Shown piece by piece: positions 1 to 51,128 of a stretch of DNA of 51,128 nucleotides. Under the pieces are notes generated by a model, which was not told the origin of the DNA, ran no database searches, and saw only the letters and a program-made list of their open reading frames with translations. The translations under genes were made by a program, and so were the position numbers. How positions within the stretch are numbered: the first letter of the stretch is position 1; the number at the start of each line of letters is the position of its first letter. Source of the DNA: Candidatus Azotimanducaceae bacterium (lineage in GTDB: Bacteria; Patescibacteriota; Minisyncoccia; Phycocordibacterales; UBA918); contig JBLHGD010000001.1 in assembly GCA_047616585.1 (NCBI GenBank), positions 1 through 51,128 on the forward strand, written 5' to 3'.

Positions 1-2185
1 GCGCCAACAGTGGATTACTCTGCCCGTCTGTTGCTGCAATAGAAAGATTCGCATATGGAGATGTGGTGCCAAGACCTAGGTATCCATCATTAGAGAGCGT
101 CATCACATCACCCGTTGCATTCCCCCACTCGAAGATGTTACCGGTGCCGAGTTGGGTACTGCTTGCGAGGGCAACAGATGATGAGCCGTAGATGTTGAAT
201 AGGTTGTATCCGACGCCTGATGTTGTGGTGAGGGTTCGACGACTATTCTGGTCATAGCGGGTGTCGGTGCCGGCGTCTGAAATATAATTTGTGTCGTTGA
301 GCGAGCTATTTGAGAAAGTGTTGCCGGCAATAGTGGTTCGGTTTACGTCTGAAGATTTAATATAAATTAAAGATACAGAAGTTGTAGCTGTAATTACATT
401 ATTTGTAATGAGCGTATCATTAGGTGCTTCATCAAAATTATTTAACAGCGATATACTGTAGCTAGTTCCGTTGTATCCATTGTTATAGAGGACGTTATCA
501 GATATAACATTACCCTGAGTTTCTTTGTATAATGATATACCGGATGCAAGACTGTTTCCGATATTGTTGTTGCTAATGTTGTTGTTACCCTTGCCAATCG
601 TGGACAAAATATAAATACCTTGCAGATTATTAGAAAATGAGTTGTTAGTTATCACATTGTTTCCAGAATCTGAAATGTACACACCGGTGCTTGAATTTCC
701 CAAAATAATATTCTGGCTGAGCGTATTGTAATCAGCGCCGTTGAGGTATATACCACGTTGAGTGTTACCTTCGGAATAATTGCCAGTGAGTACATTATTG
801 TCAGAAGAGCTCAGGTTATAACCTCTGTTGGTATTATTTTGAGATCTATTACCATGGAGAATATTACCGTTCGATCCGTTGAGATCTGCACCATTGGTCC
901 TCATATCATGCACATACACATTTTCAATCGTAGAAGTGGAGACTGTAGTGAACTCAATACCATTTTGAGAACCGGCTAATGCAGCCCTTCCATCAATCTG
1001 CAGATCCTTGATTGCGATACCAGACACGCCGCTTGCATCAATCACGTCCCACGAAGTAGAGGTGGCAGTAATCTGCAGAACAGTAGAAGACCCCATACCA
1101 ACCAGTTCAATAGAGTTGGAAGTGATGTTGATCTCGTCGTTGATTGAGAAGGTTCCTTCAGTCAACTGCACCCTTCCTCCACTTGCAGGAAGTGACGCAA
1201 TAGCTGCTTCGATGGTGTCTTGGTCGTTGGTGCCTGTTGCAAGGAACTGTGCCCGCGCGGTGTTTGAGGCATTACTCGCTGCCACAATAACCGTTGGGCC
1301 GTAGGAGTTATCATTTCCATCTCCTGCGATATTAAGACTCGAGGTAGAAATCTGCGTCCATGTGTTGCCTGCTCCGCCAATTAGGAGTTCATTCTCCGTG
1401 ATCGTTGAGAGTCCCGTACCTCCATACACTGCACCCACAGCAGTGCCCTGCCACACACCACTACCGATAGTGCCAACGGTAGTGAGGTTCGCAAGGTCAG
1501 TGATAGTTGAGGTGGCAACAGTTAGAAGCCCTCCGACGTTTGAGAGGTGTGTGCCAGTGAGATCTGTAAACAGCTCACCATTGATGACGAAGTTAGTTGT
1601 AGTGGCAGTGGTGAGTGTCAAGCTGGAGATCGTTGAAGATGCACTTGAGATCAAGCCTCCGGTGAATGTCAGTAATCCTGACGCGGTGTCTGCTAGGTTG
1701 CTGCGCAAGAAAGATGTGGTTGCAATACCTGCAAAGGTTTGTGCATTGTTTGCTTCAAATGCTGCAGGAACTGCTCCAAGTACCTTCCGAGGAGACATCT
1801 CTCCGTCCCAAACCGGTGTTGTAGTAGTTGATCCGATCTCAACGCCGAGATACAGGGTTTGATTAAAATCAACTGCTGAGAGTGACGTACTCGATCCGAT
1901 CATCACTGAGAACAGACCGTTGGTGACTTGGACTCTGTTGGTTGTGGTTAGAGACTCAGTGAAGATGGCACTTGTTGTTGCCTGAGCTTCACTTTGAAGA
2001 AGCCAGAACCGCATGTTGTATGTTCCGTCTGCAACCGCTGCACCACTGGTGTCGGTGAGTTTCCCTTGGTAGTTGATCTCTTCGTTGATGGCAGCCGATG
2101 CTGTGTTGATGAAAGTTGCAAAGAACAACACACTGAGTGTGAGAGTGACAGCAAGGAGATTCTGTTGTGATTTGCAGAACAACAT
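1..2185 (-). CDS. Large secreted surface protein with an N-terminal signal peptide followed by right-handed parallel beta-helix (PbH1-like) repeats. The C-terminus lies beyond the left window edge.
   Basis: Absent from the supplied ORF track because there is no in-window stop. Hand translation of the minus strand from ATG 2185-2183 gives MLFCKSQQNLLAVTLTLSVLFFATFINTASAAINEEINYQGKLTDTSGAAVADGTYNMRFWLL... I spot-checked about 600 nt of the frame and found no tta/cta/tca at plus-strand positions equal to 2 mod 3. The middle reads ...GNNVITNNSFSNNLQGIYI...NISNNNIGNS...VISDNVLYNNG..., which is a beta-helix repeat periodicity. Other frames hold only short antisense ORFs. The ATG lies 1 nt after the stop of the upstream gene. 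Confidence 0.8.
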   Translation of the reverse strand, partial: MLFCKSQQNLLAVTLTLSVLFFATFINTASAAINEEINYQGKLTDTSGAAVADGTYNMRFWLLQSEAQATTSAIFTESLTTTNRVQVTNGLFSVMIGSSTSLSAVDFNQTLYLGVEIGSTTTTPVWDGEMSPRKVLGAVPAAFEANNAQTFAGIATTSFLRSNLADTASGLLTFTGGLISSASSTISSLTLTTATTTNFVINGELFTDLTGTHLSNVGGLLTVATSTITDLANLTTVGTIGSGVWQGTAVGAVYGGTGLSTITENELLIGGAGNTWTQISTSSLNIAGDGNDNSYGPTVIVAASNASNTARAQFLATGTNDQDTIEAAIASLPASGGRVQLTEGTFSINDEINITSNSIELVGMGSSTVLQITATSTSWDVIDASGVSGIAIKDLQIDGRAALAGSQNGIEFTTVSTSTIENVYVHDMRTNGADLNGSNGNILHGNRSQNNTNRGYNLSSSDNNVLTGNYSEGNTQRGIYLNGADYNTLSQNIILGNSSTGVYISDSGNNVITNNSFSNNLQGIYILSTIGKGNNNISNNNIGNSLASGISLYKETQGNVISDNVLYNNGYNGTSYSISLLNNFDEAPNDTLITNNVITATTSVSLIYIKSSDVNRTTIAGNTFSNSSLNDTNYISDAGTDTRYDQNSRRTLTTTSGVGYNLFNIYGSSSVALASSTQLGTGNIFEWGNATGDVMTLSNDGYLGLGTTSPYANLSIAATDGQSNPLLA

Positions 2186-2186
2186 A

Positions 2187-2930
2187 TTAGTTTTCTTCTG
2201 CGTTAACCGGTACTAACAAAAAGCGGTAGTCATCCCCTTCTCTGTCTTTGAATACTGGGGTGATCACTCCGGTATCATCTCCCTCAAAGTCTATGCGTAC
2301 CTCGTCTGAGAAAGACTCTCGTACTGCGTCGATTGCTTGCGCGGACATGTCTTCGTTTTCAAAGACGACGATGCCTTGGAATTGTGGGTCACTTGATGGT
2401 GTGTCATTGAGTACGCGCAAATCTGTATTGGGGGTTGGTGCATCATTCTGTGAGAGGATGAATGCGAAGGATGCAGTTTGGAAAATTCTATCTGAAAACG
2501 ATGATCCAATTTCTGAAACACCTGCAAGAATTCCTGAGGTTTCTAAGTCTGACTCAAGTGAAACCCAGAGTAAGTTACCTAACACAAACAAGCACAGAGA
2601 GAGCACTGCTGTCTGCATAAGTGCGCTTACTTGTGACGGCTGCACATGAACCCCAAGTACTTGTTCATTCGCTTCACGCAACATGATGGCACGTTCACTA
2701 ATCCTCTCCTCTCGCAACTTTTCTTTTCTTACACGTTTTTCCGCTTCCCCCACAAGTGAGAAAAGTTTTAGAGAGTCAATCTCAATAAACCACTTTCGGT
2801 TTATTTGCTTTGCAACGATTTTTTCCTCACGAGCTAGTCGCGTCACATAATCAGAAGAGTACCCGATGAGCTTTGCTGCATCGCTCGCAATGAGGTATTT
2901 TTTTTCTTCAAAAGTACTTTGTTCCAACAT
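2187..2930 (-). CDS. Membrane-anchored helix-turn-helix protein. It has an N-terminal excisionase/MerR-like HTH, a charged coiled segment, one TM helix and an extracytoplasmic C-terminal domain of about 115 aa.
   Basis: 247-aa ORF. The N-terminus KKYLIASDAAKLIGYSSDYVTRLAREEKIVAKQINRKWFIEIDSL is HTH-like. The segment KRVRKEKLREERISERAIMLREANEQ is charged. The TM segment is ALMQTAVLSLCLFVLGNLLWVSL. The stop abuts the start of the 1-2185 gene. Confidence 0.75.
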   Translation of the reverse strand: MLEQSTFEEKKYLIASDAAKLIGYSSDYVTRLAREEKIVAKQINRKWFIEIDSLKLFSLVGEAEKRVRKEKLREERISERAIMLREANEQVLGVHVQPSQVSALMQTAVLSLCLFVLGNLLWVSLESDLETSGILAGVSEIGSSFSDRIFQTASFAFILSQNDAPTPNTDLRVLNDTPSSDPQFQGIVVFENEDMSAQAIDAVRESFSDEVRIDFEGDDTGVITPVFKDREGDDYRFLLVPVNAEEN

Positions 2931-3335
2931 ACGATATTACTATATATTTTATAGTTATATCGCATTAAAATCCTCGCAAAATTTACGAATTTGTGGACAA
3001 GTATTTGAAATAAAATTTCACGAATTCTAAATTTAAAATCCAATACTTTACATCATTCACGGAGCCTTCTGAACAACATTAGTGAGCTTACACCTCAGTT
3101 TAAAACTGACACAAAAAAACACCCGTACTCCTCCGATACAAAACACGTGATACGTATAAATTACTCAGTACAAGCTAAAAAAGTAAGTCTGATTCTCATT
3201 TTCATTCAAACAGTCATAATCTACACAGTTACGGCAAAGAACTCTGTCCAAATAGCTCTGTCTAGGTATAGAAATGTAGCGTGCTCATAGCAGTCTGAAG
3301 TGCATTTATATAATTCTCCTGTGAACGAGAGGGCC

Positions 3336-4331
3336 TTATTTAAAAGAGTGTAGTGAATCTAATACTGCAGATATATTGAAACTGTAGATTGTTTTTTGTG
3401 TTGACTCTTCAGCGTTAATAGTAATTGTATGGTCAACAGCTAAGAGACCTGCTGAGAGTAGCAGCGCCAGAACCAGTGACAAACTAATATATACAAAAGT
3501 TGTTTTGCCAGATTTTCTATTTTCCACAGACATATTCTGTATTTGTACTTCTTCTGACCCCTGGACCTCTAACGCCTCTAATCGTTCTACAAAAGAAGCT
3601 CTGGCACTGCTTTGTGACGGCACTGTTTCATCAGCCTCGTGTGCCGTAATTAACGTAGTTTTATGCTGTTGTTTCTTGTGAACCACCACTTCTTCCTCTT
3701 TCTTTCCTGCAACCTCAACAACTTTTAAGTTTTTCTCTACATCTCCCGCAATTTCTTGCTTTATGGGTTTTTTGGGTTCAACATCTTCTTCGTCTGCAGG
3801 CTTTTGCTCTGCCTCATGTATCTGCAACTTCCCATTAAAGCGCAACTTAGGGAGATCAGTAGCCTCCATAGCATATGAATAGTAACCTCGTTTTACAGGT
3901 ATTGTTTTTGCGTCCGCGTGCCGTACCTCAATAGGAGTTTGACTCTCAGAAGGGATCTCTGTCAGAACTGGGATAAGCTCAGATTGATCCTCGGTGTACT
4001 TATTTTGAGGTGGATTGATCTTATTATAAAAATGTTTTGCATTGATATGCACCGAAGACTTATCTTCAGCAGCTTCTGTCATATTGACAGCGATTTTATG
4101 CTCTTTAATTTTTGAAATACCTTGCTTGGTTTTTGCATTAGTGCTTCTGTAACGAGAACCTTTGTGAGAACGAATCGAGTCTTCGCTGACAAACCAACTC
4201 CTTCCAACAAGCTGAGCCTCCACTTTCCCACCACGACAAAGCTGACCTACATAGTCAGAAGTGTAACCGAGATCTCGTGCTATCGAGCTCGCCTTCACGT
4301 ACTTAATCCCATTGAGTTCAAGAACTTCCAT
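3336..4331 (-). CDS. Membrane-anchored HTH protein, a paralogue of 2187-2930. It has an N-terminal HTH, a long Lys/Glu-rich linker and a C-terminal TM helix.
   Basis: The ORF track starts at a GTG (4349). I prefer ATG 4331 (MEVLELNGIKYVKASSIARDLGYTSDYVGQLCRGGKVEAQLVGRSWFVSEDSI) because a TATAAT box sits inside the first six listed codons. The GY(S/T)SDYV..L.R..K..A.....R.WF..(D)S motif is shared with 2187-2930. The TM segment is TTFVYISLSLVLALLLSAGLLAV. Confidence 0.75.
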   Translation of the reverse strand: MEVLELNGIKYVKASSIARDLGYTSDYVGQLCRGGKVEAQLVGRSWFVSEDSIRSHKGSRYRSTNAKTKQGISKIKEHKIAVNMTEAAEDKSSVHINAKHFYNKINPPQNKYTEDQSELIPVLTEIPSESQTPIEVRHADAKTIPVKRGYYSYAMEATDLPKLRFNGKLQIHEAEQKPADEEDVEPKKPIKQEIAGDVEKNLKVVEVAGKKEEEVVVHKKQQHKTTLITAHEADETVPSQSSARASFVERLEALEVQGSEEVQIQNMSVENRKSGKTTFVYISLSLVLALLLSAGLLAVDHTITINAEESTQKTIYSFNISAVLDSLHSFK

Positions 4332-4340
4332 AACAAAACA

Positions 4341-4371
4341 ATTATACACCCATAGGGGGTGCGCCCGTCAA
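4341..4371 (-). promoter_or_regulatory. Sigma70-like promoter for the HTH gene, implying a leaderless or near-leaderless mRNA
   Basis: On the minus strand: TTGACG (4371-4366), a 19-nt spacer, then TATAAT (4346-4341), with ATG 4331 only 9 nt downstream. Confidence 0.45.
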
Positions 4372-4421
4372 TACCACTTACCCTTTACAAAACCAAAGCA
4401 CTCGAAAAAACTATAGAAAAT

Positions 4422-5849
4422 CTAGCTAAGACGCTTCTTAAGAGCTTCAGACAGCACAGTGGGGTTCGCCGAACCTTTAGAAATTTTCATACCTTGCCCC
4501 ACTAGGAATTTGAGAGCAGCTTCCTTGCCATCTTTAAACTCTGAAACAGCCGCTTCGTTACTTGTCAAAATTGCATCAATTAACTGCCCTAGATCCTCTG
4601 CTGAATTGATTTGTAGAAGCCCACGGTCTTTTGCAATCTGCATCGGGTTAGTACCCTCAAAAAGTACCTCTGGTAGTAAGTCCTTTGCTATACGGGAGTT
4701 AATTTCGTCACTTACGAGCATCAGCATGAGTGCTATAAAATGTTCCGGTGCGGAGTCTACAATGGCCCTAGCACAATCATCTTCAGAAAAAAGACTGACA
4801 ATATCAGTTGTAACATAATTAGCAGAAATTTTAGTCAAAGAGGCATCAAACTTATCAAATCTCACAACATCGGCAAAAAATGAATCGAGTCTTGAATCAG
4901 CAATGATTAGCTCAATAAGATCACTCGGTGTACCGAGATCTCCGTACAGAACTCTCTTTTCACTAGGTAAAATAGGCATTATCTCTGCTATACGAGAACT
5001 ACTGAACCCAAGTACTCTCGCTGTATCAATCTTTGGTATGTCCGGATCAGGGAAATATCGATACTCATCAGCATTTTCCTTTACTCTCTGCGAGAACGTC
5101 TTGCCCTTGTTCTCGTCCCACCCTCTTGTTTCTTGAATGACCGATTCTCCTGCCTCAAGCAAATTTTTCTGTCGGTCTATTTCGTACTCGATTGCAGACT
5201 CCATGGCTCTAAAAGAATTAAGATTTTTTACCTCAGTCTTTGTACCAAATGTATCTGTTGTGCTCACAGAAATATTTGCTTCCACGCGCATCTCGCCTTT
5301 TTCCATATTGGCGTCTGATACTCCTAGTGTACGCAGTAGTAACTGTAACTCTCTTGTAAAATCACCTGCTGTTTTTGCATCATGTATAACTGGCTCAGTA
5401 ACCAACTCCATAAGTGGCACACCCGCTCGATTAAAATCTACAATACTACCAGCTCCCTGGTCGTGGAGTGATCGCGCGGTATCTTCTTCAAGATGAATAC
5501 GTGTTACAGAAACTCCATTAAGCTCCCCGCCTTTTACAAACGGAAAGTCATATTGGCTCAGCTGATACGCTTTTGGAATATCAGGGTAGAAATAATTCTT
5601 TCTATCAAATTCAGAGTACGATGCTATTTCACCCTCAATCGCGTTTCCAACTATCAACACTTTTTTTATTGCTTCTTTATTCGGTACGGGAAGTGTCCCC
5701 GGGTGAGCCATGCACACCGGACAAATATTTTGATTAGGTTCGCTTGCGTGTGGATCATTTTTACAACCACAAAACATTTTACTTTGTGTCTTCAGCTCTG
5801 CGTGCACTTCAATACCAATGGTTGGTGTGTAGGAATTCATGACAAACAT
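4422..5849 (-). CDS. gatB: Aspartyl/glutamyl-tRNA(Asn/Gln) amidotransferase subunit B
   Basis: 475-aa ORF with hallmark GatB motifs (YTPTIGIEVHAELKTQSKMFCGC, RIHLEEDTA, YRYFPDPDIP) and a C-terminal GatB/YqeY-like tail. A GAGGT Shine-Dalgarno lies 4-5 nt upstream of ATG 5849. Confidence 0.95.
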   Translation of the reverse strand: MFVMNSYTPTIGIEVHAELKTQSKMFCGCKNDPHASEPNQNICPVCMAHPGTLPVPNKEAIKKVLIVGNAIEGEIASYSEFDRKNYFYPDIPKAYQLSQYDFPFVKGGELNGVSVTRIHLEEDTARSLHDQGAGSIVDFNRAGVPLMELVTEPVIHDAKTAGDFTRELQLLLRTLGVSDANMEKGEMRVEANISVSTTDTFGTKTEVKNLNSFRAMESAIEYEIDRQKNLLEAGESVIQETRGWDENKGKTFSQRVKENADEYRYFPDPDIPKIDTARVLGFSSSRIAEIMPILPSEKRVLYGDLGTPSDLIELIIADSRLDSFFADVVRFDKFDASLTKISANYVTTDIVSLFSEDDCARAIVDSAPEHFIALMLMLVSDEINSRIAKDLLPEVLFEGTNPMQIAKDRGLLQINSAEDLGQLIDAILTSNEAAVSEFKDGKEAALKFLVGQGMKISKGSANPTVLSEALKKRLS

Positions 5850-5934
5850 AGTACCTCGTAGTTTGTATCTCTACAAGAGTAGTTTTTTAGATTGTAGATT
5901 GTAGATACTTTAACGTAGGTGCTAATTTTATTCC

Positions 5935-5965
5935 CCAAAAAATACCCCGTCTCGTAAGAGCGGGG
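5935..5965 (-). terminator. Rho-independent terminator in minus-strand orientation, about 180 nt downstream of obg
   Basis: Minus strand reads CCCCGCTC-TTAC-GAGACGGGG (5965-5945), immediately followed by TATTTTTTGGGG. Confidence 0.6.
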
Positions 5966-6142
5966 ATGCAGGGAGTTCCCATGTCGCAAAGCTACGCTCT
6001 GTGACTTGAGACAGCAGCGCTGTCGTAGATACCCCGGGCGTGAGCCCGTGGGAGTTTCATTGAATCACTACATATTCTATACGTATGGCGTTAGGAAATA
6101 AAAGACCCGCGAATTCTTCTTTGAGTTATGACGTGTTTTACT

Positions 6143-7114
6143 TTATGTATCGTTCCTGAGTTTTTCTACAAGAGAATCTTGTAGTATTTTGATGCTTTCA
6201 GGGTCATTTTGTGACACTACAAACACACGCTTCTCATTGATGTCAATGTCATTGAGAAATGGTTGGATTACTGCAATATCTACAAGGTCTTTTTTAGTGA
6301 AAATGATCCATTCTTCCTTATCAGAAAGTGACTTGTCGTACTTTGATAGCTCATCTCGAATTGTATAATATGTCTTTTTTGGGTCCTCATGCTCTAGAGA
6401 AACAAGGTGCAGAAGCATTTTTGTGCGTGTGACGTGTCGAAGGAATTTGTGCCCCAGCCCCTTTCCTTCTGCTGCACCTTCAATAAGGCCTGGAATGTCT
6501 GCCAGCGTGTACCCAAACAGGTCCCCTAAGTGTGGCTGCAGCGTCGTGAACTGATATGATCCAACCTGTGAGGTTGCGTTTGTAAATAGGTTAAGGAGTG
6601 TTGATTTTCCAGCATTAGGCATGCCAATTAATCCAACATCCACCACAAGTGACAGTTCAATGTGGAAGTCCCCATCTTCACCAGCTTTCCCCTCAGTAGA
6701 TTGTAGTGGCGTGCGATTTGTTGAAGATTTAAAATACTCATTGCCAAGACCCCCACCACCTCCATGTAAAATCTTTTCAGTAGTATGTTCTTCAAAGAGC
6801 TCATACGTCCGATCCCGATTTTTATCATGCACGATGGATCCTATGGGTACGTCAATATACAGATCGTTACTTCCCTTACCATACTGGCTTTGCCCTCCTC
6901 CATCCTCACCATTTTTTGCTATGAATTTTTTGGATCCAGTGTACTTTGAAAGCAGACTTAAATTGCGTACAGCACGAACATACACGTCGCCGCCATTGCC
7001 GCCATTGCCTCCCGCAGGTCCTCCATTGGGTCGGAATTTTTCACGATTCCAGCGTACAACACCATTGCCGCCATTGCCCGCTTTCGCGTATATATCTAAT
7101 TCATCTACAAACAT
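6143..7114 (-). CDS. obg: GTPase Obg/CgtA
   Basis: 323 aa. The N-terminal glycine-rich Obg fold is present (MFVDELDIYAKAGNGGNGVVRWNREKF...GGNGGNGGDVY). The G domain has GMPNAGKST, DIPGLIEGA and TKKD motifs. Confidence 0.95.
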   Translation of the reverse strand: MFVDELDIYAKAGNGGNGVVRWNREKFRPNGGPAGGNGGNGGDVYVRAVRNLSLLSKYTGSKKFIAKNGEDGGGQSQYGKGSNDLYIDVPIGSIVHDKNRDRTYELFEEHTTEKILHGGGGGLGNEYFKSSTNRTPLQSTEGKAGEDGDFHIELSLVVDVGLIGMPNAGKSTLLNLFTNATSQVGSYQFTTLQPHLGDLFGYTLADIPGLIEGAAEGKGLGHKFLRHVTRTKMLLHLVSLEHEDPKKTYYTIRDELSKYDKSLSDKEEWIIFTKKDLVDIAVIQPFLNDIDINEKRVFVVSQNDPESIKILQDSLVEKLRNDT

Positions 7115-7138
7115 TTCAAAGGGATTACTCTACGGTTC

Positions 7139-7774
7139 TTAATCTACACTCTTACTTCGCCGTAGCATGTACCATCCTGCTATAAAAATCAATAGCGATA
7201 CGCTTCCGAGCTCTATTATTAGCGGCATATTGCCTGTTAGCAGTGCATCCCCAAGGTACGCAAAAGCGAACGAAAACCAGGTAACGCCGAGCATGGTTGC
7301 CATTGTGTATTCTATGAACCCAACTGACTTGATGAGCCCAAGCGCATAACTCGCGATATCTACTGGTAACGTAAGTCGCAAAAGTACTATGGTAAAAAAC
7401 CGATGCCGTGCCGGAAATCCAGCTGCGAATGTATCCACTTTCTGCATAGATACAAATCGTTCCAGTATGGGTCGTCCTAAATGTCTTGAGATGAGAAAGG
7501 ATATAACTGCACCCAGGGTCCAGCCCACAATACTCAACAGTGCCGTTGGTAATGGCCCTAGAACTGCTGCACTGACTGGAATCAACGGCATGACCGTAAC
7601 TGGCATGACTACAACAGCGAGTGTGAGTAAGCCGATAAAAATAATATAACTTTCAGGACCTCCTGTGCCTATCAGTTGCTGGAGAGATTCTGTGAGCTGC
7701 GGGAACAGTGCGATACTGCAAATTACCAAGACAAACAAGATCGCAGGTCCATATACTGAAACAAACTGTTTCAT
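7139..7774 (-). CDS. TVP38/TMEM64 (DedA-superfamily) integral membrane protein
   Basis: Multi-TM ORF with the typical segment GPLPTALLSIVGWTLGAVISFLISRHLGRPILERF. The start is set to ATG 7774 (MKQFVSVYGP), 1 nt after the upstream stop. The track start at 7798 would overlap the previous gene by 23 nt. Confidence 0.8.
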   Translation of the reverse strand: MKQFVSVYGPAILFVLVICSIALFPQLTESLQQLIGTGGPESYIIFIGLLTLAVVVMPVTVMPLIPVSAAVLGPLPTALLSIVGWTLGAVISFLISRHLGRPILERFVSMQKVDTFAAGFPARHRFFTIVLLRLTLPVDIASYALGLIKSVGFIEYTMATMLGVTWFSFAFAYLGDALLTGNMPLIIELGSVSLLIFIAGWYMLRRSKSVD

Positions 7775-7775
7775 G

Positions 7776-8111
7776 CTAGGTAATAAACTTATTTCCAATA
7801 CTGCTGATGATACTTACCAATAGAGAGCCCAGGAGTGCTACTAAAAAATCGTCAACAACAAAACCATCAACAAAGGACGCGACAAACAAAAAGAGTGCTG
7901 CATTGATGACAAACATAAACAGACCGAGTGTGACAATTGTAATCGGGAGTGTCAACACAACAAGAATTGGACGAACGACGAGATTTAACAGACCAAGAAT
8001 AACAGCAGCGATAATTGCAGCATAGACACCGTCGATTGTAATCCCGGGAATTATATATGCAGTTAGAAGCAGTGCTAGGGCAGAAACAAGGATACGAGAG
8101 ATGAGTACCAT
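7776..8111 (-). CDS. Small four-TM membrane protein, DUF360 / phage-holin-4-like family
   Basis: 111 aa, almost entirely hydrophobic. The sequence LLTAYIIPGITIDGVYAAIIAAVILGLLNLVVRPILVVLTLPITIVTLGLF resembles the DUF360 (YvlD-like) consensus as I recall it. Confidence 0.7.
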   Translation of the reverse strand: MVLISRILVSALALLLTAYIIPGITIDGVYAAIIAAVILGLLNLVVRPILVVLTLPITIVTLGLFMFVINAALFLFVASFVDGFVVDDFLVALLGSLLVSIISSIGNKFIT

Positions 8112-8200
8112 ATGACAAAATACTACGCTTGATCATTACTACAGTCAATCTCTTTGGATACACCCATATTGTTCACCTCCTTCACAAACTTTATTCTCAT

Positions 8201-8232
8201 TCTAAATAGTGCGATGCATCGCACTATTTAGA
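8201..8232. repeat. Perfect 32-nt palindrome (16+16, no spacer)
   Basis: tctaaatagtgcgatgcatcgcactatttaga equals its own reverse complement and is centred on ATGCAT. It lies between the secA terminator and the DUF360 gene. Confidence 0.95.
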
Positions 8233-8255
8233 CAAGGATTTGTTGGACTGTATAC

Positions 8256-8290
8256 AAAAAAAACTGAGGCGTGTGCGCCTCAGTTTTTTT
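8256..8290 (-). terminator. Rho-independent terminator downstream of secA (structurally bidirectional)
   Basis: An A8 run, then ctgaggcg-tgtg-cgcctcag (8264-8283), then a T7 run. It starts 16 nt after the secA stop. Confidence 0.8.
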
Positions 8291-8305
8291 GTATCACACA
8301 ACACG

Positions 8306-10837
8306 TTACTTCTCGACTATCTTCCATCCATCATTGAGTAGTGACTCCGCTTTCTTATATTTCATCTCTTTTGTATCAGTGCCATTTGTGACGGACACGA
8401 GGTCATTTCTGCCGTGAGCTTGTGTGTTTATGCGTTGTTGTTGCACCTTTGTATTTGCCGTTTCTCCCGCTGCTCTTTGAATGCGAGCTTTTTCTTTTCG
8501 AAGTGCCTCTTCTTCTCTTTGGATTGCTTCCGGTTGCATATTTGGAATAATCTCCCCAATCCTGTGTAATGCACTCTCTTGCATCTCCTTAAAAAGCCGC
8601 GTACCTTCCTTACGATACTCTATAAGTGGGTCTCTCTGCCCGTATGCACGCAAATTCACACTTGAACGGGTATACCCCATCACTTCAAGATGCTCAACCC
8701 AAATCATATCGGTAACTTGTAGGATGAGTTTCTGTGATAGTTCATACCACCTTTCTTCTCCAAACTCTTGTTTTTTAGCTTCAATTGAAGCTTCTGTCTC
8801 AGGAATCGCAGCGGTAAGCTCATCAAGGACCGCATTGATTTCTTTGTGAGATCCCGTCAGTAGCTCACGCCTTCGTGCATATATAGTTTGTCGTTGTTTA
8901 TTCAAGACATCATCGTATGCCAACACTTGTTTTCTTGAATCAAAATGAAATCCTTCAATTCTAGTCTGGGCAGATTCGAGCTGTTTTGAAATCATTCGTG
9001 TTTCAATTGGCTGATCTTCTGGAATGCCAAATGTCCCCATCAACTTTTTAACTCTCTCACCTCCAAATACACGCATAAGTGAATCTTCCATAGACACATA
9101 GAACTGTGTCTCTCCAGGATCGCCCTGACGTCCAGCTCGTCCTCGTAGCTGATTATCGATACGCCGCGCTTCGTGGCGTTCAGTACCCAACACAAATAAA
9201 CCACCGAGTTCTTTAACTGCTTCTTGTTCCGCATCTGTTGCTGTTGGTCCGCCCAGTTTAATATCTACCCCTCGTCCTGCGACGTTTGTTGCAAGCGTAA
9301 CCGCTCCCTTCCTTCCTGCTGCAGCAATAATCTCACCCTCCTGCTCATGATTTTTAGCATTAAGCATTTTATGTGTAATGCCAGACTTTGTAAGCACTAC
9401 AGACAGGAGTTCGTTCTTATCGATTGACGCAGTACCAATCAAGATTGGTTGTCCTTTTTCATTCACTTCTTTTACTTTTCGTATGACCGCGTCAAATTTA
9501 CCTTTCTCAGTCTGAAAAATTAGATCATTCTGATCAAGACGCTGCACTTCCTTATGTGTCGGTACTGGCACGACGTCCAAACCATACACTGTAAAAAACT
9601 CCTCTTGTGAGGTGAGCGCGGTACCTGTCATACCTGCGATTTTCTTATACATGCGGAAATAATTCTGATACGTCACTGACGCATATGTCCGAGACTCTTG
9701 CTGGATTTTTACACCTTCCTTAGCTTCAACTGCTTGATGCAGCCCATCAGACCAACGACGTCCAGGCTGTAAACGTCCTGTAAATTCATCGACAATAACT
9801 ACCTCTCCATCGCGTACAACATACTCTTTATTGCTCGTATACAACGCCTTCGCGCGCACAGCAGTCTCAAGGTGATGGACATACTTGATACCACGGTCGG
9901 TATATATATTTTCTATTCCAAGTGCCTTTTCCGCTTCTTCGATTCCAGCGTCCGTAAGAGAGACGCTTTTTAACTTTTCATCAACTGCATAATGCTCATC
10001 AACTTTCAATTTGCCCGCAACGCCCACAAATACATCGTATAAGTTTTCGGAATCAGCGGCAGGCGCAGAGATAATAAGAGGTGTTCGCGCCTCATCGATA
10101 AGAATGGAATCGATCTCATCGACGATTGTATATGTGTGGTTATGTTGACGAACTTTCTCCTGATCAAACTCGATATTGTCTCTTAAATAATCAAACCCAA
10201 ATTCGCTGTTTGTTCCATATGTAATATCAGCCTGATACGACTCCTGTCGAGTGCACGGGCGCAGAAACTCATAGTGCACCTTGTACGCACCTTCGCTATC
10301 GCGGGCGGCATCATCTGCTTCCTCCGTATGGGCACCATCGTACAAATAAGACTCACCATGATTGATGACACCCACAGATAAACCGAGTGCAGCGTAAATT
10401 TGACCCATCCACACGGCGTCACGTCTCGAGAGATAATCATTCACTGTCACTACATGTACACACTCACCTAAAAGCGCGTTAAGGGCCCCTGGGAGAGTCC
10501 CAACAAGTGTCTTACCTTCACCAGTGCGCATTTCAGTAATTTTTCCGCGATGCAGCAATACGCCGCCAATTAACTGCTCGTCGTAATGACGCAAACCAAG
10601 TGTCCGCTTAGACGCTTCCCGTGTAAGGGCGAACATATCTTCCAACACACCATCCAATGATGCACTATCAGATACTTGTTCACGTAATTGGGTTACCTTA
10701 CTCTTAATTTCATCGTCAGATAACTCTACATACACGGACTCTAAAGCATTGATCGTATCCACAATCGGCTGTACCTCTTTAAGCTCTTTTTCGTATGTGG
10801 GGCCAAAAAATCTATCCAGAAAAGACATAATAGGCAC
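8306..10837 (-). CDS. secA: Preprotein translocase ATPase SecA
   Basis: 843 aa with canonical SecA motifs (MRTGEGKTL, IVDEIDSILIDEARTPLIIS, TNVAGRGVDIKLGG, GRAGRQGDPGETQFYVS). Confidence 0.97.
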   Translation of the reverse strand: MPIMSFLDRFFGPTYEKELKEVQPIVDTINALESVYVELSDDEIKSKVTQLREQVSDSASLDGVLEDMFALTREASKRTLGLRHYDEQLIGGVLLHRGKITEMRTGEGKTLVGTLPGALNALLGECVHVVTVNDYLSRRDAVWMGQIYAALGLSVGVINHGESYLYDGAHTEEADDAARDSEGAYKVHYEFLRPCTRQESYQADITYGTNSEFGFDYLRDNIEFDQEKVRQHNHTYTIVDEIDSILIDEARTPLIISAPAADSENLYDVFVGVAGKLKVDEHYAVDEKLKSVSLTDAGIEEAEKALGIENIYTDRGIKYVHHLETAVRAKALYTSNKEYVVRDGEVVIVDEFTGRLQPGRRWSDGLHQAVEAKEGVKIQQESRTYASVTYQNYFRMYKKIAGMTGTALTSQEEFFTVYGLDVVPVPTHKEVQRLDQNDLIFQTEKGKFDAVIRKVKEVNEKGQPILIGTASIDKNELLSVVLTKSGITHKMLNAKNHEQEGEIIAAAGRKGAVTLATNVAGRGVDIKLGGPTATDAEQEAVKELGGLFVLGTERHEARRIDNQLRGRAGRQGDPGETQFYVSMEDSLMRVFGGERVKKLMGTFGIPEDQPIETRMISKQLESAQTRIEGFHFDSRKQVLAYDDVLNKQRQTIYARRRELLTGSHKEINAVLDELTAAIPETEASIEAKKQEFGEERWYELSQKLILQVTDMIWVEHLEVMGYTRSSVNLRAYGQRDPLIEYRKEGTRLFKEMQESALHRIGEIIPNMQPEAIQREEEALRKEKARIQRAAGETANTKVQQQRINTQAHGRNDLVSVTNGTDTKEMKYKKAESLLNDGWKIVEK

Positions 10838-11057
10838 TAGTGTACCCCATCACTAACTTTTTGTCAGTTTTACGATACGACAAGAGAATCGCTACATATA
10901 ACAATATTTCAACACTTATTCAACTTAACATTCAACGCTGTACTAGTCAGCAGACACAAAGTTAGTGTGGGGTGTCCCCCGGAGCTATCATTACGTCTAC
11001 CACAAACACTTTGCCGCGTTTTAGAGAATATATCAGCACTACAACGGTATGATCACA

Positions 11058-11086
11058 TCAAAAATACCGCCAATGGAGGGCGGTAT
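11058..11086 (-). terminator. Rho-independent terminator downstream of the histone-like gene
   Basis: Minus strand reads ATACCGCC-CTCCATT-GGCGGTAT followed by TTTTGATG, about 29 nt after the stop at 11115. Confidence 0.55.
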
Positions 11087-11114
11087 CATTTGAGCAACCA
11101 GACGTGCAAATATA

Positions 11115-11405
11115 TTATTTACGACGTCGAACTGTCTTTTTTACTGTCTTCTTCTTAGCTGCTGGCTTTCGCTTTGCGGCTACTTTTTTCTTCGGTGCAG
11201 CTTTCTTTTTCTTAGCTGGTACTTTTTTCTTTGGTGCGGCCTTTCGCTTTGGCGCAGCTTTCTTTTTCTTAGCTGCTGGCTTTCGCTTTGCTACTACTTT
11301 CTTCTTAGCTGCTGGCTTTCGCTTTGCTACTACTTTCTTCTTAGCTGCTGGCTTTCGCTTTACAACTGTTTTTCTTTTTGTAGCAGCTTTCTTTTTTGCT
11401 GGCAT
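11115..11405 (-). CDS. Lys/Ala-rich histone H1-like basic DNA-binding protein
   Basis: 96 aa, consisting of MPAKKKAATKRKTVVKRKPAAKKKVVAKRKPAAKKK... with AKRKPAAKKKVV repeats. It has its own promoter-like and terminator-like signals. The antisense Phe/Ala-rich ORF is a mirror artefact. Confidence 0.8.
   Translation of the reverse strand: MPAKKKAATKRKTVVKRKPAAKKKVVAKRKPAAKKKVVAKRKPAAKKKKAAPKRKAAPKKKVPAKKKKAAPKKKVAAKRKPAAKKKTVKKTVRRRK
11155..11375 (-). repeat. In-frame 36-nt tandem repeats inside the histone-like CDS
   Basis: Identical units cttagctgctggctttcgctttgctactactttctt occur at 11268-11303 and 11304-11339. A third copy starts at 11340 and degenerate copies lie upstream. Confidence 0.85.
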
Positions 11406-11462
11406 AACGTTGAAAGATTAGAATGGTTAATCAATTCGACCGCTGACTTCTCGAAGGAAAGA

Positions 11463-11491
11463 ACTATACTGAAGAGAATGTCTGCTTACAA
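11463..11491 (-). promoter_or_regulatory. Candidate sigma70-like promoter of the histone-like gene
   Basis: Minus strand reads TTGTAA (11491-11486), a 17-nt spacer, then TATAGT (11468-11463), about 57 nt upstream of ATG 11405. Confidence 0.4.
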
Positions 11492-11551
11492 CTATTATCC
11501 CCCATACAAAAATTACTGCAATCGATTTTGTAAAAAAAAAATGTGGATAAG

Positions 11552-11583
11552 AAAAATATTTTTTGTGCACAAAAAATATTTTT
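11552..11583. repeat. Perfect 32-nt AT-rich palindrome (16+16, no spacer)
   Basis: aaaaatattttttgtgcacaaaaaatattttt equals its own reverse complement and is centred on GTGCAC. It directly abuts the murB terminator. Confidence 0.95.
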
Positions 11584-11623
11584 AAAAAAAACGCGCAAAG
11601 TTTTGAGAACTTCGCGCGTTTTT
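11584..11623 (-). terminator. Rho-independent terminator downstream of murB
   Basis: Minus strand reads AACGCGCGAAG-loop-CTTTGCGCGTT followed by a T8 run. It starts about 14 nt after the murB stop (11637). Confidence 0.7.
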
Positions 11624-11636
11624 ACTTAAATTTTTG

Positions 11637-12650
11637 TTATGACATTCGCGTAACCTCCCACTCAATTTCTATGCCTGTTTTTTCATATACTGTTTGCACG
11701 ATCAACTCAGCGAACGCGCTGATCTCCTTTGCAGTTGCTTCTCCATTATTCACTATTACTAATGCCTGTCCTTGGTACGTACCGACGTTACCTTCTCGTA
11801 CTCCTTTAAGCCCACACACTTTATCTAATACCCATGCGAGTGGGAGTTTAACGTCATTATCAGACACATCAAACCCTGGCATACCAGGAAACTCTCCTCT
11901 TAATTTTTCATACGTGACTCGGCGCACAACTGGGTTTTTAAAAAACGATCCTGCAGTTCCAACGACAGTCCAATCTGGAAATTTTTTTGAACGAATATCA
12001 ATGACTGCATTTCTGATATCGGCAACTCGTGGCGCGCTGTCATGCGTAAAACGTTCGGACAAATCCTTATAGGACAGTACCGGCTTATGGAGTGTGCTTA
12101 GTTTGCACGTAATACTTGTAACTATGTATTTCTTACCGTCTGCATGTTTGAAGATTGAATCTCTGTATCCAAATCTACAGTTTGCTTTTTCTAAAATTTC
12201 AAATTGTTCAGTTTCTGTATTGAATACTTGTACTTTCGTAATCAAATCCGCAATCTCAACGCCATATGCTCCAATATTCTGAATCGGGGCAGCACCGGCA
12301 GTACCAGGAATATACGAAAGATTTTCTAAACCCCAGTACTCCTTTGAAACAGTGTACGCGGCAGCACTATCGAAAGATTCACCAGAACCTATGGTCACGT
12401 ATACGTCAGTACCGTCAATCATTTCTGACCAACCAGTGATTGCATTTTTAATAGTCAAACCAGGCAACCCACTATCTGGAATAAGTATATTCGAGCCTTC
12501 GCCTATTACGCGAATGGTGTGTCCTTGTTCCTTTGCGTGCTTGACGACGTCTAAAAGCTCTTGTTCTGAAACAACTGTTGTGAATAATTCTGCGGGGCCG
12601 CCTACTTGTAGCGTTGTAAAATCCTTCAGCTGTACACCTTCTTGGATCAT
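11637..12650 (-). CDS. murB: UDP-N-acetylenolpyruvoylglucosamine reductase
   Basis: 337 aa with an N-terminal FAD-binding region (LKDFTTLQVGGPAELF, GEGSNIL) and a MurB C-terminal domain (AGSFFKNP, LPLAWVLD..GLKG...G). Confidence 0.93.
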   Translation of the reverse strand: MIQEGVQLKDFTTLQVGGPAELFTTVVSEQELLDVVKHAKEQGHTIRVIGEGSNILIPDSGLPGLTIKNAITGWSEMIDGTDVYVTIGSGESFDSAAAYTVSKEYWGLENLSYIPGTAGAAPIQNIGAYGVEIADLITKVQVFNTETEQFEILEKANCRFGYRDSIFKHADGKKYIVTSITCKLSTLHKPVLSYKDLSERFTHDSAPRVADIRNAVIDIRSKKFPDWTVVGTAGSFFKNPVVRRVTYEKLRGEFPGMPGFDVSDNDVKLPLAWVLDKVCGLKGVREGNVGTYQGQALVIVNNGEATAKEISAFAELIVQTVYEKTGIEIEWEVTRMS

Positions 12651-12738
12651 AATTATCTTATTTTAGCTTCATTTGAGACGATACACCACTGCATCATTCT
12701 ATAGCATATGCTCTATGCGAAACAGATAGTGCATGTAG

Positions 12739-14934
12739 CTACTGTGCACAGCCTTCGTTGGGACTTTTTCCGGCTTCGATATTGCTAATGTAACAATTAC
12801 CAGCAGCAGCAAAAGTCGGAATATCTTCAATGCCTTTTTTAAGCACTTCTACTGCTGCATCAGTATCACCTGACTGATATAGCAAGGAAGCCAAACTTGC
12901 TCTGTGTTGCGCATTTTCTGGATCCTTAGTAATCCTCACCTGAAACATACGCATGAGTAGGTCACGTTGCCCAAACCGATCAACACTCTGAAATGCAAAA
13001 TCGTTCTGTGAGAACGCATTAAAGTGTTCGTCTTTAATAACTTCAAGCACTTCCTCAGCTTTATCTATATACAACAACGAAGATGCATAGAAGATACGAG
13101 CGAGTGTGTTGTCTTCTTGTAACTCAAATGCTTCTTTAAAATAGCTACTCATTGTTTCAAAATCTTGTACTTGAAACGCGATGATTCCTTGTTCAAGAAT
13201 TATGGCTTGTTTACTTGGAGATAACGAGCGTGCGATATCAATGTGTTTTTTTGATTCCTCAAGCGAACCTACATTTCTGTAAAAACCAGAAATAAATACA
13301 TGCACCCGCGCGTCGCCTGGCTTGTTTTCGGCAAGTGCAAGAAGTTCATTCTCGGCTCGAGTCACAAACGCCTTTTTTTGATCAGCTGGAATATTGGGAT
13401 TTGCACTAATTTGCATAGCTTGCTGCACAGTCTGCTCAACGATTTCTTGATACGCAAACGAATCACGAGATAACGCTGTCTCTATTGCACTGAGTCGGTC
13501 GGGAATATTATTTGAAGTTAGGGCTGCAATAAGATCCCCAGAAGCTTGCATGGCAGGTATGTTTACAAAATACCCAAGCGTTCCCATGCAAAACAACATA
13601 ACCGGTGCAGCTATATTGATCACAATACGCGGATCAATAGTAAAGTTTTGAACGCTCGGAACATCTTCAGCAACACGGGAATGAATCAGGCCGAGGACGA
13701 CAGCAAAAAAGATATAGCTCACAATATTGTCGAATACAACAAGGTTGTGGACGAAGTAGCCCGCAACAAGCCCAAGCAGAACCGACCGCTCTGGGACGCT
13801 AAAGTGTCCGTCACCATCCTTATCGTCATGTGAGAAAAACGGTCGCCACAGCAGATAATATATAAGCGCAAAGAAGATGCTTATATACGACAGAAAACCG
13901 AGAATCCCACCAGCAATCAGCCAATCGAGTGCTATGTTGTGCACTCGATCATACCAAGACTCAGCAAAATACAAGTCAGGATTATATTGCTCGTTGAACA
14001 CGTAATTAAAATTACCCTGTCCCCATCCAAGTACTGGGCGTTCCTTGAACCCCTCAAGAGCCATATTCCAAATATCAAAGCGAACGGAAAGATCCTCCTG
14101 CAATGAAATACTTGCGATACGATTGAGTGATGAGTTCCCCTTTACGAAATTTGAATCCTTAAACGTAAACAGTGAAGCAGTTAAAATCACAAGTATAGTT
14201 AGAGCAACAATTGCAACCTTTCGAACACCCGGATACGATCGACTAAATATAATTGCATACAGCACTGAAAGGCCCAGACCAGCCACAAGTCCTAAGAATG
14301 TACCTCTGGTACCTGTGAGTAAAAGCAAGTATGTAAAAAATGCAAACAAGAGCGCTGTGAGTATGCGTACCAGCAGCTGCTTCGACTGGACAAATAACCA
14401 CACACTAAAAAATGCATGGAAGAACATATAAATAGCCATGTACGCTGCATTTCCAAGAGTACTATCGACGCGCGAAGCCCCGGCCTTATTGATTAATTGC
14501 CCTAGCCCATCAAATGCAACATACGTTGCTGCGGCAACTGAAGTCCACATAAGATAGGTCCATATCTTTTTGTCACGAAATGAACTACCCAATACCACAA
14601 ACAGCAGGTAGAAGTGTACGAGAGTCACGTACCCATCCATTCGTTCAAAGTTACTCCAAAAACTCTTCAGTGGATATTCTCCGAAGAAATTAGCAAAAAA
14701 CATTACTACAATGAATGCGGACGTGCCCGCAAACAACCATGAAAATCTTGGTCGGTACGCCGTATCCAAGAGTGCTAACAAAACCCACGCGCCGAAGATA
14801 ACCTCAACAATAATTCGGAATGTAAAATTCTTTCCCGTAATGAACGGGAAGAACATATCATTGACTACAATCAACGGAATGAACGGAATGATGAAGATCC
14901 CGACATATACGATACCTTTTAGAAAATCTTTCAT
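12739..14934 (-). CDS. Polytopic membrane protein with an O-antigen ligase/polymerase-like (Wzy_C) core and a C-terminal TPR-like repeat domain
   Basis: 731 aa with at least 10 predicted TM helices, including the Wzy_C-like segment LLLTGTRGTFLGLVAGLGL. The C-terminal roughly 270 aa are soluble with TPR-like helical repeats (e.g. ARIFYASSLLYIDKAEEVLEV, LASLLYQSGDTDAAVEVLKKGIE). Confidence 0.75.
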   Translation of the reverse strand: MKDFLKGIVYVGIFIIPFIPLIVVNDMFFPFITGKNFTFRIIVEVIFGAWVLLALLDTAYRPRFSWLFAGTSAFIVVMFFANFFGEYPLKSFWSNFERMDGYVTLVHFYLLFVVLGSSFRDKKIWTYLMWTSVAAATYVAFDGLGQLINKAGASRVDSTLGNAAYMAIYMFFHAFFSVWLFVQSKQLLVRILTALLFAFFTYLLLLTGTRGTFLGLVAGLGLSVLYAIIFSRSYPGVRKVAIVALTILVILTASLFTFKDSNFVKGNSSLNRIASISLQEDLSVRFDIWNMALEGFKERPVLGWGQGNFNYVFNEQYNPDLYFAESWYDRVHNIALDWLIAGGILGFLSYISIFFALIYYLLWRPFFSHDDKDGDGHFSVPERSVLLGLVAGYFVHNLVVFDNIVSYIFFAVVLGLIHSRVAEDVPSVQNFTIDPRIVINIAAPVMLFCMGTLGYFVNIPAMQASGDLIAALTSNNIPDRLSAIETALSRDSFAYQEIVEQTVQQAMQISANPNIPADQKKAFVTRAENELLALAENKPGDARVHVFISGFYRNVGSLEESKKHIDIARSLSPSKQAIILEQGIIAFQVQDFETMSSYFKEAFELQEDNTLARIFYASSLLYIDKAEEVLEVIKDEHFNAFSQNDFAFQSVDRFGQRDLLMRMFQVRITKDPENAQHRASLASLLYQSGDTDAAVEVLKKGIEDIPTFAAAGNCYISNIEAGKSPNEGCAQ

Positions 14935-15209
14935 TCTGTCTTTTAGAAATTAATTACTAACATTTTTAATAATGTCATAGTGTATGTACTTACTATGGCA
15001 GTGTGCTCAGAACGTAAAACAGCCAAACGCCCAAAACAACGGTAACTGAAAAACTATAGCATATTTACAGTATTGGCTTGGCTTACAACCGCTATATATA
15101 TCAAAAATACCCAATGTCAATCATACCGAGCGTGTCTAACCACCTAGAAAAACTCAATTTTATTTAAAGGTGAGTTTTTTAACAACTCCTAATACTGTGC
15201 TGCTCAAAT

Positions 15210-15920
15210 TTACTTATTAAGTTTTACTCTATTCTCAACCTGGTTCGTAAATTCCTCCTCGGTTTCTAGTATTCGCTCTTCATCAGTTTCTTCTGATATA
15301 CCTACCTGCACTTCCAAAACATCTAAATCCTGATCAGTCGGGGCTTCAAGCACGTGCCACACTCCGGGCAAATTCACTCGCACTTCACCAGTTGGCATAA
15401 AAAAGAATTCACTCCTCATCTGATGTTTTTGGAGTGACAATGTTTGTCCCGCGTGCACATGCAACATTTTCACCTTTAGCTGTGGCATATCAATAATCAC
15501 GTCGTACCACCCCCAGCGAGTTATCACACGCTGCTTTGCATTCAGTGCCGAGCTTGAAGAATACTTTCCTCCACCAACTTCAAAAACTGGCTCAATACCA
15601 AGTTCTTCACACACATCTAATTCTGGAGTATTTTTGGCACCGCGATCTCCCCCATTTCCAAAATAATCAGGCTTAATCCTTCGAAGTGCTTCACAGACAG
15701 TCCCGTCACTATCGTCGACCACATGTACATGTGGCGTATATGCCTCTAAAATTTTCTTGCGATCATTCCAAGGCTGAAAAAAGAATCCCTTCTTACGTAC
15801 AAGCCAGTCATCGCTATTTGCAACAATATGCACCTCTCCGTATTTAGCAGCATCTTCAATCATGGCAATATGTCCTGGATGTATTGGATCAAAACCTCCT
15901 GATATAACAATTTTTTTCAT
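15210..15920 (-). CDS. Fusion protein with a cytidylyltransferase-like nucleotidyltransferase (RfaE domain II / TagD-like) at the N-terminus and a type II mannose-6-phosphate-isomerase-like cupin at the C-terminus
   Basis: MKKIVISGGFDPIHPGHIAMIEDA carries the HxGH motif. The C-terminal WGWYDVIIDMPQLKVKMLHVHAGQTLSLQKHQMRSEFFFMPTGEVRV is a ManC-type cupin signature. Confidence 0.75.
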   Translation of the reverse strand: MKKIVISGGFDPIHPGHIAMIEDAAKYGEVHIVANSDDWLVRKKGFFFQPWNDRKKILEAYTPHVHVVDDSDGTVCEALRRIKPDYFGNGGDRGAKNTPELDVCEELGIEPVFEVGGGKYSSSSALNAKQRVITRWGWYDVIIDMPQLKVKMLHVHAGQTLSLQKHQMRSEFFFMPTGEVRVNLPGVWHVLEAPTDQDLDVLEVQVGISEETDEERILETEEEFTNQVENRVKLNK

Positions 15921-16212
15921 AATAACTTTTATTTTATTTATAGCACTTCCTCAGATGTAATATGCTCAGTATAACAAAGCAACTAAAAATAAGTTACCTG
16001 TTCATTTCTCTGACTCTCTGTGGCAAATTGGAGTAAGAAGAAAGCGTATCTATCAGACCCCCAGATTTTCTGACCAAAATCCCTACTATGGTTGTTGTTT
16101 GAATATTTGATATACTACCGTTCGTACAGCCCTCTCTCAAAGAAAGACGCTGCCCACTAACCTCTTACTAAGACAACGCAGCAATGAAATTGCTGTAAAG
16201 AATCTACAAGGT

Positions 16213-18435
16213 ATGAAAATTTCAAAAAAATACATCATCTTGGCCTCTGTATTTATCATAATGGTTCTTCCCATTGTATCTATATTGCAGCTCAAGAATT
16301 CTAGTTTAAGGAATGAGATTCTCCAAAACCCGATACTACAACATTTCGTACATACTTATTATTCCCTTAGAAAAATTCCTGACATATTATTTATTCCGTA
16401 CATGGTCACTGACAGCAAGCTGCCAACATATACTTTAGAGATTCCTCACGATAACATTGCCCGCATGAATGCCAAACTTCCTGATGATCCGATGTTTGGG
16501 ACATTGGAAGAAGAAAATAAGCTGTATGTGAACGCAAACTTTTCTTATGATCAATATGCAGACAGAGTAAAAGTGCGATACCGAGGACTAAACGCCAACC
16601 ATTGGAATAAACAGAAGAAGTCCCTGCGCGTTCAATTTCCAAGCAGTAATTATTTTAATGGAGCGAGACTTTTGAATTTTATTATGCCCTTTGATCGAAA
16701 GTACTTTATTGAGCCCCTAAATATGCACCGAACCAAAAAATTTGGGCTTATCGATGTGGATATGTATTTTTCCAGACTTAATATTAATGGCGTGGATACA
16801 GGCGTCTATCTCACATTTGAACACTTCTCGCCCGAGTGGCTTGCTAAAAAAGCACTGCCAGAGGAGAAACTATTTGGTCTACGCGATGGGACTCTTGATG
16901 GTGCCGCAAGCACTCCGGATGACTTTGTGAATATGCTCGCTAAAGAAACTGACGTGGAGAAAGAGGAGCTTGTGACACTTCTCACACTCATACAGCATGC
17001 GGATGACGCCACATTTGAAAATGTAATGCCATATCTTGTTGATTTAGAAAAGCTATATAAATGGAACATAATAAATATTCTCGCTGGAATCAGCCATCAA
17101 ACTGAGTCAGAAAATGCAGTACTTTACTTTAACTCAGTGACAGGGAAATTTGAGATTATTCCATGGGACACCAGTCTTGGAGACCGAGCAATTGGCACAT
17201 ACGACGTCAGTAAATCACCGCTCATGAGTCGCCTCCTCTCTGTTCCCGATTTCAGGGCAAGACATGATGCACTGTTGCGGACATACATAGAAAATGAAGA
17301 GAACTTACGTGAAGATTTGGCGTTTTATGACCAACTATATGAGCAGACCAAAGTAGATTTTTTTAAAGATCACTATAAACACTTCAATAACTTTAATTTC
17401 TTAGCGACGGTACGCGAACAGCGTCAACGGATAGAGGACCATTGGTACAGCGCGGTTGATGTACTCGATCCTGAATATGACTACGCATATCAGGTAGATG
17501 TTACAGATATAGAACTTCCTGGTAGCTTCGCTCACTTCCAGGACGTGCATGAAACCCTCGATACCTTCCTTGCAAAAAACAGGCAATTTTACAAAATCAA
17601 TGGTACTGAAGTCGGGTTAATTGGCACACACAACTTCACCGATGACGTGATCATTCCTAGTGGAATCACCTTACGAATAATGGCTGGTACAAATTTGTAC
17701 ATGGAAGACGAGGTTTCCATTGTCTCCTATGGCGCAGTACATATTTTCGGTACTGACAGCAAACCTGTGAGCATTTCCCCATCGAGCACAAATAAAAAAT
17801 CTTGGGGCACATTTGCTGTTGTGAATGCACCAACAAGTACCGTACAACACCTCATTGCCAGTGGTGGATCTGGAGATAGAATACACGGCATAGCCTTTAG
17901 CGGCATGGTGGCTTTCCACAATACAGATGTGCAGTTAACAGACAGCGTGTTCGAATCTGCCATGAACGACGACGCGCTCAATGTAAAAATGAGTGCTGGA
18001 TGGATCAATAACTCAATTTTTAAAAATAATTCTTCAGACGGCATTGACCTAGATTATGCTAAGGGAGAGTTTACAATACTCACTAACACGTTTACGAAAA
18101 ACGGAGGTGACGCTATCGATTTATCTCACAGTAACGTACTCATTTCGGAGAACACCATACGAGAATGCGCCGACAAAGGCATAAGCGTTGGAGAAGTTTC
18201 CACTACGCGCATCACAAAAAATACTATCAGTGAATGTCGTATTGGGATTGCGGTCAAAGATTTATCTCAAGCCGAGATATCTGAAAATAGTATTACTGAT
18301 ACGGAAACAGCAATTTCTTTATATCTCAAAAAACATGAATTCGGAGGAGGTTCTGCGCTGCTAAAAAGCAACGAGATCGAAGATAATGAGAATGACGTGT
18401 CACTTGATGAGTATTCAGATATACGTTATGAGTAA
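16213..18435 (+). CDS. Exported or membrane-anchored CotH kinase-family protein with a C-terminal right-handed beta-helix repeat domain
   Basis: 740 aa. The N-terminal signal anchor is KKYIILASVFIIMVLPIVSILQL. The CotH-like core is VNANFSYDQYADRVKVRYRGLNANHWNKQKKSLRVQFP...LINVDMYFSRLNINGVDTGVYLTFEH. The C-terminal repeats are INNSIFKNNSSDGIDLDY...TNTFTKNGGDAIDLSHSNVLISENTIRECADKGISVGE... Confidence 0.8.
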   Translation: MKISKKYIILASVFIIMVLPIVSILQLKNSSLRNEILQNPILQHFVHTYYSLRKIPDILFIPYMVTDSKLPTYTLEIPHDNIARMNAKLPDDPMFGTLEEENKLYVNANFSYDQYADRVKVRYRGLNANHWNKQKKSLRVQFPSSNYFNGARLLNFIMPFDRKYFIEPLNMHRTKKFGLIDVDMYFSRLNINGVDTGVYLTFEHFSPEWLAKKALPEEKLFGLRDGTLDGAASTPDDFVNMLAKETDVEKEELVTLLTLIQHADDATFENVMPYLVDLEKLYKWNIINILAGISHQTESENAVLYFNSVTGKFEIIPWDTSLGDRAIGTYDVSKSPLMSRLLSVPDFRARHDALLRTYIENEENLREDLAFYDQLYEQTKVDFFKDHYKHFNNFNFLATVREQRQRIEDHWYSAVDVLDPEYDYAYQVDVTDIELPGSFAHFQDVHETLDTFLAKNRQFYKINGTEVGLIGTHNFTDDVIIPSGITLRIMAGTNLYMEDEVSIVSYGAVHIFGTDSKPVSISPSSTNKKSWGTFAVVNAPTSTVQHLIASGGSGDRIHGIAFSGMVAFHNTDVQLTDSVFESAMNDDALNVKMSAGWINNSIFKNNSSDGIDLDYAKGEFTILTNTFTKNGGDAIDLSHSNVLISENTIRECADKGISVGEVSTTRITKNTISECRIGIAVKDLSQAEISENSITDTETAISLYLKKHEFGGGSALLKSNEIEDNENDVSLDEYSDIRYE

Positions 18436-19144
18436 GAAAGATAAAATATTTGAAAGATACGAGTTCAAGTACATTCTTGACCCAGTCACGTATATGAAAG
18501 TGCGTGACTTTATAGATGCTATTGAACTATCCAGAGATCCAAATGCATTATCGGATGTATATACAGTTACGAGTCTCTATTTTGATACACACGGTCTTGA
18601 TGACTATTACGATAAAGCGGGCGGGTTTTTGTCACGTAAAAAAACAAGAGTGCGTATTTACGGCAGTGGCGTAGACGACAGCACCACTGAAGTTCATTTG
18701 GAACTCAAGAATAAACACGATATGTTCATCTCGAAAGACAAAATACACATACCGATTGCCCAATGGCAGGCATTTCTAGACGGCGATAATGATATATTAC
18801 TTAATAAATTCAAAGTGCACTTGCTAGACGAAGGTCGAGTTCCGACAGTGATGGTACGGTACGACAGAGAAGCGTTTGAGGAGACTTTTTTTGATAGAGT
18901 TCGTGTCACATTCGACAGAAATATTGAATTGATATGTGGCGAAAATCTAGATTCGACCATGCATGATTGGCATGATATAGTTCCTGTTTCAGGAATGTCC
19001 ACCATTATGGAATTGAAATTCTCTGGAAGATTGCCATGGTGGTTTGGCTTCATGTTACGCAAATTCGATTTACGACGATCTCCATACTCAAAATACGCAG
19101 AGGCTGTTGACGTCGCTTATAAGTACAATCCCCTACCTAGATAA
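18428..19144 (+). CDS. VTC-domain (polyphosphate polymerase / CYTH-like tunnel) protein
   Basis: The start is set at ATG 18428 (MSKKDKIFERYEFKYILDP...), overlapping the CotH stop by 8 nt. The length and the RYEFKYIL N-terminus resemble bacterial VTC-domain proteins. Confidence 0.75.
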   Translation: MSKKDKIFERYEFKYILDPVTYMKVRDFIDAIELSRDPNALSDVYTVTSLYFDTHGLDDYYDKAGGFLSRKKTRVRIYGSGVDDSTTEVHLELKNKHDMFISKDKIHIPIAQWQAFLDGDNDILLNKFKVHLLDEGRVPTVMVRYDREAFEETFFDRVRVTFDRNIELICGENLDSTMHDWHDIVPVSGMSTIMELKFSGRLPWWFGFMLRKFDLRRSPYSKYAEAVDVAYKYNPLPR

Positions 19145-19146
19145 TT

Positions 19147-19839
19147 ATGGAAACACAGCTATTTGATTTTTTTAATCTCACAAGAACCGAATCTAGCGCA
19201 GCTATAATAATTTTTAATATATTGCTTTCTTTTGCATTGCAGTTAGTTATTCTGTGGGTGTATAAGAAGACACACAAGGGGCTCTCATACTCTCAGTCGT
19301 TTCTGTTTACACTTGTAATCATTGGAGTTCTTGGATCTGTGATTATGATGGTGGTACAAAATAACCTCATTGGAGCATTCGCCTTACTTGGAGCATTTTC
19401 ACTTATACGATTTAGAACAATTGTAAAAGAGACGCGGGACGTCGCGTTTGTTTTTTTTGCACTTGCCATTGGCGTTGCGGTTGGCACAAGTAATTATTCG
19501 ATTGCGCTAATTGCAACGATAATGCTTTCTGGAATCATTCTCGTTATGTCAAAGTATAGTCTTGGGATAACAAACGGGTCAAACACTATAGGATACGTAC
19601 TGACACTTTCAACCTCGGGCGAGTTAGACATGGAAAAACTTAAAAAGTTGCTATCTCTACATTCTCAAAAACCTGATTTACTACACGCGAAATACCGAGA
19701 AGGCAGAGGTGGGCATTATGCATTCTCAATTAATGTGGAGGACGAAAAGGACTTGCACACACTAGAGTCCGAACTAAAAGGAATGAATAAAATTGATAGA
19801 TTTGAATTTATCACCTCTAAGCACAGTGTGGAATATTAG
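19147..19839 (+). CDS. DUF4956-family integral membrane protein
   Basis: 230 aa with four hydrophobic helices. The segment GAFSLIRFRTIVKETRDVAFVFFALAIGVAVG matches the DUF4956 core as I recall it. It starts 2 nt after the VTC gene stop. Confidence 0.75.
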   Translation: METQLFDFFNLTRTESSAAIIIFNILLSFALQLVILWVYKKTHKGLSYSQSFLFTLVIIGVLGSVIMMVVQNNLIGAFALLGAFSLIRFRTIVKETRDVAFVFFALAIGVAVGTSNYSIALIATIMLSGIILVMSKYSLGITNGSNTIGYVLTLSTSGELDMEKLKKLLSLHSQKPDLLHAKYREGRGGHYAFSINVEDEKDLHTLESELKGMNKIDRFEFITSKHSVEY

Positions 19840-20019
19840 GAATACTCGACTCATTCTAAAACTTTTTGGGGTTTCCTGATGCATTATCAGTGTTTTGTCT
19901 ATGATTACTTTAGTGTCTGGAACGGGTTATAAAAGAACATCGACCGAAGTGTCTTTCGGTACAACCCCTTAGAACGTCTGGGCACAGTAACTTACTGCAT
20001 GTAAACCTTGTAATATCAG

Positions 20020-20025
20020 TATAAT
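20020..20025 (+). promoter_or_regulatory. -10 box placed for a leaderless flippase mRNA
   Basis: TATAAT lies 7 nt upstream of ATG 20033, with no Shine-Dalgarno in between. Confidence 0.4.
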
Positions 20026-20032
20026 AGAAGAA

Positions 20033-21286
20033 ATGATTAAAGCTGCCTACCATTCACTGAAGCAGACCGCGCTGCGTATAGACCTGCCATACTTGATGGA
20101 CGGAGGTTTCTGGCTCACTGCAAGTCAGGTGGTTTCGATGATCTCGTTACTCATACTCTCGTATATTTTTGCAAATTATGTTGACCCTACTGACTACGGA
20201 TTTTACAAATACATTCTGTCACTTGCAATTTTATTTGGGACTTTTTCACTAACCGGGGCGACACAAAGCATAATGCAAGCTGCGTCCAGAAACTATGCCG
20301 CATTTACACGCATCTGTTTTAAAAAATCACTTCAGTATGGATTGATCGTTTCGGGTATCGCCACCATTGCCTCTCTCTATTATTTCATAAATCAAAACAT
20401 ACCCATTGCCATAGGATGTCTTCTGGTTGCCCTATGTAAGCCTCTCATCAATTCTGGACAACTTGTGTTCTCACACCTCATAGGGCTCAAACAATTTAAA
20501 ACTTTAGCAAAATTGCAAGCACTGCGAGTCACAATAACATCGGCCGTACTCATCGGAACAATCTTCTACACTCAAGATATTCTTTTTGTTGTCGCAGCAT
20601 ACTTCATTTCTGAAGCAGTTGTTTCCATGTTGTTGTATTTCTATGCAACACAAAAAATACCCCACACTACGGACACCCACGAGTCCGACCAGCACAAATT
20701 TCTATCATACGCAAAACACACAAGCGTCAGAAATATCTTGACTGGTCTGGCACATGAACTAGATAAAATTCTAGTCTTCCAAAAATTTGGTGCTGTAGAA
20801 CTTGCTGTGTATGCTTTTGCGATTGCAATACCTGAACAACTAAAAGGCTTTATAAAAAACGTTGCGATACTTGTTTTAGTAAAATTTACTGGCTACAACA
20901 TGGACAGTATAAAAAAAGATTTCTTTAAAAAAGTGATCTTACTTGGACTACTACTAATACTGGCTACATTTGTATATATATTTTCCGTACCATATGTGTA
21001 CACGGCTCTCTTCCCAAGTTACTTCGATTCAATTTTCCTATCACAGCTATTTGCCCTTTCCTTTCCTGCAATGATCGCCGTGCTTCCAGTCAGTGCGCTG
21101 CACTCACAGATGCGAGAACGCGATCTTCATAGCCTCAGTATCGTCAATGCAGTACTACTAGTACTTAGTGTATATATCGGAGCAACATACTATGGACTTA
21201 TCGGACTGGTTATAGGTAGAGTACTAGTAAGGTATATACACTGTATTATGGCCTTTATGCTTATGTATTCTCGTCAAACTAAATAG
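20033..21286 (+). CDS. Oligosaccharide/polysaccharide flippase (Wzx-like, MOP superfamily)
   Basis: 417 aa with about 12 TM helices and an N-terminal region typical of polysaccharide biosynthesis (Polysacc_synt) exporters. It sits within a glycan locus. Confidence 0.78.
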   Translation: MIKAAYHSLKQTALRIDLPYLMDGGFWLTASQVVSMISLLILSYIFANYVDPTDYGFYKYILSLAILFGTFSLTGATQSIMQAASRNYAAFTRICFKKSLQYGLIVSGIATIASLYYFINQNIPIAIGCLLVALCKPLINSGQLVFSHLIGLKQFKTLAKLQALRVTITSAVLIGTIFYTQDILFVVAAYFISEAVVSMLLYFYATQKIPHTTDTHESDQHKFLSYAKHTSVRNILTGLAHELDKILVFQKFGAVELAVYAFAIAIPEQLKGFIKNVAILVLVKFTGYNMDSIKKDFFKKVILLGLLLILATFVYIFSVPYVYTALFPSYFDSIFLSQLFALSFPAMIAVLPVSALHSQMRERDLHSLSIVNAVLLVLSVYIGATYYGLIGLVIGRVLVRYIHCIMAFMLMYSRQTK

Positions 21287-21329
21287 CACAGGTTATTTTT
21301 ACGCATACATCACTGCCGAGCATTCAAGT

Positions 21330-22409
21330 CTAGAGGAGATCAAGAATTCGTTTACTCACACCACTATCCCAATAAGGAATCGATGCTGGCACAAAATCAC
21401 ACCGGGAGAGATGGTTGATCATTTCCTCGGAGTTCAAGCTATTGATAGGAAACAGTTTATTTGAACCATGCGATACGGTGACGGGGCGTTCCGTATTGTC
21501 GCGCAACGTACAACACGGCACGCCCAAATGTGAAGACTCTTCTTGAATACCACCAGAATCCGTCACAACACCCTGAGCATCAATAATCAGCTTCATAAAA
21601 TCAATATACCCGACTGGATCTATAATCATCAACCCTTCAAGGTATATATCTAGTCCGTAATCTATTATCCTATTTTTAGTAGCTGGGTGCATTGGAAAAA
21701 CAACGACATATTTTTTTGCCACTTCTTGAAGAGTTACAAGCAATTTATGCAATATCTTCTTTTCGTCTGTATTTTCAACACGGTGGAGCGTTGCAACTAC
21801 ATATTCTTTTCGTGTAAGGTTTAAATCTTCAAGTATCTTCGATTCTGTGAACGTCTCTCTAAAAAGTTCAATACTCTCAATCATCATGTTACCCACCAAA
21901 GAAATCTTTTCAGGTGCTATACCCTCGAGTATAAGGTTATCGACACCAGCTAGTTCAGTTACCAGTAACAAATCAGAAAGATGATCTGTCACCGCCCTGT
22001 TTATCTCTTCTGGCATTCTTCGATCATGACTTCGCAGACCCGATTCAATATGAATCAGCTTCTTACTGTGTGATGATGAGGCGATCGCTCCAGCTAGAGT
22101 CGAGTTAACATCGCCAAAGACGATAACGCCAGTATATTTTGGATCATTCACGACTTCTTTTAGGGCAGTGAACATCTTTCCAATTTTTTCAGTATGGTAT
22201 TCAGCTTTAATGTCAAAATGAATATCAGGTTTTGGGATACCCATTTCTTCAAAAAAGATTTTGGACATGTTATCGTCAAAATGTTGTCCTGTATGTACAA
22301 GTGTGAAATCAAGATCAGGATACTCCAATGCTCGTCGAAATAACGGCGCAGCCTTAATAAAATTCGGTCGCGCACCAACTATAACTAGATATGATCGTCG
22401 TTCATGCAT
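21330..22409 (-). CDS. wecB: UDP-N-acetylglucosamine 2-epimerase (non-hydrolysing)
   Basis: 359 aa with VIVGARPNFIKAAPLFRAL, HTGQHFDDNMSKIFFEEMGIPKPD and DSGGIQEE motifs. Confidence 0.93.
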   Translation of the reverse strand: MHERRSYLVIVGARPNFIKAAPLFRRALEYPDLDFTLVHTGQHFDDNMSKIFFEEMGIPKPDIHFDIKAEYHTEKIGKMFTALKEVVNDPKYTGVIVFGDVNSTLAGAIASSSHSKKLIHIESGLRSHDRRMPEEINRAVTDHLSDLLLVTELAGVDNLILEGIAPEKISLVGNMMIESIELFRETFTESKILEDLNLTRKEYVVATLHRVENTDEKKILHKLLVTLQEVAKKYVVVFPMHPATKNRIIDYGLDIYLEGLMIIDPVGYIDFMKLIIDAQGVVTDSGGIQEESSHLGVPCCTLRDNTERPVTVSHGSNKLFPINSLNSEEMINHLSRCDFVPASIPYWDSGVSKRILDLL

Positions 22410-22448
22410 ATAGAAGTATCTTGATTCTACTATAACCTGCTCAAATAT

Positions 22449-22493
22449 AAAAAGGTGGCGCCCGAGTCATGCATGTGCATGCACGACTCGGGC
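22449..22493 (-). terminator. GC-rich stem-loop (terminator-like) after the orphan gene
   Basis: A 9-bp stem gcccgagtc/gactcgggc (22460-22468 / 22485-22493) encloses the loop atgcatgtgcatgcac. On the minus strand it is followed by GCCACCTTTTTAT. The 6-nt spacer before the T run is non-canonical. Confidence 0.45.
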
Positions 22494-22515
22494 TCATACT
22501 GCTGTCGGCAGTGTC

Positions 22516-23064
22516 CTACGCAGCAATCTCCGAATGATGCATCAACAACGTCAAAAGATGCGCTGCGGAAAAATCATCAAAAAACGGACTGTCGCGGGAA
22601 GTTGCCAATTTACACGCTTCTTGTAATGGCATGCAGCGAGCGCTGCAGTCTTTTGTTGTTGGCTCGCCAATTGACTTCGGGTTTTGTAAAAATCCGTACA
22701 CAATTGGAAATTTGTATTGTGGACCACAACCCAAGCACATGCGCCACCACAGCATTTCATGTTCATCGGATGCAAGCCCGAGCTTTGCTTTGGTGTGTGC
22801 AAGCGCCGCTACGTCTCTGGTACGATCACCATCGTAACCGCCGGAGACTTTGACGATTTCACTCCCACCGGTACCCGCTCGAATCTGCACCAAAAGACAA
22901 ACTTCAATGGGTCCCGCAACGGTATACCGCCAAGGCAATGTCATGGTAGCCGGTCCCGTTCGCACATACGGATACATTCCATCGGACAATTGTTTTACGT
23001 CGAGCTCGAAGAACTTCCCATGCCCAAAACTCTGACCGACCCTAAGTTTTTCTCTGTCGCTCAT
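22516..23064 (-). CDS. Orphan hypothetical protein (182 aa, Cys-containing C-terminal half), compositionally atypical
   Basis: The start is ATG 23064, preceded by GGAGG at a 5-nt spacing (the track start 23067 is a GTG). I recognise no family (MSDREKLRVGQSFGHGKFFELDVKQLSDGMYPYVRTGPATMTLPWRYTVAGP...WWRMCLGCGPQYKFP...CSARCMPLQEAC). Its own stem-loop lies downstream. Confidence 0.6.
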   Translation of the reverse strand: MSDREKLRVGQSFGHGKFFELDVKQLSDGMYPYVRTGPATMTLPWRYTVAGPIEVCLLVQIRAGTGGSEIVKVSGGYDGDRTRDVAALAHTKAKLGLASDEHEMLWWRMCLGCGPQYKFPIVYGFLQNPKSIGEPTTKDCSARCMPLQEACKLATSRDSPFFDDFSAAHLLTLLMHHSEIAA

Positions 23065-23180
23065 CACGACCTCCTACCGTCTGATTACACCTACACAATT
23101 GAGGGTGTTTCAATCTGTAGGAATCATACCACAAAATCTCAAAACATCAACTTGGAGACGAAACTCGATATTAGACCTTT

Positions 23181-24188
23181 CTATTTAATATGCCCCTTAT
23201 TAAAGGCGTCACTTTTAAACCACTCAAGAGTTTTTTGCAATCCTTCGTCAAGAGAAATCGTTGCGTCAAAATTCAGCTCCTTCTTTGCTTTTGAAGCATC
23301 AACTCCGCGGTGCGGCATCTCGTCCCAATCTCGTCTTTCAACATATTCAATCCCTGCAGTATTGCCGGTGAGTGCATTAATCTTTTCTGCAAGCTCGATC
23401 ATTTCGGTAGTAGTCTCTGTTCCAATATTATAGATGAGATTATCATCAGCTTCATGTGGATGGGTGTAGTAACTCTTTACAATGCGATCACCGCTATTAT
23501 CCATTGCTGCAATACTACCATTCACAATATCATCAATATACGTAAACGGTCGAGTCTCCTTCCCTGTTCCAGTTATAATCAATGGTTCATTGTGGGTCGC
23601 TTTCCATAAAAAATTTGGAATAACACTTCTAAACTGGCCCGGATAATCACCTGGCCCGTAGCTACTAAAGTAACGCACGATTACTGCGGGGAGTCCTTTA
23701 TACTTATTGAAGAACGTCACGTAGTATTCCGAAAGCATTTTAGTAATCGAGTATGGCGTAGACAGCATGATCGGACTTGTTTCAGAAAATGCACCTACTA
23801 CTGGCTTATACACACACGAGGAGGAAGCATATAAAATCTTTTTCACATCATGCTCTACACATTTCTCAAGAAGCTTCACGACACCAAGACCATTTGTAGT
23901 GAGATCCTTTACAGGATAATTAACGGAGTTTTGGTTCGCAAAATTTGCAGCTAAATGGTATACGTGCGTAATTCCTTCCGAGAAGGCCTTCTCAAGTACA
24001 GCCTCGTCGCAGATATCCCCGTTTACAACCACAATGTTTTCGCTCTCCTGTATGTTATCAGCATGACCAGAGGAGTTATTATCAAGTATTACAAGCTTGT
24101 CATACGCCTGTGATGTAGTGAGTTGTTTGATTAAATTTGAACCAATTGCACCCGTACCGCCAGTAACCAGTATTGTTTTACCTGTCAT
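23181..24188 (-). CDS. NAD-dependent nucleotide-sugar epimerase/dehydratase/reductase (extended SDR)
   Basis: 335 aa with the Rossmann motif ILVTGGTGAIGSNL and catalytic SSS...YSITK (YxxxK). It overlaps the upstream gene by 4 nt. Confidence 0.88.
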   Translation of the reverse strand: MTGKTILVTGGTGAIGSNLIKQLTTSQAYDKLVILDNNSSGHADNIQESENIVVVNGDICDEAVLEKAFSEGITHVYHLAANFANQNSVNYPVKDLTTNGLGVVKLLEKCVEHDVKKILYASSSCVYKPVVGAFSETSPIMLSTPYSITKMLSEYYVTFFNKYKGLPAVIVRYFSSYGPGDYPGQFRSVIPNFLWKATHNEPLIITGTGKETRPFTYIDDIVNGSIAAMDNSGDRIVKSYYTHPHEADDNLIYNIGTETTTEMIELAEKINALTGNTAGIEYVERRDWDEMPHRGVDASKAKKELNFDATISLDEGLQKTLEWFKSDAFNKGHIK

Positions 24189-25474
24189 GATTTGCTTGTT
24201 ATGTACTCTGATATTTTTTCAATCGCATAATCTAACTCTTCTGTACCCAGCAAAGGGTGACATCCGATGAAAAACGAATGGTCCCGAACATACCTACTGT
24301 TGGATAAATCTCCCACACTTCTGCCTGGAGCATGTGCCAAACTGGGTTGATCGGGTAAGGTCCCACACATGATTGCTCGCGTCTCTACACTTTCAGACTC
24401 AAGGAACTGAGCAAATTCTTTCCGAGGAAATTTTACGCCGTCTTTGATAACCATCGGAAATGTATAGTACACATGACTGAATGTGTCATCACTCAACTTT
24501 GGCAAAATGAGTACATTTTTGTGTTTCTTCAGTCCGGCGTGTAGGTATTTTGCGCTTTTAGTTCTGATCGCATTTGTCTCGTCTAGTTTATTAAGCTGTA
24601 CATGACCAAACGCAGCAGGAGCATCTGCCATTCTAAAATTCCAGCCTATTCGATGGAAAGTATAGCGCTCATCAAAATCAACCAAGTTATCCTGAGTATA
24701 TCCATACCGCTCTCCACTATACGTTCTGTCTCGTCCAAACTCTCGAAGATCGCGTATAACTTTTTGATACTCGTCACTATTGGTGGCAACCATACCTCCT
24801 TCTGCACTAGTCATATTATGAGCCACATAAAAGCTCCATGTGGCAATATCACCAAAGCTGCCGACTTTCTTGCCGTGCAGCTCTGCGCCGTGTGACTCAC
24901 AACAATCTTCAATCACCTTTATAGTATACTCTTTGGCAAGTACCATAATCTCCTCCATCGGGGCTGGCATACCCAGCGTATGCACTACCATAACACATTT
25001 GATTTTATGGTCCTTTTCTTCGAGTGCTTTTGCAAGCTCTTGCACGTCAATATTAAGTGTCTCTTGATCGATATCGATATACACAGGAACCAGTCCGAGC
25101 TGCAAAATAGGAGACGCGACGCTAATGAAAGTCGTCGCAGGAAGCGCCACCTCATCTCCAGGCTTGAGATGTCCGACCTCCTTAAGAGCATTGAGTGCGA
25201 GAATGTTTGCTGAGGTTCCTGAATTAACAGCAATACTATGTGCAACACCCATATGCTTACTAAACGCGTTTTCAAAATCAATGACGGGCTTCTGTGTTGA
25301 CAAAAAACCGTGTAAGTAACATTTAATCGCTGCATTAACTTCATCTGAGCCATAATAACCACCGCCAATTGGCACTTTAAAGTGAGACGGGATCATTTCT
25401 TCTCTGGTTATCTCTGAAAAATATTCTTCAACGCGTTTGTAGATATCTTGCTCTTTTTCTGTTGATCTGCTCAT
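24185..25474 (-). CDS. DegT/DnrJ/EryC1/StrS-family PLP/PMP enzyme of the sugar 3-dehydratase type (RfbH/E1- or ColD-like)
   Basis: 429 aa with NSGTSANILAL, IEDCCESHG and SFYVAHNMTSAEGG. In the last motif, a His occupies the position of the Schiff-base Lys of true aminotransferases (SFH..K....GEGG). Confidence 0.85.
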   Translation of the reverse strand: MSRSTEKEQDIYKRVEEYFSEITREEMIPSHFKVPIGGGYYGSDEVNAAIKCYLHGFLSTQKPVIDFENAFSKHMGVAHSIAVNSGTSANILALNALKEVGHLKPGDEVALPATTFISVASPILQLGLVPVYIDIDQETLNIDVQELAKALEEKDHKIKCVMVVHTLGMPAPMEEIMVLAKEYTIKVIEDCCESHGAELHGKKVGSFGDIATWSFYVAHNMTSAEGGMVATNSDEYQKVIRDLREFGRDRTYSGERYGYTQDNLVDFDERYTFHRIGWNFRMADAPAAFGHVQLNKLDETNAIRTKSAKYLHAGLKKHKNVLILPKLSDDTFSHVYYTFPMVIKDGVKFPRKEFAQFLESESVETRAIMCGTLPDQPSLAHAPGRSVGDLSNSRYVRDHSFFIGCHPLLGTEELDYAIEKISEYITSKS

Positions 25475-25543
25475 GGTGCATTATGGATAGTCATTAATAA
25501 TTCAATAGATTATACCCCATATCTTGCAAAAAAGTTTTGCAAC

Positions 25544-26662
25544 CTATTTTTTGCTTAATTGCTTTATGAGGGTATAAAAGTCATGGTGAGTGTCAGAATT
25601 TTTGTATGTACTACATACCAGATTTCGTCCTTTACTCCCCATATTCGCTCTAACGCTAGGATCTGATAGATGTTTTAGCGCAGCAATAAATGAAGCCTCA
25701 TCCCCTGGTGGGTATAGGACGCCATCCACACCTGAGGTAATAACTTTATCCGCGTCTGACGTGCTACTTGAAATAACTGGTATACCCATAGAAATATACT
25801 CCAACAATTTCGAAGCAAATGAAATTCTGGTAACCTCATTGGCGGGTCGGGGAACAACGAGAAGGTCACAGCTTTTCAAAAATGACGGGACCTGCTGGTG
25901 TGGTACGCCTTTTACAATGTGAATTTTTGTATTTGCCTTACTCTCGTCGTAATTGCCACTTATTAGGAGTGCTAAGTGATAACGCGGGTCATTTTTACTA
26001 AGCTTGTCAAATGCATCAAATAAAAAATCGAGCCCTTGATAGCTGCTTGAATTTCCTGCGTATCCGATAACAATATCATCCGGTGCACTTTTAAAATCAT
26101 ATGCCGCATCAGCATCCGGAGAGAAGAGAGCGACGTCTGCTCCATTATATACGGTGTGAGTGTTGGCATTATATTGAGCGATAATATCGGTTGCCGTCGG
26201 ACCACATGTAGTAACCATATCACACCACCAAAAAAAGAATTTATGAATCATCGTATTTACACGATACCTAACATACCCAATTGTTCCTGCCAACAGGCCC
26301 TCTTCGGCAATAAAGCCATGCATTTCCAGAAGTAATTTCCCCTTACTTATAAAACGCAAAACGAAGAGTTGCCTGATAGAGCCAAGTGTATGTCCTATTA
26401 CAACATCACAGTCCTTCCCTCTTAAACTCTTACGAATCACCGGCAGCATCTTGAAAAAACCATCCTGCACCTGCACATGTTCGGCACCCGGTACTGGATT
26501 TTCATCATCAGGTGAGACCACACGCAAACGTATGTCCGGTCGATCTGCAAGACCTTTGAGTAATTTTAATATTCTCATTGGAGTGCCTCGAGAGATCGAT
26601 AACTTGGATGTGACAACAGCCATCACTTCCACTGGTTTCTTTTCAAAATCAACTGTGTTCAT
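25544..26662 (-). CDS. Glycosyltransferase, GT4 family (GT-B fold)
   Basis: 372 aa with a C-terminal Glycos_transf_1-like region (CDLLVVPRP...FASKLLEYISMGIPVISS...G). Confidence 0.85.
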   Translation of the reverse strand: MNTVDFEKKPVEVMAVVTSKLSISRGTPMRILKLLKGLADRPDIRLRVVSPDDENPVPGAEHVQVQDGFFKMLPVIRKSLRGKDCDVVIGHTLGSIRQLFVLRFISKGKLLLEMHGFIAEEGLLAGTIGYVRYRVNTMIHKFFFWWCDMVTTCGPTATDIIAQYNANTHTVYNGADVALFSPDADAAYDFKSAPDDIVIGYAGNSSSYQGLDFLFDAFDKLSKNDPRYHLALLISGNYDESKANTKIHIVKGVPHQQVPSFLKSCDLLVVPRPANEVTRISFASKLLEYISMGIPVISSSTSDADKVITSGVDGVLYPPGDEASFIAALKHLSDPSVRANMGSKGRNLVCSTYKNSDTHHDFYTLIKQLSKK

Positions 26663-26931
26663 TGTTATATTAAAATTATTTTATACTCAACATCCGTGCA
26701 CCCTTCAAGATCACGACCCAAGATAGTAATTCTCTAGCGCGGATAAGCGCCACTGCGAACACTACTGGATTTACCTGATACAGAGCCCAGGAAATGGCTG
26801 TGCAGTGAGTTGTATAGTTATATCACAAATTATATATGGACCAAAAAAATACCCTCATATTCCGAAATACAAAGGCGATGGTCCGGCAATAGCACGCGAA
26901 CACGTATCTGCTTCAGATTATCTCCCCGCAA

Positions 26932-28581
26932 CTATATAGCAGATTTGCTTGAAGACGGACAGGTCGACACATCATATACGTACATATTCTTACCAAGCTG
27001 GCGAAGTGTGTAAAAAGACGGCATAAGCATGCGACCAAGATTGATATCAAAATCAAACACCTCAGTGTCTGGTACGCTATTACCAAAACGGGCAATTGGC
27101 GTGCAACCCGGGATACTCAGTTCGAGCACAACGATATCCACTGGCGCAAGCATCTCGAGTACTGCTTGGTCAGTATAATTGGTAACAACCAGTGGATTAA
27201 ATTCGATGTCAGCGTCAAGCGTTCGTCGATGCTTGCACGTTGAACCGCAGTTTTCTTCTGCAAAAATCTCATACGAAGCCCTGTTCATTGGTAGCGTGAG
27301 CTCAAAAATATCCTCCTTAATAAGAACCTCTTCAGTGCCGTACCGTGCTGTGAGAAAATCAGAAACGTCATTGTATGTGGTAGGAACTGAAAATAGCGCC
27401 ATTGTATGCATATAAATGAGCAGTCCGATAGAAATAAACCCGACAGCCACAGAACGTGCCGGCGCACGATACGCAACAATACAAAATAATAAAAAAAAGG
27501 CCAACGGGAAAATATGTCTGACATTTAATGAAAGACCGTGATCCGATCTAAAAAGCACCGACGCCATTAGGATGTAGATCACTCCATACGTGAGCGCGAG
27601 GTACGCAAGTGTTTTATCGCGCACACGCCATCCAGCAGCAGGAATCACAACGAATAGTAGTGCGAGAAATAGTAATGGGAACGCCTCAACTGCATGTCGG
27701 GCGTTCACAAGAAAAGCTTCAAAAAACGACAGTGCGGGCAAGTCGTCAATGATTATTTCAGCAGATGGCTGGAGCAGTGGCGTAATGAAGGACGACACCA
27801 ACTGAAATGTATTTTGGAAATTAAGTGCAACTACAGAAAGAAAAACAGCTCCTCCGCTAAGCACTATCAGAAAAAGACGCCGCAGTGACTTTGCGGTTTT
27901 GGGAAAGAAAAGAAAAAGTATCGGAATATTTATCAAAAAAACAGCCGCAAACGGAAAGTTGGCAGTTGCAAGAAATGCGGTAACGACCGAGATTACAGAT
28001 GAACGTCCGGAGATGCCGGACGTACGCTCTTCTGTAAGCGCACGATACAAGTATATAAACGAAATAACTCCAAGCGCCGTGGAGAGCATCCACATTTTCC
28101 CTGAACGCACTAGTAAGGATGCGAGCACATTGCCAAATACGAGCACGATAAGAGCAAAGCGCCACCATGAAGAAGTAACATGGGCTTTTAAAAAGCGATA
28201 CACCACAGCGAGCAAAACGATCGATGTAAGAACAGAAACAATGCGTGATGGGATCAGCGTGTACGAAGGATTGAGGATGAGCAACGTTTTAAGCGCCTCG
28301 AGATCAAATCCAGTAAATACAAAGCCAGCAGCAAGCGCGAACGCCATAGCTATATAATTCTGAAAGAATGAGATTGTTCCATACGGGACATCCCCTCCAG
28401 GAAAGAGAGTATGCGCCTCCATAGCACGCAACACGCCACCACCAAAAGACCATACATCAGTAATAGTATTGACCATGGGAATCGCATACCACACACCGAC
28501 AAAAAAACTGACGCCAAATACAATCACCATCAGGTCTTCTTTCGTTAAGGAGTACAGTTTTTTCAGGATACGCGTCTTCAT
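26932..28581 (-). CDS. Polytopic membrane protein with a C-terminal soluble domain. It may be a GT-C-type glycosyltransferase or polymerase.
   Basis: 549 aa with at least 10 hydrophobic helices over the first roughly 400 aa, then a soluble tail of about 140 aa. No confident family motif was seen. It sits within the glycan locus. Confidence 0.65.
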   Translation of the reverse strand: MKTRILKKLYSLTKEDLMVIVFGVSFFVGVWYAIPMVNTITDVWSFGGGVLRAMEAHTLFPGGDVPYGTISFFQNYIAMAFALAAGFVFTGFDLEALKTLLILNPSYTLIPSRIVSVLTSIVLLAVVYRFLKAHVTSSWWRFALIVLVFGNVLASLLVRSGKMWMLSTALGVISFIYLYRALTEERTSGISGRSSVISVVTAFLATANFPFAAVFLINIPILFLFFPKTAKSLRRLFLIVLSGGAVFLSVVALNFQNTFQLVSSFITPLLQPSAEIIIDDLPALSFFEAFLVNARHAVEAFPLLFLALLFVVIPAAGWRVRDKTLAYLALTYGVIYILMASVLFRSDHGLSLNVRHIFPLAFFLLFCIVAYRAPARSVAVGFISIGLLIYMHTMALFSVPTTYNDVSDFLTARYGTEEVLIKEDIFELTLPMNRASYEIFAEENCGSTCKHRRTLDADIEFNPLVVTNYTDQAVLEMLAPVDIVVLELSIPGCTPIARFGNSVPDTEVFDFDINLGRMLMPSFYTLRQLGKNMYVYDVSTCPSSSKSAI

Positions 28582-28588
28582 AAATTAG

Positions 28589-28605
28589 AGTTTACCACGT
28601 ATACT
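28589..28605. promoter_or_regulatory. Back-to-back -10 boxes in a 31-nt divergent intergenic region
   Basis: TAAACT (minus strand, 28594-28589) lies 7 nt before ATG 28581. TATACT (plus strand, 28600-28605) lies 7 nt before ATG 28613. There is no room for leaders or an SD. Confidence 0.4.
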
Positions 28606-28612
28606 AAGCCAA

Positions 28613-29071
28613 ATGACACGATTCGAAGATATACACAGAAGGATCGAAACGAGATTGGGAGCGCGTGCATTTAAGCTTATTCGCTATCTTATTTCTGGTG
28701 GCACAGCTGCTCTAGTTAACTGGACCACCCTCTTCCTGCTTGTGCATTTTGCTCAGATGTACTACTTATATGCGACCATACTTGCATTTATAGTATCTAT
28801 TGCTGCTTCCTTTACAATGCAAAAATTCTGGACATTCCGCGACAATCAAGTACACGACATACACAAACAGTTTACTCGCTATCTTGGTGTAATTTCCCTA
28901 AGCTTGCTCTTGAACACCGCGCTGGTCTATCTCCTAGTAGAAAAAATGCATACGTGGTATTTGCTTGCACAAATAATTGCAACCGTAATTATTGCCATAA
29001 CTAACTTTTTTGCATATCGACATTTTGTGTTTCGCGAACGAAGCGTGCCTAATACTGAGACCCCTGACTAA
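28613..29071 (+). CDS. GtrA-family membrane protein (lipid-linked sugar translocation)
   Basis: 152 aa with four TM helices, LIRYLISGGTAALVNWTTLFLLV and a C-terminal FFAYRHFVF, typical of GtrA-like proteins. Confidence 0.85.
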   Translation: MTRFEDIHRRIETRLGARAFKLIRYLISGGTAALVNWTTLFLLVHFAQMYYLYATILAFIVSIAASFTMQKFWTFRDNQVHDIHKQFTRYLGVISLSLLLNTALVYLLVEKMHTWYLLAQIIATVIIAITNFFAYRHFVFRERSVPNTETPD

Positions 29072-29076
29072 ATTAC

Positions 29077-30393
29077 ATGAACTTCATACGTTCCCACAAA
29101 ACAGAACTGATACTCTTTATTCTATCTTTTGTAATTCACCTTACACTTTTTTCTGCAATGATTGAAGAGTTGGGCTCCGTGCTTGATACCGTTCGAGTTG
29201 ATGACGGATACTTTGAGCTCACACAGAATGTACTTGCAGGTAACGGATTTTCATGGAGTGCTGAAGCGCCATATGCACCAAACCCGCTACGCACCCCAGG
29301 CTATATATATGTATTGGCGTTACTCATAAGCGTCGTAGGCATTACTGGCGCTGCACTGATACAGCTCGTCGCATCCTCTCTCATCCCTGTTTTTGGTTTT
29401 TATATTGCCCAACGTATTACAGGCTCAAAAAAAGCCGCCATATTCACAGGTGTCATACTCGCAGTTGACCCAATGCTTGCATTCCTTTCATTTCAGTTTT
29501 ATACCGACACACTCTTTTTACTACTCTTTCTTCCGTGGCTTCTTCTCACATTCCGCTATGCCAAAAATCCAAATATAAAGACCCTGATTATATGCGCGAT
29601 ACTTCTGGGCATTGCGATACTGGTGCGGCCAGTAGTTCAGTATGTGCCTATACTTATTGCTCTTTGTATTATGTGGCAATTCGGAAAACATAATTGGCAC
29701 AAGAGCGCTATACATATTGGTGTATATTTTATTATCATTGGCGCAATACTCACGCCATGGATTATGCGTAACGTTGCCACCTTTGACAGCCCCGGCCTGA
29801 GCGCACAATCATCATTTGTACTGTATACCAACCTTGCTCCCGCAGTACTGAGTGTTGCTAACGGCACCAACTTTCAAGAAGAGCGTGACTCTTTCCTCAC
29901 ATTTGAAGAATATAAAGGAGACACTATCACGCTTAAAAATGCGAGCACCTACACAGAAAAAGCGATCGATATCGTACTCGAGCATCCAGCAGCAACCGCA
30001 TATGTGATGAGCAAATCAGTTTTCACATTCTTCACAAATGACGGTTTCTATACACTCCTAGGTCGCCTTGGGCATGAGCCAAGAGACTCTCTTGCATTTC
30101 TGGTAGTGATGCGTCTGGTATGGATTTTTATAACCCTTGCTGCATTTGTTGGAGCACTACGGTATATCTTCATACAACGAAGCCCTTGGGCAATATTCAC
30201 CGTAACGCTTGTCGCGTACTTCGCTGCAACGAGCACCATCGCTGCCTTTGGCACCAACCCCCGCTATCGGCTTCCGGTTGACCCCATCATACTTGCCCTT
30301 GCGGCAATTGGCGCCGTATACATACGTACCTGGGTAGAGAGGTACAACATAGTACCTAAAATTAAAAAGATGATAAGACGCGATAATATATAA
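29077..30393 (+). CDS. GT-C fold membrane glycosyltransferase (ArnT/PMT, GT39/GT83-like)
   Basis: 438 aa with about 11 TM helices. The first loop carries an acidic motif (VRVDDGYFEL) as in ArnT/PMT enzymes. It follows gtrA after a 5-nt gap. Confidence 0.78.
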   Translation: MNFIRSHKTELILFILSFVIHLTLFSAMIEELGSVLDTVRVDDGYFELTQNVLAGNGFSWSAEAPYAPNPLRTPGYIYVLALLISVVGITGAALIQLVASSLIPVFGFYIAQRITGSKKAAIFTGVILAVDPMLAFLSFQFYTDTLFLLLFLPWLLLTFRYAKNPNIKTLIICAILLGIAILVRPVVQYVPILIALCIMWQFGKHNWHKSAIHIGVYFIIIGAILTPWIMRNVATFDSPGLSAQSSFVLYTNLAPAVLSVANGTNFQEERDSFLTFEEYKGDTITLKNASTYTEKAIDIVLEHPAATAYVMSKSVFTFFTNDGFYTLLGRLGHEPRDSLAFLVVMRLVWIFITLAAFVGALRYIFIQRSPWAIFTVTLVAYFAATSTIAAFGTNPRYRLPVDPIILALAAIGAVYIRTWVERYNIVPKIKKMIRRDNI

Positions 30394-30400
30394 TATACAT

Positions 30401-30694
30401 ATGAAAACTCTTTCAGAATGGCAGAATGCATTAAAGAAAGCTGCAGATAGTAAGTTTCCGGATACTGCTTCTGGTACATTTGATCGTGTGAGCTCACTTC
30501 AAGATCAGCTCGATGATGTGAAAGCAGGCACTGCTGTTGAGCTTGGGACGCTCCAAAGCAATGACCACGCCCACCAAGACGTGGACCACCGCATAGGAGC
30601 ACTTATCGCAGACGCCCTTATTTTAGCTGAAGAACGCGGTTCGGACATTGAGCTTGAACTAGAAAAAGTGCTCGCATGGTTTGAGGGACGATAA
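30401..30694 (+). CDS. Small all-alpha protein, tentatively MazG-like NTP-pyrophosphohydrolase superfamily
   Basis: 97 aa. It starts 7 nt after the GT-C stop. The segment IGALIADALILAEERGSDIELELEKVL resembles the C-terminal helix of MazG-type proteins, but the canonical N-terminal ExxE motif is not obvious. Confidence 0.4.
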   Translation: MKTLSEWQNALKKAADSKFPDTASGTFDRVSSLQDQLDDVKAGTAVELGTLQSNDHAHQDVDHRIGALIADALILAEERGSDIELELEKVLAWFEGR

Positions 30695-30873
30695 TTTTTT
30701 AGGAAACCCTTTTGTAAGAGGGCCAGAAATGGGGTTCGAGTATTTCAGCGGTTATATCGAAGCGGGAGTTACTTGAACTATAGGAATAGTCCTATACGTG
30801 GTGGCAACGTTTTTGGGGATTGCGTTATTGTATTTTTGTACTGCATACCTAGTTTAAAAACTGCACCGATACA

Positions 30874-31869
30874 TTAGAGCAATACACGCTTCCCTTCTTT
30901 CGCTGAAGTACGCATTGCTTCAAGCACGGTTGCTTGGGCAAGTATGCGCTCATACATATCTTCAAATTGCACACTATCATTTTTTGCAATAGCTTTGAAG
31001 AAGAAATCAAAGCTCAGTTCAAATTGGTTAGCTGCTGGAACAACAAGGTTCTCAGTTTTGTCTTCCTTGCCATTATTTGTGATATGAACTACGGGTGGTT
31101 CTAAAGTCGGTGGTATAGCAAACGCTCTTTTTGTTTGCAACATACCCTTCGACCCCAGTACCGAATATGTATTTTGGTATAAATGATCAAAACCAAAGGA
31201 CATCAGTGCTTCCCCATGCGCAAACTCAAAGAGTGCTGATCCAGCAATGTCTACATCTTTTGACTCAGAGGATATTCTGCACGTCACCGCAATTGGTTCT
31301 GCCTGCATAATCTTACGTGCCATAAACGCAGTGTAACAACCACAGTCGTTTATCGCTCCTCCTCGTAACTCAGGATTATTTCGAATATTACCCACTTCAA
31401 ACGGCGGAAAAGCGAAAGCTCCATTCCATACGCGAGGTGTCCCGATGTGACCTTCTTCTATAAGCGAAAGTATCTTTGCATGTTGTGGGTGAAATTCTAG
31501 TGCGAAATTCTCATAGAGTGCTACATTGGCTTCTTTACAAGCCTGTACCATTTTTTTTGCTGACTCAAGACTGTACGTGATAGATTTCTCGCACATGACA
31601 TGCTTCCCTGCCGCTGCAGATTTCAGCGTCCACTCTTCTTGCAAGCCTACAGGGAGTGGGCTGTATATGACATCAATATCTGGGCGAGCAATGAGGGATT
31701 CATATCCTTCCGCCTCAAGACCGTGCTCAGAAGCGCACGCATCTGCTTTTTCTTTAGAGCGGCTGGCGATGGCCACCAGCTCAACATCAGGGAGCGCTTT
31801 AAAAGCTGGAATTGCATACCGCCTCGCAATTTCCGCACACCCTAATATTCCAACACGAACTTTTTTCAT
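30874..31869 (-). CDS. Gfo/Idh/MocA-family NAD(P)-dependent oxidoreductase (candidate sugar 3-ketoreductase, KijD10/TylC1-like)
   Basis: The start is set at ATG 31869 (MKKVRVGILGCAEIARRYAIPAF), which forms an ATGA overlap with the upstream stop. The track start is a GTG. Confidence 0.88.
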   Translation of the reverse strand: MKKVRVGILGCAEIARRYAIPAFKALPDVELVAIASRSKEKADACASEHGLEAEGYESLIARPDIDVIYSPLPVGLQEEWTLKSAAAGKHVMCEKSITYSLESAKKMVQACKEANVALYENFALEFHPQHAKILSLIEEGHIGTPRVWNGAFAFPPFEVGNIRNNPELRGGAINDCGCYTAFMARKIMQAEPIAVTCRISSESKDVDIAGSALFEFAHGEALMSFGFDHLYQNTYSVLGSKGMLQTKRAFAIPPTLEPPVVHITNNGKEDKTENLVVPAANQFELSFDFFFKAIAKNDSVQFEDMYERILAQATVLEAMRTSAKEGKRVLL

Positions 31870-32507
31870 ACAAGAATTGCACACACATTGCGCGCTAAAG
31901 AATTAACAACTTTGTCTACTAATAAAAGTTTTTTTATCTCTGGAAGGGTCAACCAGATATAGTCATCTGTGATCGGGACTTCTTCTGACTCGTCTACTAA
32001 GACCACCATAGACCTATTAACTTTACGATAAAACCTACCGCCATCCTCAACACCGGCAACCGAACTTACTAAGGTACCCTTGGTTCCGTCAAAGTACTCT
32101 GTGAGTCTTGGACGTTGCCCTTTGTGCGCTTGCGAGAGATTCCCTTCTGAGGCTTGGAGTGCTGGTGAAATTTGTAGCAAGTCTACATTCCCAGGTTCAA
32201 ATTTTGCATAAAACAGGTGCCGCTTTACGCCGTCTTTTTCTTGAACAATGACACCTGAAATACCAACCTCCTCTTGTTTCAACATCGGCTGACTCCATGA
32301 AAGGATCTCGCGATCGCCAGCACCCTTCACACTGACTCCGACAATTGAAAAGAATTTTCCGCTTTCGTGCACTATATTTCCAGTTGCTGAATCTGTCCTC
32401 CACCCTACTGTTTGTTTGACACTGATCTCTTCAACGACAGCAGGATATGCATCACGTCGAGCTTTTAGCCATTCTAATATTGGCTGAATATCTACGTCTT
32501 CGCTCAT
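31866..32507 (-). CDS. NDP-hexose 2,3-dehydratase domain protein (single-domain, half-size)
   Basis: 213 aa. GKFFSIVGVSV...REILSWSQPMLKQEEVGISGVIVQEKDGVKRHLFYAKFEPGN matches the Hexose_dehydrat (EvaA/TylX3) domain pattern. Confidence 0.78.
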   Translation of the reverse strand: MSEDVDIQPILEWLKARRDAYPAVVEEISVKQTVGWRTDSATGNIVHESGKFFSIVGVSVKGAGDREILSWSQPMLKQEEVGISGVIVQEKDGVKRHLFYAKFEPGNVDLLQISPALQASEGNLSQAHKGQRPRLTEYFDGTKGTLVSSVAGVEDGGRFYRKVNRSMVVLVDESEEVPITDDYIWLTLPEIKKLLLVDKVVNSLARNVCAILV

Positions 32508-33733
32508 ACAATTTCAACGTTAGGTACAGGAATAATAAACTTCGCCCCACGATCACGGAGTGCTTTTTCTTTTTCAAGAATAAAGTCGCGGTAATTCCAC
32601 GCAAGAAGTAAAACATAGTCTGGCGTTTCATTCTCTAAAATATCAGGCGATACAACCGGAATGTGACTTCCAGGTGCTAGGAGTCCAATCTTATAGGGCG
32701 TTGTGTCGGTAATATACACAATGTCGTCGGGAGTAAAGCCGCAGAAATTTAAAAGTGTATTGCCTTTTGCTGGAGCACCATATGCTGAGACAGCCTTACC
32801 ATCTTTGCGGAAGCCGCGGACGAGTCCGGTGAGCTTTTCGCGAATGGCATCCACATCTTTTTGAAAACTATCAAACCCAGAAAGATCATGCAGTCCCGCT
32901 TTCTCTTCGAGTGCTAAAAGTTCCTGCACGTTCTCGTGGAGAGGTTCGTTTGTAGCAAGTCTCGCATATACGCGAATCGAACCGCCGTGCATAGAAACTC
33001 GTCGAACATCAGATACTTCCATGTCAAAACGTTTGAAAAAGTGAATGAGCGGCTTCACACTGTAATAACACAAGTGCTCGTGATAGACCGTATCGAATTC
33101 ACGTTTTGAAACTAGATCGAGCAGATAATGTGACTCGGAGACAAATACCCCATCGTCTGCTAGGAGCACCTTCACTGCCTCTACAATCTCATCAATATTA
33201 TCAATGTGCGCAAACACATTATTGGCTGTTATGACCTTTGCTTTACCGTGTTTTGCAACTATGTCTTTTGCCATTTCAATTGTGAAAAAGCCGTCAACTG
33301 TATCAACCCCTTTCTCTCGAGCCACATCAGCGACATTAGAGGATGGCTCGACACCAAGTACACGATATGTATCTTTGAAAAATTGTAAGAGCACTCCGTC
33401 ATTTGAACCGATATCGACGATCAAATCACCTTCATCTAGGTTGTCGTTTTTGAGGTCATCTGCGTATGAGCGAAAATGATCAACCAGCGGTTTGGAAGCT
33501 GAGGAAAAATATGCATAATCGCCATGGAATAACTCCTCCTCATCAACAACGTCAAGAAGTTGCGCGAGGCTACATTCACCACAAAAATATACATCCAATG
33601 GATATCGATTCTCATCTTTTATCTGCTCTTTGCTCAAGAAATTATCTACCGGTGGATGATCACCGAGGGAAAGAACCCGAGTGAGGTCGGTGTTTTTACA
33701 GATTCGGCATTGTTCTTTGTGTACGTAACTCAT
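32504..33733 (-). CDS. SAM-dependent NDP-hexose C-methyltransferase (TylC3/EryBIII-like)
   Basis: 409 aa with an N-terminal Zn-ribbon (CRICKNTDLTRVLSLGDHPPVDNFL...CGEC), a class I SAM motif (LIVDIGSNDG) and a C-terminal C-methyltransferase-type domain. Confidence 0.88.
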   Translation of the reverse strand: MSYVHKEQCRICKNTDLTRVLSLGDHPPVDNFLSKEQIKDENRYPLDVYFCGECSLAQLLDVVDEEELFHGDYAYFSSASKPLVDHFRSYADDLKNDNLDEGDLIVDIGSNDGVLLQFFKDTYRVLGVEPSSNVADVAREKGVDTVDGFFTIEMAKDIVAKHGKAKVITANNVFAHIDNIDEIVEAVKVLLADDGVFVSESHYLLDLVSKREFDTVYHEHLCYYSVKPLIHFFKRFDMEVSDVRRVSMHGGSIRVYARLATNEPLHENVQELLALEEKAGLHDLSGFDSFQKDVDAIREKLTGLVRGFRKDGKAVSAYGAPAKGNTLLNFCGFTPDDIVYITDTTPYKIGLLAPGSHIPVVSPDILENETPDYVLLLAWNYRDFILEKEKALRDRGAKFIIPVPNVEIV

Positions 33734-34587
33734 GGGGTGATTTTAGCTGATTGTAAATATAATTTCCACTCACCTTCAATATATTCCTCAAGTGCCTCCT
33801 GCCAGGGTCGCAGAGTGCACCTACTGGAAACAATGGATTCATTACTTGGAAGTGTGGCTCCAGATGAAAAAAAACTTCGATCGACTGCTTTTATTGTAAC
33901 GCTTGGTTTGAGCTGCTGCGCTATGTGGTGAGCGAGATCATGACGGGTCGCAACACCTGCATTTGCGATATGTACAACGCCTGTTTCTTCGTTTGCGAGA
34001 AGTTCTTTGATAGCCATTATGAAATCTTTGCCATATGTTGGTGATCCGTACACATCGCTTAAGGCCACAATCTCTGACTTGTCGAGTTGTCGTATGATAT
34101 TGCCGTAAAATTTGTTGTCGCGCTCTGGACCTCCACCAAAGACCCACGACGTACGCGCAATAATATATTTTGATGAATGAGCTGCAGTAATGAGTTCCCC
34201 GAAGTATTTGGTGCGAGCATAGTGTGACTCTGGCTCAGGGATATCCTCTTCGGTATATGGATTCTTCTTCTCCCCATTAAATACACGAGATGTTGAAACA
34301 TAGACCATTGTTGCACCCACGCTGCGGGCAGCGCAAGCGACATTATAGGTCCCGCGCACATTCAGCTCATACGCATACATTGGCTCTTTTTCAGTACGAG
34401 TCATATCAGTTGCTCCCGCCAAGTGTATGATCGCTGAGGGAGTATGCTTCTGCACATAGTCCACCACTTTCTCTCTATCTAAAATATCTAATGCAGTAGA
34501 ATCTGGGCGCAGACCAAAGTCGACATACGAACCCAACATTCCACCTGAACCTGTAGTTAAGATTCGGGAATCATCAAACTTTTTCAT
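33730..34587 (-). CDS. RmlD-family NDP-4-keto-6-deoxyhexose reductase
   Basis: 285 aa. ILTTGSGGMLGS, STSRVFNG and YARTKYFGE (YxxxK) fit the dTDP-4-dehydrorhamnose reductase family. Confidence 0.85.
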   Translation of the reverse strand: MKKFDDSRILTTGSGGMLGSYVDFGLRPDSTALDILDREKVVDYVQKHTPSAIIHLAGATDMTRTEKEPMYAYELNVRGTYNVACAARSVGATMVYVSTSRVFNGEKKNPYTEEDIPEPESHYARTKYFGELITAAHSSKYIIARTSWVFGGGPERDNKFYGNIIRQLDKSEIVALSDVYGSPTYGKDFIMAIKELLANEETGVVHIANAGVATRHDLAHHIAQQLKPSVTIKAVDRSFFSSGATLPSNESIVSSRCTLRPWQEALEEYIEGEWKLYLQSAKITP

Positions 34588-35324
34588 ATCTCCTTCTCCG
34601 CCATGAAGTTGCCTGACTTCAGAAGAGAATCAAACGTTCCAGCGTCAGACCAGAACCCCTCAATAATACTGTGCCTTAAATCTTTTTGGTCTAAGAACAA
34701 GTTATTTACATCAGTAATTTCAAGTTCACCTCGTGCTGAAGGTTTTAGATTTTTCAGCTTGGCAAATACGGTTTCATCATAAATATAAAATCCAGTTTGT
34801 GCATAATTTGATTTTGGTTTTTCCGGCTTTTCCTCAATCAATATAATGATCTCATTTTTTTCATCAAAAACTGGGACACCAAAACGTCCCGGATTTTCCA
34901 TTTCCTTAAAGAAAACGGTTGCCCCTTTTTTGAATTCACCCACTTCTTTTGCGAAATTCGTTTCAAAAATATTATCGCCTAATATAACAGCTATAGGTCC
35001 TTCGTCTGCAAAATCTTCTGTATATTTAAGAGCATCTGCAATACCTCCGTTATTCATGTCTTGAATAGCATACGATAGTGCAACACCATATTCTTTCCCT
35101 GAACCTAAGAAGTTCATGAAGTGCCCTGCGTGCTCACGTCCACAAACAATCATGACCTCATCGATGCCAGATTGCTTGAGTGTTTCCAATGGATATAAAA
35201 TCATTGGCTTGTCGTGTACGGGTAACAAGTGTTTGTTAGTAATTCGAGTCAGAGGAGCCAAGCGAGTGCCTAATCCTCCAGCCAAAATGACACCTTTTAT
35301 TTTTTTAGATTGTGTTCTTTCCAT
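34584..35324 (-). CDS. rfbA: Glucose-1-phosphate thymidylyltransferase-like sugar nucleotidyltransferase
   Basis: 246 aa with KGVILAGGLGTRLAPLTRITNKHLLPVHDKPMILYPLETL. The symbol follows from operon context with rfbB and is less certain than the family call. Confidence 0.85.
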   Translation of the reverse strand: MERTQSKKIKGVILAGGLGTRLAPLTRITNKHLLPVHDKPMILYPLETLKQSGIDEVMIVCGREHAGHFMNFLGSGKEYGVALSYAIQDMNNGGIADALKYTEDFADEGPIAVILGDNIFETNFAKEVGEFKKGATVFFKEMENPGRFGVPVFDEKNEIIILIEEKPEKPKSNYAQTGFYIYDETVFAKLKNLKPSARGELEITDVNNLFLDQKDLRHSIIEGFWSDAGTFDSLLKSGNFMAEKEI

Positions 35325-36403
35325 AAATCAATATGTGGGTTAAAAACGCCTGTTTTCTCTCTGACCTTATCAACCCATTCTACATTATTTTTATACCAAT
35401 CAACGGTATCTTTGAAAGCGAGCTGGAAGTTTTTTTCAGGTCTCCAACCCAAATCATTACGAATCAAAGTTGAATCAACTGCATACCGTCTATCATGCCC
35501 TGGGCGATCGCCTACGAATTCAATCCATGATGTATCTTTATCAAAACATTCAAGAATGAGCTCAGCGATTTCATGGTTGTTTATCTCGTTGTCGGTTCCT
35601 ATATTGTATACGCTGCCCGATACGCCATTGAGCAAACATAACTCGAGTGCAGAACAATGATCTAACACATGTATCCAATCACGAACGTGTAACCCGTCGC
35701 CGTACAAAGGTAATTTTTTACCCTCAAGCATTCGTAACACAAAAAAAGGTATCAGCTTCTCAGGGTACTGAAATGGTCCGTAGTTATTTGAGCAATGCGT
35801 GACAATGACCGGCACGCCCCATGTATTTTGATAGGAACGACAAAGCATATCTCCTCCTGCTTTTGTCGCAGCATATGGCACATTAGGTGCAAAAGATGTA
35901 TCTTCTTTAAACTTCTCTTTGGTACCGAGCTCAAGCGAACCATATACTTCATCTGTCGATACTTGCACATACTTTTTAACCGTATGCGCACGTACCGCCT
36001 CAAGGAGATTATATACACCTGCAACATTTGTTTGTATAAATTCTAATGCGCCGACATGGATACTTCTATCGACATGCGTTTCCGCCGCAAAATTAATGAC
36101 ATAGTCCGGATTGTATTTTTCAAACACATGCGCAATGGTAGCTGAGTCTGCAATGTCCCCATGCACAAATTGATATCGTGGATGCTCTTCAAGGTCTTTG
36201 AGATTATCGGGATTTCCTGAATATGTTAGATAGTCAAGATTTACAATATCAGCATCTGGATATTTCTGAAGTATAGAGCGGATAAAATTCGATCCGATGA
36301 ACCCGGAGCCACCACAAACTAACATTGTGTTGTTATTGAATGTTTCTGTATGGACCTCTTTTGGCGTAGATTTTTGCAAAATGTGTTTCTTTTCGGCTGA
36401 CAT
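35297..36403 (-). CDS. rfbB: dTDP-glucose 4,6-dehydratase
   Basis: 368 aa with GGSGFIGSNFIR, NLDYLTYSGNPDNL, STDEVYG and YAATKAGGD motifs. Confidence 0.92.
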   Translation of the reverse strand: MSAEKKHILQKSTPKEVHTETFNNNTMLVCGGSGFIGSNFIRSILQKYPDADIVNLDYLTYSGNPDNLKDLEEHPRYQFVHGDIADSATIAHVFEKYNPDYVINFAAETHVDRSIHVGALEFIQTNVAGVYNLLEAVRAHTVKKYVQVSTDEVYGSLELGTKEKFKEDTSFAPNVPYAATKAGGDMLCRSYQNTWGVPVIVTHCSNNYGPFQYPEKLIPFFVLRMLEGKKLPLYGDGLHVRDWIHVLDHCSALELCLLNGVSGSVYNIGTDNEINNHEIAELILECFDKDTSWIEFVGDRPGHDRRYAVDSTLIRNDLGWRPEKNFQLAFKDTVDWYKNNVEWVDKVREKTGVFNPHIDLWKEHNLKK

Positions 36404-36409
36404 CGGCGC

Positions 36410-36415
36410 ATTATA
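36410..36415 (-). promoter_or_regulatory. -10 box positioned for a leaderless rfbB operon transcript
   Basis: Minus-strand TATAAT lies 6 nt upstream of ATG 36403, inside a 31-nt intergenic gap. Confidence 0.45.
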
Positions 36416-36434
36416 TCAAAATACCTGGGATGTG

Positions 36435-37382
36435 TCAGATTTCTTCCTGAACTATGTAAATAGGGCGTTTTTTCGTCTCTTCAAAGATTTTACCAACATA
36501 TAATGCAATTATGCCAAGTAGCGTCGTGAGAAGACCAAAAATAAGCCAAAGAGATCCTGTTAGAGTTTCTAGCGACTGTGAGGAACGCACATCAAAACTG
36601 TTTGTTGTTACAAGTACAAGGTATCCAGCGGCGACAATGGTCACGAGTGCACCCAATCTGACAATTATCCTCAGCGGTTTCTCCGAGTACGCCAGGATGA
36701 TATCTGTGGCTAGACTAAATAATTTCATAAACGAATACCCCGAAACCCCACCCTTTCGTGGCGCATGCTTAACTGGAACCACTGCCGTACGGAACCCAAC
36801 CCACCGCACCATGACAGAAAAATAACGCATATGATCCTCGATAGAAAGTACAGCATCAATAACACGACGTTGATAGATACCAAAATTTGCGAGCGTGCGA
36901 TCGTGCTGACGACCAGTAAGATAACCAAGTGTCGCGTAAAAACCCCAAGACACAAACAATCGCAAACGACTATCATGTCTCTCCTGGCGTGACCCAACAA
37001 CTACGTAGAATCCTTCTTGTGCTTTTTGATACATTCTTTCGATCGCTTCCGGAAGATCCTGAAGATCACAATCCATCACTACAATCCACTCACCACGACA
37101 TGCTCGGAGGCCGGCAGTAAGCGCTGGATACTGACCAAAGTTACGTGAAAGATTAATGCCACGAATCCGTTCATCGCTTAATTTTAACTTCTTAATTATC
37201 TCCCACGCGTTGTCCGGACTTGCATCGTTCACGAAAATAAACTCAAAATTTGGAGTTATAGATTCCAGGGTCTTTGCAGTACGTTCGTAAAGCTCACCCA
37301 GCACCTCATCAGAACCGTACACAGGAACCACCACCGATATATAAGGAGTTTCACTTTGATTCATAACAAAGTTATCATACAC
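36435..37382 (-). CDS. GT2 polyprenyl-phosphate glycosyltransferase (GtrB/ArnC/DPM1-like)
   Basis: 315 aa with ISVVVPVYGSDEVL...FIFVNDASPDN...VVMDCDLQD (DxD) and two C-terminal TM helices. Confidence 0.9.
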   Translation of the reverse strand: MYDNFVMNQSETPYISVVVPVYGSDEVLGELYERTAKTLESITPNFEFIFVNDASPDNAWEIIKKLKLSDERIRGINLSRNFGQYPALTAGLRACRGEWIVVMDCDLQDLPEAIERMYQKAQEGFYVVVGSRQERHDSRLRLFVSWGFYATLGYLTGRQHDRTLANFGIYQRRVIDAVLSIEDHMRYFSVMVRWVGFRTAVVPVKHAPRKGGVSGYSFMKLFSLATDIILAYSEKPLRIIVRLGALVTIVAAGYLVLVTTNSFDVRSSQSLETLTGSLWLIFGLLTTLLGIIALYVGKIFEETKKRPIYIVQEEI

Positions 37383-37418
37383 ATTTTTTGTCTGTTTAGA
37401 AAGACTTAGGTAGTGTGC

Positions 37419-38528
37419 TTATGTACTACGACTAAACGTAAGTACCTTTTCTGCTCTCTTTTTCCAGGTAAACTCCTTAGAGAGCTCATGCGCCGCAACA
37501 GCTCGAGAACGAGCATCACCAGAATTTGTGATGATTTGTTTGATGCTTTCCATGACAGACTTCGCATCTTCGGGATTATACAAAAAGACCTCTTTTTCAG
37601 AGACGACTGAAGTAATACTTGGTACATTTGCGGCTAAAAGCGAAACATTCGAGGTCATATAACTGAAAAGCTTAAGTGGAGAAGTGTACTTTGCAGACAA
37701 GTCATTCTTCGAAGAATTTGTACACACAAGAATATCTCCCGCTTGTTGATTATCTGCAAGTTCGCGATATGGTCTCTGTCCTAGAAATCGCACACGTGGA
37801 TACTTCTGAGCATACATTTCTATTGCGGCGTCAGTTCCACCGACTGCAATGAAAGACACCTCAGAAAAAGTACTTGCGGTCTCAAAAAGCACATCGACCC
37901 CCTTCCAGGCGTCCAAGCCGCCAATGTACATAACCACAGGCTTGTCTGTCGCAATTCCTAAACGAGCACGCGCTGTTTCTCTTGACTCCAATGCTCCAAA
38001 AAAAGACTCGTCAATTCCGTCATGAGCGACACATATTTGAGCCTCAATAACACCCGTATCAACATAAAACTTTTTAATACCTTCGGAGATAGCAACACAT
38101 TTTACCCCTCTTTTAAGAAGGGACCGCGCTGCAAAATTGAACTTTGCCTCATGTGATTCCCATACTATTTTTTTTGTTGGTGTAAAAATTGAAACAAACC
38201 ACAACACTATTTCATCTCTAGAATAGACAATATCTGACTTATTTTTGATTAAGTAGAAAATCGCCTGAATCGAAAATACAAAGAGACCTAAGAAATAACC
38301 AAATTTTGAACCAATGCTCCATGGCTCACAAAATGTATAGAGTACCTTAAAGCTCTGGGGGATTCCGTAATATGTAGATGTATCTTCAACAACACCATTT
38401 TTCCGGTAAGGAACTACGAGTGTCACGTCTGCGTTATTATGCGCAAACGCATTGCACATATGCGCGATTTGCGCACCATGAGCACGCTCTGACGGGAATC
38501 GCACATACGCTAAGTAAGTAATTTTCAT
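37419..38528 (-). CDS. Glycosyltransferase, GT4 family
   Basis: 369 aa with a GT-B architecture and a C-terminal Glycos_transf_1-like region (GDILVCTNSS...SPLKLFSYM). Confidence 0.82.
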   Translation of the reverse strand: MKITYLAYVRFPSERAHGAQIAHMCNAFAHNNADVTLVVPYRKNGVVEDTSTYYGIPQSFKVLYTFCEPWSIGSKFGYFLGLFVFSIQAIFYLIKNKSDIVYSRDEIVLWFVSIFTPTKKIVWESHEAKFNFAARSLLKRGVKCVAISEGIKKFYVDTGVIEAQICVAHDGIDESFFGALESRETARARLGIATDKPVVMYIGGLDAWKGVDVLFETASTFSEVSFIAVGGTDAAIEMYAQKYPRVRFLGQRPYRELADNQQAGDILVCTNSSKNDLSAKYTSPLKLFSYMTSNVSLLAANVPSITSVVSEKEVFLYNPEDAKSVMESIKQIITNSGDARSRAVAAHELSKEFTWKKRAEKVLTFSRST

Positions 38529-38647
38529 ATTTTATTTTGGATAAAAGTCATCGTACCAAACTATGTGATTTTCAACTCCGACTTCGATTTTATTTTTTTG
38601 CGGAGTGGCTCTCCTTGTTACATATTAAGTGCAAATTGATAGCAGCT

Positions 38648-39667
38648 TTATTCCCTAGAGACTAATTTCCTATCAGAGTCTACCATTGATTTTATGAGCT
38701 CTTCGAAAGAGTATTTCGGCACCCACCCAAGAACAGACTTTGCTTTGAGCGGATCACCATGGAGGAAATTTACTTCGCTCGGTCGGTAAAATTCTGGATT
38801 GACTTTGACTAGAATTTTACCCGTATGAGCATTTGTTCCAATTTCATCCACTCCCTCACCCGTCCACTGTATATCAAAGCCGAAATGATTACCGGCAATG
38901 GTTGCGAAGTCGCGCACGGTATGCGCTTCGCCGCTGGCAATGACAAAATCTTCTGGTTTTTCTTGTTGCAGCATCATGTGCATCGCTCCGACATAATCCT
39001 CTGCGTGTCCCCAGTCTCGAATCGCATTAAGATTTCCAAGCTCTAGATGGTCCTGCTTACCTGCGGCAATTTTTGCAAATGAATAAGTTATTTTCCTCGT
39101 TACGAATTGCTTTCCTCGACGAGGTGACTCGTGATTAAATAAAAAACCTGAAGCGAGAAAAGCTCCTCTTTTTTCTCGAATCCCAACAATAAAATCCTCG
39201 TGTGCCCTTAATTTTGCGTCCCCGTATGGACTTTGCGGATCAAAAGGAGTCTCTTCATTCTGAGGAGCTGGAGAATTACCAAACATCTCACTTGTGGATG
39301 CTTGATAAATCTTTATCTTTGGGTTTGCTTTAAGTGCTTCATTGACGATTCTGCCAACTCCGTAATAGTTCACATCCCACGTCTCATCGGGGCACTCAAA
39401 GGAAACCCCAACATGTGACTGCGCTGCAAGATTATAGATTTCATCAGGCATAACAGTTTGCATGATTTCAGAAATTCGATTCAAATCTCTTAAGTTTCCA
39501 TAATGAAAATGCACCTTTCTTCCCGAAAATAAATCAGCCAGTTGTTGGGTTGGGTCATTACTGGTCCTTCTCAACAACGCATGAACTTCATAACCTTTAT
39601 CCAGCAACAAAGGCGCCAAATAAGAACCATCTTGTCCACTAATGCCCGTAATAAGTGCTTTTTTCAT
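38648..39667 (-). CDS. gmd: GDP-mannose 4,6-dehydratase
   Basis: 339 aa with MKKALITGISGQDGSYLAPLLLDKGYEVHALLRRTS, STSEMFG, YGDAKL and FNHESPRRG. Confidence 0.95.
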   Translation of the reverse strand: MKKALITGISGQDGSYLAPLLLDKGYEVHALLRRTSNDPTQQLADLFSGRKVHFHYGNLRDLNRISEIMQTVMPDEIYNLAAQSHVGVSFECPDETWDVNYYGVGRIVNEALKANPKIKIYQASTSEMFGNSPAPQNEETPFDPQSPYGDAKLRAHEDFIVGIREKRGAFLASGFLFNHESPRRGKQFVTRKITYSFAKIAAGKQDHLELGNLNAIRDWGHAEDYVGAMHMMLQQEKPEDFVIASGEAHTVRDFATIAGNHFGFDIQWTGEGVDEIGTNAHTGKILVKVNPEFYRPSEVNFLHGDPLKAKSVLGWVPKYSFEELIKSMVDSDRKLVSRE

Positions 39668-39676
39668 ATTTCGTAA

Positions 39677-40540
39677 TTAAGCCTTAAGAACTTGATTTAA
39701 AAAACCAAAACCTTTTTTATGTCCAAACCGTATCCCAACTAAATACTCTCTTGGTGTCTGGTAGACCTCAGTAGGCGTTTTTGCTGTTAAATTATGTAAT
39801 TGATCTTCCTTCACAAAAAAGGCATTGTAGCCACTTAAACTGCAGCACACCAAGGCATATCCTTTTGGCTGCAATAAATTAAATATCTTCTGGAGTGATG
39901 CACCATGATACATAGTTCTGTCCCAGCCAGTATATCCATCTGCATCAACTGACACCTCATGCGGCGGTCGAAACTCAGGGTTGTACTCCACACAGAGTAC
40001 TCGAGGACCTAAATCTATAACGTGTCTAAGCACTTCGTAATCAAAACCGTCAATATCTAGAGAAAGAAAATCAATTTCCTTCGGGCGTACACCAAGTTGA
40101 GCCACTGATTCTGAAACAGATGCTATTGCATTATCAGGGTATATAAATTTTTGGCTAATAACTAACTTCCCAGGAGATGGGTGTGTATTTTTCTTGATAA
40201 ATTCAATATTCTCTTCACCACCGTCAATCCAGACACCCTTCCAGCCTCGAAGAAGCAACAGGTGTGTATTATTTTCTAAACCATTTCCGCACCCAATCTC
40301 AACAAACACTTTATTCTTCTCTGAAATGTCACTGAAAATAGCCTCAATAATTCCATCTTCGTCTACCTGGCTAAACACCTTGTAACCCTTCAAGAGTATG
40401 TGATCTGGGTCAGACTCACGAATCTCAGACATCAAACTTCTGTACTGACTTATTTTATGAGACATATTTATCTCTCTCAAATACTCATACGTCTTGATGT
40501 TTGCAGTAAGTATTTGTTTGAACTTTTTGAATACGTTCAT
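39677..40540 (-). CDS. SAM-dependent methyltransferase (FkbM-like)
   Basis: The start is set at ATG 40540 (MNVFKKFKQ...). The track start is a TTG that overlaps the previous gene. Motifs are VFVEIGCGNGLENN and IDFLSLDIDGFDYEVL. Confidence 0.7.
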   Translation of the reverse strand: MNVFKKFKQILTANIKTYEYLREINMSHKISQYRSLMSEIRESDPDHILLKGYKVFSQVDEDGIIEAIFSDISEKNKVFVEIGCGNGLENNTHLLLLRGWKGVWIDGGEENIEFIKKNTHPSPGKLVISQKFIYPDNAIASVSESVAQLGVRPKEIDFLSLDIDGFDYEVLRHVIDLGPRVLCVEYNPEFRPPHEVSVDADGYTGWDRTMYHGASLQKIFNLLQPKGYALVCCSLSGYNAFFVKEDQLHNLTAKTPTEVYQTPREYLVGIRFGHKKGFGFLNQVLKA

Positions 40541-40550
40541 AGCAGTGTAA

Positions 40551-41207
40551 TTAGTTTCGTAACGTAACCTTGGCAAAACTTATATCAAGTCTTCCAAAAT
40601 CTGGGTTGTTAAAAGAATCTATTTCGGGCAATATTTCAAGATTATAATATTCTGTATCGATTGCATCTACAGTCAACTTAGAGCCGCCGTCGACTCTGTT
40701 CCTCCAGTAATCATCAAAAATCACAATAGTGTCTTTATGCATTAGTGTACGCACATTCTCCCAGTCACTTAAAACTGTTTCATTGCTGTGCCCCCCATCA
40801 ATAAAGATGAAGTCCATTTTTGGAAGACTCGATATTGCAGCAGGTAAACTCTGTAGAGTATTTCCTGTAAATAAGGAAATATCCGCTCCAGTTTTTTGCA
40901 GGAGACTTTCAACTTCTGATTTGCTTGGTGGCCATTTTGACAACTCTTCTTTATGCTTTTCTTCAGTCAGTTCTTCAAAAAGATCAAATCCATAATATGA
41001 AATATCAGAATTATACTTTTTAGCGCGATCAATCATTTCAACAGCCCTCTTTCCGTTCCACACTCCCACCTCAAGAATCTTCTGTGCTCTGAGGTGCGTA
41101 ATTGATTTAAATAGATTTTTATATCTCCGTGGTCCTTTTAAAACTCGATATAACAACGAGTATAAATCTGGAAACATCGACCGCAAAAGATTCCTGACTT
41201 TTTTCAT
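40551..41207 (-). CDS. Class I SAM-dependent methyltransferase (Methyltransf_24 / CmcI-TylF-like)
   Basis: 218 aa with ILEVGVWNGKRAVEMI and MDFIFIDGGHSNETVLSDWENV. Confidence 0.8.
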   Translation of the reverse strand: MKKVRNLLRSMFPDLYSLLYRVLKGPRRYKNLFKSITHLRAQKILEVGVWNGKRAVEMIDRAKKYNSDISYYGFDLFEELTEEKHKEELSKWPPSKSEVESLLQKTGADISLFTGNTLQSLPAAISSLPKMDFIFIDGGHSNETVLSDWENVRTLMHKDTIVIFDDYWRNRVDGGSKLTVDAIDTEYYNLEILPEIDSFNNPDFGRLDISFAKVTLRN

Positions 41208-41295
41208 ATAGTTACGTATCGAAATTACAGAGTATAAAGTTAGCTCAAGACCCCATCATACAGTAACGTGTATATAATACAAAACTAAGTACACA

Positions 41296-42333
41296 TTACA
41301 CAATTTCTATGGCGGCAACTATCTTTTGGCCAAAATTCTTCCATGTTAGGTGTGAGACAGTATTTCTTATCTCTATACGGCTTCTTTTCTCAAAAGCATT
41401 ATCTATCAAATTTTTTATATCATTAGTTTCAGAATCCACATCAAAAATGAAACCGTTTTTGTCATTGGTGATTACATCTCCAGCAAAACCTGTATCACTT
41501 ACAACAGGAAAGGTCCCACAAAACATTGCTTCGAGCAACGGAACTGGTCCTCCTTCCAATTTTGAAACCGAAACGAAAACATCCATCTGATTAAAATACG
41601 TTTGATAGTGAGCATACTCAGTCTCCACGTACTCAAAATATTCAAGCGCTTCGATTTCTTGAAAACGCTTAAAATTTTTCCATTTATTTCCAAGCAAGAT
41701 CACTCGGTAGTCACCCAACTCTTTGATGAGATCAATAACCATTCCAAAGTTTTTTCTCTCAAAATAATCTGGCCAATCTTCATACTTAACACAAAAACCA
41801 ACAGTCTTTTTGGTAGCACCTGAGCTGCTGTCGATGGTGAACACGGTATCGTCTACTCCAGCCATCGCCAGGATAATTTTTTCTTCCCCTACCCCTATAC
41901 TCATCAGAAAACTTTTATCTTTGCTATTCATAACAAAAATCCGTTTTGTTAAATTCAAAATACGGCCGAGTTCATCAGTTGAAAAGTATCCTTCGGTATA
42001 GTGTGTGTAGTACACATAAATGTCCCCTTGAAATATATGAGGATTCTTAATTGCAGCAGCCATGAACTGCCTGTACACCGAGAAAAAATATGCCTTTGCT
42101 TTGGGTATATGATCTATTGAATAATGCAGCACTGAAGACCCCTCAAAGCAGGCATCAATTTCTTTACATATTCTTTCCAAGATCCAACCTTTACCAGCAA
42201 CCACAAAGACCAAATCTGTTTTGCTGGTCCTGAAGTAATGTACATAAGAAAATAGATAGATTAGGTAATACAAAAACGAATACCCGTACGGAATCTTCGA
42301 AAGACAATTCTGAACAATTTTCTTGAGATTCAT
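41296..42333 (-). CDS. Glycosyltransferase (GT-B, Glycos_transf_1-like C-terminal domain)
   Basis: 345 aa. The C-terminal VSKLEGGPVPLLEAMFCGTFPVVSDTGFAGDVI is an EX7E-type motif region. Confidence 0.72.
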   Translation of the reverse strand: MNLKKIVQNCLSKIPYGYSFLYYLIYLFSYVHYFRTSKTDLVFVVAGKGWILERICKEIDACFEGSSVLHYSIDHIPKAKAYFFSVYRQFMAAAIKNPHIFQGDIYVYYTHYTEGYFSTDELGRILNLTKRIFVMNSKDKSFLMSIGVGEEKIILAMAGVDDTVFTIDSSSGATKKTVGFCVKYEDWPDYFERKNFGMVIDLIKELGDYRVILLGNKWKNFKRFQEIEALEYFEYVETEYAHYQTYFNQMDVFVSVSKLEGGPVPLLEAMFCGTFPVVSDTGFAGDVITNDKNGFIFDVDSETNDIKNLIDNAFEKRSRIEIRNTVSHLTWKNFGQKIVAAIEIV

Positions 42334-42342
42334 GACACCAGC

Positions 42343-43290
42343 CTATGATTTATAATATTGTGTATACCAATCAATAAAATTAGCTACTCCTTCTTTAATC
42401 GAGGTGGTCGGACTATATCCAAGCAACGATTGAGCCTTGGTTATGTCAGCATATGTTTCAGGCACATCCCCCGGTTGTAGTGGCATGAAGTTTATTTCGG
42501 CCTTTTTCCCTAATATGTCTTCGATCGTCTTGATGAACTCCATCAAATGGACCGGCTTTCCATTCCCGAGGTTGATAATTTCAAAACCTTTTGTCTTTTC
42601 AGTCGCAAGTACAAATCCTGAAACAATATCGTCTACATACGTAAAATCACGACGCATCTCACCATTATTGTACACATCTATCGGCTGCCCTTTCAGGATT
42701 TTATCAGTGAAAAGAAAGAGTGCCATGTCTGGCCTTCCCCACGGACCGTAGACCGTAAAGAACCTTAGACACGTAATGTCCATATCGTACAGATGCGCAT
42801 AGGTAGCGCCCAGAAGTTCACCGGAGCGTTTGGTGGAAGCATATATAGACATGGGTTCTCGTACGGGATTCTCCTCAGTAAACGGCATGTCTGTGCTTGT
42901 GCCATACACCGATGATGTTGAGGCAAATACTACTTTCCTGATGTCGTATTTCCTGGCGAGCTCAAATATATGGAAGGTGCCGATATAATTTGTCTGTATA
43001 TATATTTCGGGGTGCTCAAGTGAATACCGAACACCCGCTTGTGCCGCCAAATGACACACCGCGTCAAACTTCTCAGATTTGAAAATTTCCTCCAGCGCTG
43101 TTATGTCAGTGATATCAACTCGATGCACAACTACGTCTTCTGGAAACCTCTTGAGTCGAGCTTCTTTAAGGATAGGATCGTAGTAATCATTTACAATATC
43201 AACAACGGTCACCTTGTGTCCCTCAGATAAAAACCGTAGGACGAGATGATGTCCAATAAATCCAGCTCCGCCTGTAACAAGATAATGCAT
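42343..43290 (-). CDS. NAD-dependent nucleotide-sugar 4-epimerase (UDP-glucuronate 4-epimerase-like)
   Basis: The start is set at ATG 43290 (MHYLVTGGAGFIGHHL); the track start is a GTG. Motifs are VNDYYDPILKEARL, STSSVYG and YASTKRSGE. Confidence 0.88.
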   Translation of the reverse strand: MHYLVTGGAGFIGHHLVLRFLSEGHKVTVVDIVNDYYDPILKEARLKRFPEDVVVHRVDITDITALEEIFKSEKFDAVCHLAAQAGVRYSLEHPEIYIQTNYIGTFHIFELARKYDIRKVVFASTSSVYGTSTDMPFTEENPVREPMSIYASTKRSGELLGATYAHLYDMDITCLRFFTVYGPWGRPDMALFLFTDKILKGQPIDVYNNGEMRRDFTYVDDIVSGFVLATEKTKGFEIINLGNGKPVHLMEFIKTIEDILGKKAEINFMPLQPGDVPETYADITKAQSLLGYSPTTSIKEGVANFIDWYTQYYKS

Positions 43291-43337
43291 ATGCCTGCAT
43301 AATACCACAGACTTTCTGGGCTGGTATATATCACTAT

Positions 43338-44183
43338 TTAGACCCCATACACGTCCCTCACAAGATCTTGACTCTTGTTAGAGTGCCGTAACAGTTCGAG
43401 GTTCTTTTTCTCCAGAGATTGAAGTACCGCAAGTCCATTCTGATCTTCGGGCAAAAGCGTCTGATACAAATGTCGAAACGCTGCCATATCCTTTATGAAA
43501 CAATTACCGCCCGCGCCGCGCCCATCTTTGTGTACAGGACTATTGTAATATGCAGACATCATTGGATCGTTGTCCATCATTTGCTTCATGTCTTCCCACT
43601 GTGCGCCCTTCTTCTCTCCAACCTCGTACAATAAATTCGATAGGATGACGCGCATATATCCGTTGAGATTGTGTGCATACTTATACAACTCTGCAGTCTG
43701 TGAAGTAACAATGGAATTGTGCGGAGATTTTGGGAGGATACCCATGACCCGCTCCCCTGCTTTTTTGTGTGCATCAGTATCTAGCGATACACCAATAACG
43801 TTCATGATTGGATTCGCCACATCATATGCTGCTGTTGTCTCACATAAAAATTCTGGGGAGAAAAGTACTATCTTATCTGGATGTGCACTTTGTAGTTCTG
43901 CGGTTGTACCGGGGAGCACTGTCGATTTGATAACTACAACGCTGCCATCAGAAACAAGCGGCAGTACCTTTTTTATAATACTGTAATCAAAACCTTCGGG
44001 GGTGCTTGGAGTCGGGACACCAATAAACACAATATCGCACTGCCCAATCATATCTGCATTATCACTGTATTGCGGTTCAAGAGAATAGCGAACTACCTCA
44101 TACTCTCGATTTTCAAAATCGTCGGCAATGTTTTTTCCTACAAACCCCTGTCCTATACATCCGATTTTCATTGATACATCCAT
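43338..44183 (-). CDS. UDP-glucose/GDP-mannose dehydrogenase-family protein lacking the C-terminal nucleotide-sugar-binding domain
   Basis: 281 aa with an NAD-binding N-terminus (MKIGCIGQGFVGKN), SPEFLCE and the catalytic-Cys motif GAGGNCFIKD. The ORF ends about 100 aa earlier than typical UGDH enzymes. Confidence 0.78.
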   Translation of the reverse strand: MDVSMKIGCIGQGFVGKNIADDFENREYEVVRYSLEPQYSDNADMIGQCDIVFIGVPTPSTPEGFDYSIIKKVLPLVSDGSVVVIKSTVLPGTTAELQSAHPDKIVLFSPEFLCETTAAYDVANPIMNVIGVSLDTDAHKKAGERVMGILPKSPHNSIVTSQTAELYKYAHNLNGYMRVILSNLLYEVGEKKGAQWEDMKQMMDNDPMMSAYYNSPVHKDGRGAGGNCFIKDMAAFRHLYQTLLPEDQNGLAVLQSLEKKNLELLRHSNKSQDLVRDVYGV

Positions 44184-44289
44184 AACTTATATAGTTTTTA
44201 TAATTTTAACAGGTACGCCAGCAACCACAACATTTACGAAAAGATTGTGTGCCACCAACCAGAACATCAAATACACACGTGAAAATTGA

Positions 44290-45387
44290 CTAGCAATTCA
44301 TCAATAACGATTTAAACCTGCTTGCAATAGCTGGTTTTGAAAAGTGCCGAACCCACGCACGCTCAGAAGCTTGAAACGCAGAGTATTTTTCTGCATCAAG
44401 TAAAAGTTCTCTAATGCCCTGTGCAATAGAGTCCGTTTCTGGATACGTAAAAAGATACGGAGCGGCGTAGGGAGGAGCTGTTTCTCGAACTCCACCAACA
44501 TCATACGACACAAAAGGAAGATCATACGCCATTGCCTCAATAAGCGAGTGCGGTGAGCCAGCACCTTCCGACGGCATGACAAACACATCTGCAGACTGTA
44601 GTAATTCTTCCACCACCTCGCGAGAAGCGTATCCGAGCATGTGCATCTTTTTTGAAAGACCGAGTGCAGCGAACTCTTCAGTGATTGAATCACGTAAGTT
44701 TCCATCCCCTGCAATTAGCATATGCACATCTGTGGTATGCAGCTCCTTTAGAATTTGAGGCAACAAATGTGCTCCATACCGCCTTGAGAGTGTATGCACG
44801 AACAAGAGTATTTTTGTGTCGCCTGAAACACCAAATTGTTCTCGAACTTTTTCTCTCGCACGCGTGTCACGATTGACCTGATCGAGGTCAATCCAATTTG
44901 GAATGATCATTATCTGATCACGTGTAAGACCATACGTTTTCATGTAGCCCGCAGCAACAGCCTCTACACCCGTCACAAGATAATCTATACACTTATACGC
45001 AAACTTCTCATACAAACCTTGAAACAAAGCACGTTTGTACATCCAGGGCTGTCCACAATTCCAATAGTAAACGGTACCACCAAAAATTTTGGTAACGATG
45101 CCCGCAGAAATTGCACTTAGAAAAGAATAGTGTACATAAAATATTTTATGTCCCCGCGCTCGCAAGGAGAGAAGCATAAAAAAATTCTCGAGTATGCGCA
45201 ACGGTGCAAAATGAAATCGTTGCGCCACACACCATTTTTTTTCTGCAGCACTCAATTTTCCCTTCTCTATAAACAATGTCAACGGGAGACCTTCATCAAA
45301 CCGAAGTGTACGGGCCATCTCATGCACATAATCCATGTGTGTTCCTGAGCTGTGCTGCTGCATTACAAAACAGATTTTCTTATTCAT
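44290..45387 (-). CDS. Glycosyltransferase, GT4 family
   Basis: 365 aa with ADVFVMPSEGAGSPHSLIEAMAYDLPFVSYDVGG. Confidence 0.85.
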   Translation of the reverse strand: MNKKICFVMQQHSSGTHMDYVHEMARTLRFDEGLPLTLFIEKGKLSAAEKKWCVAQRFHFAPLRILENFFMLLSLRARGHKIFYVHYSFLSAISAGIVTKIFGGTVYYWNCGQPWMYKRALFQGLYEKFAYKCIDYLVTGVEAVAAGYMKTYGLTRDQIMIIPNWIDLDQVNRDTRAREKVREQFGVSGDTKILLFVHTLSRRYGAHLLPQILKELHTTDVHMLIAGDGNLRDSITEEFAALGLSKKMHMLGYASREVVEELLQSADVFVMPSEGAGSPHSLIEAMAYDLPFVSYDVGGVRETAPPYAAPYLFTYPETDSIAQGIRELLLDAEKYSAFQASERAWVRHFSKPAIASRFKSLLMNC

Positions 45388-46097
45388 GTAGTAATTACAT
45401 TAGTGAGCTGTTTCAGATCATCAATCACATACTGTGCTTCAACATCTTTTGGACCAATATTTTTCCGTAATACACCTGGACGGTCGACAAAAACAGTGGT
45501 CATGCCAAGCGATTTTGGATGCATAATGTCGTCGTTAATCTGATTCCCGACTACTGCAATATGTTCTGGAGCAACAGCAATAGTATCAAGTAGTGCGTGC
45601 CAAAAACGTACATCCTGCTTCTGAAATCCTACATCGGTCGCTGCAAATATCGTATCAAAGTATTCTAAAATCCCCGTGTTCTGAAGTAATTGCTTTCGTG
45701 ACTCAACAGTATTTCCACTTGCAACAATAAGAGTAACCTTCTTTGCTTTGAGTGCATCCAGGCACTCAATCACATCAGGAAAAAGCGCTGGTTCCTTATG
45801 TGAATCACTGTAGGCATTACTCCAAGCTTCTGCGAGAGTAACTGCCTCTGCATCACTTACTTCAATGCGCAAATGCTCCCCCATGCGGAGCATATACCAA
45901 GCGATGTCACCCTTACATTCTTTGTTATCTTTTACTTCATCATTTACTGCAAAAAATGTATCAATGGTGCGTTGCATTTCCGATACGTTTTCACCGAATT
46001 TCCACGCTACAGCAAGGGCCTGCACCTTCAAACGATCGGCCTCTTCTATAAGCGTCCCGTCAACATCAAAAATTACATGTGAAATATTAGAAGTCAT
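45384..46097 (-). CDS. HAD-superfamily hydrolase/phosphatase
   Basis: 237 aa with motif I VIFDVDGTLIEE, and later SGN and GNQINDD motifs. It has a 4-nt overlap with the downstream GT4 gene. Confidence 0.85.
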   Translation of the reverse strand: MTSNISHVIFDVDGTLIEEADRLKVQALAVAWKFGENVSEMQRTIDTFFAVNDEVKDNKECKGDIAWYMLRMGEHLRIEVSDAEAVTLAEAWSNAYSDSHKEPALFPDVIECLDALKAKKVTLIVASGNTVESRKQLLQNTGILEYFDTIFAATDVGFQKQDVRFWHALLDTIAVAPEHIAVVGNQINDDIMHPKSLGMTTVFVDRPGVLRKNIGPKDVEAQYVIDDLKQLTNVITT

Positions 46098-46099
46098 TG

Positions 46100-46717
46100 C
46101 TATTGTTCCAGGAATTTGAATGTCACAAACCCTTCAGCGTGTTCAACATGTGACTGGTACCCTCTATAGAGATTCAGCCCTTCAATAGACTTAATCTTCA
46201 AAATTTGTTTCTCTCCTTGGCTCTCGTGCACTTTAATCGATTCAAGCTTTTTGTCTATGTGGTCACTGATATCAACCCAATATGTTGCGTTAAAAGAATT
46301 GTAACTTGATGGTCCTTCGTATTCTAGAATTTGTTTTACTTTCCGACATGCTGATTTACTTGCGTTTGAGGTAATCCGATGGTCTTGATGAGTATCCATT
46401 CCATATGGTACATATACACGATCAGGTTTCAGTGTCCCGACAACTTTTTCAATTTTCTGAATCAATTCAAAACCTTCAGGTATCTCAGTATCTTGATACG
46501 CCCAACACTCGAGTTTTACACCTAAAATATTTGCAGCAGCAACTGCTTCATTACAACGAATATCAGACAAATCGCCAGTAATAGCATCACCTCCTCTGCC
46601 GCCGCCGGTTAAGATCAGAATCGTAACCGTATCTCCATCTGCGATATGTTTGAGTAACGCACCTCCACAGCCGATCTCTATATCATCAGGGTGTGCTCCA
46701 ATTGCCAATACATTCAT
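46100..46717 (-). CDS. PIG-L/LmbE-family N-acetylglucosaminyl deacetylase
   Basis: 205 aa with VLAIGAHPDDIEIGCGGALLKH and HQDH motifs. Confidence 0.9.
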   Translation of the reverse strand: MNVLAIGAHPDDIEIGCGGALLKHIADGDTVTILILTGGGRGGDAITGDLSDIRCNEAVAAANILGVKLECWAYQDTEIPEGFELIQKIEKVVGTLKPDRVYVPYGMDTHQDHRITSNASKSACRKVKQILEYEGPSSYNSFNATYWVDISDHIDKKLESIKVHESQGEKQILKIKSIEGLNLYRGYQSHVEHAEGFVTFKFLEQ

Positions 46718-46722
46718 AATTA

Positions 46723-47685
46723 TTAATCTAATTTTTTATACTCGTAATATCCTAAAACAGTGACCTCACTCCACTCTTGTTCCTCTAAACGCTCTCCGGT
46801 GTGTTCTCGTAACATATTCTTCACGGGATTAATTCCCGCTGCGACACTGATCGGGAGCCCGCCTGAAAGTCGTGGATTGATCTCTATAAATCGAGGTGTC
46901 CCTTCTTGGTCTGCTTTAAACTGCACGCAAACTGGTCCTGCACATGATAACGTCGATAGCACCTTTTTGGTTGCGTCCAAAACAGCCTGATGCTTTACAG
47001 TCTTCCCTTTAATTGAAATACCGCCAGCAAGTCCGAGACGTTCTCGAGGCACGGTGTACACAAGCGTGCCGTCACCACCTATGTATGCATCGACAGTCCA
47101 TTCTATACCTTCAACTAACTCCATTACAATCAAAGACTCGGGGTCTAAGGAGAGTTTTTGTAAATTGAAAATTTCGTCTTTTGAAACAACTGAACATCCT
47201 CGTGTTCCTCTGCCCTGCCTGGGTTTGATAAACTGCTGTGCTTGATCGCTCCATTGCGGCGTCCACGCTGAAAGTACTGTCCACTTGATAGCATGCTCAG
47301 GTATATTTTTCTCAGCCCATTCATATGCTATTTTTTTATCGTCACCCACAGCGATTGCCTCAGCCTCTGACATGACTACAGTGCACGGAAGCGTATCTTT
47401 AAACACCAACAGAACTGGCAGCTCTTCGTGCACTGTTGGAATAAGAATGTCTACACTGTGCTCCTCAACAGTTTTTCGTATCCACGCTTCATACTCACTT
47501 TTTTCAGACACGTTGGGCGACACTAGAAATACATCAACAAAAAATCTCCCAGAAGAATTTTCGTCTATATCACACCCAATAACAAAAACATCAGGTTCAT
47601 CTTTTAAAAGCCGCACGGTGTTAACCCCAGCGGGGCCTCCGATTCCCGTTACTAATACAATTTTTTTATTCTCTTGCGTCTGCAT
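46723..47685 (-). CDS. ATP-grasp domain ligase
   Basis: 320 aa with an N-terminal Rossmann-like KIVLVTGIGGPAGVN and a C-terminal ATP-grasp core (VMELVEGIEWTVD..., FIEINPRLSGG). Confidence 0.8.
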   Translation of the reverse strand: MQTQENKKIVLVTGIGGPAGVNTVRLLKDEPDVFVIGCDIDENSSGRFFVDVFLVSPNVSEKSEYEAWIRKTVEEHSVDILIPTVHEELPVLLVFKDTLPCTVVMSEAEAIAVGDDKKIAYEWAEKNIPEHAIKWTVLSAWTPQWSDQAQQFIKPRQGRGTRGCSVVSKDEIFNLQKLSLDPESLIVMELVEGIEWTVDAYIGGDGTLVYTVPRERLGLAGGISIKGKTVKHQAVLDATKKVLSTLSCAGPVCVQFKADQEGTPRFIEINPRLSGGLPISVAAGINPVKNMLREHTGERLEEQEWSEVTVLGYYEYKKLD

Positions 47686-48778
47686 ACCATTGCATATTCT
47701 TCTTTGCTAGTGTATCAAATGCCCAGACTTTTGCCTCTTTTTGTCCGTTTTGCGCAATCTCTTCCCAAAATGTATCATCAGCAAATAATCGCTTCGTTTC
47801 TCGAACGAGTGCATCGGTATCATTTATCTCTGTGACCAATCCAGTTTCGTTATGCCGAACCGCTTCGCTTGCACACCCTGTATCTGTGGTCACTACCGGA
47901 CAACCCGAAGCCATCGCCTCAATCATCGGCATACCCCACCCTTCCCAGTCAGCAGTATGCACATAACAATGCGAAGTTCTATAGAGTTCGACTAATTTAT
48001 TCTGATCAACCATTCCATGAAACGTCACCTTTGACTGCATAGCATGATCCTCAAAGAATTTCTGCATATCTTCTTTAAGAAACCCGTCACCTGCTATATC
48101 AATAGTCACTTCTGAAAAAGCATCAGACACTTCTTTGACCACCTCACAAAAAAGCATCGGGCATTTCTCATGAATCAGACGTTGTGCAAAGAGGATACTT
48201 CGTTTGCGTTCTTTATTTTCTCCTTGCGTAAAAAGAGTTAGATCGGTCCCGATAGGAATTGAAATAATCCGCTCTGCTGGAATCGCATAATTTGCCACAA
48301 GCTGCCGCTTCAAACGCTCACTAACCGCACGAACCGCATCAGCTCTGCGTAGTAGAAACTTTCCGACGATATTCATTACACGATTAAATGTTCCGACGTC
48401 ACTCTTGAACCAACGCGGATTATCAAGATGATCACCATGCACCTGCACATACAACTTTAATTTGTGCAAACGGGAAACGACATATCCTGTTACGCCTGCA
48501 TACAACACATCCTGTGTCGTCACAAGTGTAAATGAATTTTGTTTCGCCTGTTTGTTTGCCTCAAAAAAACCGTTTAAAAACGCTGTGACAAGTGACTTCC
48601 CTCCAGCAATAATAACTGTGCTTTGCCCGATTGAGATTTCTTTCCTCTGACCCACGTTAATTACAATATGCGTAAATGAATGATACGAATCATACATAAC
48701 AAAACGCTTATATAGCTGAGATCCTTCTTCAGCAACTGATGAGTCCCTTCCGATCGATAGAATATTACGTCTTTCCAT
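47666..48778 (-). CDS. Glycosyltransferase, GT4 family
   Basis: 370 aa with CYVHTADWEGWGMPMIEAMASGCPVVTTDTG. Confidence 0.85.
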   Translation of the reverse strand: MERRNILSIGRDSSVAEEGSQLYKRFVMYDSYHSFTHIVINVGQRKEISIGQSTVIIAGGKSLVTAFLNGFFEANKQAKQNSFTLVTTQDVLYAGVTGYVVSRLHKLKLYVQVHGDHLDNPRWFKSDVGTFNRVMNIVGKFLLRRADAVRAVSERLKRQLVANYAIPAERIISIPIGTDLTLFTQGENKERKRSILFAQRLIHEKCPMLFCEVVKEVSDAFSEVTIDIAGDGFLKEDMQKFFEDHAMQSKVTFHGMVDQNKLVELYRTSHCYVHTADWEGWGMPMIEAMASGCPVVTTDTGCASEAVRHNETGLVTEINDTDALVRETKRLFADDTFWEEIAQNGQKEAKVWAFDTLAKKNMQWYADARE

Positions 48779-50135
48779 TATCTTCTGTCTTATTTACTGA
48801 TCCAAATGCGAGCTCAATGCTATCACGAAACGAACGGTAATAGGTAACCTCGTCCTCTTGCAGTCTTGTTTTCACTACATCCTGTGCAGCTGCTTTGTAC
48901 TGCATCCGAAGCCCGGTGTTATTGAGAAATGCTGCAACATATTGCGCCAGTGTGTGCACATCCCCCACTGCACACAAAGTCGCTGACACACCATCCTCGA
49001 ATAAATCAACACGCGTATCGGTTTCATACATAATCATCGGAAGGCCCACAGCTGCCGCCTTAAAGACAATCTCTTCTCCTTCATTTGAGACATCTGTTTG
49101 TATAAGCACATCTGCGGTTTTAAGATACGATGTAAGATCATTCGTTGATGATAAAAAAATTACGTTCTTCTTAACTCCTAACAATTCAACTTTCTCTTCA
49201 AAGAGCTTTTTTGCTGGCCCGTCTCCAATAATGATGAGGCCTATTTTTGGATTATGTAATACATCATTTAGCGCTGAAAAGGTATCATGCAAATGACTGT
49301 CTGAAGTGAGCGGTCCAAACGCAAGGATAGTAAACACAAAGTCTGAATATTTTTCATGCACATCAAACGATGGTTTTGCATCAATAAGCATTTTGAAGTT
49401 ATGGAACTGTGGCAGAATTGAGATGTCTGAAACAGAAGTATATTTCTGTTTGAGCGTATCCCTAAGTGCTTGTGTACTTACACGCACGCTTTGTGCGCGT
49501 TTCAGTACATAATCTGCAATTTTTCTACGCCATACATTTCCCTTCTCTTGTTTTGTATATGAATCTTTATAAAAATTCTGAAAAATGTGTACCTGAAATG
49601 GACGATGGAACTCACGTGAAATATTATAAGCTGCAAGACCAGACTCAAATGGATCGAGCGCAACAATAAGGTCTGGACGGAAACTGCCGTTAAACACAAG
49701 CTGTTCTTTCGCCTTGGTAACTGCCGCGAACGGCAACATCCACCACAGCTGTGCAGTGACACCATACACCCATACATTTCCAACAATACGCTTAGGTTTT
49801 TGGAAATCTCTAAGCGGAACCAACACCATGATGTGCATTTCATCGAAAAAGTTTGCAAGCGGCAGGAGCGTTCTAATCGACATACTATTTTTCTCTAAAA
49901 ACGCGACGTCACGAGTAACAAATAAGATACGTGACATCGTTCGATCTCCGTTCTTCTGTAATATATGCTCTCCCGTAAGTTCTTCCGCAACAGGGATAAG
50001 GTTTGCTTCACGCTTTTTTATTTCTTCTGGCGTACCCGCGTCAAGAATATCATTGAGCGTTGCCTCAGAACGCTTTGCCTGGTCATACCAAAGTTCGTCG
50101 TGCTGTTTTTCAAGTATCGTTTTTTCTAACTTCAT
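48765..50135 (-). CDS. GT4-like glycosyltransferase with an N-terminal extension of about 65 aa
   Basis: 456 aa. The GT-B core begins near MSRILFVTRD, and the C-terminal ADVLIQTDVSNEGEEIVFKAAAVGLPMIMYETD is a degenerate EX7E region. Confidence 0.72.
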   Translation of the reverse strand: MKLEKTILEKQHDELWYDQAKRSEATLNDILDAGTPEEIKKREANLIPVAEELTGEHILQKNGDRTMSRILFVTRDVAFLEKNSMSIRTLLPLANFFDEMHIMVLVPLRDFQKPKRIVGNVWVYGVTAQLWWMLPFAAVTKAKEQLVFNGSFRPDLIVALDPFESGLAAYNISREFHRPFQVHIFQNFYKDSYTKQEKGNVWRRKIADYVLKRAQSVRVSTQALRDTLKQKYTSVSDISILPQFHNFKMLIDAKPSFDVHEKYSDFVFTILAFGPLTSDSHLHDTFSALNDVLHNPKIGLIIIGDGPAKKLFEEKVELLGVKKNVIFLSSTNDLTSYLKTADVLIQTDVSNEGEEIVFKAAAVGLPMIMYETDTRVDLFEDGVSATLCAVGDVHTLAQYVAAFLNNTGLRMQYKAAAQDVVKTRLQEDEVTYYRSFRDSIELAFGSVNKTEDNGKT

Positions 50136-50192
50136 GCTTTTGTCCTTCTATTATATACGCTTTATATGTGTGAAATTGATATGTACTCCCCG

Positions 50193-51128
50193 TTATCGTA
50201 TAACTTCATGCAAAATCTGTGTCAATTCCTTGCTCACAACTTCCTTTGAAAACTCTCGAGAACGAACGCGCGCATTTTGCGTCAGTTGTGTACGCAAATG
50301 CTCGCTCTCTAAGATACGCTTAACCGCAAGAGAGAGTGAATCAAGGTCATTTGGATCACACAAAAGCGCATGCACACCGTCAGTAAGAATCTCACGATTA
50401 CCGGCTATGTTTGTGGTGACAATCGGTATTCCCAACTCCATAACCTCCAGAAGCTGATGCGGTAAACCTTCGTAAGAAGTATTGTACACAAACGCGTCAG
50501 CGCCCTTAATTGCAGCTCCGAGTGCCTCTTTTGATAAGCGACCCACAAAACGTACCCTATGGGCTACGCGCAACTCCATTGCCTTACGCTCAAGCGATTC
50601 TTTTGCTTCGCCGTCACCCGCAACTACCAGCACAAGGTCTGGAATTTCCTGTTCGAGTTTCGCAACCATTTCAATAAGGGAGCTTACTCCTTTCCATGGA
50701 GTAAGCCGAGCTGCGGTTATTAATACAGGTCCGTTGTATTCCAAACGCTTGCGCAAGACTTCTTGTGTCTCAGTAACCGGCAGTGGGAACAAAGCGCTAT
50801 ACACAACCTTTATCTTTTCAGTGCGCACTCCCCACGTACTAATAATTTTTTTGAGATACTCGCTTGGCGCAATTACCAATTGAGCTCGACACACTACAAA
50901 ACTTTGTATACGAGCAAGAACGCGCACCATGATCGGCCTACCAGAGGTGTCCGCCGTATACTCATCGAGTGACATTGCGAGCCCAAATCTAATGCGTCCT
51001 TGTTCCCAGGCATAATCACCTCCTAATCGTATAAGAAATGGTTTTCGAGTAAGGTAGCTCACTAACAGCGCTGGCAAACCGACACTGACCGAATCAAGTG
51101 CATATATTGCATCACATTTTCTAACCAT
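50193..51128 (-). CDS. Glycosyltransferase, GT4 family (N-terminus beyond the right window edge)
   Basis: Partial ORF of 311 aa with ADAFVYNTSYEGLPHQLLEVMELGIPIVTTNIAG. Confidence 0.85.
   Translation of the reverse strand: MVRKCDAIYALDSVSVGLPALLVSYLTRKPFLIRLGGDYAWEQGRIRFGLAMSLDEYTADTSGRPIMVRVLARIQSFVVCRAQLVIAPSEYLKKIISTWGVRTEKIKVVYSALFPLPVTETQEVLRKRLEYNGPVLITAARLTPWKGVSSLIEMVAKLEQEIPDLVLVVAGDGEAKESLERKAMELRVAHRVRFVGRLSKEALGAAIKGADAFVYNTSYEGLPHQLLEVMELGIPIVTTNIAGNREILTDGVHALLCDPNDLDSLSLAVKRILESEHLRTQLTQNARVRSREFSKEVVSKELTQILHEVIR

What the first reader, a model, noticed from the sequence alone, without database searches (positions are those of the whole stretch)
16213..19839. Coupled triad of an exported CotH kinase-like/beta-helix protein, a VTC polyphosphate-polymerase domain protein and a DUF4956 membrane protein
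Seen in sequence: three plus-strand genes form an island among minus-strand genes. They are joined by an 8-nt overlap (18428-18435) and a 2-nt gap (19145-19146), so they are almost certainly co-translated. Protein 1 has an N-terminal signal anchor, a CotH-like core and C-terminal carbohydrate-binding-type beta-helix repeats. Protein 2 looks like a VTC/CYTH tunnel domain. Protein 3 is a 4-TM DUF4956 protein.

Established knowledge: CotH proteins are atypical protein kinases. In yeast, the Vtc4 tunnel domain synthesises polyphosphate and threads it through an associated membrane channel.

Inference: VTC plus DUF4956 could be a bacterial analogue that makes and exports polyP. The extracytoplasmic CotH/beta-helix protein could then phosphorylate or polyphosphorylate a surface protein or glycan, perhaps using polyP where ATP is unavailable. 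As far as I know, no function has been established for this triad. Its position at the head of a 36-kb surface-glycan locus in a reduced genome is suggestive.
Basis: partly seen in the sequence, partly recalled or inferred. Interest (0 to 1): 0.7.

Follow-up and report, generated by a model that had tools for sequence, protein, structure and literature searches.

The report
CotH–VTC–DUF4956 surface phosphate module
Three tightly coupled genes pair a yeast-type polyphosphate-making enzyme and a membrane protein inside the cell with a kinase-like, sugar-binding enzyme outside it; this gene set is widespread and already noted in the literature but biochemically uncharacterised, and it may show how bacteria phosphorylate surface polymers where there is no ATP.

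Summary
Three coupled plus-strand genes encode a membrane-anchored CotH-fold protein with a beta-helix (16213-18435), a stand-alone VTC domain (18428-19144) and a DUF4956 membrane protein (19147-19839).

- **VTC protein:** it keeps every Vtc4 triphosphate-tunnel residue, including the Lys that separates active Vtc4 from inactive Vtc2/3.
- **DUF4956 protein:** it is MgtC-like, with five membrane helices and a cytosolic ACT-like domain, not four TM helices.
- **CotH domain:** it has the CotH kinase fold but lacks the canonical catalytic Asp. An invariant His sits there instead, and the metal-binding Asn and Asp are kept.
- **Co-occurrence:** of 68 loci found through VTC alone, 57 have DUF4956 directly downstream and 32 have a CotH gene within 10 kb.
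- **Partners in double-membrane lineages:** the pair sits next to a HlyD-like adaptor, a porin-like gene or a signal-peptide pyrophosphatase. This supports export.

The triad is not new. It was described beside Gram-positive Pel operons, where deletions lower Pel output. This copy lies in a non-Pel, Wzx/Wzy-type glycan locus of a probable CPR bacterium. The "make, export and use polyphosphate" model fits the data but is untested. Verdict: a new variant of a known, uncharacterised module, of moderate-to-good interest.

The parts
16213..18435 (+). P1, 740 aa. It has an N-terminal signal-anchor helix (residues 6-27), a CotH kinase-fold domain (about 60-430) and a right-handed beta-helix (about 460-740). 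H295 replaces the canonical catalytic Asp. N301, D319 and the K136-S137 motif are conserved.
   Evidence: Pfam CotH and Beta_helix/NosD. AlphaFold2 model with pLDDT 89.7 and pTM 0.86. Foldseek match to B. cereus CotH 5jda (E 1e-14, TM 0.78); the beta-helix resembles AlgE4/AlgG epimerases, PL6 lyases and RbmB. Motif alignments. Hydropathy.
18428..19144 (+). P2, 238 aa. A soluble stand-alone VTC (Vtc4-type triphosphate tunnel) domain and the predicted polyphosphate polymerase. Its start overlaps the end of P1 by 8 nt.
   Evidence: Pfam VTC 1-234/235, E 2e-29. The profile matches the yeast Vtc4 catalytic domain 3g3q at E 1.6e-16. Vtc4 K200/R264/R266/K281/K294/Y359/R361/R373/E426/S457/K458 map to invariant K14/R74/R76/K94/K103/Y145/R147/R159/E195/S221/K222. 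No hydrophobic segment.
19147..19839 (+). P3, 230 aa. A DUF4956 / MgtC-like membrane protein with five membrane helices (11-42, 50-70, 74-94 broken, 96-113, 117-136), an invariant basic loop R88-x-R90-T-x-x-K94-E-T-x-D98 predicted to face the cytoplasm, and a C-terminal ferredoxin/ACT-like domain (148-223). It starts 2 nt after the P2 stop.
   Evidence: Pfam DUF4956. All 31 homologues also weakly match Pfam MgtC. AlphaFold2 model with pLDDT 78. Foldseek finds ACT, NikR and S6 folds and the MgtC C-terminal domain 7qa5. Conservation.
20033..21286 (+). Wzx-type flippase (Polysacc_synt), the fourth plus-strand gene, 193 nt downstream. It is a probable functional neighbour rather than a core part.
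   Evidence: Pfam. A Wzx gene on the same strand directly flanks the triad in L008, L012, L017, L019, L020, L022, L074/75 and L078.
15921..16212 (.). 292-nt divergent intergenic region between the cytidylyltransferase-cupin gene (minus strand) and P1. It presumably holds the promoter of the plus-strand block.
   Evidence: Sequence. The consensus promoter and terminator scans were no better than shuffled sequence, so this assignment is positional only.

Best explanation
The three genes form one module that makes a phosphoanhydride polymer inside the cell and uses it outside.

1. P2 is a cytoplasmic Vtc4-type tunnel enzyme. It polymerises the gamma-phosphate of ATP into polyphosphate.
2. P3 is a MgtC-like membrane protein with five helices and a cytosolic ACT-like domain. 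It docks P2 at the membrane and passes the nascent chain, or short polyphosphate or pyrophosphate, to the outer face, probably as an oligomer.
3. P1 is anchored by one N-terminal helix with its CotH-fold and beta-helix domains outside. It holds a surface polysaccharide on the beta-helix and transfers phosphate, or a polyphosphate chain, onto the Wzx/Wzy-made glycan or an associated protein. Exported polyphosphate is the donor because ATP is absent outside the cell. The invariant His295 acts as catalytic base or as a phospho-His intermediate.

Shown here: the gene coupling, domain identities, intact Vtc4 tunnel, predicted topology, conserved synteny and the extracytoplasmic nature of the partner genes. 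Inferred: polyphosphate synthesis, export through P3, the donor and the acceptor.
For: - **Coupling:** 8-nt overlap and 2-nt gap.
- **Polymerase:** every Vtc4 triphosphate and Mn ligand is invariant in P2. This includes K222, the equivalent of Vtc4 K458, which the inactive Vtc2/3 lack.
- **Topology:** P2 is soluble. P1 and nearly all full-length triad-linked CotH homologues carry an N-terminal anchor, signal peptide or lipobox.
- **Synteny from the VTC side:** DUF4956 is directly downstream in 57 of 68 independently retrieved loci, or 57 of 65 where sequence continues. CotH is within 10 kb in 32 of 68, across Patescibacteria, Myxococcota, Planctomycetota, Campylobacterota, Latescibacterota and Clostridia.
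- **Synteny from the CotH side:** three of three CotH-beta-helix homologues that were looked up are followed by VTC-DUF4956.
- **Signs of export in double-membrane lineages:** a HlyD-like periplasmic adaptor is adjacent in about 23 loci. A beta-barrel porin-like gene lies upstream in L043. A signal-peptide-bearing inorganic pyrophosphatase lies directly after DUF4956 in L047 and L049.
- **Link to a glycan:** the beta-helix resembles polysaccharide epimerases and lyases. The triad sits in glycan loci and next to Wzx in many CPR genomes. In Streptococcus intermedius, deleting the CotH-like or the DUF4956-like gene lowers Pel and aggregation (PMC12345266).
- **Precedent:** yeast VTC couples polyphosphate synthesis to membrane transit (bioRxiv 10.1101/2023.01.27.525886).
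Against: - No biochemical data exist for any bacterial member.
- P3 is unrelated to the yeast VTC transmembrane domain.
- As far as I know, MgtC-family proteins are known as regulators (of F1Fo ATPase and PhoR) and not as channels. This rests on my own knowledge and on the summary.
- No VTC-DUF4956 fusion appears among the best 150 family representatives.
- The canonical catalytic Asp of CotH is missing in P1, so phosphotransfer itself is uncertain.
- Some triads lie among housekeeping genes with no glycan genes nearby.
- No kinase-fold enzyme is known to use polyphosphate as donor (my knowledge).
Confidence: 0.4

Rival explanations
1. Polyphosphate is itself the exported product, as a surface or matrix polyanion. 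P1 is not a phosphotransferase that uses it as donor. Instead P1 is a tether, remodelling enzyme or polysaccharide lyase/epimerase whose degenerate kinase fold binds phosphate chains.
For: The catalytic Asp is absent from P1. The beta-helix resembles lyases and epimerases. VTC-DUF4956 occurs without CotH but with export-type partners in about 23 loci, so the pair has a role of its own.
Against: H295, N301, D319, the K136-S137 motif and R124-G125 are invariant or nearly so across 22 homologues that share 24-65% identity with P1. This points to a working active site rather than a relic. Firmicute and Sorangium triads keep the canonical Asp.
Confidence: 0.2
2. P1 is an extracytoplasmic protein kinase that regulates or modifies secretion-machinery or surface proteins, as CotH does in the spore coat. 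It uses ATP or another nucleotide that leaks or is exported. VTC and DUF4956 only buffer phosphate or energy.
For: The CotH fold. Proven Ser/Thr kinase activity of Bacillus CotH (PMC7821199). The hypothesis of the Pel authors that CotH regulates Pel synthesis by protein phosphorylation.
Against: There is no ATP source outside the membrane. A D228Q change inactivates B. subtilis CotH, and P1 lacks that Asp. The fused polysaccharide-type beta-helix and the strict linkage to VTC-DUF4956 are left unexplained.
Confidence: 0.12
3. VTC and DUF4956 act inside the cell as a MgtC-like phosphate/ATP homeostasis or signalling unit that tunes glycan production. Nothing is exported, and CotH is linked only through co-regulation.
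For: DUF4956 resembles MgtC, with an ACT-like domain. MgtC is known as a regulator of ATP and phosphate physiology (summarised).
Against: The partner genes are consistently extracytoplasmic: anchored CotH, HlyD-like adaptors, a secreted pyrophosphatase and a porin-like gene. The translational coupling to an exported enzyme is tight.
Confidence: 0.15
4. P2 is not a polymerase. It is another tunnel-metalloenzyme activity, such as a triphosphatase, polyphosphatase or cyclase, as in bacterial CYTH proteins.
For: The triphosphate-tunnel superfamily is functionally diverse (my knowledge of the CYTH/TTM families). No bacterial VTC protein has been assayed.
Against: P2 matches Pfam VTC and not CYTH. 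It keeps the full Vtc4 residue set, including the Lys equivalent to Vtc4 K458.
Confidence: 0.08

Closest known systems
cotH / 'polyphosphate polymerase' / DUF4956 accessory genes of Gram-positive Pel loci (Whitfield et al. 2019/2020, bioRxiv 10.1101/768473; S. intermedius SIR_1592-1594, PMC12345266)
   Same: The same three families are contiguous. The CotH protein is secreted. The DUF4956 protein is described as an MgtC-like membrane domain plus an ACT domain. The set is linked to an exopolysaccharide locus. The mechanism is unknown.
   Different: This window has no pel genes and no DUF4832; the locus is Wzx/Wzy-type. CotH is fused to a beta-helix rather than FN3. The catalytic Asp is replaced by His, whereas a Firmicute-like triad (L070) keeps Asp. 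The host is probably a CPR bacterium. The 2025 paper reports not finding the triad outside Pel loci, and the loci found here contradict that.
Yeast VTC complex (Vtc4 catalytic subunit; PDB 3g3q, 7ytj, 8i6v)
   Same: Same catalytic tunnel domain with all triphosphate and Mn ligands. The enzyme is paired with a membrane protein, and the partner genes suggest the product crosses a membrane.
   Different: P2 has no SPX domain and no fused transmembrane domain. Its membrane partner is a separate MgtC-like protein unrelated to the VTC/DUF202 helices. Polymerase activity and translocation are untested.
Bacillus CotH spore-coat Ser/Thr kinase (PDB 5jd9/5jda)
   Same: Same fold (Foldseek E 1e-14, TM 0.78; hhalign probability 99%). 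The metal-binding Asn and Asp are conserved.
   Different: P1 is extracytoplasmic and membrane-anchored, and it is not a spore protein. It lacks the catalytic Asp (B. subtilis D228, whose Gln mutant is inactive). It carries a C-terminal polysaccharide-type beta-helix.
MgtC/SapB/YhiD family
   Same: A five-helix membrane domain followed by an ACT-like cytosolic domain. There are weak but consistent Pfam MgtC matches (31 of 31) and a Foldseek hit to the MgtC C-terminal domain 7qa5.
   Different: It belongs to a separate Pfam family (DUF4956) and is always paired with a VTC gene. The MgtC match is below Pfam's gathering score.
Fam20-type secretory-pathway kinases, including the glycan kinase Fam20B (my knowledge; the CotH-Fam20C relationship is stated in PMC7821199)
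   Same: A kinase fold that works outside the cytosol. Some members phosphorylate sugars.
   Different: Fam20 enzymes use ATP imported into the Golgi lumen and keep the catalytic Asp. No polyphosphate link is known.

Membership tests
VTC / Vtc4-type polyphosphate polymerase domain (PF09359) | Full-length profile match above the curated cut-off | tested here: met
   103.5 bits against a cut-off of 23, covering profile positions 1-234 of 235. The profile matches Vtc4 3g3q at E 1.6e-16.
VTC / Vtc4-type polyphosphate polymerase domain (PF09359) | Triphosphate-coordinating residues K200, R264, R266, K281, R361, K458, S457 and Y359, and the Mn ligand E426 | tested here: met
   All map to residues that are invariant in 18 of 18 homologues: K14, R74, R76, K94, R147, K222, S221, Y145 and E195.
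VTC / Vtc4-type polyphosphate polymerase domain (PF09359) | Synthesis of polyphosphate from ATP | not testable with these tools
   This needs an enzyme assay.
Yeast-type VTC complex | SPX domain and a fused C-terminal three-helix VTC transmembrane domain that forms the channel | tested here: not met
   P2 is 238 aa with only the VTC domain and no hydrophobic segment. Its membrane partner is MgtC-like.
CotH kinase family (PF08757) | Profile match and kinase-like fold | tested here: met
   69.7 bits against a cut-off of 23.8. hhalign probability 99%. Foldseek match to 5jda at E 1e-14 and TM 0.78.
CotH kinase family (PF08757) | Catalytic Asp (B. subtilis D228; 'NFDG' in B. cereus) | tested here: not met
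   The position is aligned to H295 by mafft or to T297 by hhalign. No Asp is present, and H295 is invariant in 22 of 22 homologues. The assignment of D228 and D251 to the B. cereus motifs rests on their 23-residue spacing and was not read from the original paper.
CotH kinase family (PF08757) | Metal-binding Asn and Asp (B. subtilis D251, 'PWD') | tested here: met
   N301 and D319 are nearly invariant.
CotH kinase family (PF08757) | Ser/Thr protein kinase activity with ATP | not testable with these tools
   This needs an enzyme assay.
DUF4956 (PF16316) / MgtC-like | Profile match, a multi-helix membrane domain and an ACT-like C-terminal domain | tested here: met
   DUF4956 at 55.4 bits against a cut-off of 30.6. 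The model shows five helices and a beta-alpha-beta-beta-alpha-beta domain. Foldseek finds ACT folds and MgtC C-terminal domain hits. The MgtC profile itself scores only 16 bits, below its cut-off.
Pel-associated cotH / polyphosphate polymerase / DUF4956 accessory module | The three genes are contiguous and co-oriented | tested here: met
Pel-associated cotH / polyphosphate polymerase / DUF4956 accessory module | Contiguous with pelDEADAFG, with DUF4832 or a diguanylate cyclase/phosphodiesterase partner | tested here: not met
   Pfam scans of 44 large ORFs across the window found no Pel-specific families, no DUF4832 and no GGDEF/EAL domains. The locus is Wzx/Wzy-type.

The most novel reading that the evidence does not exclude
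Bacteria have a VTC-type polyphosphate synthase and exporter, made of a stand-alone Vtc4-like tunnel enzyme and an MgtC-like membrane protein. It feeds an ATP-independent extracytoplasmic phosphotransferase, a His-variant CotH fold fused to a glycan-binding beta-helix. This enzyme phosphorylates or polyphosphorylates Wzx/Wzy- or Pel-type surface polymers. It would be the first polyphosphate-driven kinase-fold enzyme and the first assigned molecular role for an MgtC-family membrane domain.
Probability: 0.2. Interest if true: 0.85.

Novelty: new variant of a known kind. Interest (0 to 1): 0.58.

Why it matters
Polyphosphate synthesis in bacteria is usually attributed to PPK1 and PPK2, and VTC is usually treated as a eukaryotic enzyme (my knowledge of the field; a 2023 review of VTC distribution that I checked surveys eukaryotic lineages only). 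The data here point the other way. There are thousands of stand-alone bacterial VTC proteins: 9,134 cluster representatives at E<=1e-10. They carry an intact Vtc4 active site and are almost always paired with one membrane protein and with extracytoplasmic partners.

If the model holds, it would explain three things:
- how exported kinase-fold enzymes obtain a phosphoryl donor where no ATP exists;
- a biochemical role for the MgtC-like fold;
- a route by which surface glycans, including Pel in pathogenic streptococci and the coats of ultra-small CPR bacteria, acquire phosphate.

The module is small (three genes, about 3.6 kb), so it can be tested directly by heterologous expression.

Tried and rejected
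- **Locus search query:** the 18-sequence VTC alignment was too diverse for the locus search (error). A 16-sequence version worked.
- **Contaminated profile:** my iterative 'beta-helix' profile absorbed whole CotH proteins, giving implausible E-values. I ignored those labels and used Pfam and Foldseek for the beta-helix instead.
- **CotH structure paper:** the original paper (Nguyen 2016) is not held. The catalytic residues were taken from PMC7821199 and placed on the B. cereus sequence by their 23-residue spacing.
- **Uninformative scans:** promoter and terminator scans were at chance level. Rfam and tRNA scans of the window were empty.
- **Naming:** NCBIfam has no model that names P2 or P3.
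- **P3 membrane domain:** no solved structure resembles it by sequence or by fold. Only the C-terminal domain matched.
- **Gene fusions:** I looked for VTC-DUF4956 fusions among the best 150 family representatives and found none.
- **Defence system or mobile element:** considered and dropped. There are no such genes nearby, and synteny is conserved in chromosomal glycan loci.
- **Gammaproteobacterial origin (the NCBI label):** rejected. SecA scores lower against E. coli than against Thermotoga and Bacillus.

Full report
**1. The observation**

The ORF list shows three plus-strand genes. P1 is 16213-18435 (740 aa). P2 is listed mechanically from 18386, with an internal ATG at 18428. P3 is 19147-19839 (230 aa).

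The raw sequence confirms the coupling:
- P2's ATG at 18428-18430 lies inside P1's last codons, and P1's TAA is at 18433-18435. This gives an 8-nt overlap.
- P2's TAA at 19142-19144 is followed by TT and then P3's ATG, a 2-nt gap.
- Homologues start at the equivalent of 18428. JGI calls the 238-aa form and NCBI a 252-aa form.

Pfam recovers all three families above their gathering scores: CotH plus Beta_helix/NosD in P1, full-length VTC in P2 and DUF4956 in P3.

There are three corrections. A fourth plus-strand gene, a Wzx-type flippase, follows at 20033-21286. A Wzy_C/TPR gene and a cytidylyltransferase-cupin gene lie upstream, so the triad is inside the glycan locus and not at its head. The rest of the window downstream (to 51128) is a Wzx/Wzy-type glycan locus with many GT4/GT2 genes, dTDP-, GDP- and UDP-sugar enzymes and no Pel genes. 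The genes upstream of the locus are housekeeping genes such as GatB, Obg, SecA and MurB.

**2. Source**

The contig is JGI metagenome 3300053785, Ga0535658_0000607. NCBI labels the MAG 'Candidatus Azotimanducaceae', a family of Gammaproteobacteria.

Two observations argue against that label:
- The nearest homologues of all three proteins come from Patescibacteria/CPR: Azam-, Magasanik-, Ryan- and Sungbacteria and Paceibacterota.
- The window's SecA scores 738 bits against Thermotoga, about 710 against Bacillus and only 665 against E. coli.

The gammaproteobacterial label is therefore doubtful and a CPR origin fits better. Genome reduction cannot be checked from one contig.

**3. P2, the VTC protein**

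A profile of 18 homologues matches the yeast Vtc4 catalytic domain over its whole length (3g3q, E 1.6e-16).

The cryo-EM study of VTC lists the residues that hold the triphosphate (K200, R264, R266, K281, R361, K458, S457, Y359) and the Mn ligand E426. It also notes that K458 is what the inactive Vtc2/3 lack. I anchored the numbering and mapped the residues through the profile. All of them, plus K294, R373 and K428, fall on residues invariant in 18 of 18 homologues: K14, R74, R76, K94, K103, Y145, R147, R159, E195, K197, S221 and K222.

P2 has no hydrophobic segment. An exhaustive profile search finds 15,236 cluster representatives at E<=1e-3 and 9,134 at E<=1e-10. The best 150 are all stand-alone proteins of 211-282 aa. 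P2 therefore passes every sequence test for a Vtc4-type polymerase, but it lacks the SPX and transmembrane domains of the yeast protein.

**4. P3, the DUF4956 protein**

The AlphaFold2 model (pLDDT 78) shows helices at 11-42, 50-70, 74-85/89-94, 96-113 and 117-136, followed by a beta-alpha-beta-beta-alpha-beta domain at 148-223.
- Foldseek matches only the C-terminal domain, to S6, NikR and ACT folds and to the MgtC C-terminal domain 7qa5.
- All 31 homologues also give weak Pfam MgtC matches, the best at E 4.5e-6.
- No solved structure matches the membrane part by sequence.
- The invariant residues cluster in GAFxLLGAFSLIRFRTxxKETRD (residues 76-98) and in a C-terminal Glu-Tyr.

By the positive-inside rule (my inference), the basic loops 39-45 and 88-98 and the ACT-like domain face the cytoplasm. 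That gives an N-out, C-in topology with five helices, not four.

**5. P1, the CotH-fold protein**

The model is confident (pLDDT 89.7, pTM 0.86).
- The N-terminal half matches B. cereus CotH kinase (5jda, E 1e-14, TM 0.78).
- The C-terminal beta-helix resembles mannuronan C5-epimerases (AlgE4, AlgG), PL6 alginate lyases, RbmB, pectate lyases and phage tailspikes. This is the fold of enzymes that bind or act on polysaccharides.

P1 has one N-terminal hydrophobic helix after a Lys-rich start. Nearly all full-length triad-linked homologues have the same feature, and the Sorangium ones carry a lipobox-like sequence.

The catalytic-residue check gives a twist. B. subtilis CotH is inactivated by D228Q and by D251A (PMC7821199). 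In B. cereus CotH the only Asp pair 23 residues apart in this stretch is NFD...PWD, which identifies the two positions.

| Position | State in P1 | Conservation |
|---|---|---|
| PWD Asp (B. subtilis D251) | D319 | nearly invariant |
| Preceding metal-binding Asn | N301 | nearly invariant |
| Catalytic Asp (B. subtilis D228) | absent | H295 is invariant in 22 of 22 |

Mafft aligns NFDGF with NFHQG (L074) and ISHQT (P1), which places His exactly on the Asp. hhalign places the His two residues upstream. The alignment of loci agrees that no Asp is present.

The His variant is found in CPR and in Campylobacterota (L047), Planctomycetota (L064) and other MAGs. Firmicute-like (L070), Eubacteriales (L065) and Sorangium triads keep the canonical Asp. 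P1 therefore has the CotH fold and a conserved pocket, but it fails one defining catalytic feature.

**6. Is the triad real?**

A scan of one genome per GTDB species with the VTC alignment alone returned 68 loci from many phyla. Iterative profiles on their ORFs gave these counts:

| Feature | Loci |
|---|---|
| DUF4956 directly downstream of VTC | 57 of 68 (3 of the 11 exceptions are cut by contig ends) |
| CotH gene within 10 kb | 32 of 68 |

The CotH gene usually lies immediately upstream, as it does here, or immediately downstream (L009, L032, L036). About 20 of the loci are Sorangium species and are not independent.

Starting from CotH-beta-helix homologues gives the same picture. Three of three are followed by VTC-DUF4956. 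A distant Pelagibacter CotH is not.

**7. Context**

- **In CPR,** the triad often sits in glycan loci. At least 17 CPR-type loci have hits to three or more glycan gene families. A Wzx gene on the same strand directly flanks the triad in L008, L012, L017, L019, L020, L022, L074/75 and L078. Other neighbours include phosphonate (PEP mutase) and TagF-like genes, nonulosonic-acid genes and a Bac_transf initiating transferase.
- **In some genomes** it lies among housekeeping genes.
- **In double-membrane lineages,** VTC-DUF4956 is next to a HlyD-like periplasmic adaptor in about 23 loci from Myxococcota, Bacteroidota, Planctomycetota and Latescibacterota. HlyD_3 is above the gathering score in L038, L053 and L058.
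- **In L043,** a beta-barrel porin-like gene with a weak Porin_O_P match precedes VTC.
- **In two Campylobacterota MAGs,** a family I inorganic pyrophosphatase with a signal peptide follows DUF4956.

All of these partners work outside the cytoplasmic membrane. This is what one would expect if the product of the pair leaves the cell.

**8. Literature**

The triad is already described. Whitfield et al. list cotH, a 'polyphosphate polymerase', DUF4956 and DUF4832 as accessory genes contiguous with Gram-positive pel operons. In S. intermedius, deleting the CotH-like (SIR_1594) or the DUF4956-like (SIR_1592) gene lowers Pel and aggregation. Those authors describe SIR_1592 as MgtC plus ACT and state that they did not find the triad outside Pel loci. 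C. perfringens NELoc-2 carries VTC, a membrane 'tubulin-like' gene that is probably DUF4956 (my inference), and CotH next to a chitin-synthase-like transferase.

I found no paper that assays a bacterial VTC protein or discusses the triad in CPR. A 2023 review of VTC distribution that I checked surveys eukaryotic lineages only.

**9. Mechanism**

The best-supported reading is a make, export and use module. P2 synthesises polyphosphate from ATP in the cytoplasm. P3 couples it to the membrane and lets it out. P1, anchored outside, binds a glycan through its beta-helix and transfers phosphate from the exported polymer, with His295 as base or covalent intermediate.
- **Shown:** the coupling, domains, intact tunnel, topology, synteny and extracytoplasmic partners.
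- **Inferred:** every chemical step.

I give this model 0.4. The main rivals are:
- polyphosphate as the exported end product, with P1 as a binder or glycan-modifying enzyme (0.2);
- an intracellular MgtC-like regulatory role without export (0.15);
- a conventional extracellular protein kinase (0.12);
- a non-polymerase tunnel enzyme (0.08).

**10. Verdict**

The module is a new variant of a known but uncharacterised gene set. It differs in its non-Pel Wzx/Wzy context, its probable CPR host, its CotH-beta-helix fusion and its Asp-to-His active site. Interest is moderate to good. The idea is testable with three small genes and touches open questions on bacterial VTC enzymes, the function of the MgtC fold and extracellular phosphorylation. 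No direct functional evidence exists yet.

Noticed in passing
whole window; SecA 8306-10837 (-), Obg 6143-7114 (-): NCBI labels this MAG Candidatus Azotimanducaceae (Gammaproteobacteria). SecA scores higher against Thermotoga and Bacillus than against E. coli, and all close homologues of the triad are from CPR. The taxonomic label or the binning is probably wrong.
   Followed up: partly
L047:11403-12053 (+) and L049:2807-3460 (+): A family I inorganic pyrophosphatase with an N-terminal signal peptide is encoded directly after DUF4956 in two Campylobacterota MAGs. This hints at phosphoanhydride chemistry in the periplasm.
   Followed up: partly
L038:11468-12574, L048:8940-9998, L045:1382-2446, L053:11425-12354, L029:11461-13599 and about 18 more loci: A HlyD-like periplasmic adaptor gene is adjacent to VTC-DUF4956 in Bacteroidota, Myxococcota, Planctomycetota and Latescibacterota. 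In Sorangium it carries an extra C-terminal domain with a weak phytase-like match.
   Followed up: partly
L043:8913-9971 (+): A signal-peptide-bearing beta-barrel porin-like gene lies immediately upstream of VTC in an Aegiribacteria MAG. It matches BBP2 and, weakly, the phosphate-selective porin O/P family.
   Followed up: no
L026:11463-12602 (+) and L034:3029-4168 (+): A 379-aa predicted lipoprotein directly after DUF4956 gives a weak Pfam CYTH match (E 0.007). It may be a second, exported tunnel-fold protein.
   Followed up: no
L074/L075:3710-8215: In Ryanbacteria the triad and Wzx are flanked by a phosphonate pathway (PEP mutase, TPP decarboxylase, Fe-ADH) and a TagF-like glycerophosphotransferase. 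That glycan locus is rich in phosphorus chemistry.
   Followed up: no
window 31866-33733 (-): An NDP-hexose 2,3-dehydratase and a sugar C-methyltransferase lie next to RmlA/B/D-type genes. Enzymes of this kind usually make branched deoxysugars in antibiotic producers (my knowledge), which is unusual for a probable CPR bacterium.
   Followed up: no
window 45384-48778 (-): A tight block of a HAD hydrolase, a PIG-L deacetylase, a Ter-type ATP-grasp enzyme and a GT4 transferase. It suggests an amino-acid-decorated or N-deacetylated sugar.
   Followed up: no
window 26932-28581 (-), 39677-40576 (-), 22516-23067 (-), 2187-4349 (-): Several sizeable ORFs inside or next to the glycan locus have no Pfam match, including one of 549 aa.
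   Followed up: no
window 10838-11636: An 800-nt stretch between SecA and MurB has only a 105-aa hypothetical ORF called by JGI. It has no Rfam or tRNA hit.
   Followed up: no
window 15210-15920 (-): A fusion of a cytidylyltransferase-like domain (HxGH motif) with a mannose-6-phosphate-isomerase-type cupin is transcribed divergently from the triad and shares its 292-nt intergenic region. It may supply an activated phospho-sugar or phospho-alcohol.
   Followed up: no
L070-L072:7421-10050: In a Firmicute-like contig the VTC-DUF4956-CotH block is preceded by a sigma-70 region-2 factor and two paralogous unknown proteins. This recalls the sigma-factor neighbour in C. perfringens NELoc-2.
   Followed up: no

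What the first reader, a model, noticed from the sequence alone, without database searches (positions are those of the whole stretch)
30874..36415. Antibiotic-style dTDP-2,6-dideoxy-3-C-methylhexose (mycarose-like) operon in a surface-glycan locus
Six minus-strand genes are chained by overlaps (28 nt between rfbB and rfbA, then 4-nt ATGA-type overlaps at each later junction) behind one leaderless TATAAT promoter. In order they are RmlB, RmlA, an RmlD-like 4-ketoreductase, a TylC3/EryBIII-like C-methyltransferase, an EvaA/TylX3-like 2,3-dehydratase and a Gfo/Idh/MocA oxidoreductase (the family of the 3-ketoreductases KijD10 and TylC1).

Established knowledge: this enzyme set is the route to TDP-mycarose-type branched 2,6-dideoxysugars of macrolide and aromatic polyketide antibiotics in actinomycetes.

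Inference: no 3,5- or 5-epimerase is present, so the product would probably keep the D configuration. It would be installed on a cell-surface glycan rather than a secondary metabolite, which would be an unusual sugar for a reduced-genome bacterium.
Basis: partly seen in the sequence, partly recalled or inferred. Interest (0 to 1): 0.6.

Follow-up and report, generated by a model that had tools for sequence, protein, structure and literature searches.

The report
Mycarose-like deoxysugar operon in CPR bacterium
A tiny-genome (candidate-phyla-radiation) bacterium carries a complete operon for a branched 2,6-dideoxy sugar known so far from actinomycete antibiotics, made with a one-domain version of a normally two-domain dehydratase and probably delivered to the cell surface by a lipid-carrier glycosylation system.

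Summary
Six overlapping minus-strand genes (30874-36403) encode RmlB, a short RmlA, an RmlD-like 4-ketoreductase, an MtmC/TcaB9-like sugar 3-C-methyltransferase, an EvaA-like 2,3-dehydratase and a KijD10-like 3-ketoreductase. These are the same six enzyme types as the published TDP-D-mycarose recipe.

No RmlC/TylK-family epimerase is found in this genome, or in 16 of 17 other genomes carrying the cassette. No ketosynthase is found in this genome. A D-configured sugar for the cell surface is therefore the best reading.

- The 2,3-dehydratase is a conserved 213-aa single-domain form. It belongs to a third lineage, separate from both halves of the two-domain enzymes, and keeps both catalytic glutamates.
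- A GtrB/ArnC-type polyprenyl-phosphate glycosyltransferase sits immediately upstream in all 11 close relatives that cover that side. GtrA and a GT-C transferase lie next to the operon. This suggests lipid-carrier delivery.
- The cassette is patchy: absent from 60 same-genus or same-order genomes. Its dehydratase and 3-ketoreductase both nest within DPANN archaeal sequences.
- The TATAAT promoter is a strong consensus match but is not conserved in relatives.

All chemistry is inferred from sequence. Earlier reports of this scan reached the same reading in other genomes.

The parts
36410..36438 (-). Promoter-like element CTGACA-17-TGnTATAAT. Its -10 box ends 6 nt before the RmlB ATG, and its -35 box overlaps the GT2 stop codon.
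   Evidence: 11 of 12 matches with an extended -10, the best site in 30300-38800. It is not conserved in L002 or L004.
35297..36403 (-). rmlB: dTDP-glucose 4,6-dehydratase, 368 aa, with a roughly 26-aa basic N-terminal extension.
   Evidence: TIGR01181 scores 440.5 bits against a cut-off of 365.1. PF16363 and PF01370 also match. Relatives carry an extension of similar length, and one has no internal Met.
34584..35324 (-). Short RmlA-type glucose-1-phosphate nucleotidylyltransferase, 246 aa, lacking about 45 C-terminal residues of canonical RmlA.
   Evidence: PF00483 matches at 4.9e-55. TIGR01207 scores 235.8 bits, below its cut-off of 360.65, and covers profile positions 1-237 of 286. Relatives have proteins of 238-252 aa.
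33730..34587 (-). RmlD-like SDR, 285 aa; predicted dTDP-4-keto-sugar 4-ketoreductase.
   Evidence: PF04321 matches at 1.9e-53. TIGR01214 scores 180.8 bits, below its cut-off of 224. The best solved relatives are RmlD enzymes (2.1e-38).
32504..33733 (-). NDP-hexose 3-C-methyltransferase, 409 aa, MtmC/TcaB9/KijD1 type.
   Evidence: PF08421 plus PF08484 match. PDB scores are MtmC 332 bits, TcaB9 276 and KijD1 270. Four zinc cysteines and the equivalents of TcaB9 His181, Tyr222, Glu224 and His225 are conserved.
31866..32507 (-). Single-domain (half-size) NDP-hexose 2,3-dehydratase, 213 aa.
   Evidence: It has one PF03559 domain and is the only copy in the genome. It matches the N-half of EvaA at 146 bits and the C-half at 76 bits. 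Glu104 and Glu154 correspond to EvaA Glu139 and Glu190 and are invariant in all 138 clade members aligned. The AlphaFold2 model has pLDDT 93, and its best fold match is EvaA with TM 0.84. At least 248 homologues are about 212 aa long.
30874..31869 (-). Gfo/Idh/MocA-family NDP-hexose 3-ketoreductase, 331 aa from ATG 31869, KijD10 type.
   Evidence: PF01408 plus PF22725 match. KijD10 matches at 1.1e-58 over residues 3-325, and the equivalents of Lys102 (in an EKS motif) and Tyr186 are conserved. This gene follows the dehydratase in most loci examined, including actinomycete clusters.
36435..37382 (-). GtrB/ArnC-type polyprenyl-phosphate glycosyltransferase (GT2), 315 aa, with two C-terminal membrane helices; the candidate enzyme that loads the sugar onto a lipid carrier.
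   Evidence: PDB matches over nearly the full length are GtrB sll0501 (3.9e-47) and ArnC (1.1e-45). Hydropathy finds helices at about 237-263 and 273-300 plus a C-terminal YVGKIFEETKKRPIY motif. It lies directly upstream of RmlB in 11 of 11 close CPR loci that cover that side, and a GT2 with the same architecture lies inside the DPANN cassettes.
28613..29071 (+). GtrA-family small membrane protein; candidate flippase for the lipid-linked sugar.
   Evidence: PF04138 matches at 7e-27. It is conserved beside the cassette in L002, L017, L020, L026 and L028.
29077..30393 (+). GT-C (PMT_2/ArnT-like) membrane glycosyltransferase; candidate extracytoplasmic transferase.
   Evidence: PF13231 matches at 6.6e-12. 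Hydropathy finds about 10 hydrophobic segments. It is conserved at 52-64% identity next to the cassette in at least 6 loci.
30401..30694 (+). Conserved 97-aa acidic soluble protein of unknown function, convergent with the operon's last gene.
   Evidence: No Pfam hit at E 0.05 and no hydrophobic segment. It is present at 57-77% identity just after the 3-ketoreductase in about 14 CPR loci.
37419..38528 (-). GT4-type (Glycos_transf_1) glycosyltransferase upstream of GT2; the alternative, direct user of the dTDP-sugar.
   Evidence: PF00534 and PF13692 match. A homologue at 33-40% identity lies upstream of GT2 in several relatives.

Best explanation
The operon is a complete, dedicated pathway to a dTDP-2,6-dideoxy-3-C-methyl-D-hexose: dTDP-D-mycarose or its C-4 epimer.

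Proposed steps, all inferred from family membership:
1. RmlA-like enzyme: glucose-1-phosphate plus dTTP gives dTDP-glucose.
2. RmlB gives dTDP-4-keto-6-deoxy-D-glucose.
3. The single-domain 2,3-dehydratase, probably a homodimer that mimics the pseudo-dimeric two-domain EvaA, gives the 3,4-diketo-2,6-dideoxy sugar.
4. The KijD10-type 3-ketoreductase gives dTDP-4-keto-2,6-dideoxy-D-glucose with an equatorial 3-OH.
5. The MtmC-type methyltransferase adds the 3-C-methyl group from SAM.
6. The RmlD-like reductase reduces C-4.

No epimerase acts, so C-5 stays D.

More tentatively, the adjacent GtrB/ArnC-like GT2 moves the sugar onto a polyprenyl phosphate, GtrA flips it, and the neighbouring GT-C enzyme attaches it to a surface glycan or protein outside the membrane.

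The cassette is an accessory, horizontally mobile module shared among Parcubacteria-type CPR bacteria and DPANN archaea.
For: Enzyme identities come from family and PDB searches. Catalytic residues are kept in the methyltransferase, the 3-ketoreductase and the dehydratase. The roles of EvaA Glu139/Glu190 and KijD10 Lys102 are cited from PMC8987622 and PMC11167396.

The six enzyme types are the same as in the reconstituted TDP-D-mycarose operon (PMC10269268). The methyltransferase scores higher against MtmC, which acts on a 3-hydroxy sugar, than against TcaB9 and KijD1, which act on 3-amino sugars.

PF00908 is absent from the genome and from 16 of 17 other cassette genomes. No ketosynthase is present.

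The whole unit GT2-RmlB-RmlA-KR4-CMT-DH-KR3 is conserved at 56-77% identity in about 17 species genomes. GtrA and the GT-C gene lie alongside in several of them. GT2 is a full-length GtrB/ArnC homologue. In DPANN cassettes a GT2 of the same architecture sits between RmlA and the dehydratase, in a different gene order.

The half-size dehydratase is a conserved family and folds like one EvaA domain.
Against: There is no biochemical evidence of any kind. Product, stereochemistry and nucleotide carrier are inferred.

RmlA and the RmlD-like protein score below their NCBIfam equivalog cut-offs, so their specificities are uncertain.

No single-domain 2,3-dehydratase has been characterised. EvaA's pocket A may need residues from its second domain, which I could not check because the EvaA paper is not held.

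The genome is only 88% complete, and an epimerase from an unrelated family cannot be excluded.

GtrB- and ArnC-type enzymes characterised so far use UDP-sugars; use of a dTDP-deoxysugar rests on gene adjacency alone. A conserved GT4 upstream could use the dTDP-sugar directly.
Confidence: 0.62

Rival explanations
1. The same dTDP-sugar is made, but a cytoplasmic Leloir glycosyltransferase (for example the GT4 at 37419-38528) adds it directly to a lipid-linked oligosaccharide. The GT2/GtrA/GT-C module would then handle a different, UDP-linked sugar.
For: A GT4 homologue lies upstream of GT2 in many relatives. Characterised GtrB and ArnC enzymes use UDP-sugars (established knowledge; PDB names). 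In L004 the GtrA and GT-C genes are not adjacent to the cassette.
Against: GT2 is at 65-72% identity and invariably adjacent to RmlB. The GT4 is only 33-40% identical and is not always adjacent. DPANN cassettes place a GtrB-like GT2 inside the sugar operon without that GT4.
Confidence: 0.25
2. The half-size Nudix-fold protein is not a working 2,3-dehydratase; it could be an NDP-sugar hydrolase or a regulator. The operon would then make a 6-deoxy-3-C-methyl hexose that keeps its 2-OH, with the Gfo enzyme doing other redox chemistry.
For: The nearest single-domain structural neighbours are NDP-sugar hydrolases: NUDT5 and the E. coli GDP-mannose hydrolase YffH, both at TM about 0.5. No single-domain member of the family has been assayed. 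A more divergent group of single-domain CPR relatives has lost the second glutamate.
Against: The protein is 37% identical to EvaA with TM 0.84, against 8-14% identity to the hydrolases. Both catalytic glutamates are invariant in its clade. Its partner is a KijD10-type 3-ketoreductase, which lies next to the dehydratase in most loci examined, including actinomycete deoxysugar clusters.
Confidence: 0.08
3. The final sugar is L-configured (L-mycarose type) because an epimerase from outside the RmlC family, or one in the unassembled 12% of the genome, acts on the intermediate.
For: The genome is 88% complete. The RmlD family typically reduces L-configured 4-keto sugars (established knowledge). 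Relatives carry small cupin genes elsewhere in their glycan loci.
Against: PF00908 is absent from 16 of 17 other cassette-bearing genomes. The tightly overlapped operon leaves no room for another gene. The cupins in relatives sit with a second C-methyltransferase/SDR module, not with this cassette.
Confidence: 0.05

Closest known systems
TDP-D-mycarose branch of mithramycin/chromomycin biosynthesis in Streptomyces (MtmD/E-type activation, OleV-type 2,3-dehydratase, OleW-type 3-ketoreductase, MtmC/CmmC, MtmTIII)
   Same: It has the same six enzyme types and the same predicted order of chemistry, with no epimerase (PMC10269268). The window's methyltransferase has MtmC as its best solved relative (3.4e-98). 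The 3-ketoreductase is of the Gfo/Idh/MocA type that gives an equatorial 3-OH (PMC11167396).
   Different: The host is a roughly 1-Mb CPR bacterium with no polyketide synthase. The genes lie in a surface-glycan locus. The dehydratase has one domain instead of two. The 4-ketoreductase is RmlD-like. The sugar is probably passed to a lipid carrier rather than to an aglycone.
EvaA (Amycolatopsis orientalis dTDP-4-keto-6-deoxyglucose 2,3-dehydratase, PDB 4J7G/4J7H) and TylX3, OleV, KijB1, SpnO
   Same: It belongs to the same Pfam family, PF03559. It is 37% identical to the EvaA N-terminal domain, which carries the pocket-A residues Glu139 and Glu190. The equivalents of those two glutamates are conserved, and the fold matches at TM 0.84.
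   Different: It is 213 aa with one Nudix-like domain, against about 470 aa with two. It belongs to a third lineage, separate from both the N-halves and the C-halves of two-domain enzymes.
Three-component extracytoplasmic glycosylation systems (GtrA/GtrB/GtrC; ArnC/ArnE-F/ArnT)
   Same: The locus has a GtrB/ArnC-like GT2 with two C-terminal membrane helices, a GtrA-family protein and a GT-C transferase.
   Different: The implied donor would be a dTDP-linked 2,6-dideoxy branched sugar rather than UDP-glucose or UDP-Ara4FN. The acceptor is unknown. From recollection, decaprenyl-phosphate-rhamnose used by the Corynebacterium GT-C enzyme RptA is the nearest precedent for a dTDP-derived lipid-linked deoxysugar.

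Membership tests
TDP-D-mycarose-type pathway | dTDP-glucose 4,6-dehydratase | tested here: met
   TIGR01181 equivalog scores 440.5 bits against a cut-off of 365.1.
TDP-D-mycarose-type pathway | Glucose-1-phosphate thymidylyltransferase | tested here: inconclusive
   PF00483 matches strongly, but TIGR01207 scores 235.8 bits, below its cut-off of 360.65. The protein lacks the C-terminal ~45 residues of canonical RmlA, so nucleotide specificity is not established.
TDP-D-mycarose-type pathway | NDP-hexose 3-C-methyltransferase with a zinc-binding N-domain and the catalytic His/Tyr/Glu/His set | tested here: met
   PF08421 plus PF08484 match and MtmC matches at 3.4e-98. Four cysteines and the equivalents of TcaB9 His181, Tyr222, Glu224 and His225 are conserved. 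Residue numbers are from recollection and fit a constant offset of 2 in the PDB chain.
TDP-D-mycarose-type pathway | Gfo/Idh/MocA 3-ketoreductase with the catalytic Lys | tested here: met
   KijD10 matches at 1.1e-58 over the full length. The equivalents of Lys102 (EKS motif) and Tyr186 are conserved. The role of Lys102 is cited from PMC11167396.
TDP-D-mycarose-type pathway | No 3,5- or 5-epimerase (D series retained) | tested here: met
   PF00908 gives 0 hits in the own genome. Among 17 other cassette genomes it gives one weak partial hit. The control search found it in 11 of 14 reference genomes.
TDP-D-mycarose-type pathway | Product is dTDP-2,6-dideoxy-3-C-methyl-D-ribo-hexose | not testable with these tools
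   This needs enzymatic reconstitution with MS and NMR. The stereochemistry at C-3 and C-4 cannot be read from sequence.
EvaA-type two-domain 2,3-dehydratases | Two tandem Hexose_dehydrat (Nudix-like) domains in one chain of about 450-480 aa | tested here: not met
   The protein is 213 aa with one PF03559 domain, and there is no second copy in the genome. The stop-to-stop frame is 214-313 aa in all CPR and DPANN homologues.
EvaA-type two-domain 2,3-dehydratases | Catalytic Glu139 and Glu190 of pocket A | tested here: met
   Glu104 and Glu154 align with them and are invariant in all 138 members of the CPR+DPANN clade aligned.
GtrB/ArnC polyprenyl-phosphate glycosyltransferases | GT2 catalytic domain followed by two C-terminal membrane helices; full-length similarity to GtrB and ArnC | tested here: met
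   PDB 5EKP matches at 3.9e-47 over residues 4-312, and ArnC at 1.1e-45 over residues 14-314. Hydropathy finds segments at about 237-263 and 273-300.
GtrB/ArnC polyprenyl-phosphate glycosyltransferases | Transfers the operon's sugar to a polyprenyl phosphate | not testable with these tools
   The only evidence is conserved adjacency in 11 of 11 close CPR loci and in the DPANN cassettes.

The most novel reading that the evidence does not exclude
Parcubacteria-type CPR bacteria and DPANN archaea share, by transfer between the two domains of life, a cassette that puts an antibiotic-class 2,6-dideoxy sugar on their cell surface through a polyprenyl-phosphate carrier. In the CPR version the sugar is also 3-C-methyl-branched.

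The cassette's 2-deoxygenation enzyme would be a symmetric homodimer. It would represent the single-domain form, either pre-duplication or as old as the duplication, from which the two-domain EvaA-type dehydratases arose.
Probability: 0.3. Interest if true: 0.75.

Novelty: new variant of a known kind. Interest (0 to 1): 0.6.

Why it matters
C-2 deoxygenated, C-methyl-branched sugars are textbook markers of actinomycete secondary metabolism. Finding a complete, conserved pathway in surface-glycan loci of ultrasmall episymbionts would extend this chemistry to cell envelopes. It would also place it in organisms whose surface is their interface with hosts.

The single-domain dehydratase gives a direct experimental handle on the hypothesis that EvaA arose by gene duplication. 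It would also be a smaller enzyme for glycodiversification work.

A GtrB-type enzyme that accepts a dTDP-deoxysugar would widen the known donor range of three-component glycosylation systems.

The shared CPR/DPANN ancestry of the dehydratase-reductase pair is a concrete case of gene exchange between the two groups of ultrasmall organisms.

Tried and rejected
- Truncated or split dehydratase: rejected. There is only one PF03559 gene in the genome, it has ATGA overlaps on both sides, and more than 240 homologues have the same length.
- Recent loss of the C-terminal domain from an ordinary two-domain enzyme: rejected. The half-size clade is not nested in the crown of the N-halves or the C-halves. 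One other CPR genome (G399, locus L006) does have such a recent split, and its half nests among the N-halves.
- Secondary-metabolite sugar: rejected. No ketosynthase is present in the genome, and all neighbouring genes are glycan-assembly genes.
- A 3-amino branch (TcaB9/KijD1-type, which needs a 3-aminotransferase): considered unlikely. The operon carries a 3-ketoreductase, and the only DegT-family gene lies about 6 kb away in another transcription unit.
- Primary EvaA paper: not held, so which domain supplies each pocket-A residue could not be checked.
- Literature searches pairing '3-dehydratase' with Patescibacteria or DPANN found nothing. Searches pairing mycarose with surface-glycan terms or CPR terms found nothing relevant.
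- The unrooted domain tree cannot separate 'pre-duplication lineage' from 'very early loss of one domain'. I do not claim either.

Full report
**Observation.** They are RmlB 35297-36403, RmlA 34584-35324, an RmlD-like SDR 33730-34587, a C-methyltransferase 32504-33733, a 2,3-dehydratase 31866-32507 and a Gfo/Idh/MocA oxidoreductase 30874-31869. RmlB and RmlA overlap by 28 nt, and RmlA has no alternative in-frame start. The other junctions are ATGA overlaps, provided the last gene starts at ATG 31869. That start gives 331 aa, the length seen in a relative.

The promoter-like site is CTGACA-17-TGnTATAAT. It is the only 11/12 match in the 8.5 kb scanned and ends 6 nt before ATG 36403. Relatives also translate an N-terminal extension on RmlB, so that ATG is probably the true start. 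In those relatives, however, GT2 and RmlB are only 12 nt apart with no TATAAT. The promoter is therefore specific to this genome at best, and GT2 probably belongs to the same transcription unit elsewhere.

**Enzyme identities.**
- RmlB passes the NCBIfam equivalog cut-off.
- RmlA is a short form of 246 aa and scores below the cut-off.
- The RmlD-like protein also scores below its cut-off.
- The C-methyltransferase has the zinc-binding and C-terminal domains of sugar C-methyltransferases. Its best solved relative is MtmC, the D-mycarose 3-C-methyltransferase (332 bits), ahead of TcaB9 (276 bits) and KijD1 (270 bits), which act on 3-amino sugars. It keeps four cysteines and the His/Tyr/Glu/His catalytic set.
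- The Gfo protein aligns end to end with the 3-ketoreductase KijD10 (1e-58; the next family member is at 4e-31). It keeps the catalytic Lys of the EKP motif and the active-site Tyr. The role of Lys102 and the equatorial 3-OH outcome are described in PMC11167396.

**The dehydratase.** It matches PF03559 and EvaA but has only one domain. EvaA has two. According to the review PMC8987622, which cites Kubiak et al. 2013, only EvaA's pocket A is catalytic, with Glu139 and Glu190, and pocket B is a relic of a gene duplication.

The window protein resembles the N-terminal half more closely (146 bits against 76). Its Glu104 and Glu154 align with those two glutamates and are invariant in all 138 members of its clade that I aligned. 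An AlphaFold2 model (pLDDT 93) superposes on one EvaA domain with TM 0.84. The next-best folds are NUDT5 and the E. coli GDP-mannose hydrolase YffH, both Nudix NDP-sugar hydrolases and, from established knowledge, homodimers. That makes a homodimer the natural working hypothesis.

**Pathway logic.** The six activities are the ones assembled in the literature to make TDP-D-mycarose: desIII, desIV, oleV, oleW, cmmC and mtmTIII (PMC10269268). MtmC methylates TDP-4-keto-2,6-dideoxy-D-glucose, which is the product expected from a KijD10/OleW-type reductase.

The RmlC/TylK/EvaD epimerase family (PF00908) is absent from this genome, which is 904 kb and 88% complete. It is also absent from 16 of 17 other genomes that carry the cassette; the seventeenth has one weak 38-bit partial hit. 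The D series is therefore the likely outcome. The configuration at C-4 cannot be predicted.

**Destination.** The genome has no ketosynthase. The operon sits in a roughly 38-kb run of genes for glycosyltransferases, sugar-nucleotide enzymes, a Wzx-type flippase and a Wzy_C/O-antigen-ligase-domain protein. That run is bounded on one side by housekeeping genes: GatB, Obg, SecA and MurB.

Immediately upstream lies a GT2 that is a full-length homologue of GtrB and ArnC, with two C-terminal membrane helices. Convergent with the operon are a conserved 97-aa ORF, a GT-C (PMT_2) transferase and GtrA.

Synteny analysis of 47 loci from named genomes plus three from metagenome contigs gave three results:
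- The unit GT2-RmlB-RmlA-KR4-CMT-DH-KR3 is conserved at 56-77% identity in about 17 Patescibacteria species.
- GT2 is next to RmlB in every one of the 11 close loci that cover that side.
- The GT-C gene, GtrA and a 13-helix membrane protein lie alongside in at least six loci.

This conserved linkage is the basis for proposing delivery through a lipid carrier. It is inference, and a conserved GT4 upstream is the rival.

**Distribution and origin.**
- PF03559 occurs in only 11 of 401 genomes sampled across the phylum. It occurs in none of 60 other genomes of the same genus or order. The cassette is therefore accessory and patchy.
- In a library of 1.8 billion representative proteins, nearly all of the top 150 hits listed (of 1437) are two-domain proteins of about 470 aa. 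Only two are single-domain proteins under 300 aa.
- Single-domain homologues at 48-63% identity occur in small archaeal genomes labelled Woesearchaeota or Nanoarchaeia. Eleven of twelve of these genomes encode the archaeal ribosomal protein L32e. Their usual cassette is shorter: RmlA-GT2-DH-KR3-RmlB. One archaeon (L031) also has the methyltransferase next to the dehydratase.
- A maximum-likelihood tree of 86 separated domains places N-halves, C-halves and half-size proteins in three groups. Each group forms one side of a branch, with support of 98/93, 97/99 and 96/95. The half-size lineage is thus as old as the crown of the two-domain enzymes. The unrooted tree cannot say whether it predates the duplication.
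- Within the half-size group, the CPR cassette clade is nested among the archaeal sequences. An independent tree of the neighbouring 3-ketoreductase gives the same nesting, (L037,(L031,CPR)), with support of 97/94 and 97/93. This points to exchange between DPANN archaea and CPR bacteria.

**Comparison and novelty.** Every enzyme belongs to a known family and the chemistry is the known D-mycarose logic. Three things differ: the single-domain dehydratase, the cell-surface and lipid-carrier context, and the hosts. I found no paper in the held library that links a 2,3-dehydratase with Patescibacteria or DPANN.

Earlier reports of this scan describe the same cassette in other genomes and reached the same reading. 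They are not independent evidence, but they show that this window is one more instance of a recurring feature. I rate it a new variant of a known kind, with moderate to high interest. All mechanistic steps remain to be tested biochemically.

Noticed in passing
window 30401-30694 (+): A 97-aa acidic, soluble ORF with no Pfam hit lies convergent with the 3-ketoreductase gene. It is conserved at 57-77% identity in the same position in about 14 CPR loci, so it is probably a real cassette-associated protein of unknown role.
   Followed up: partly
window 26932-28581 (-): A 549-aa protein with about 13 hydrophobic segments and no Pfam hit is conserved at 49-64% identity next to GtrA in several relatives. 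It could be an uncharacterised membrane glycosyltransferase or polymerase.
   Followed up: partly
L031-L044 (DPANN archaeal loci): Small archaeal genomes carry a shorter cassette, RmlA-GT2(GtrB-like)-half-size dehydratase-3-ketoreductase-RmlB. It has no C-methyltransferase or RmlD-like gene, implying an unbranched 2,6-dideoxy sugar. L031 is the exception: it has the methyltransferase next to the dehydratase.
   Followed up: partly
L002 15700-18400; L004 2500-4800: Relatives carry a second sugar C-methyltransferase (33-40% identical to the operon's) next to an SDR, and in L002 a small cupin as well. This suggests a second branched-sugar pathway in the same glycan loci. No such module was seen in this window.
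   Followed up: no
L006 (genome G399, contig 19, 19234-21612): Another Patescibacteria genome has two separate single-domain PF03559 genes about 1.1 kb apart, with a Gfo reductase gene between them. The one examined nests among the N-halves of two-domain enzymes, which indicates an independent, recent gene split.
   Followed up: partly
L009-L014 (other Patescibacteria genomes): A divergent group of single-domain PF03559 proteins (E 1e-16 to 1e-29) has replaced the second catalytic glutamate with Gln, Lys or Ala in 5 of 6 members. They may have a different activity.
   Followed up: no
window 24185-25474 (-) and 38648-39667 (-): A 429-aa DegT-family protein and a GDP-mannose 4,6-dehydratase lie in the same glycan locus. 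Another first-reader note suggests the DegT protein is a ColD/E1-like 3-dehydratase; if so, the locus would also make a 3,6-dideoxyhexose. I did not check this.
   Followed up: no
window 36404-36434: The strong TATAAT promoter-like site between GT2 and rmlB is missing from two relatives, where the gap is only 12 nt. It may be an internal promoter specific to this genome.
   Followed up: partly
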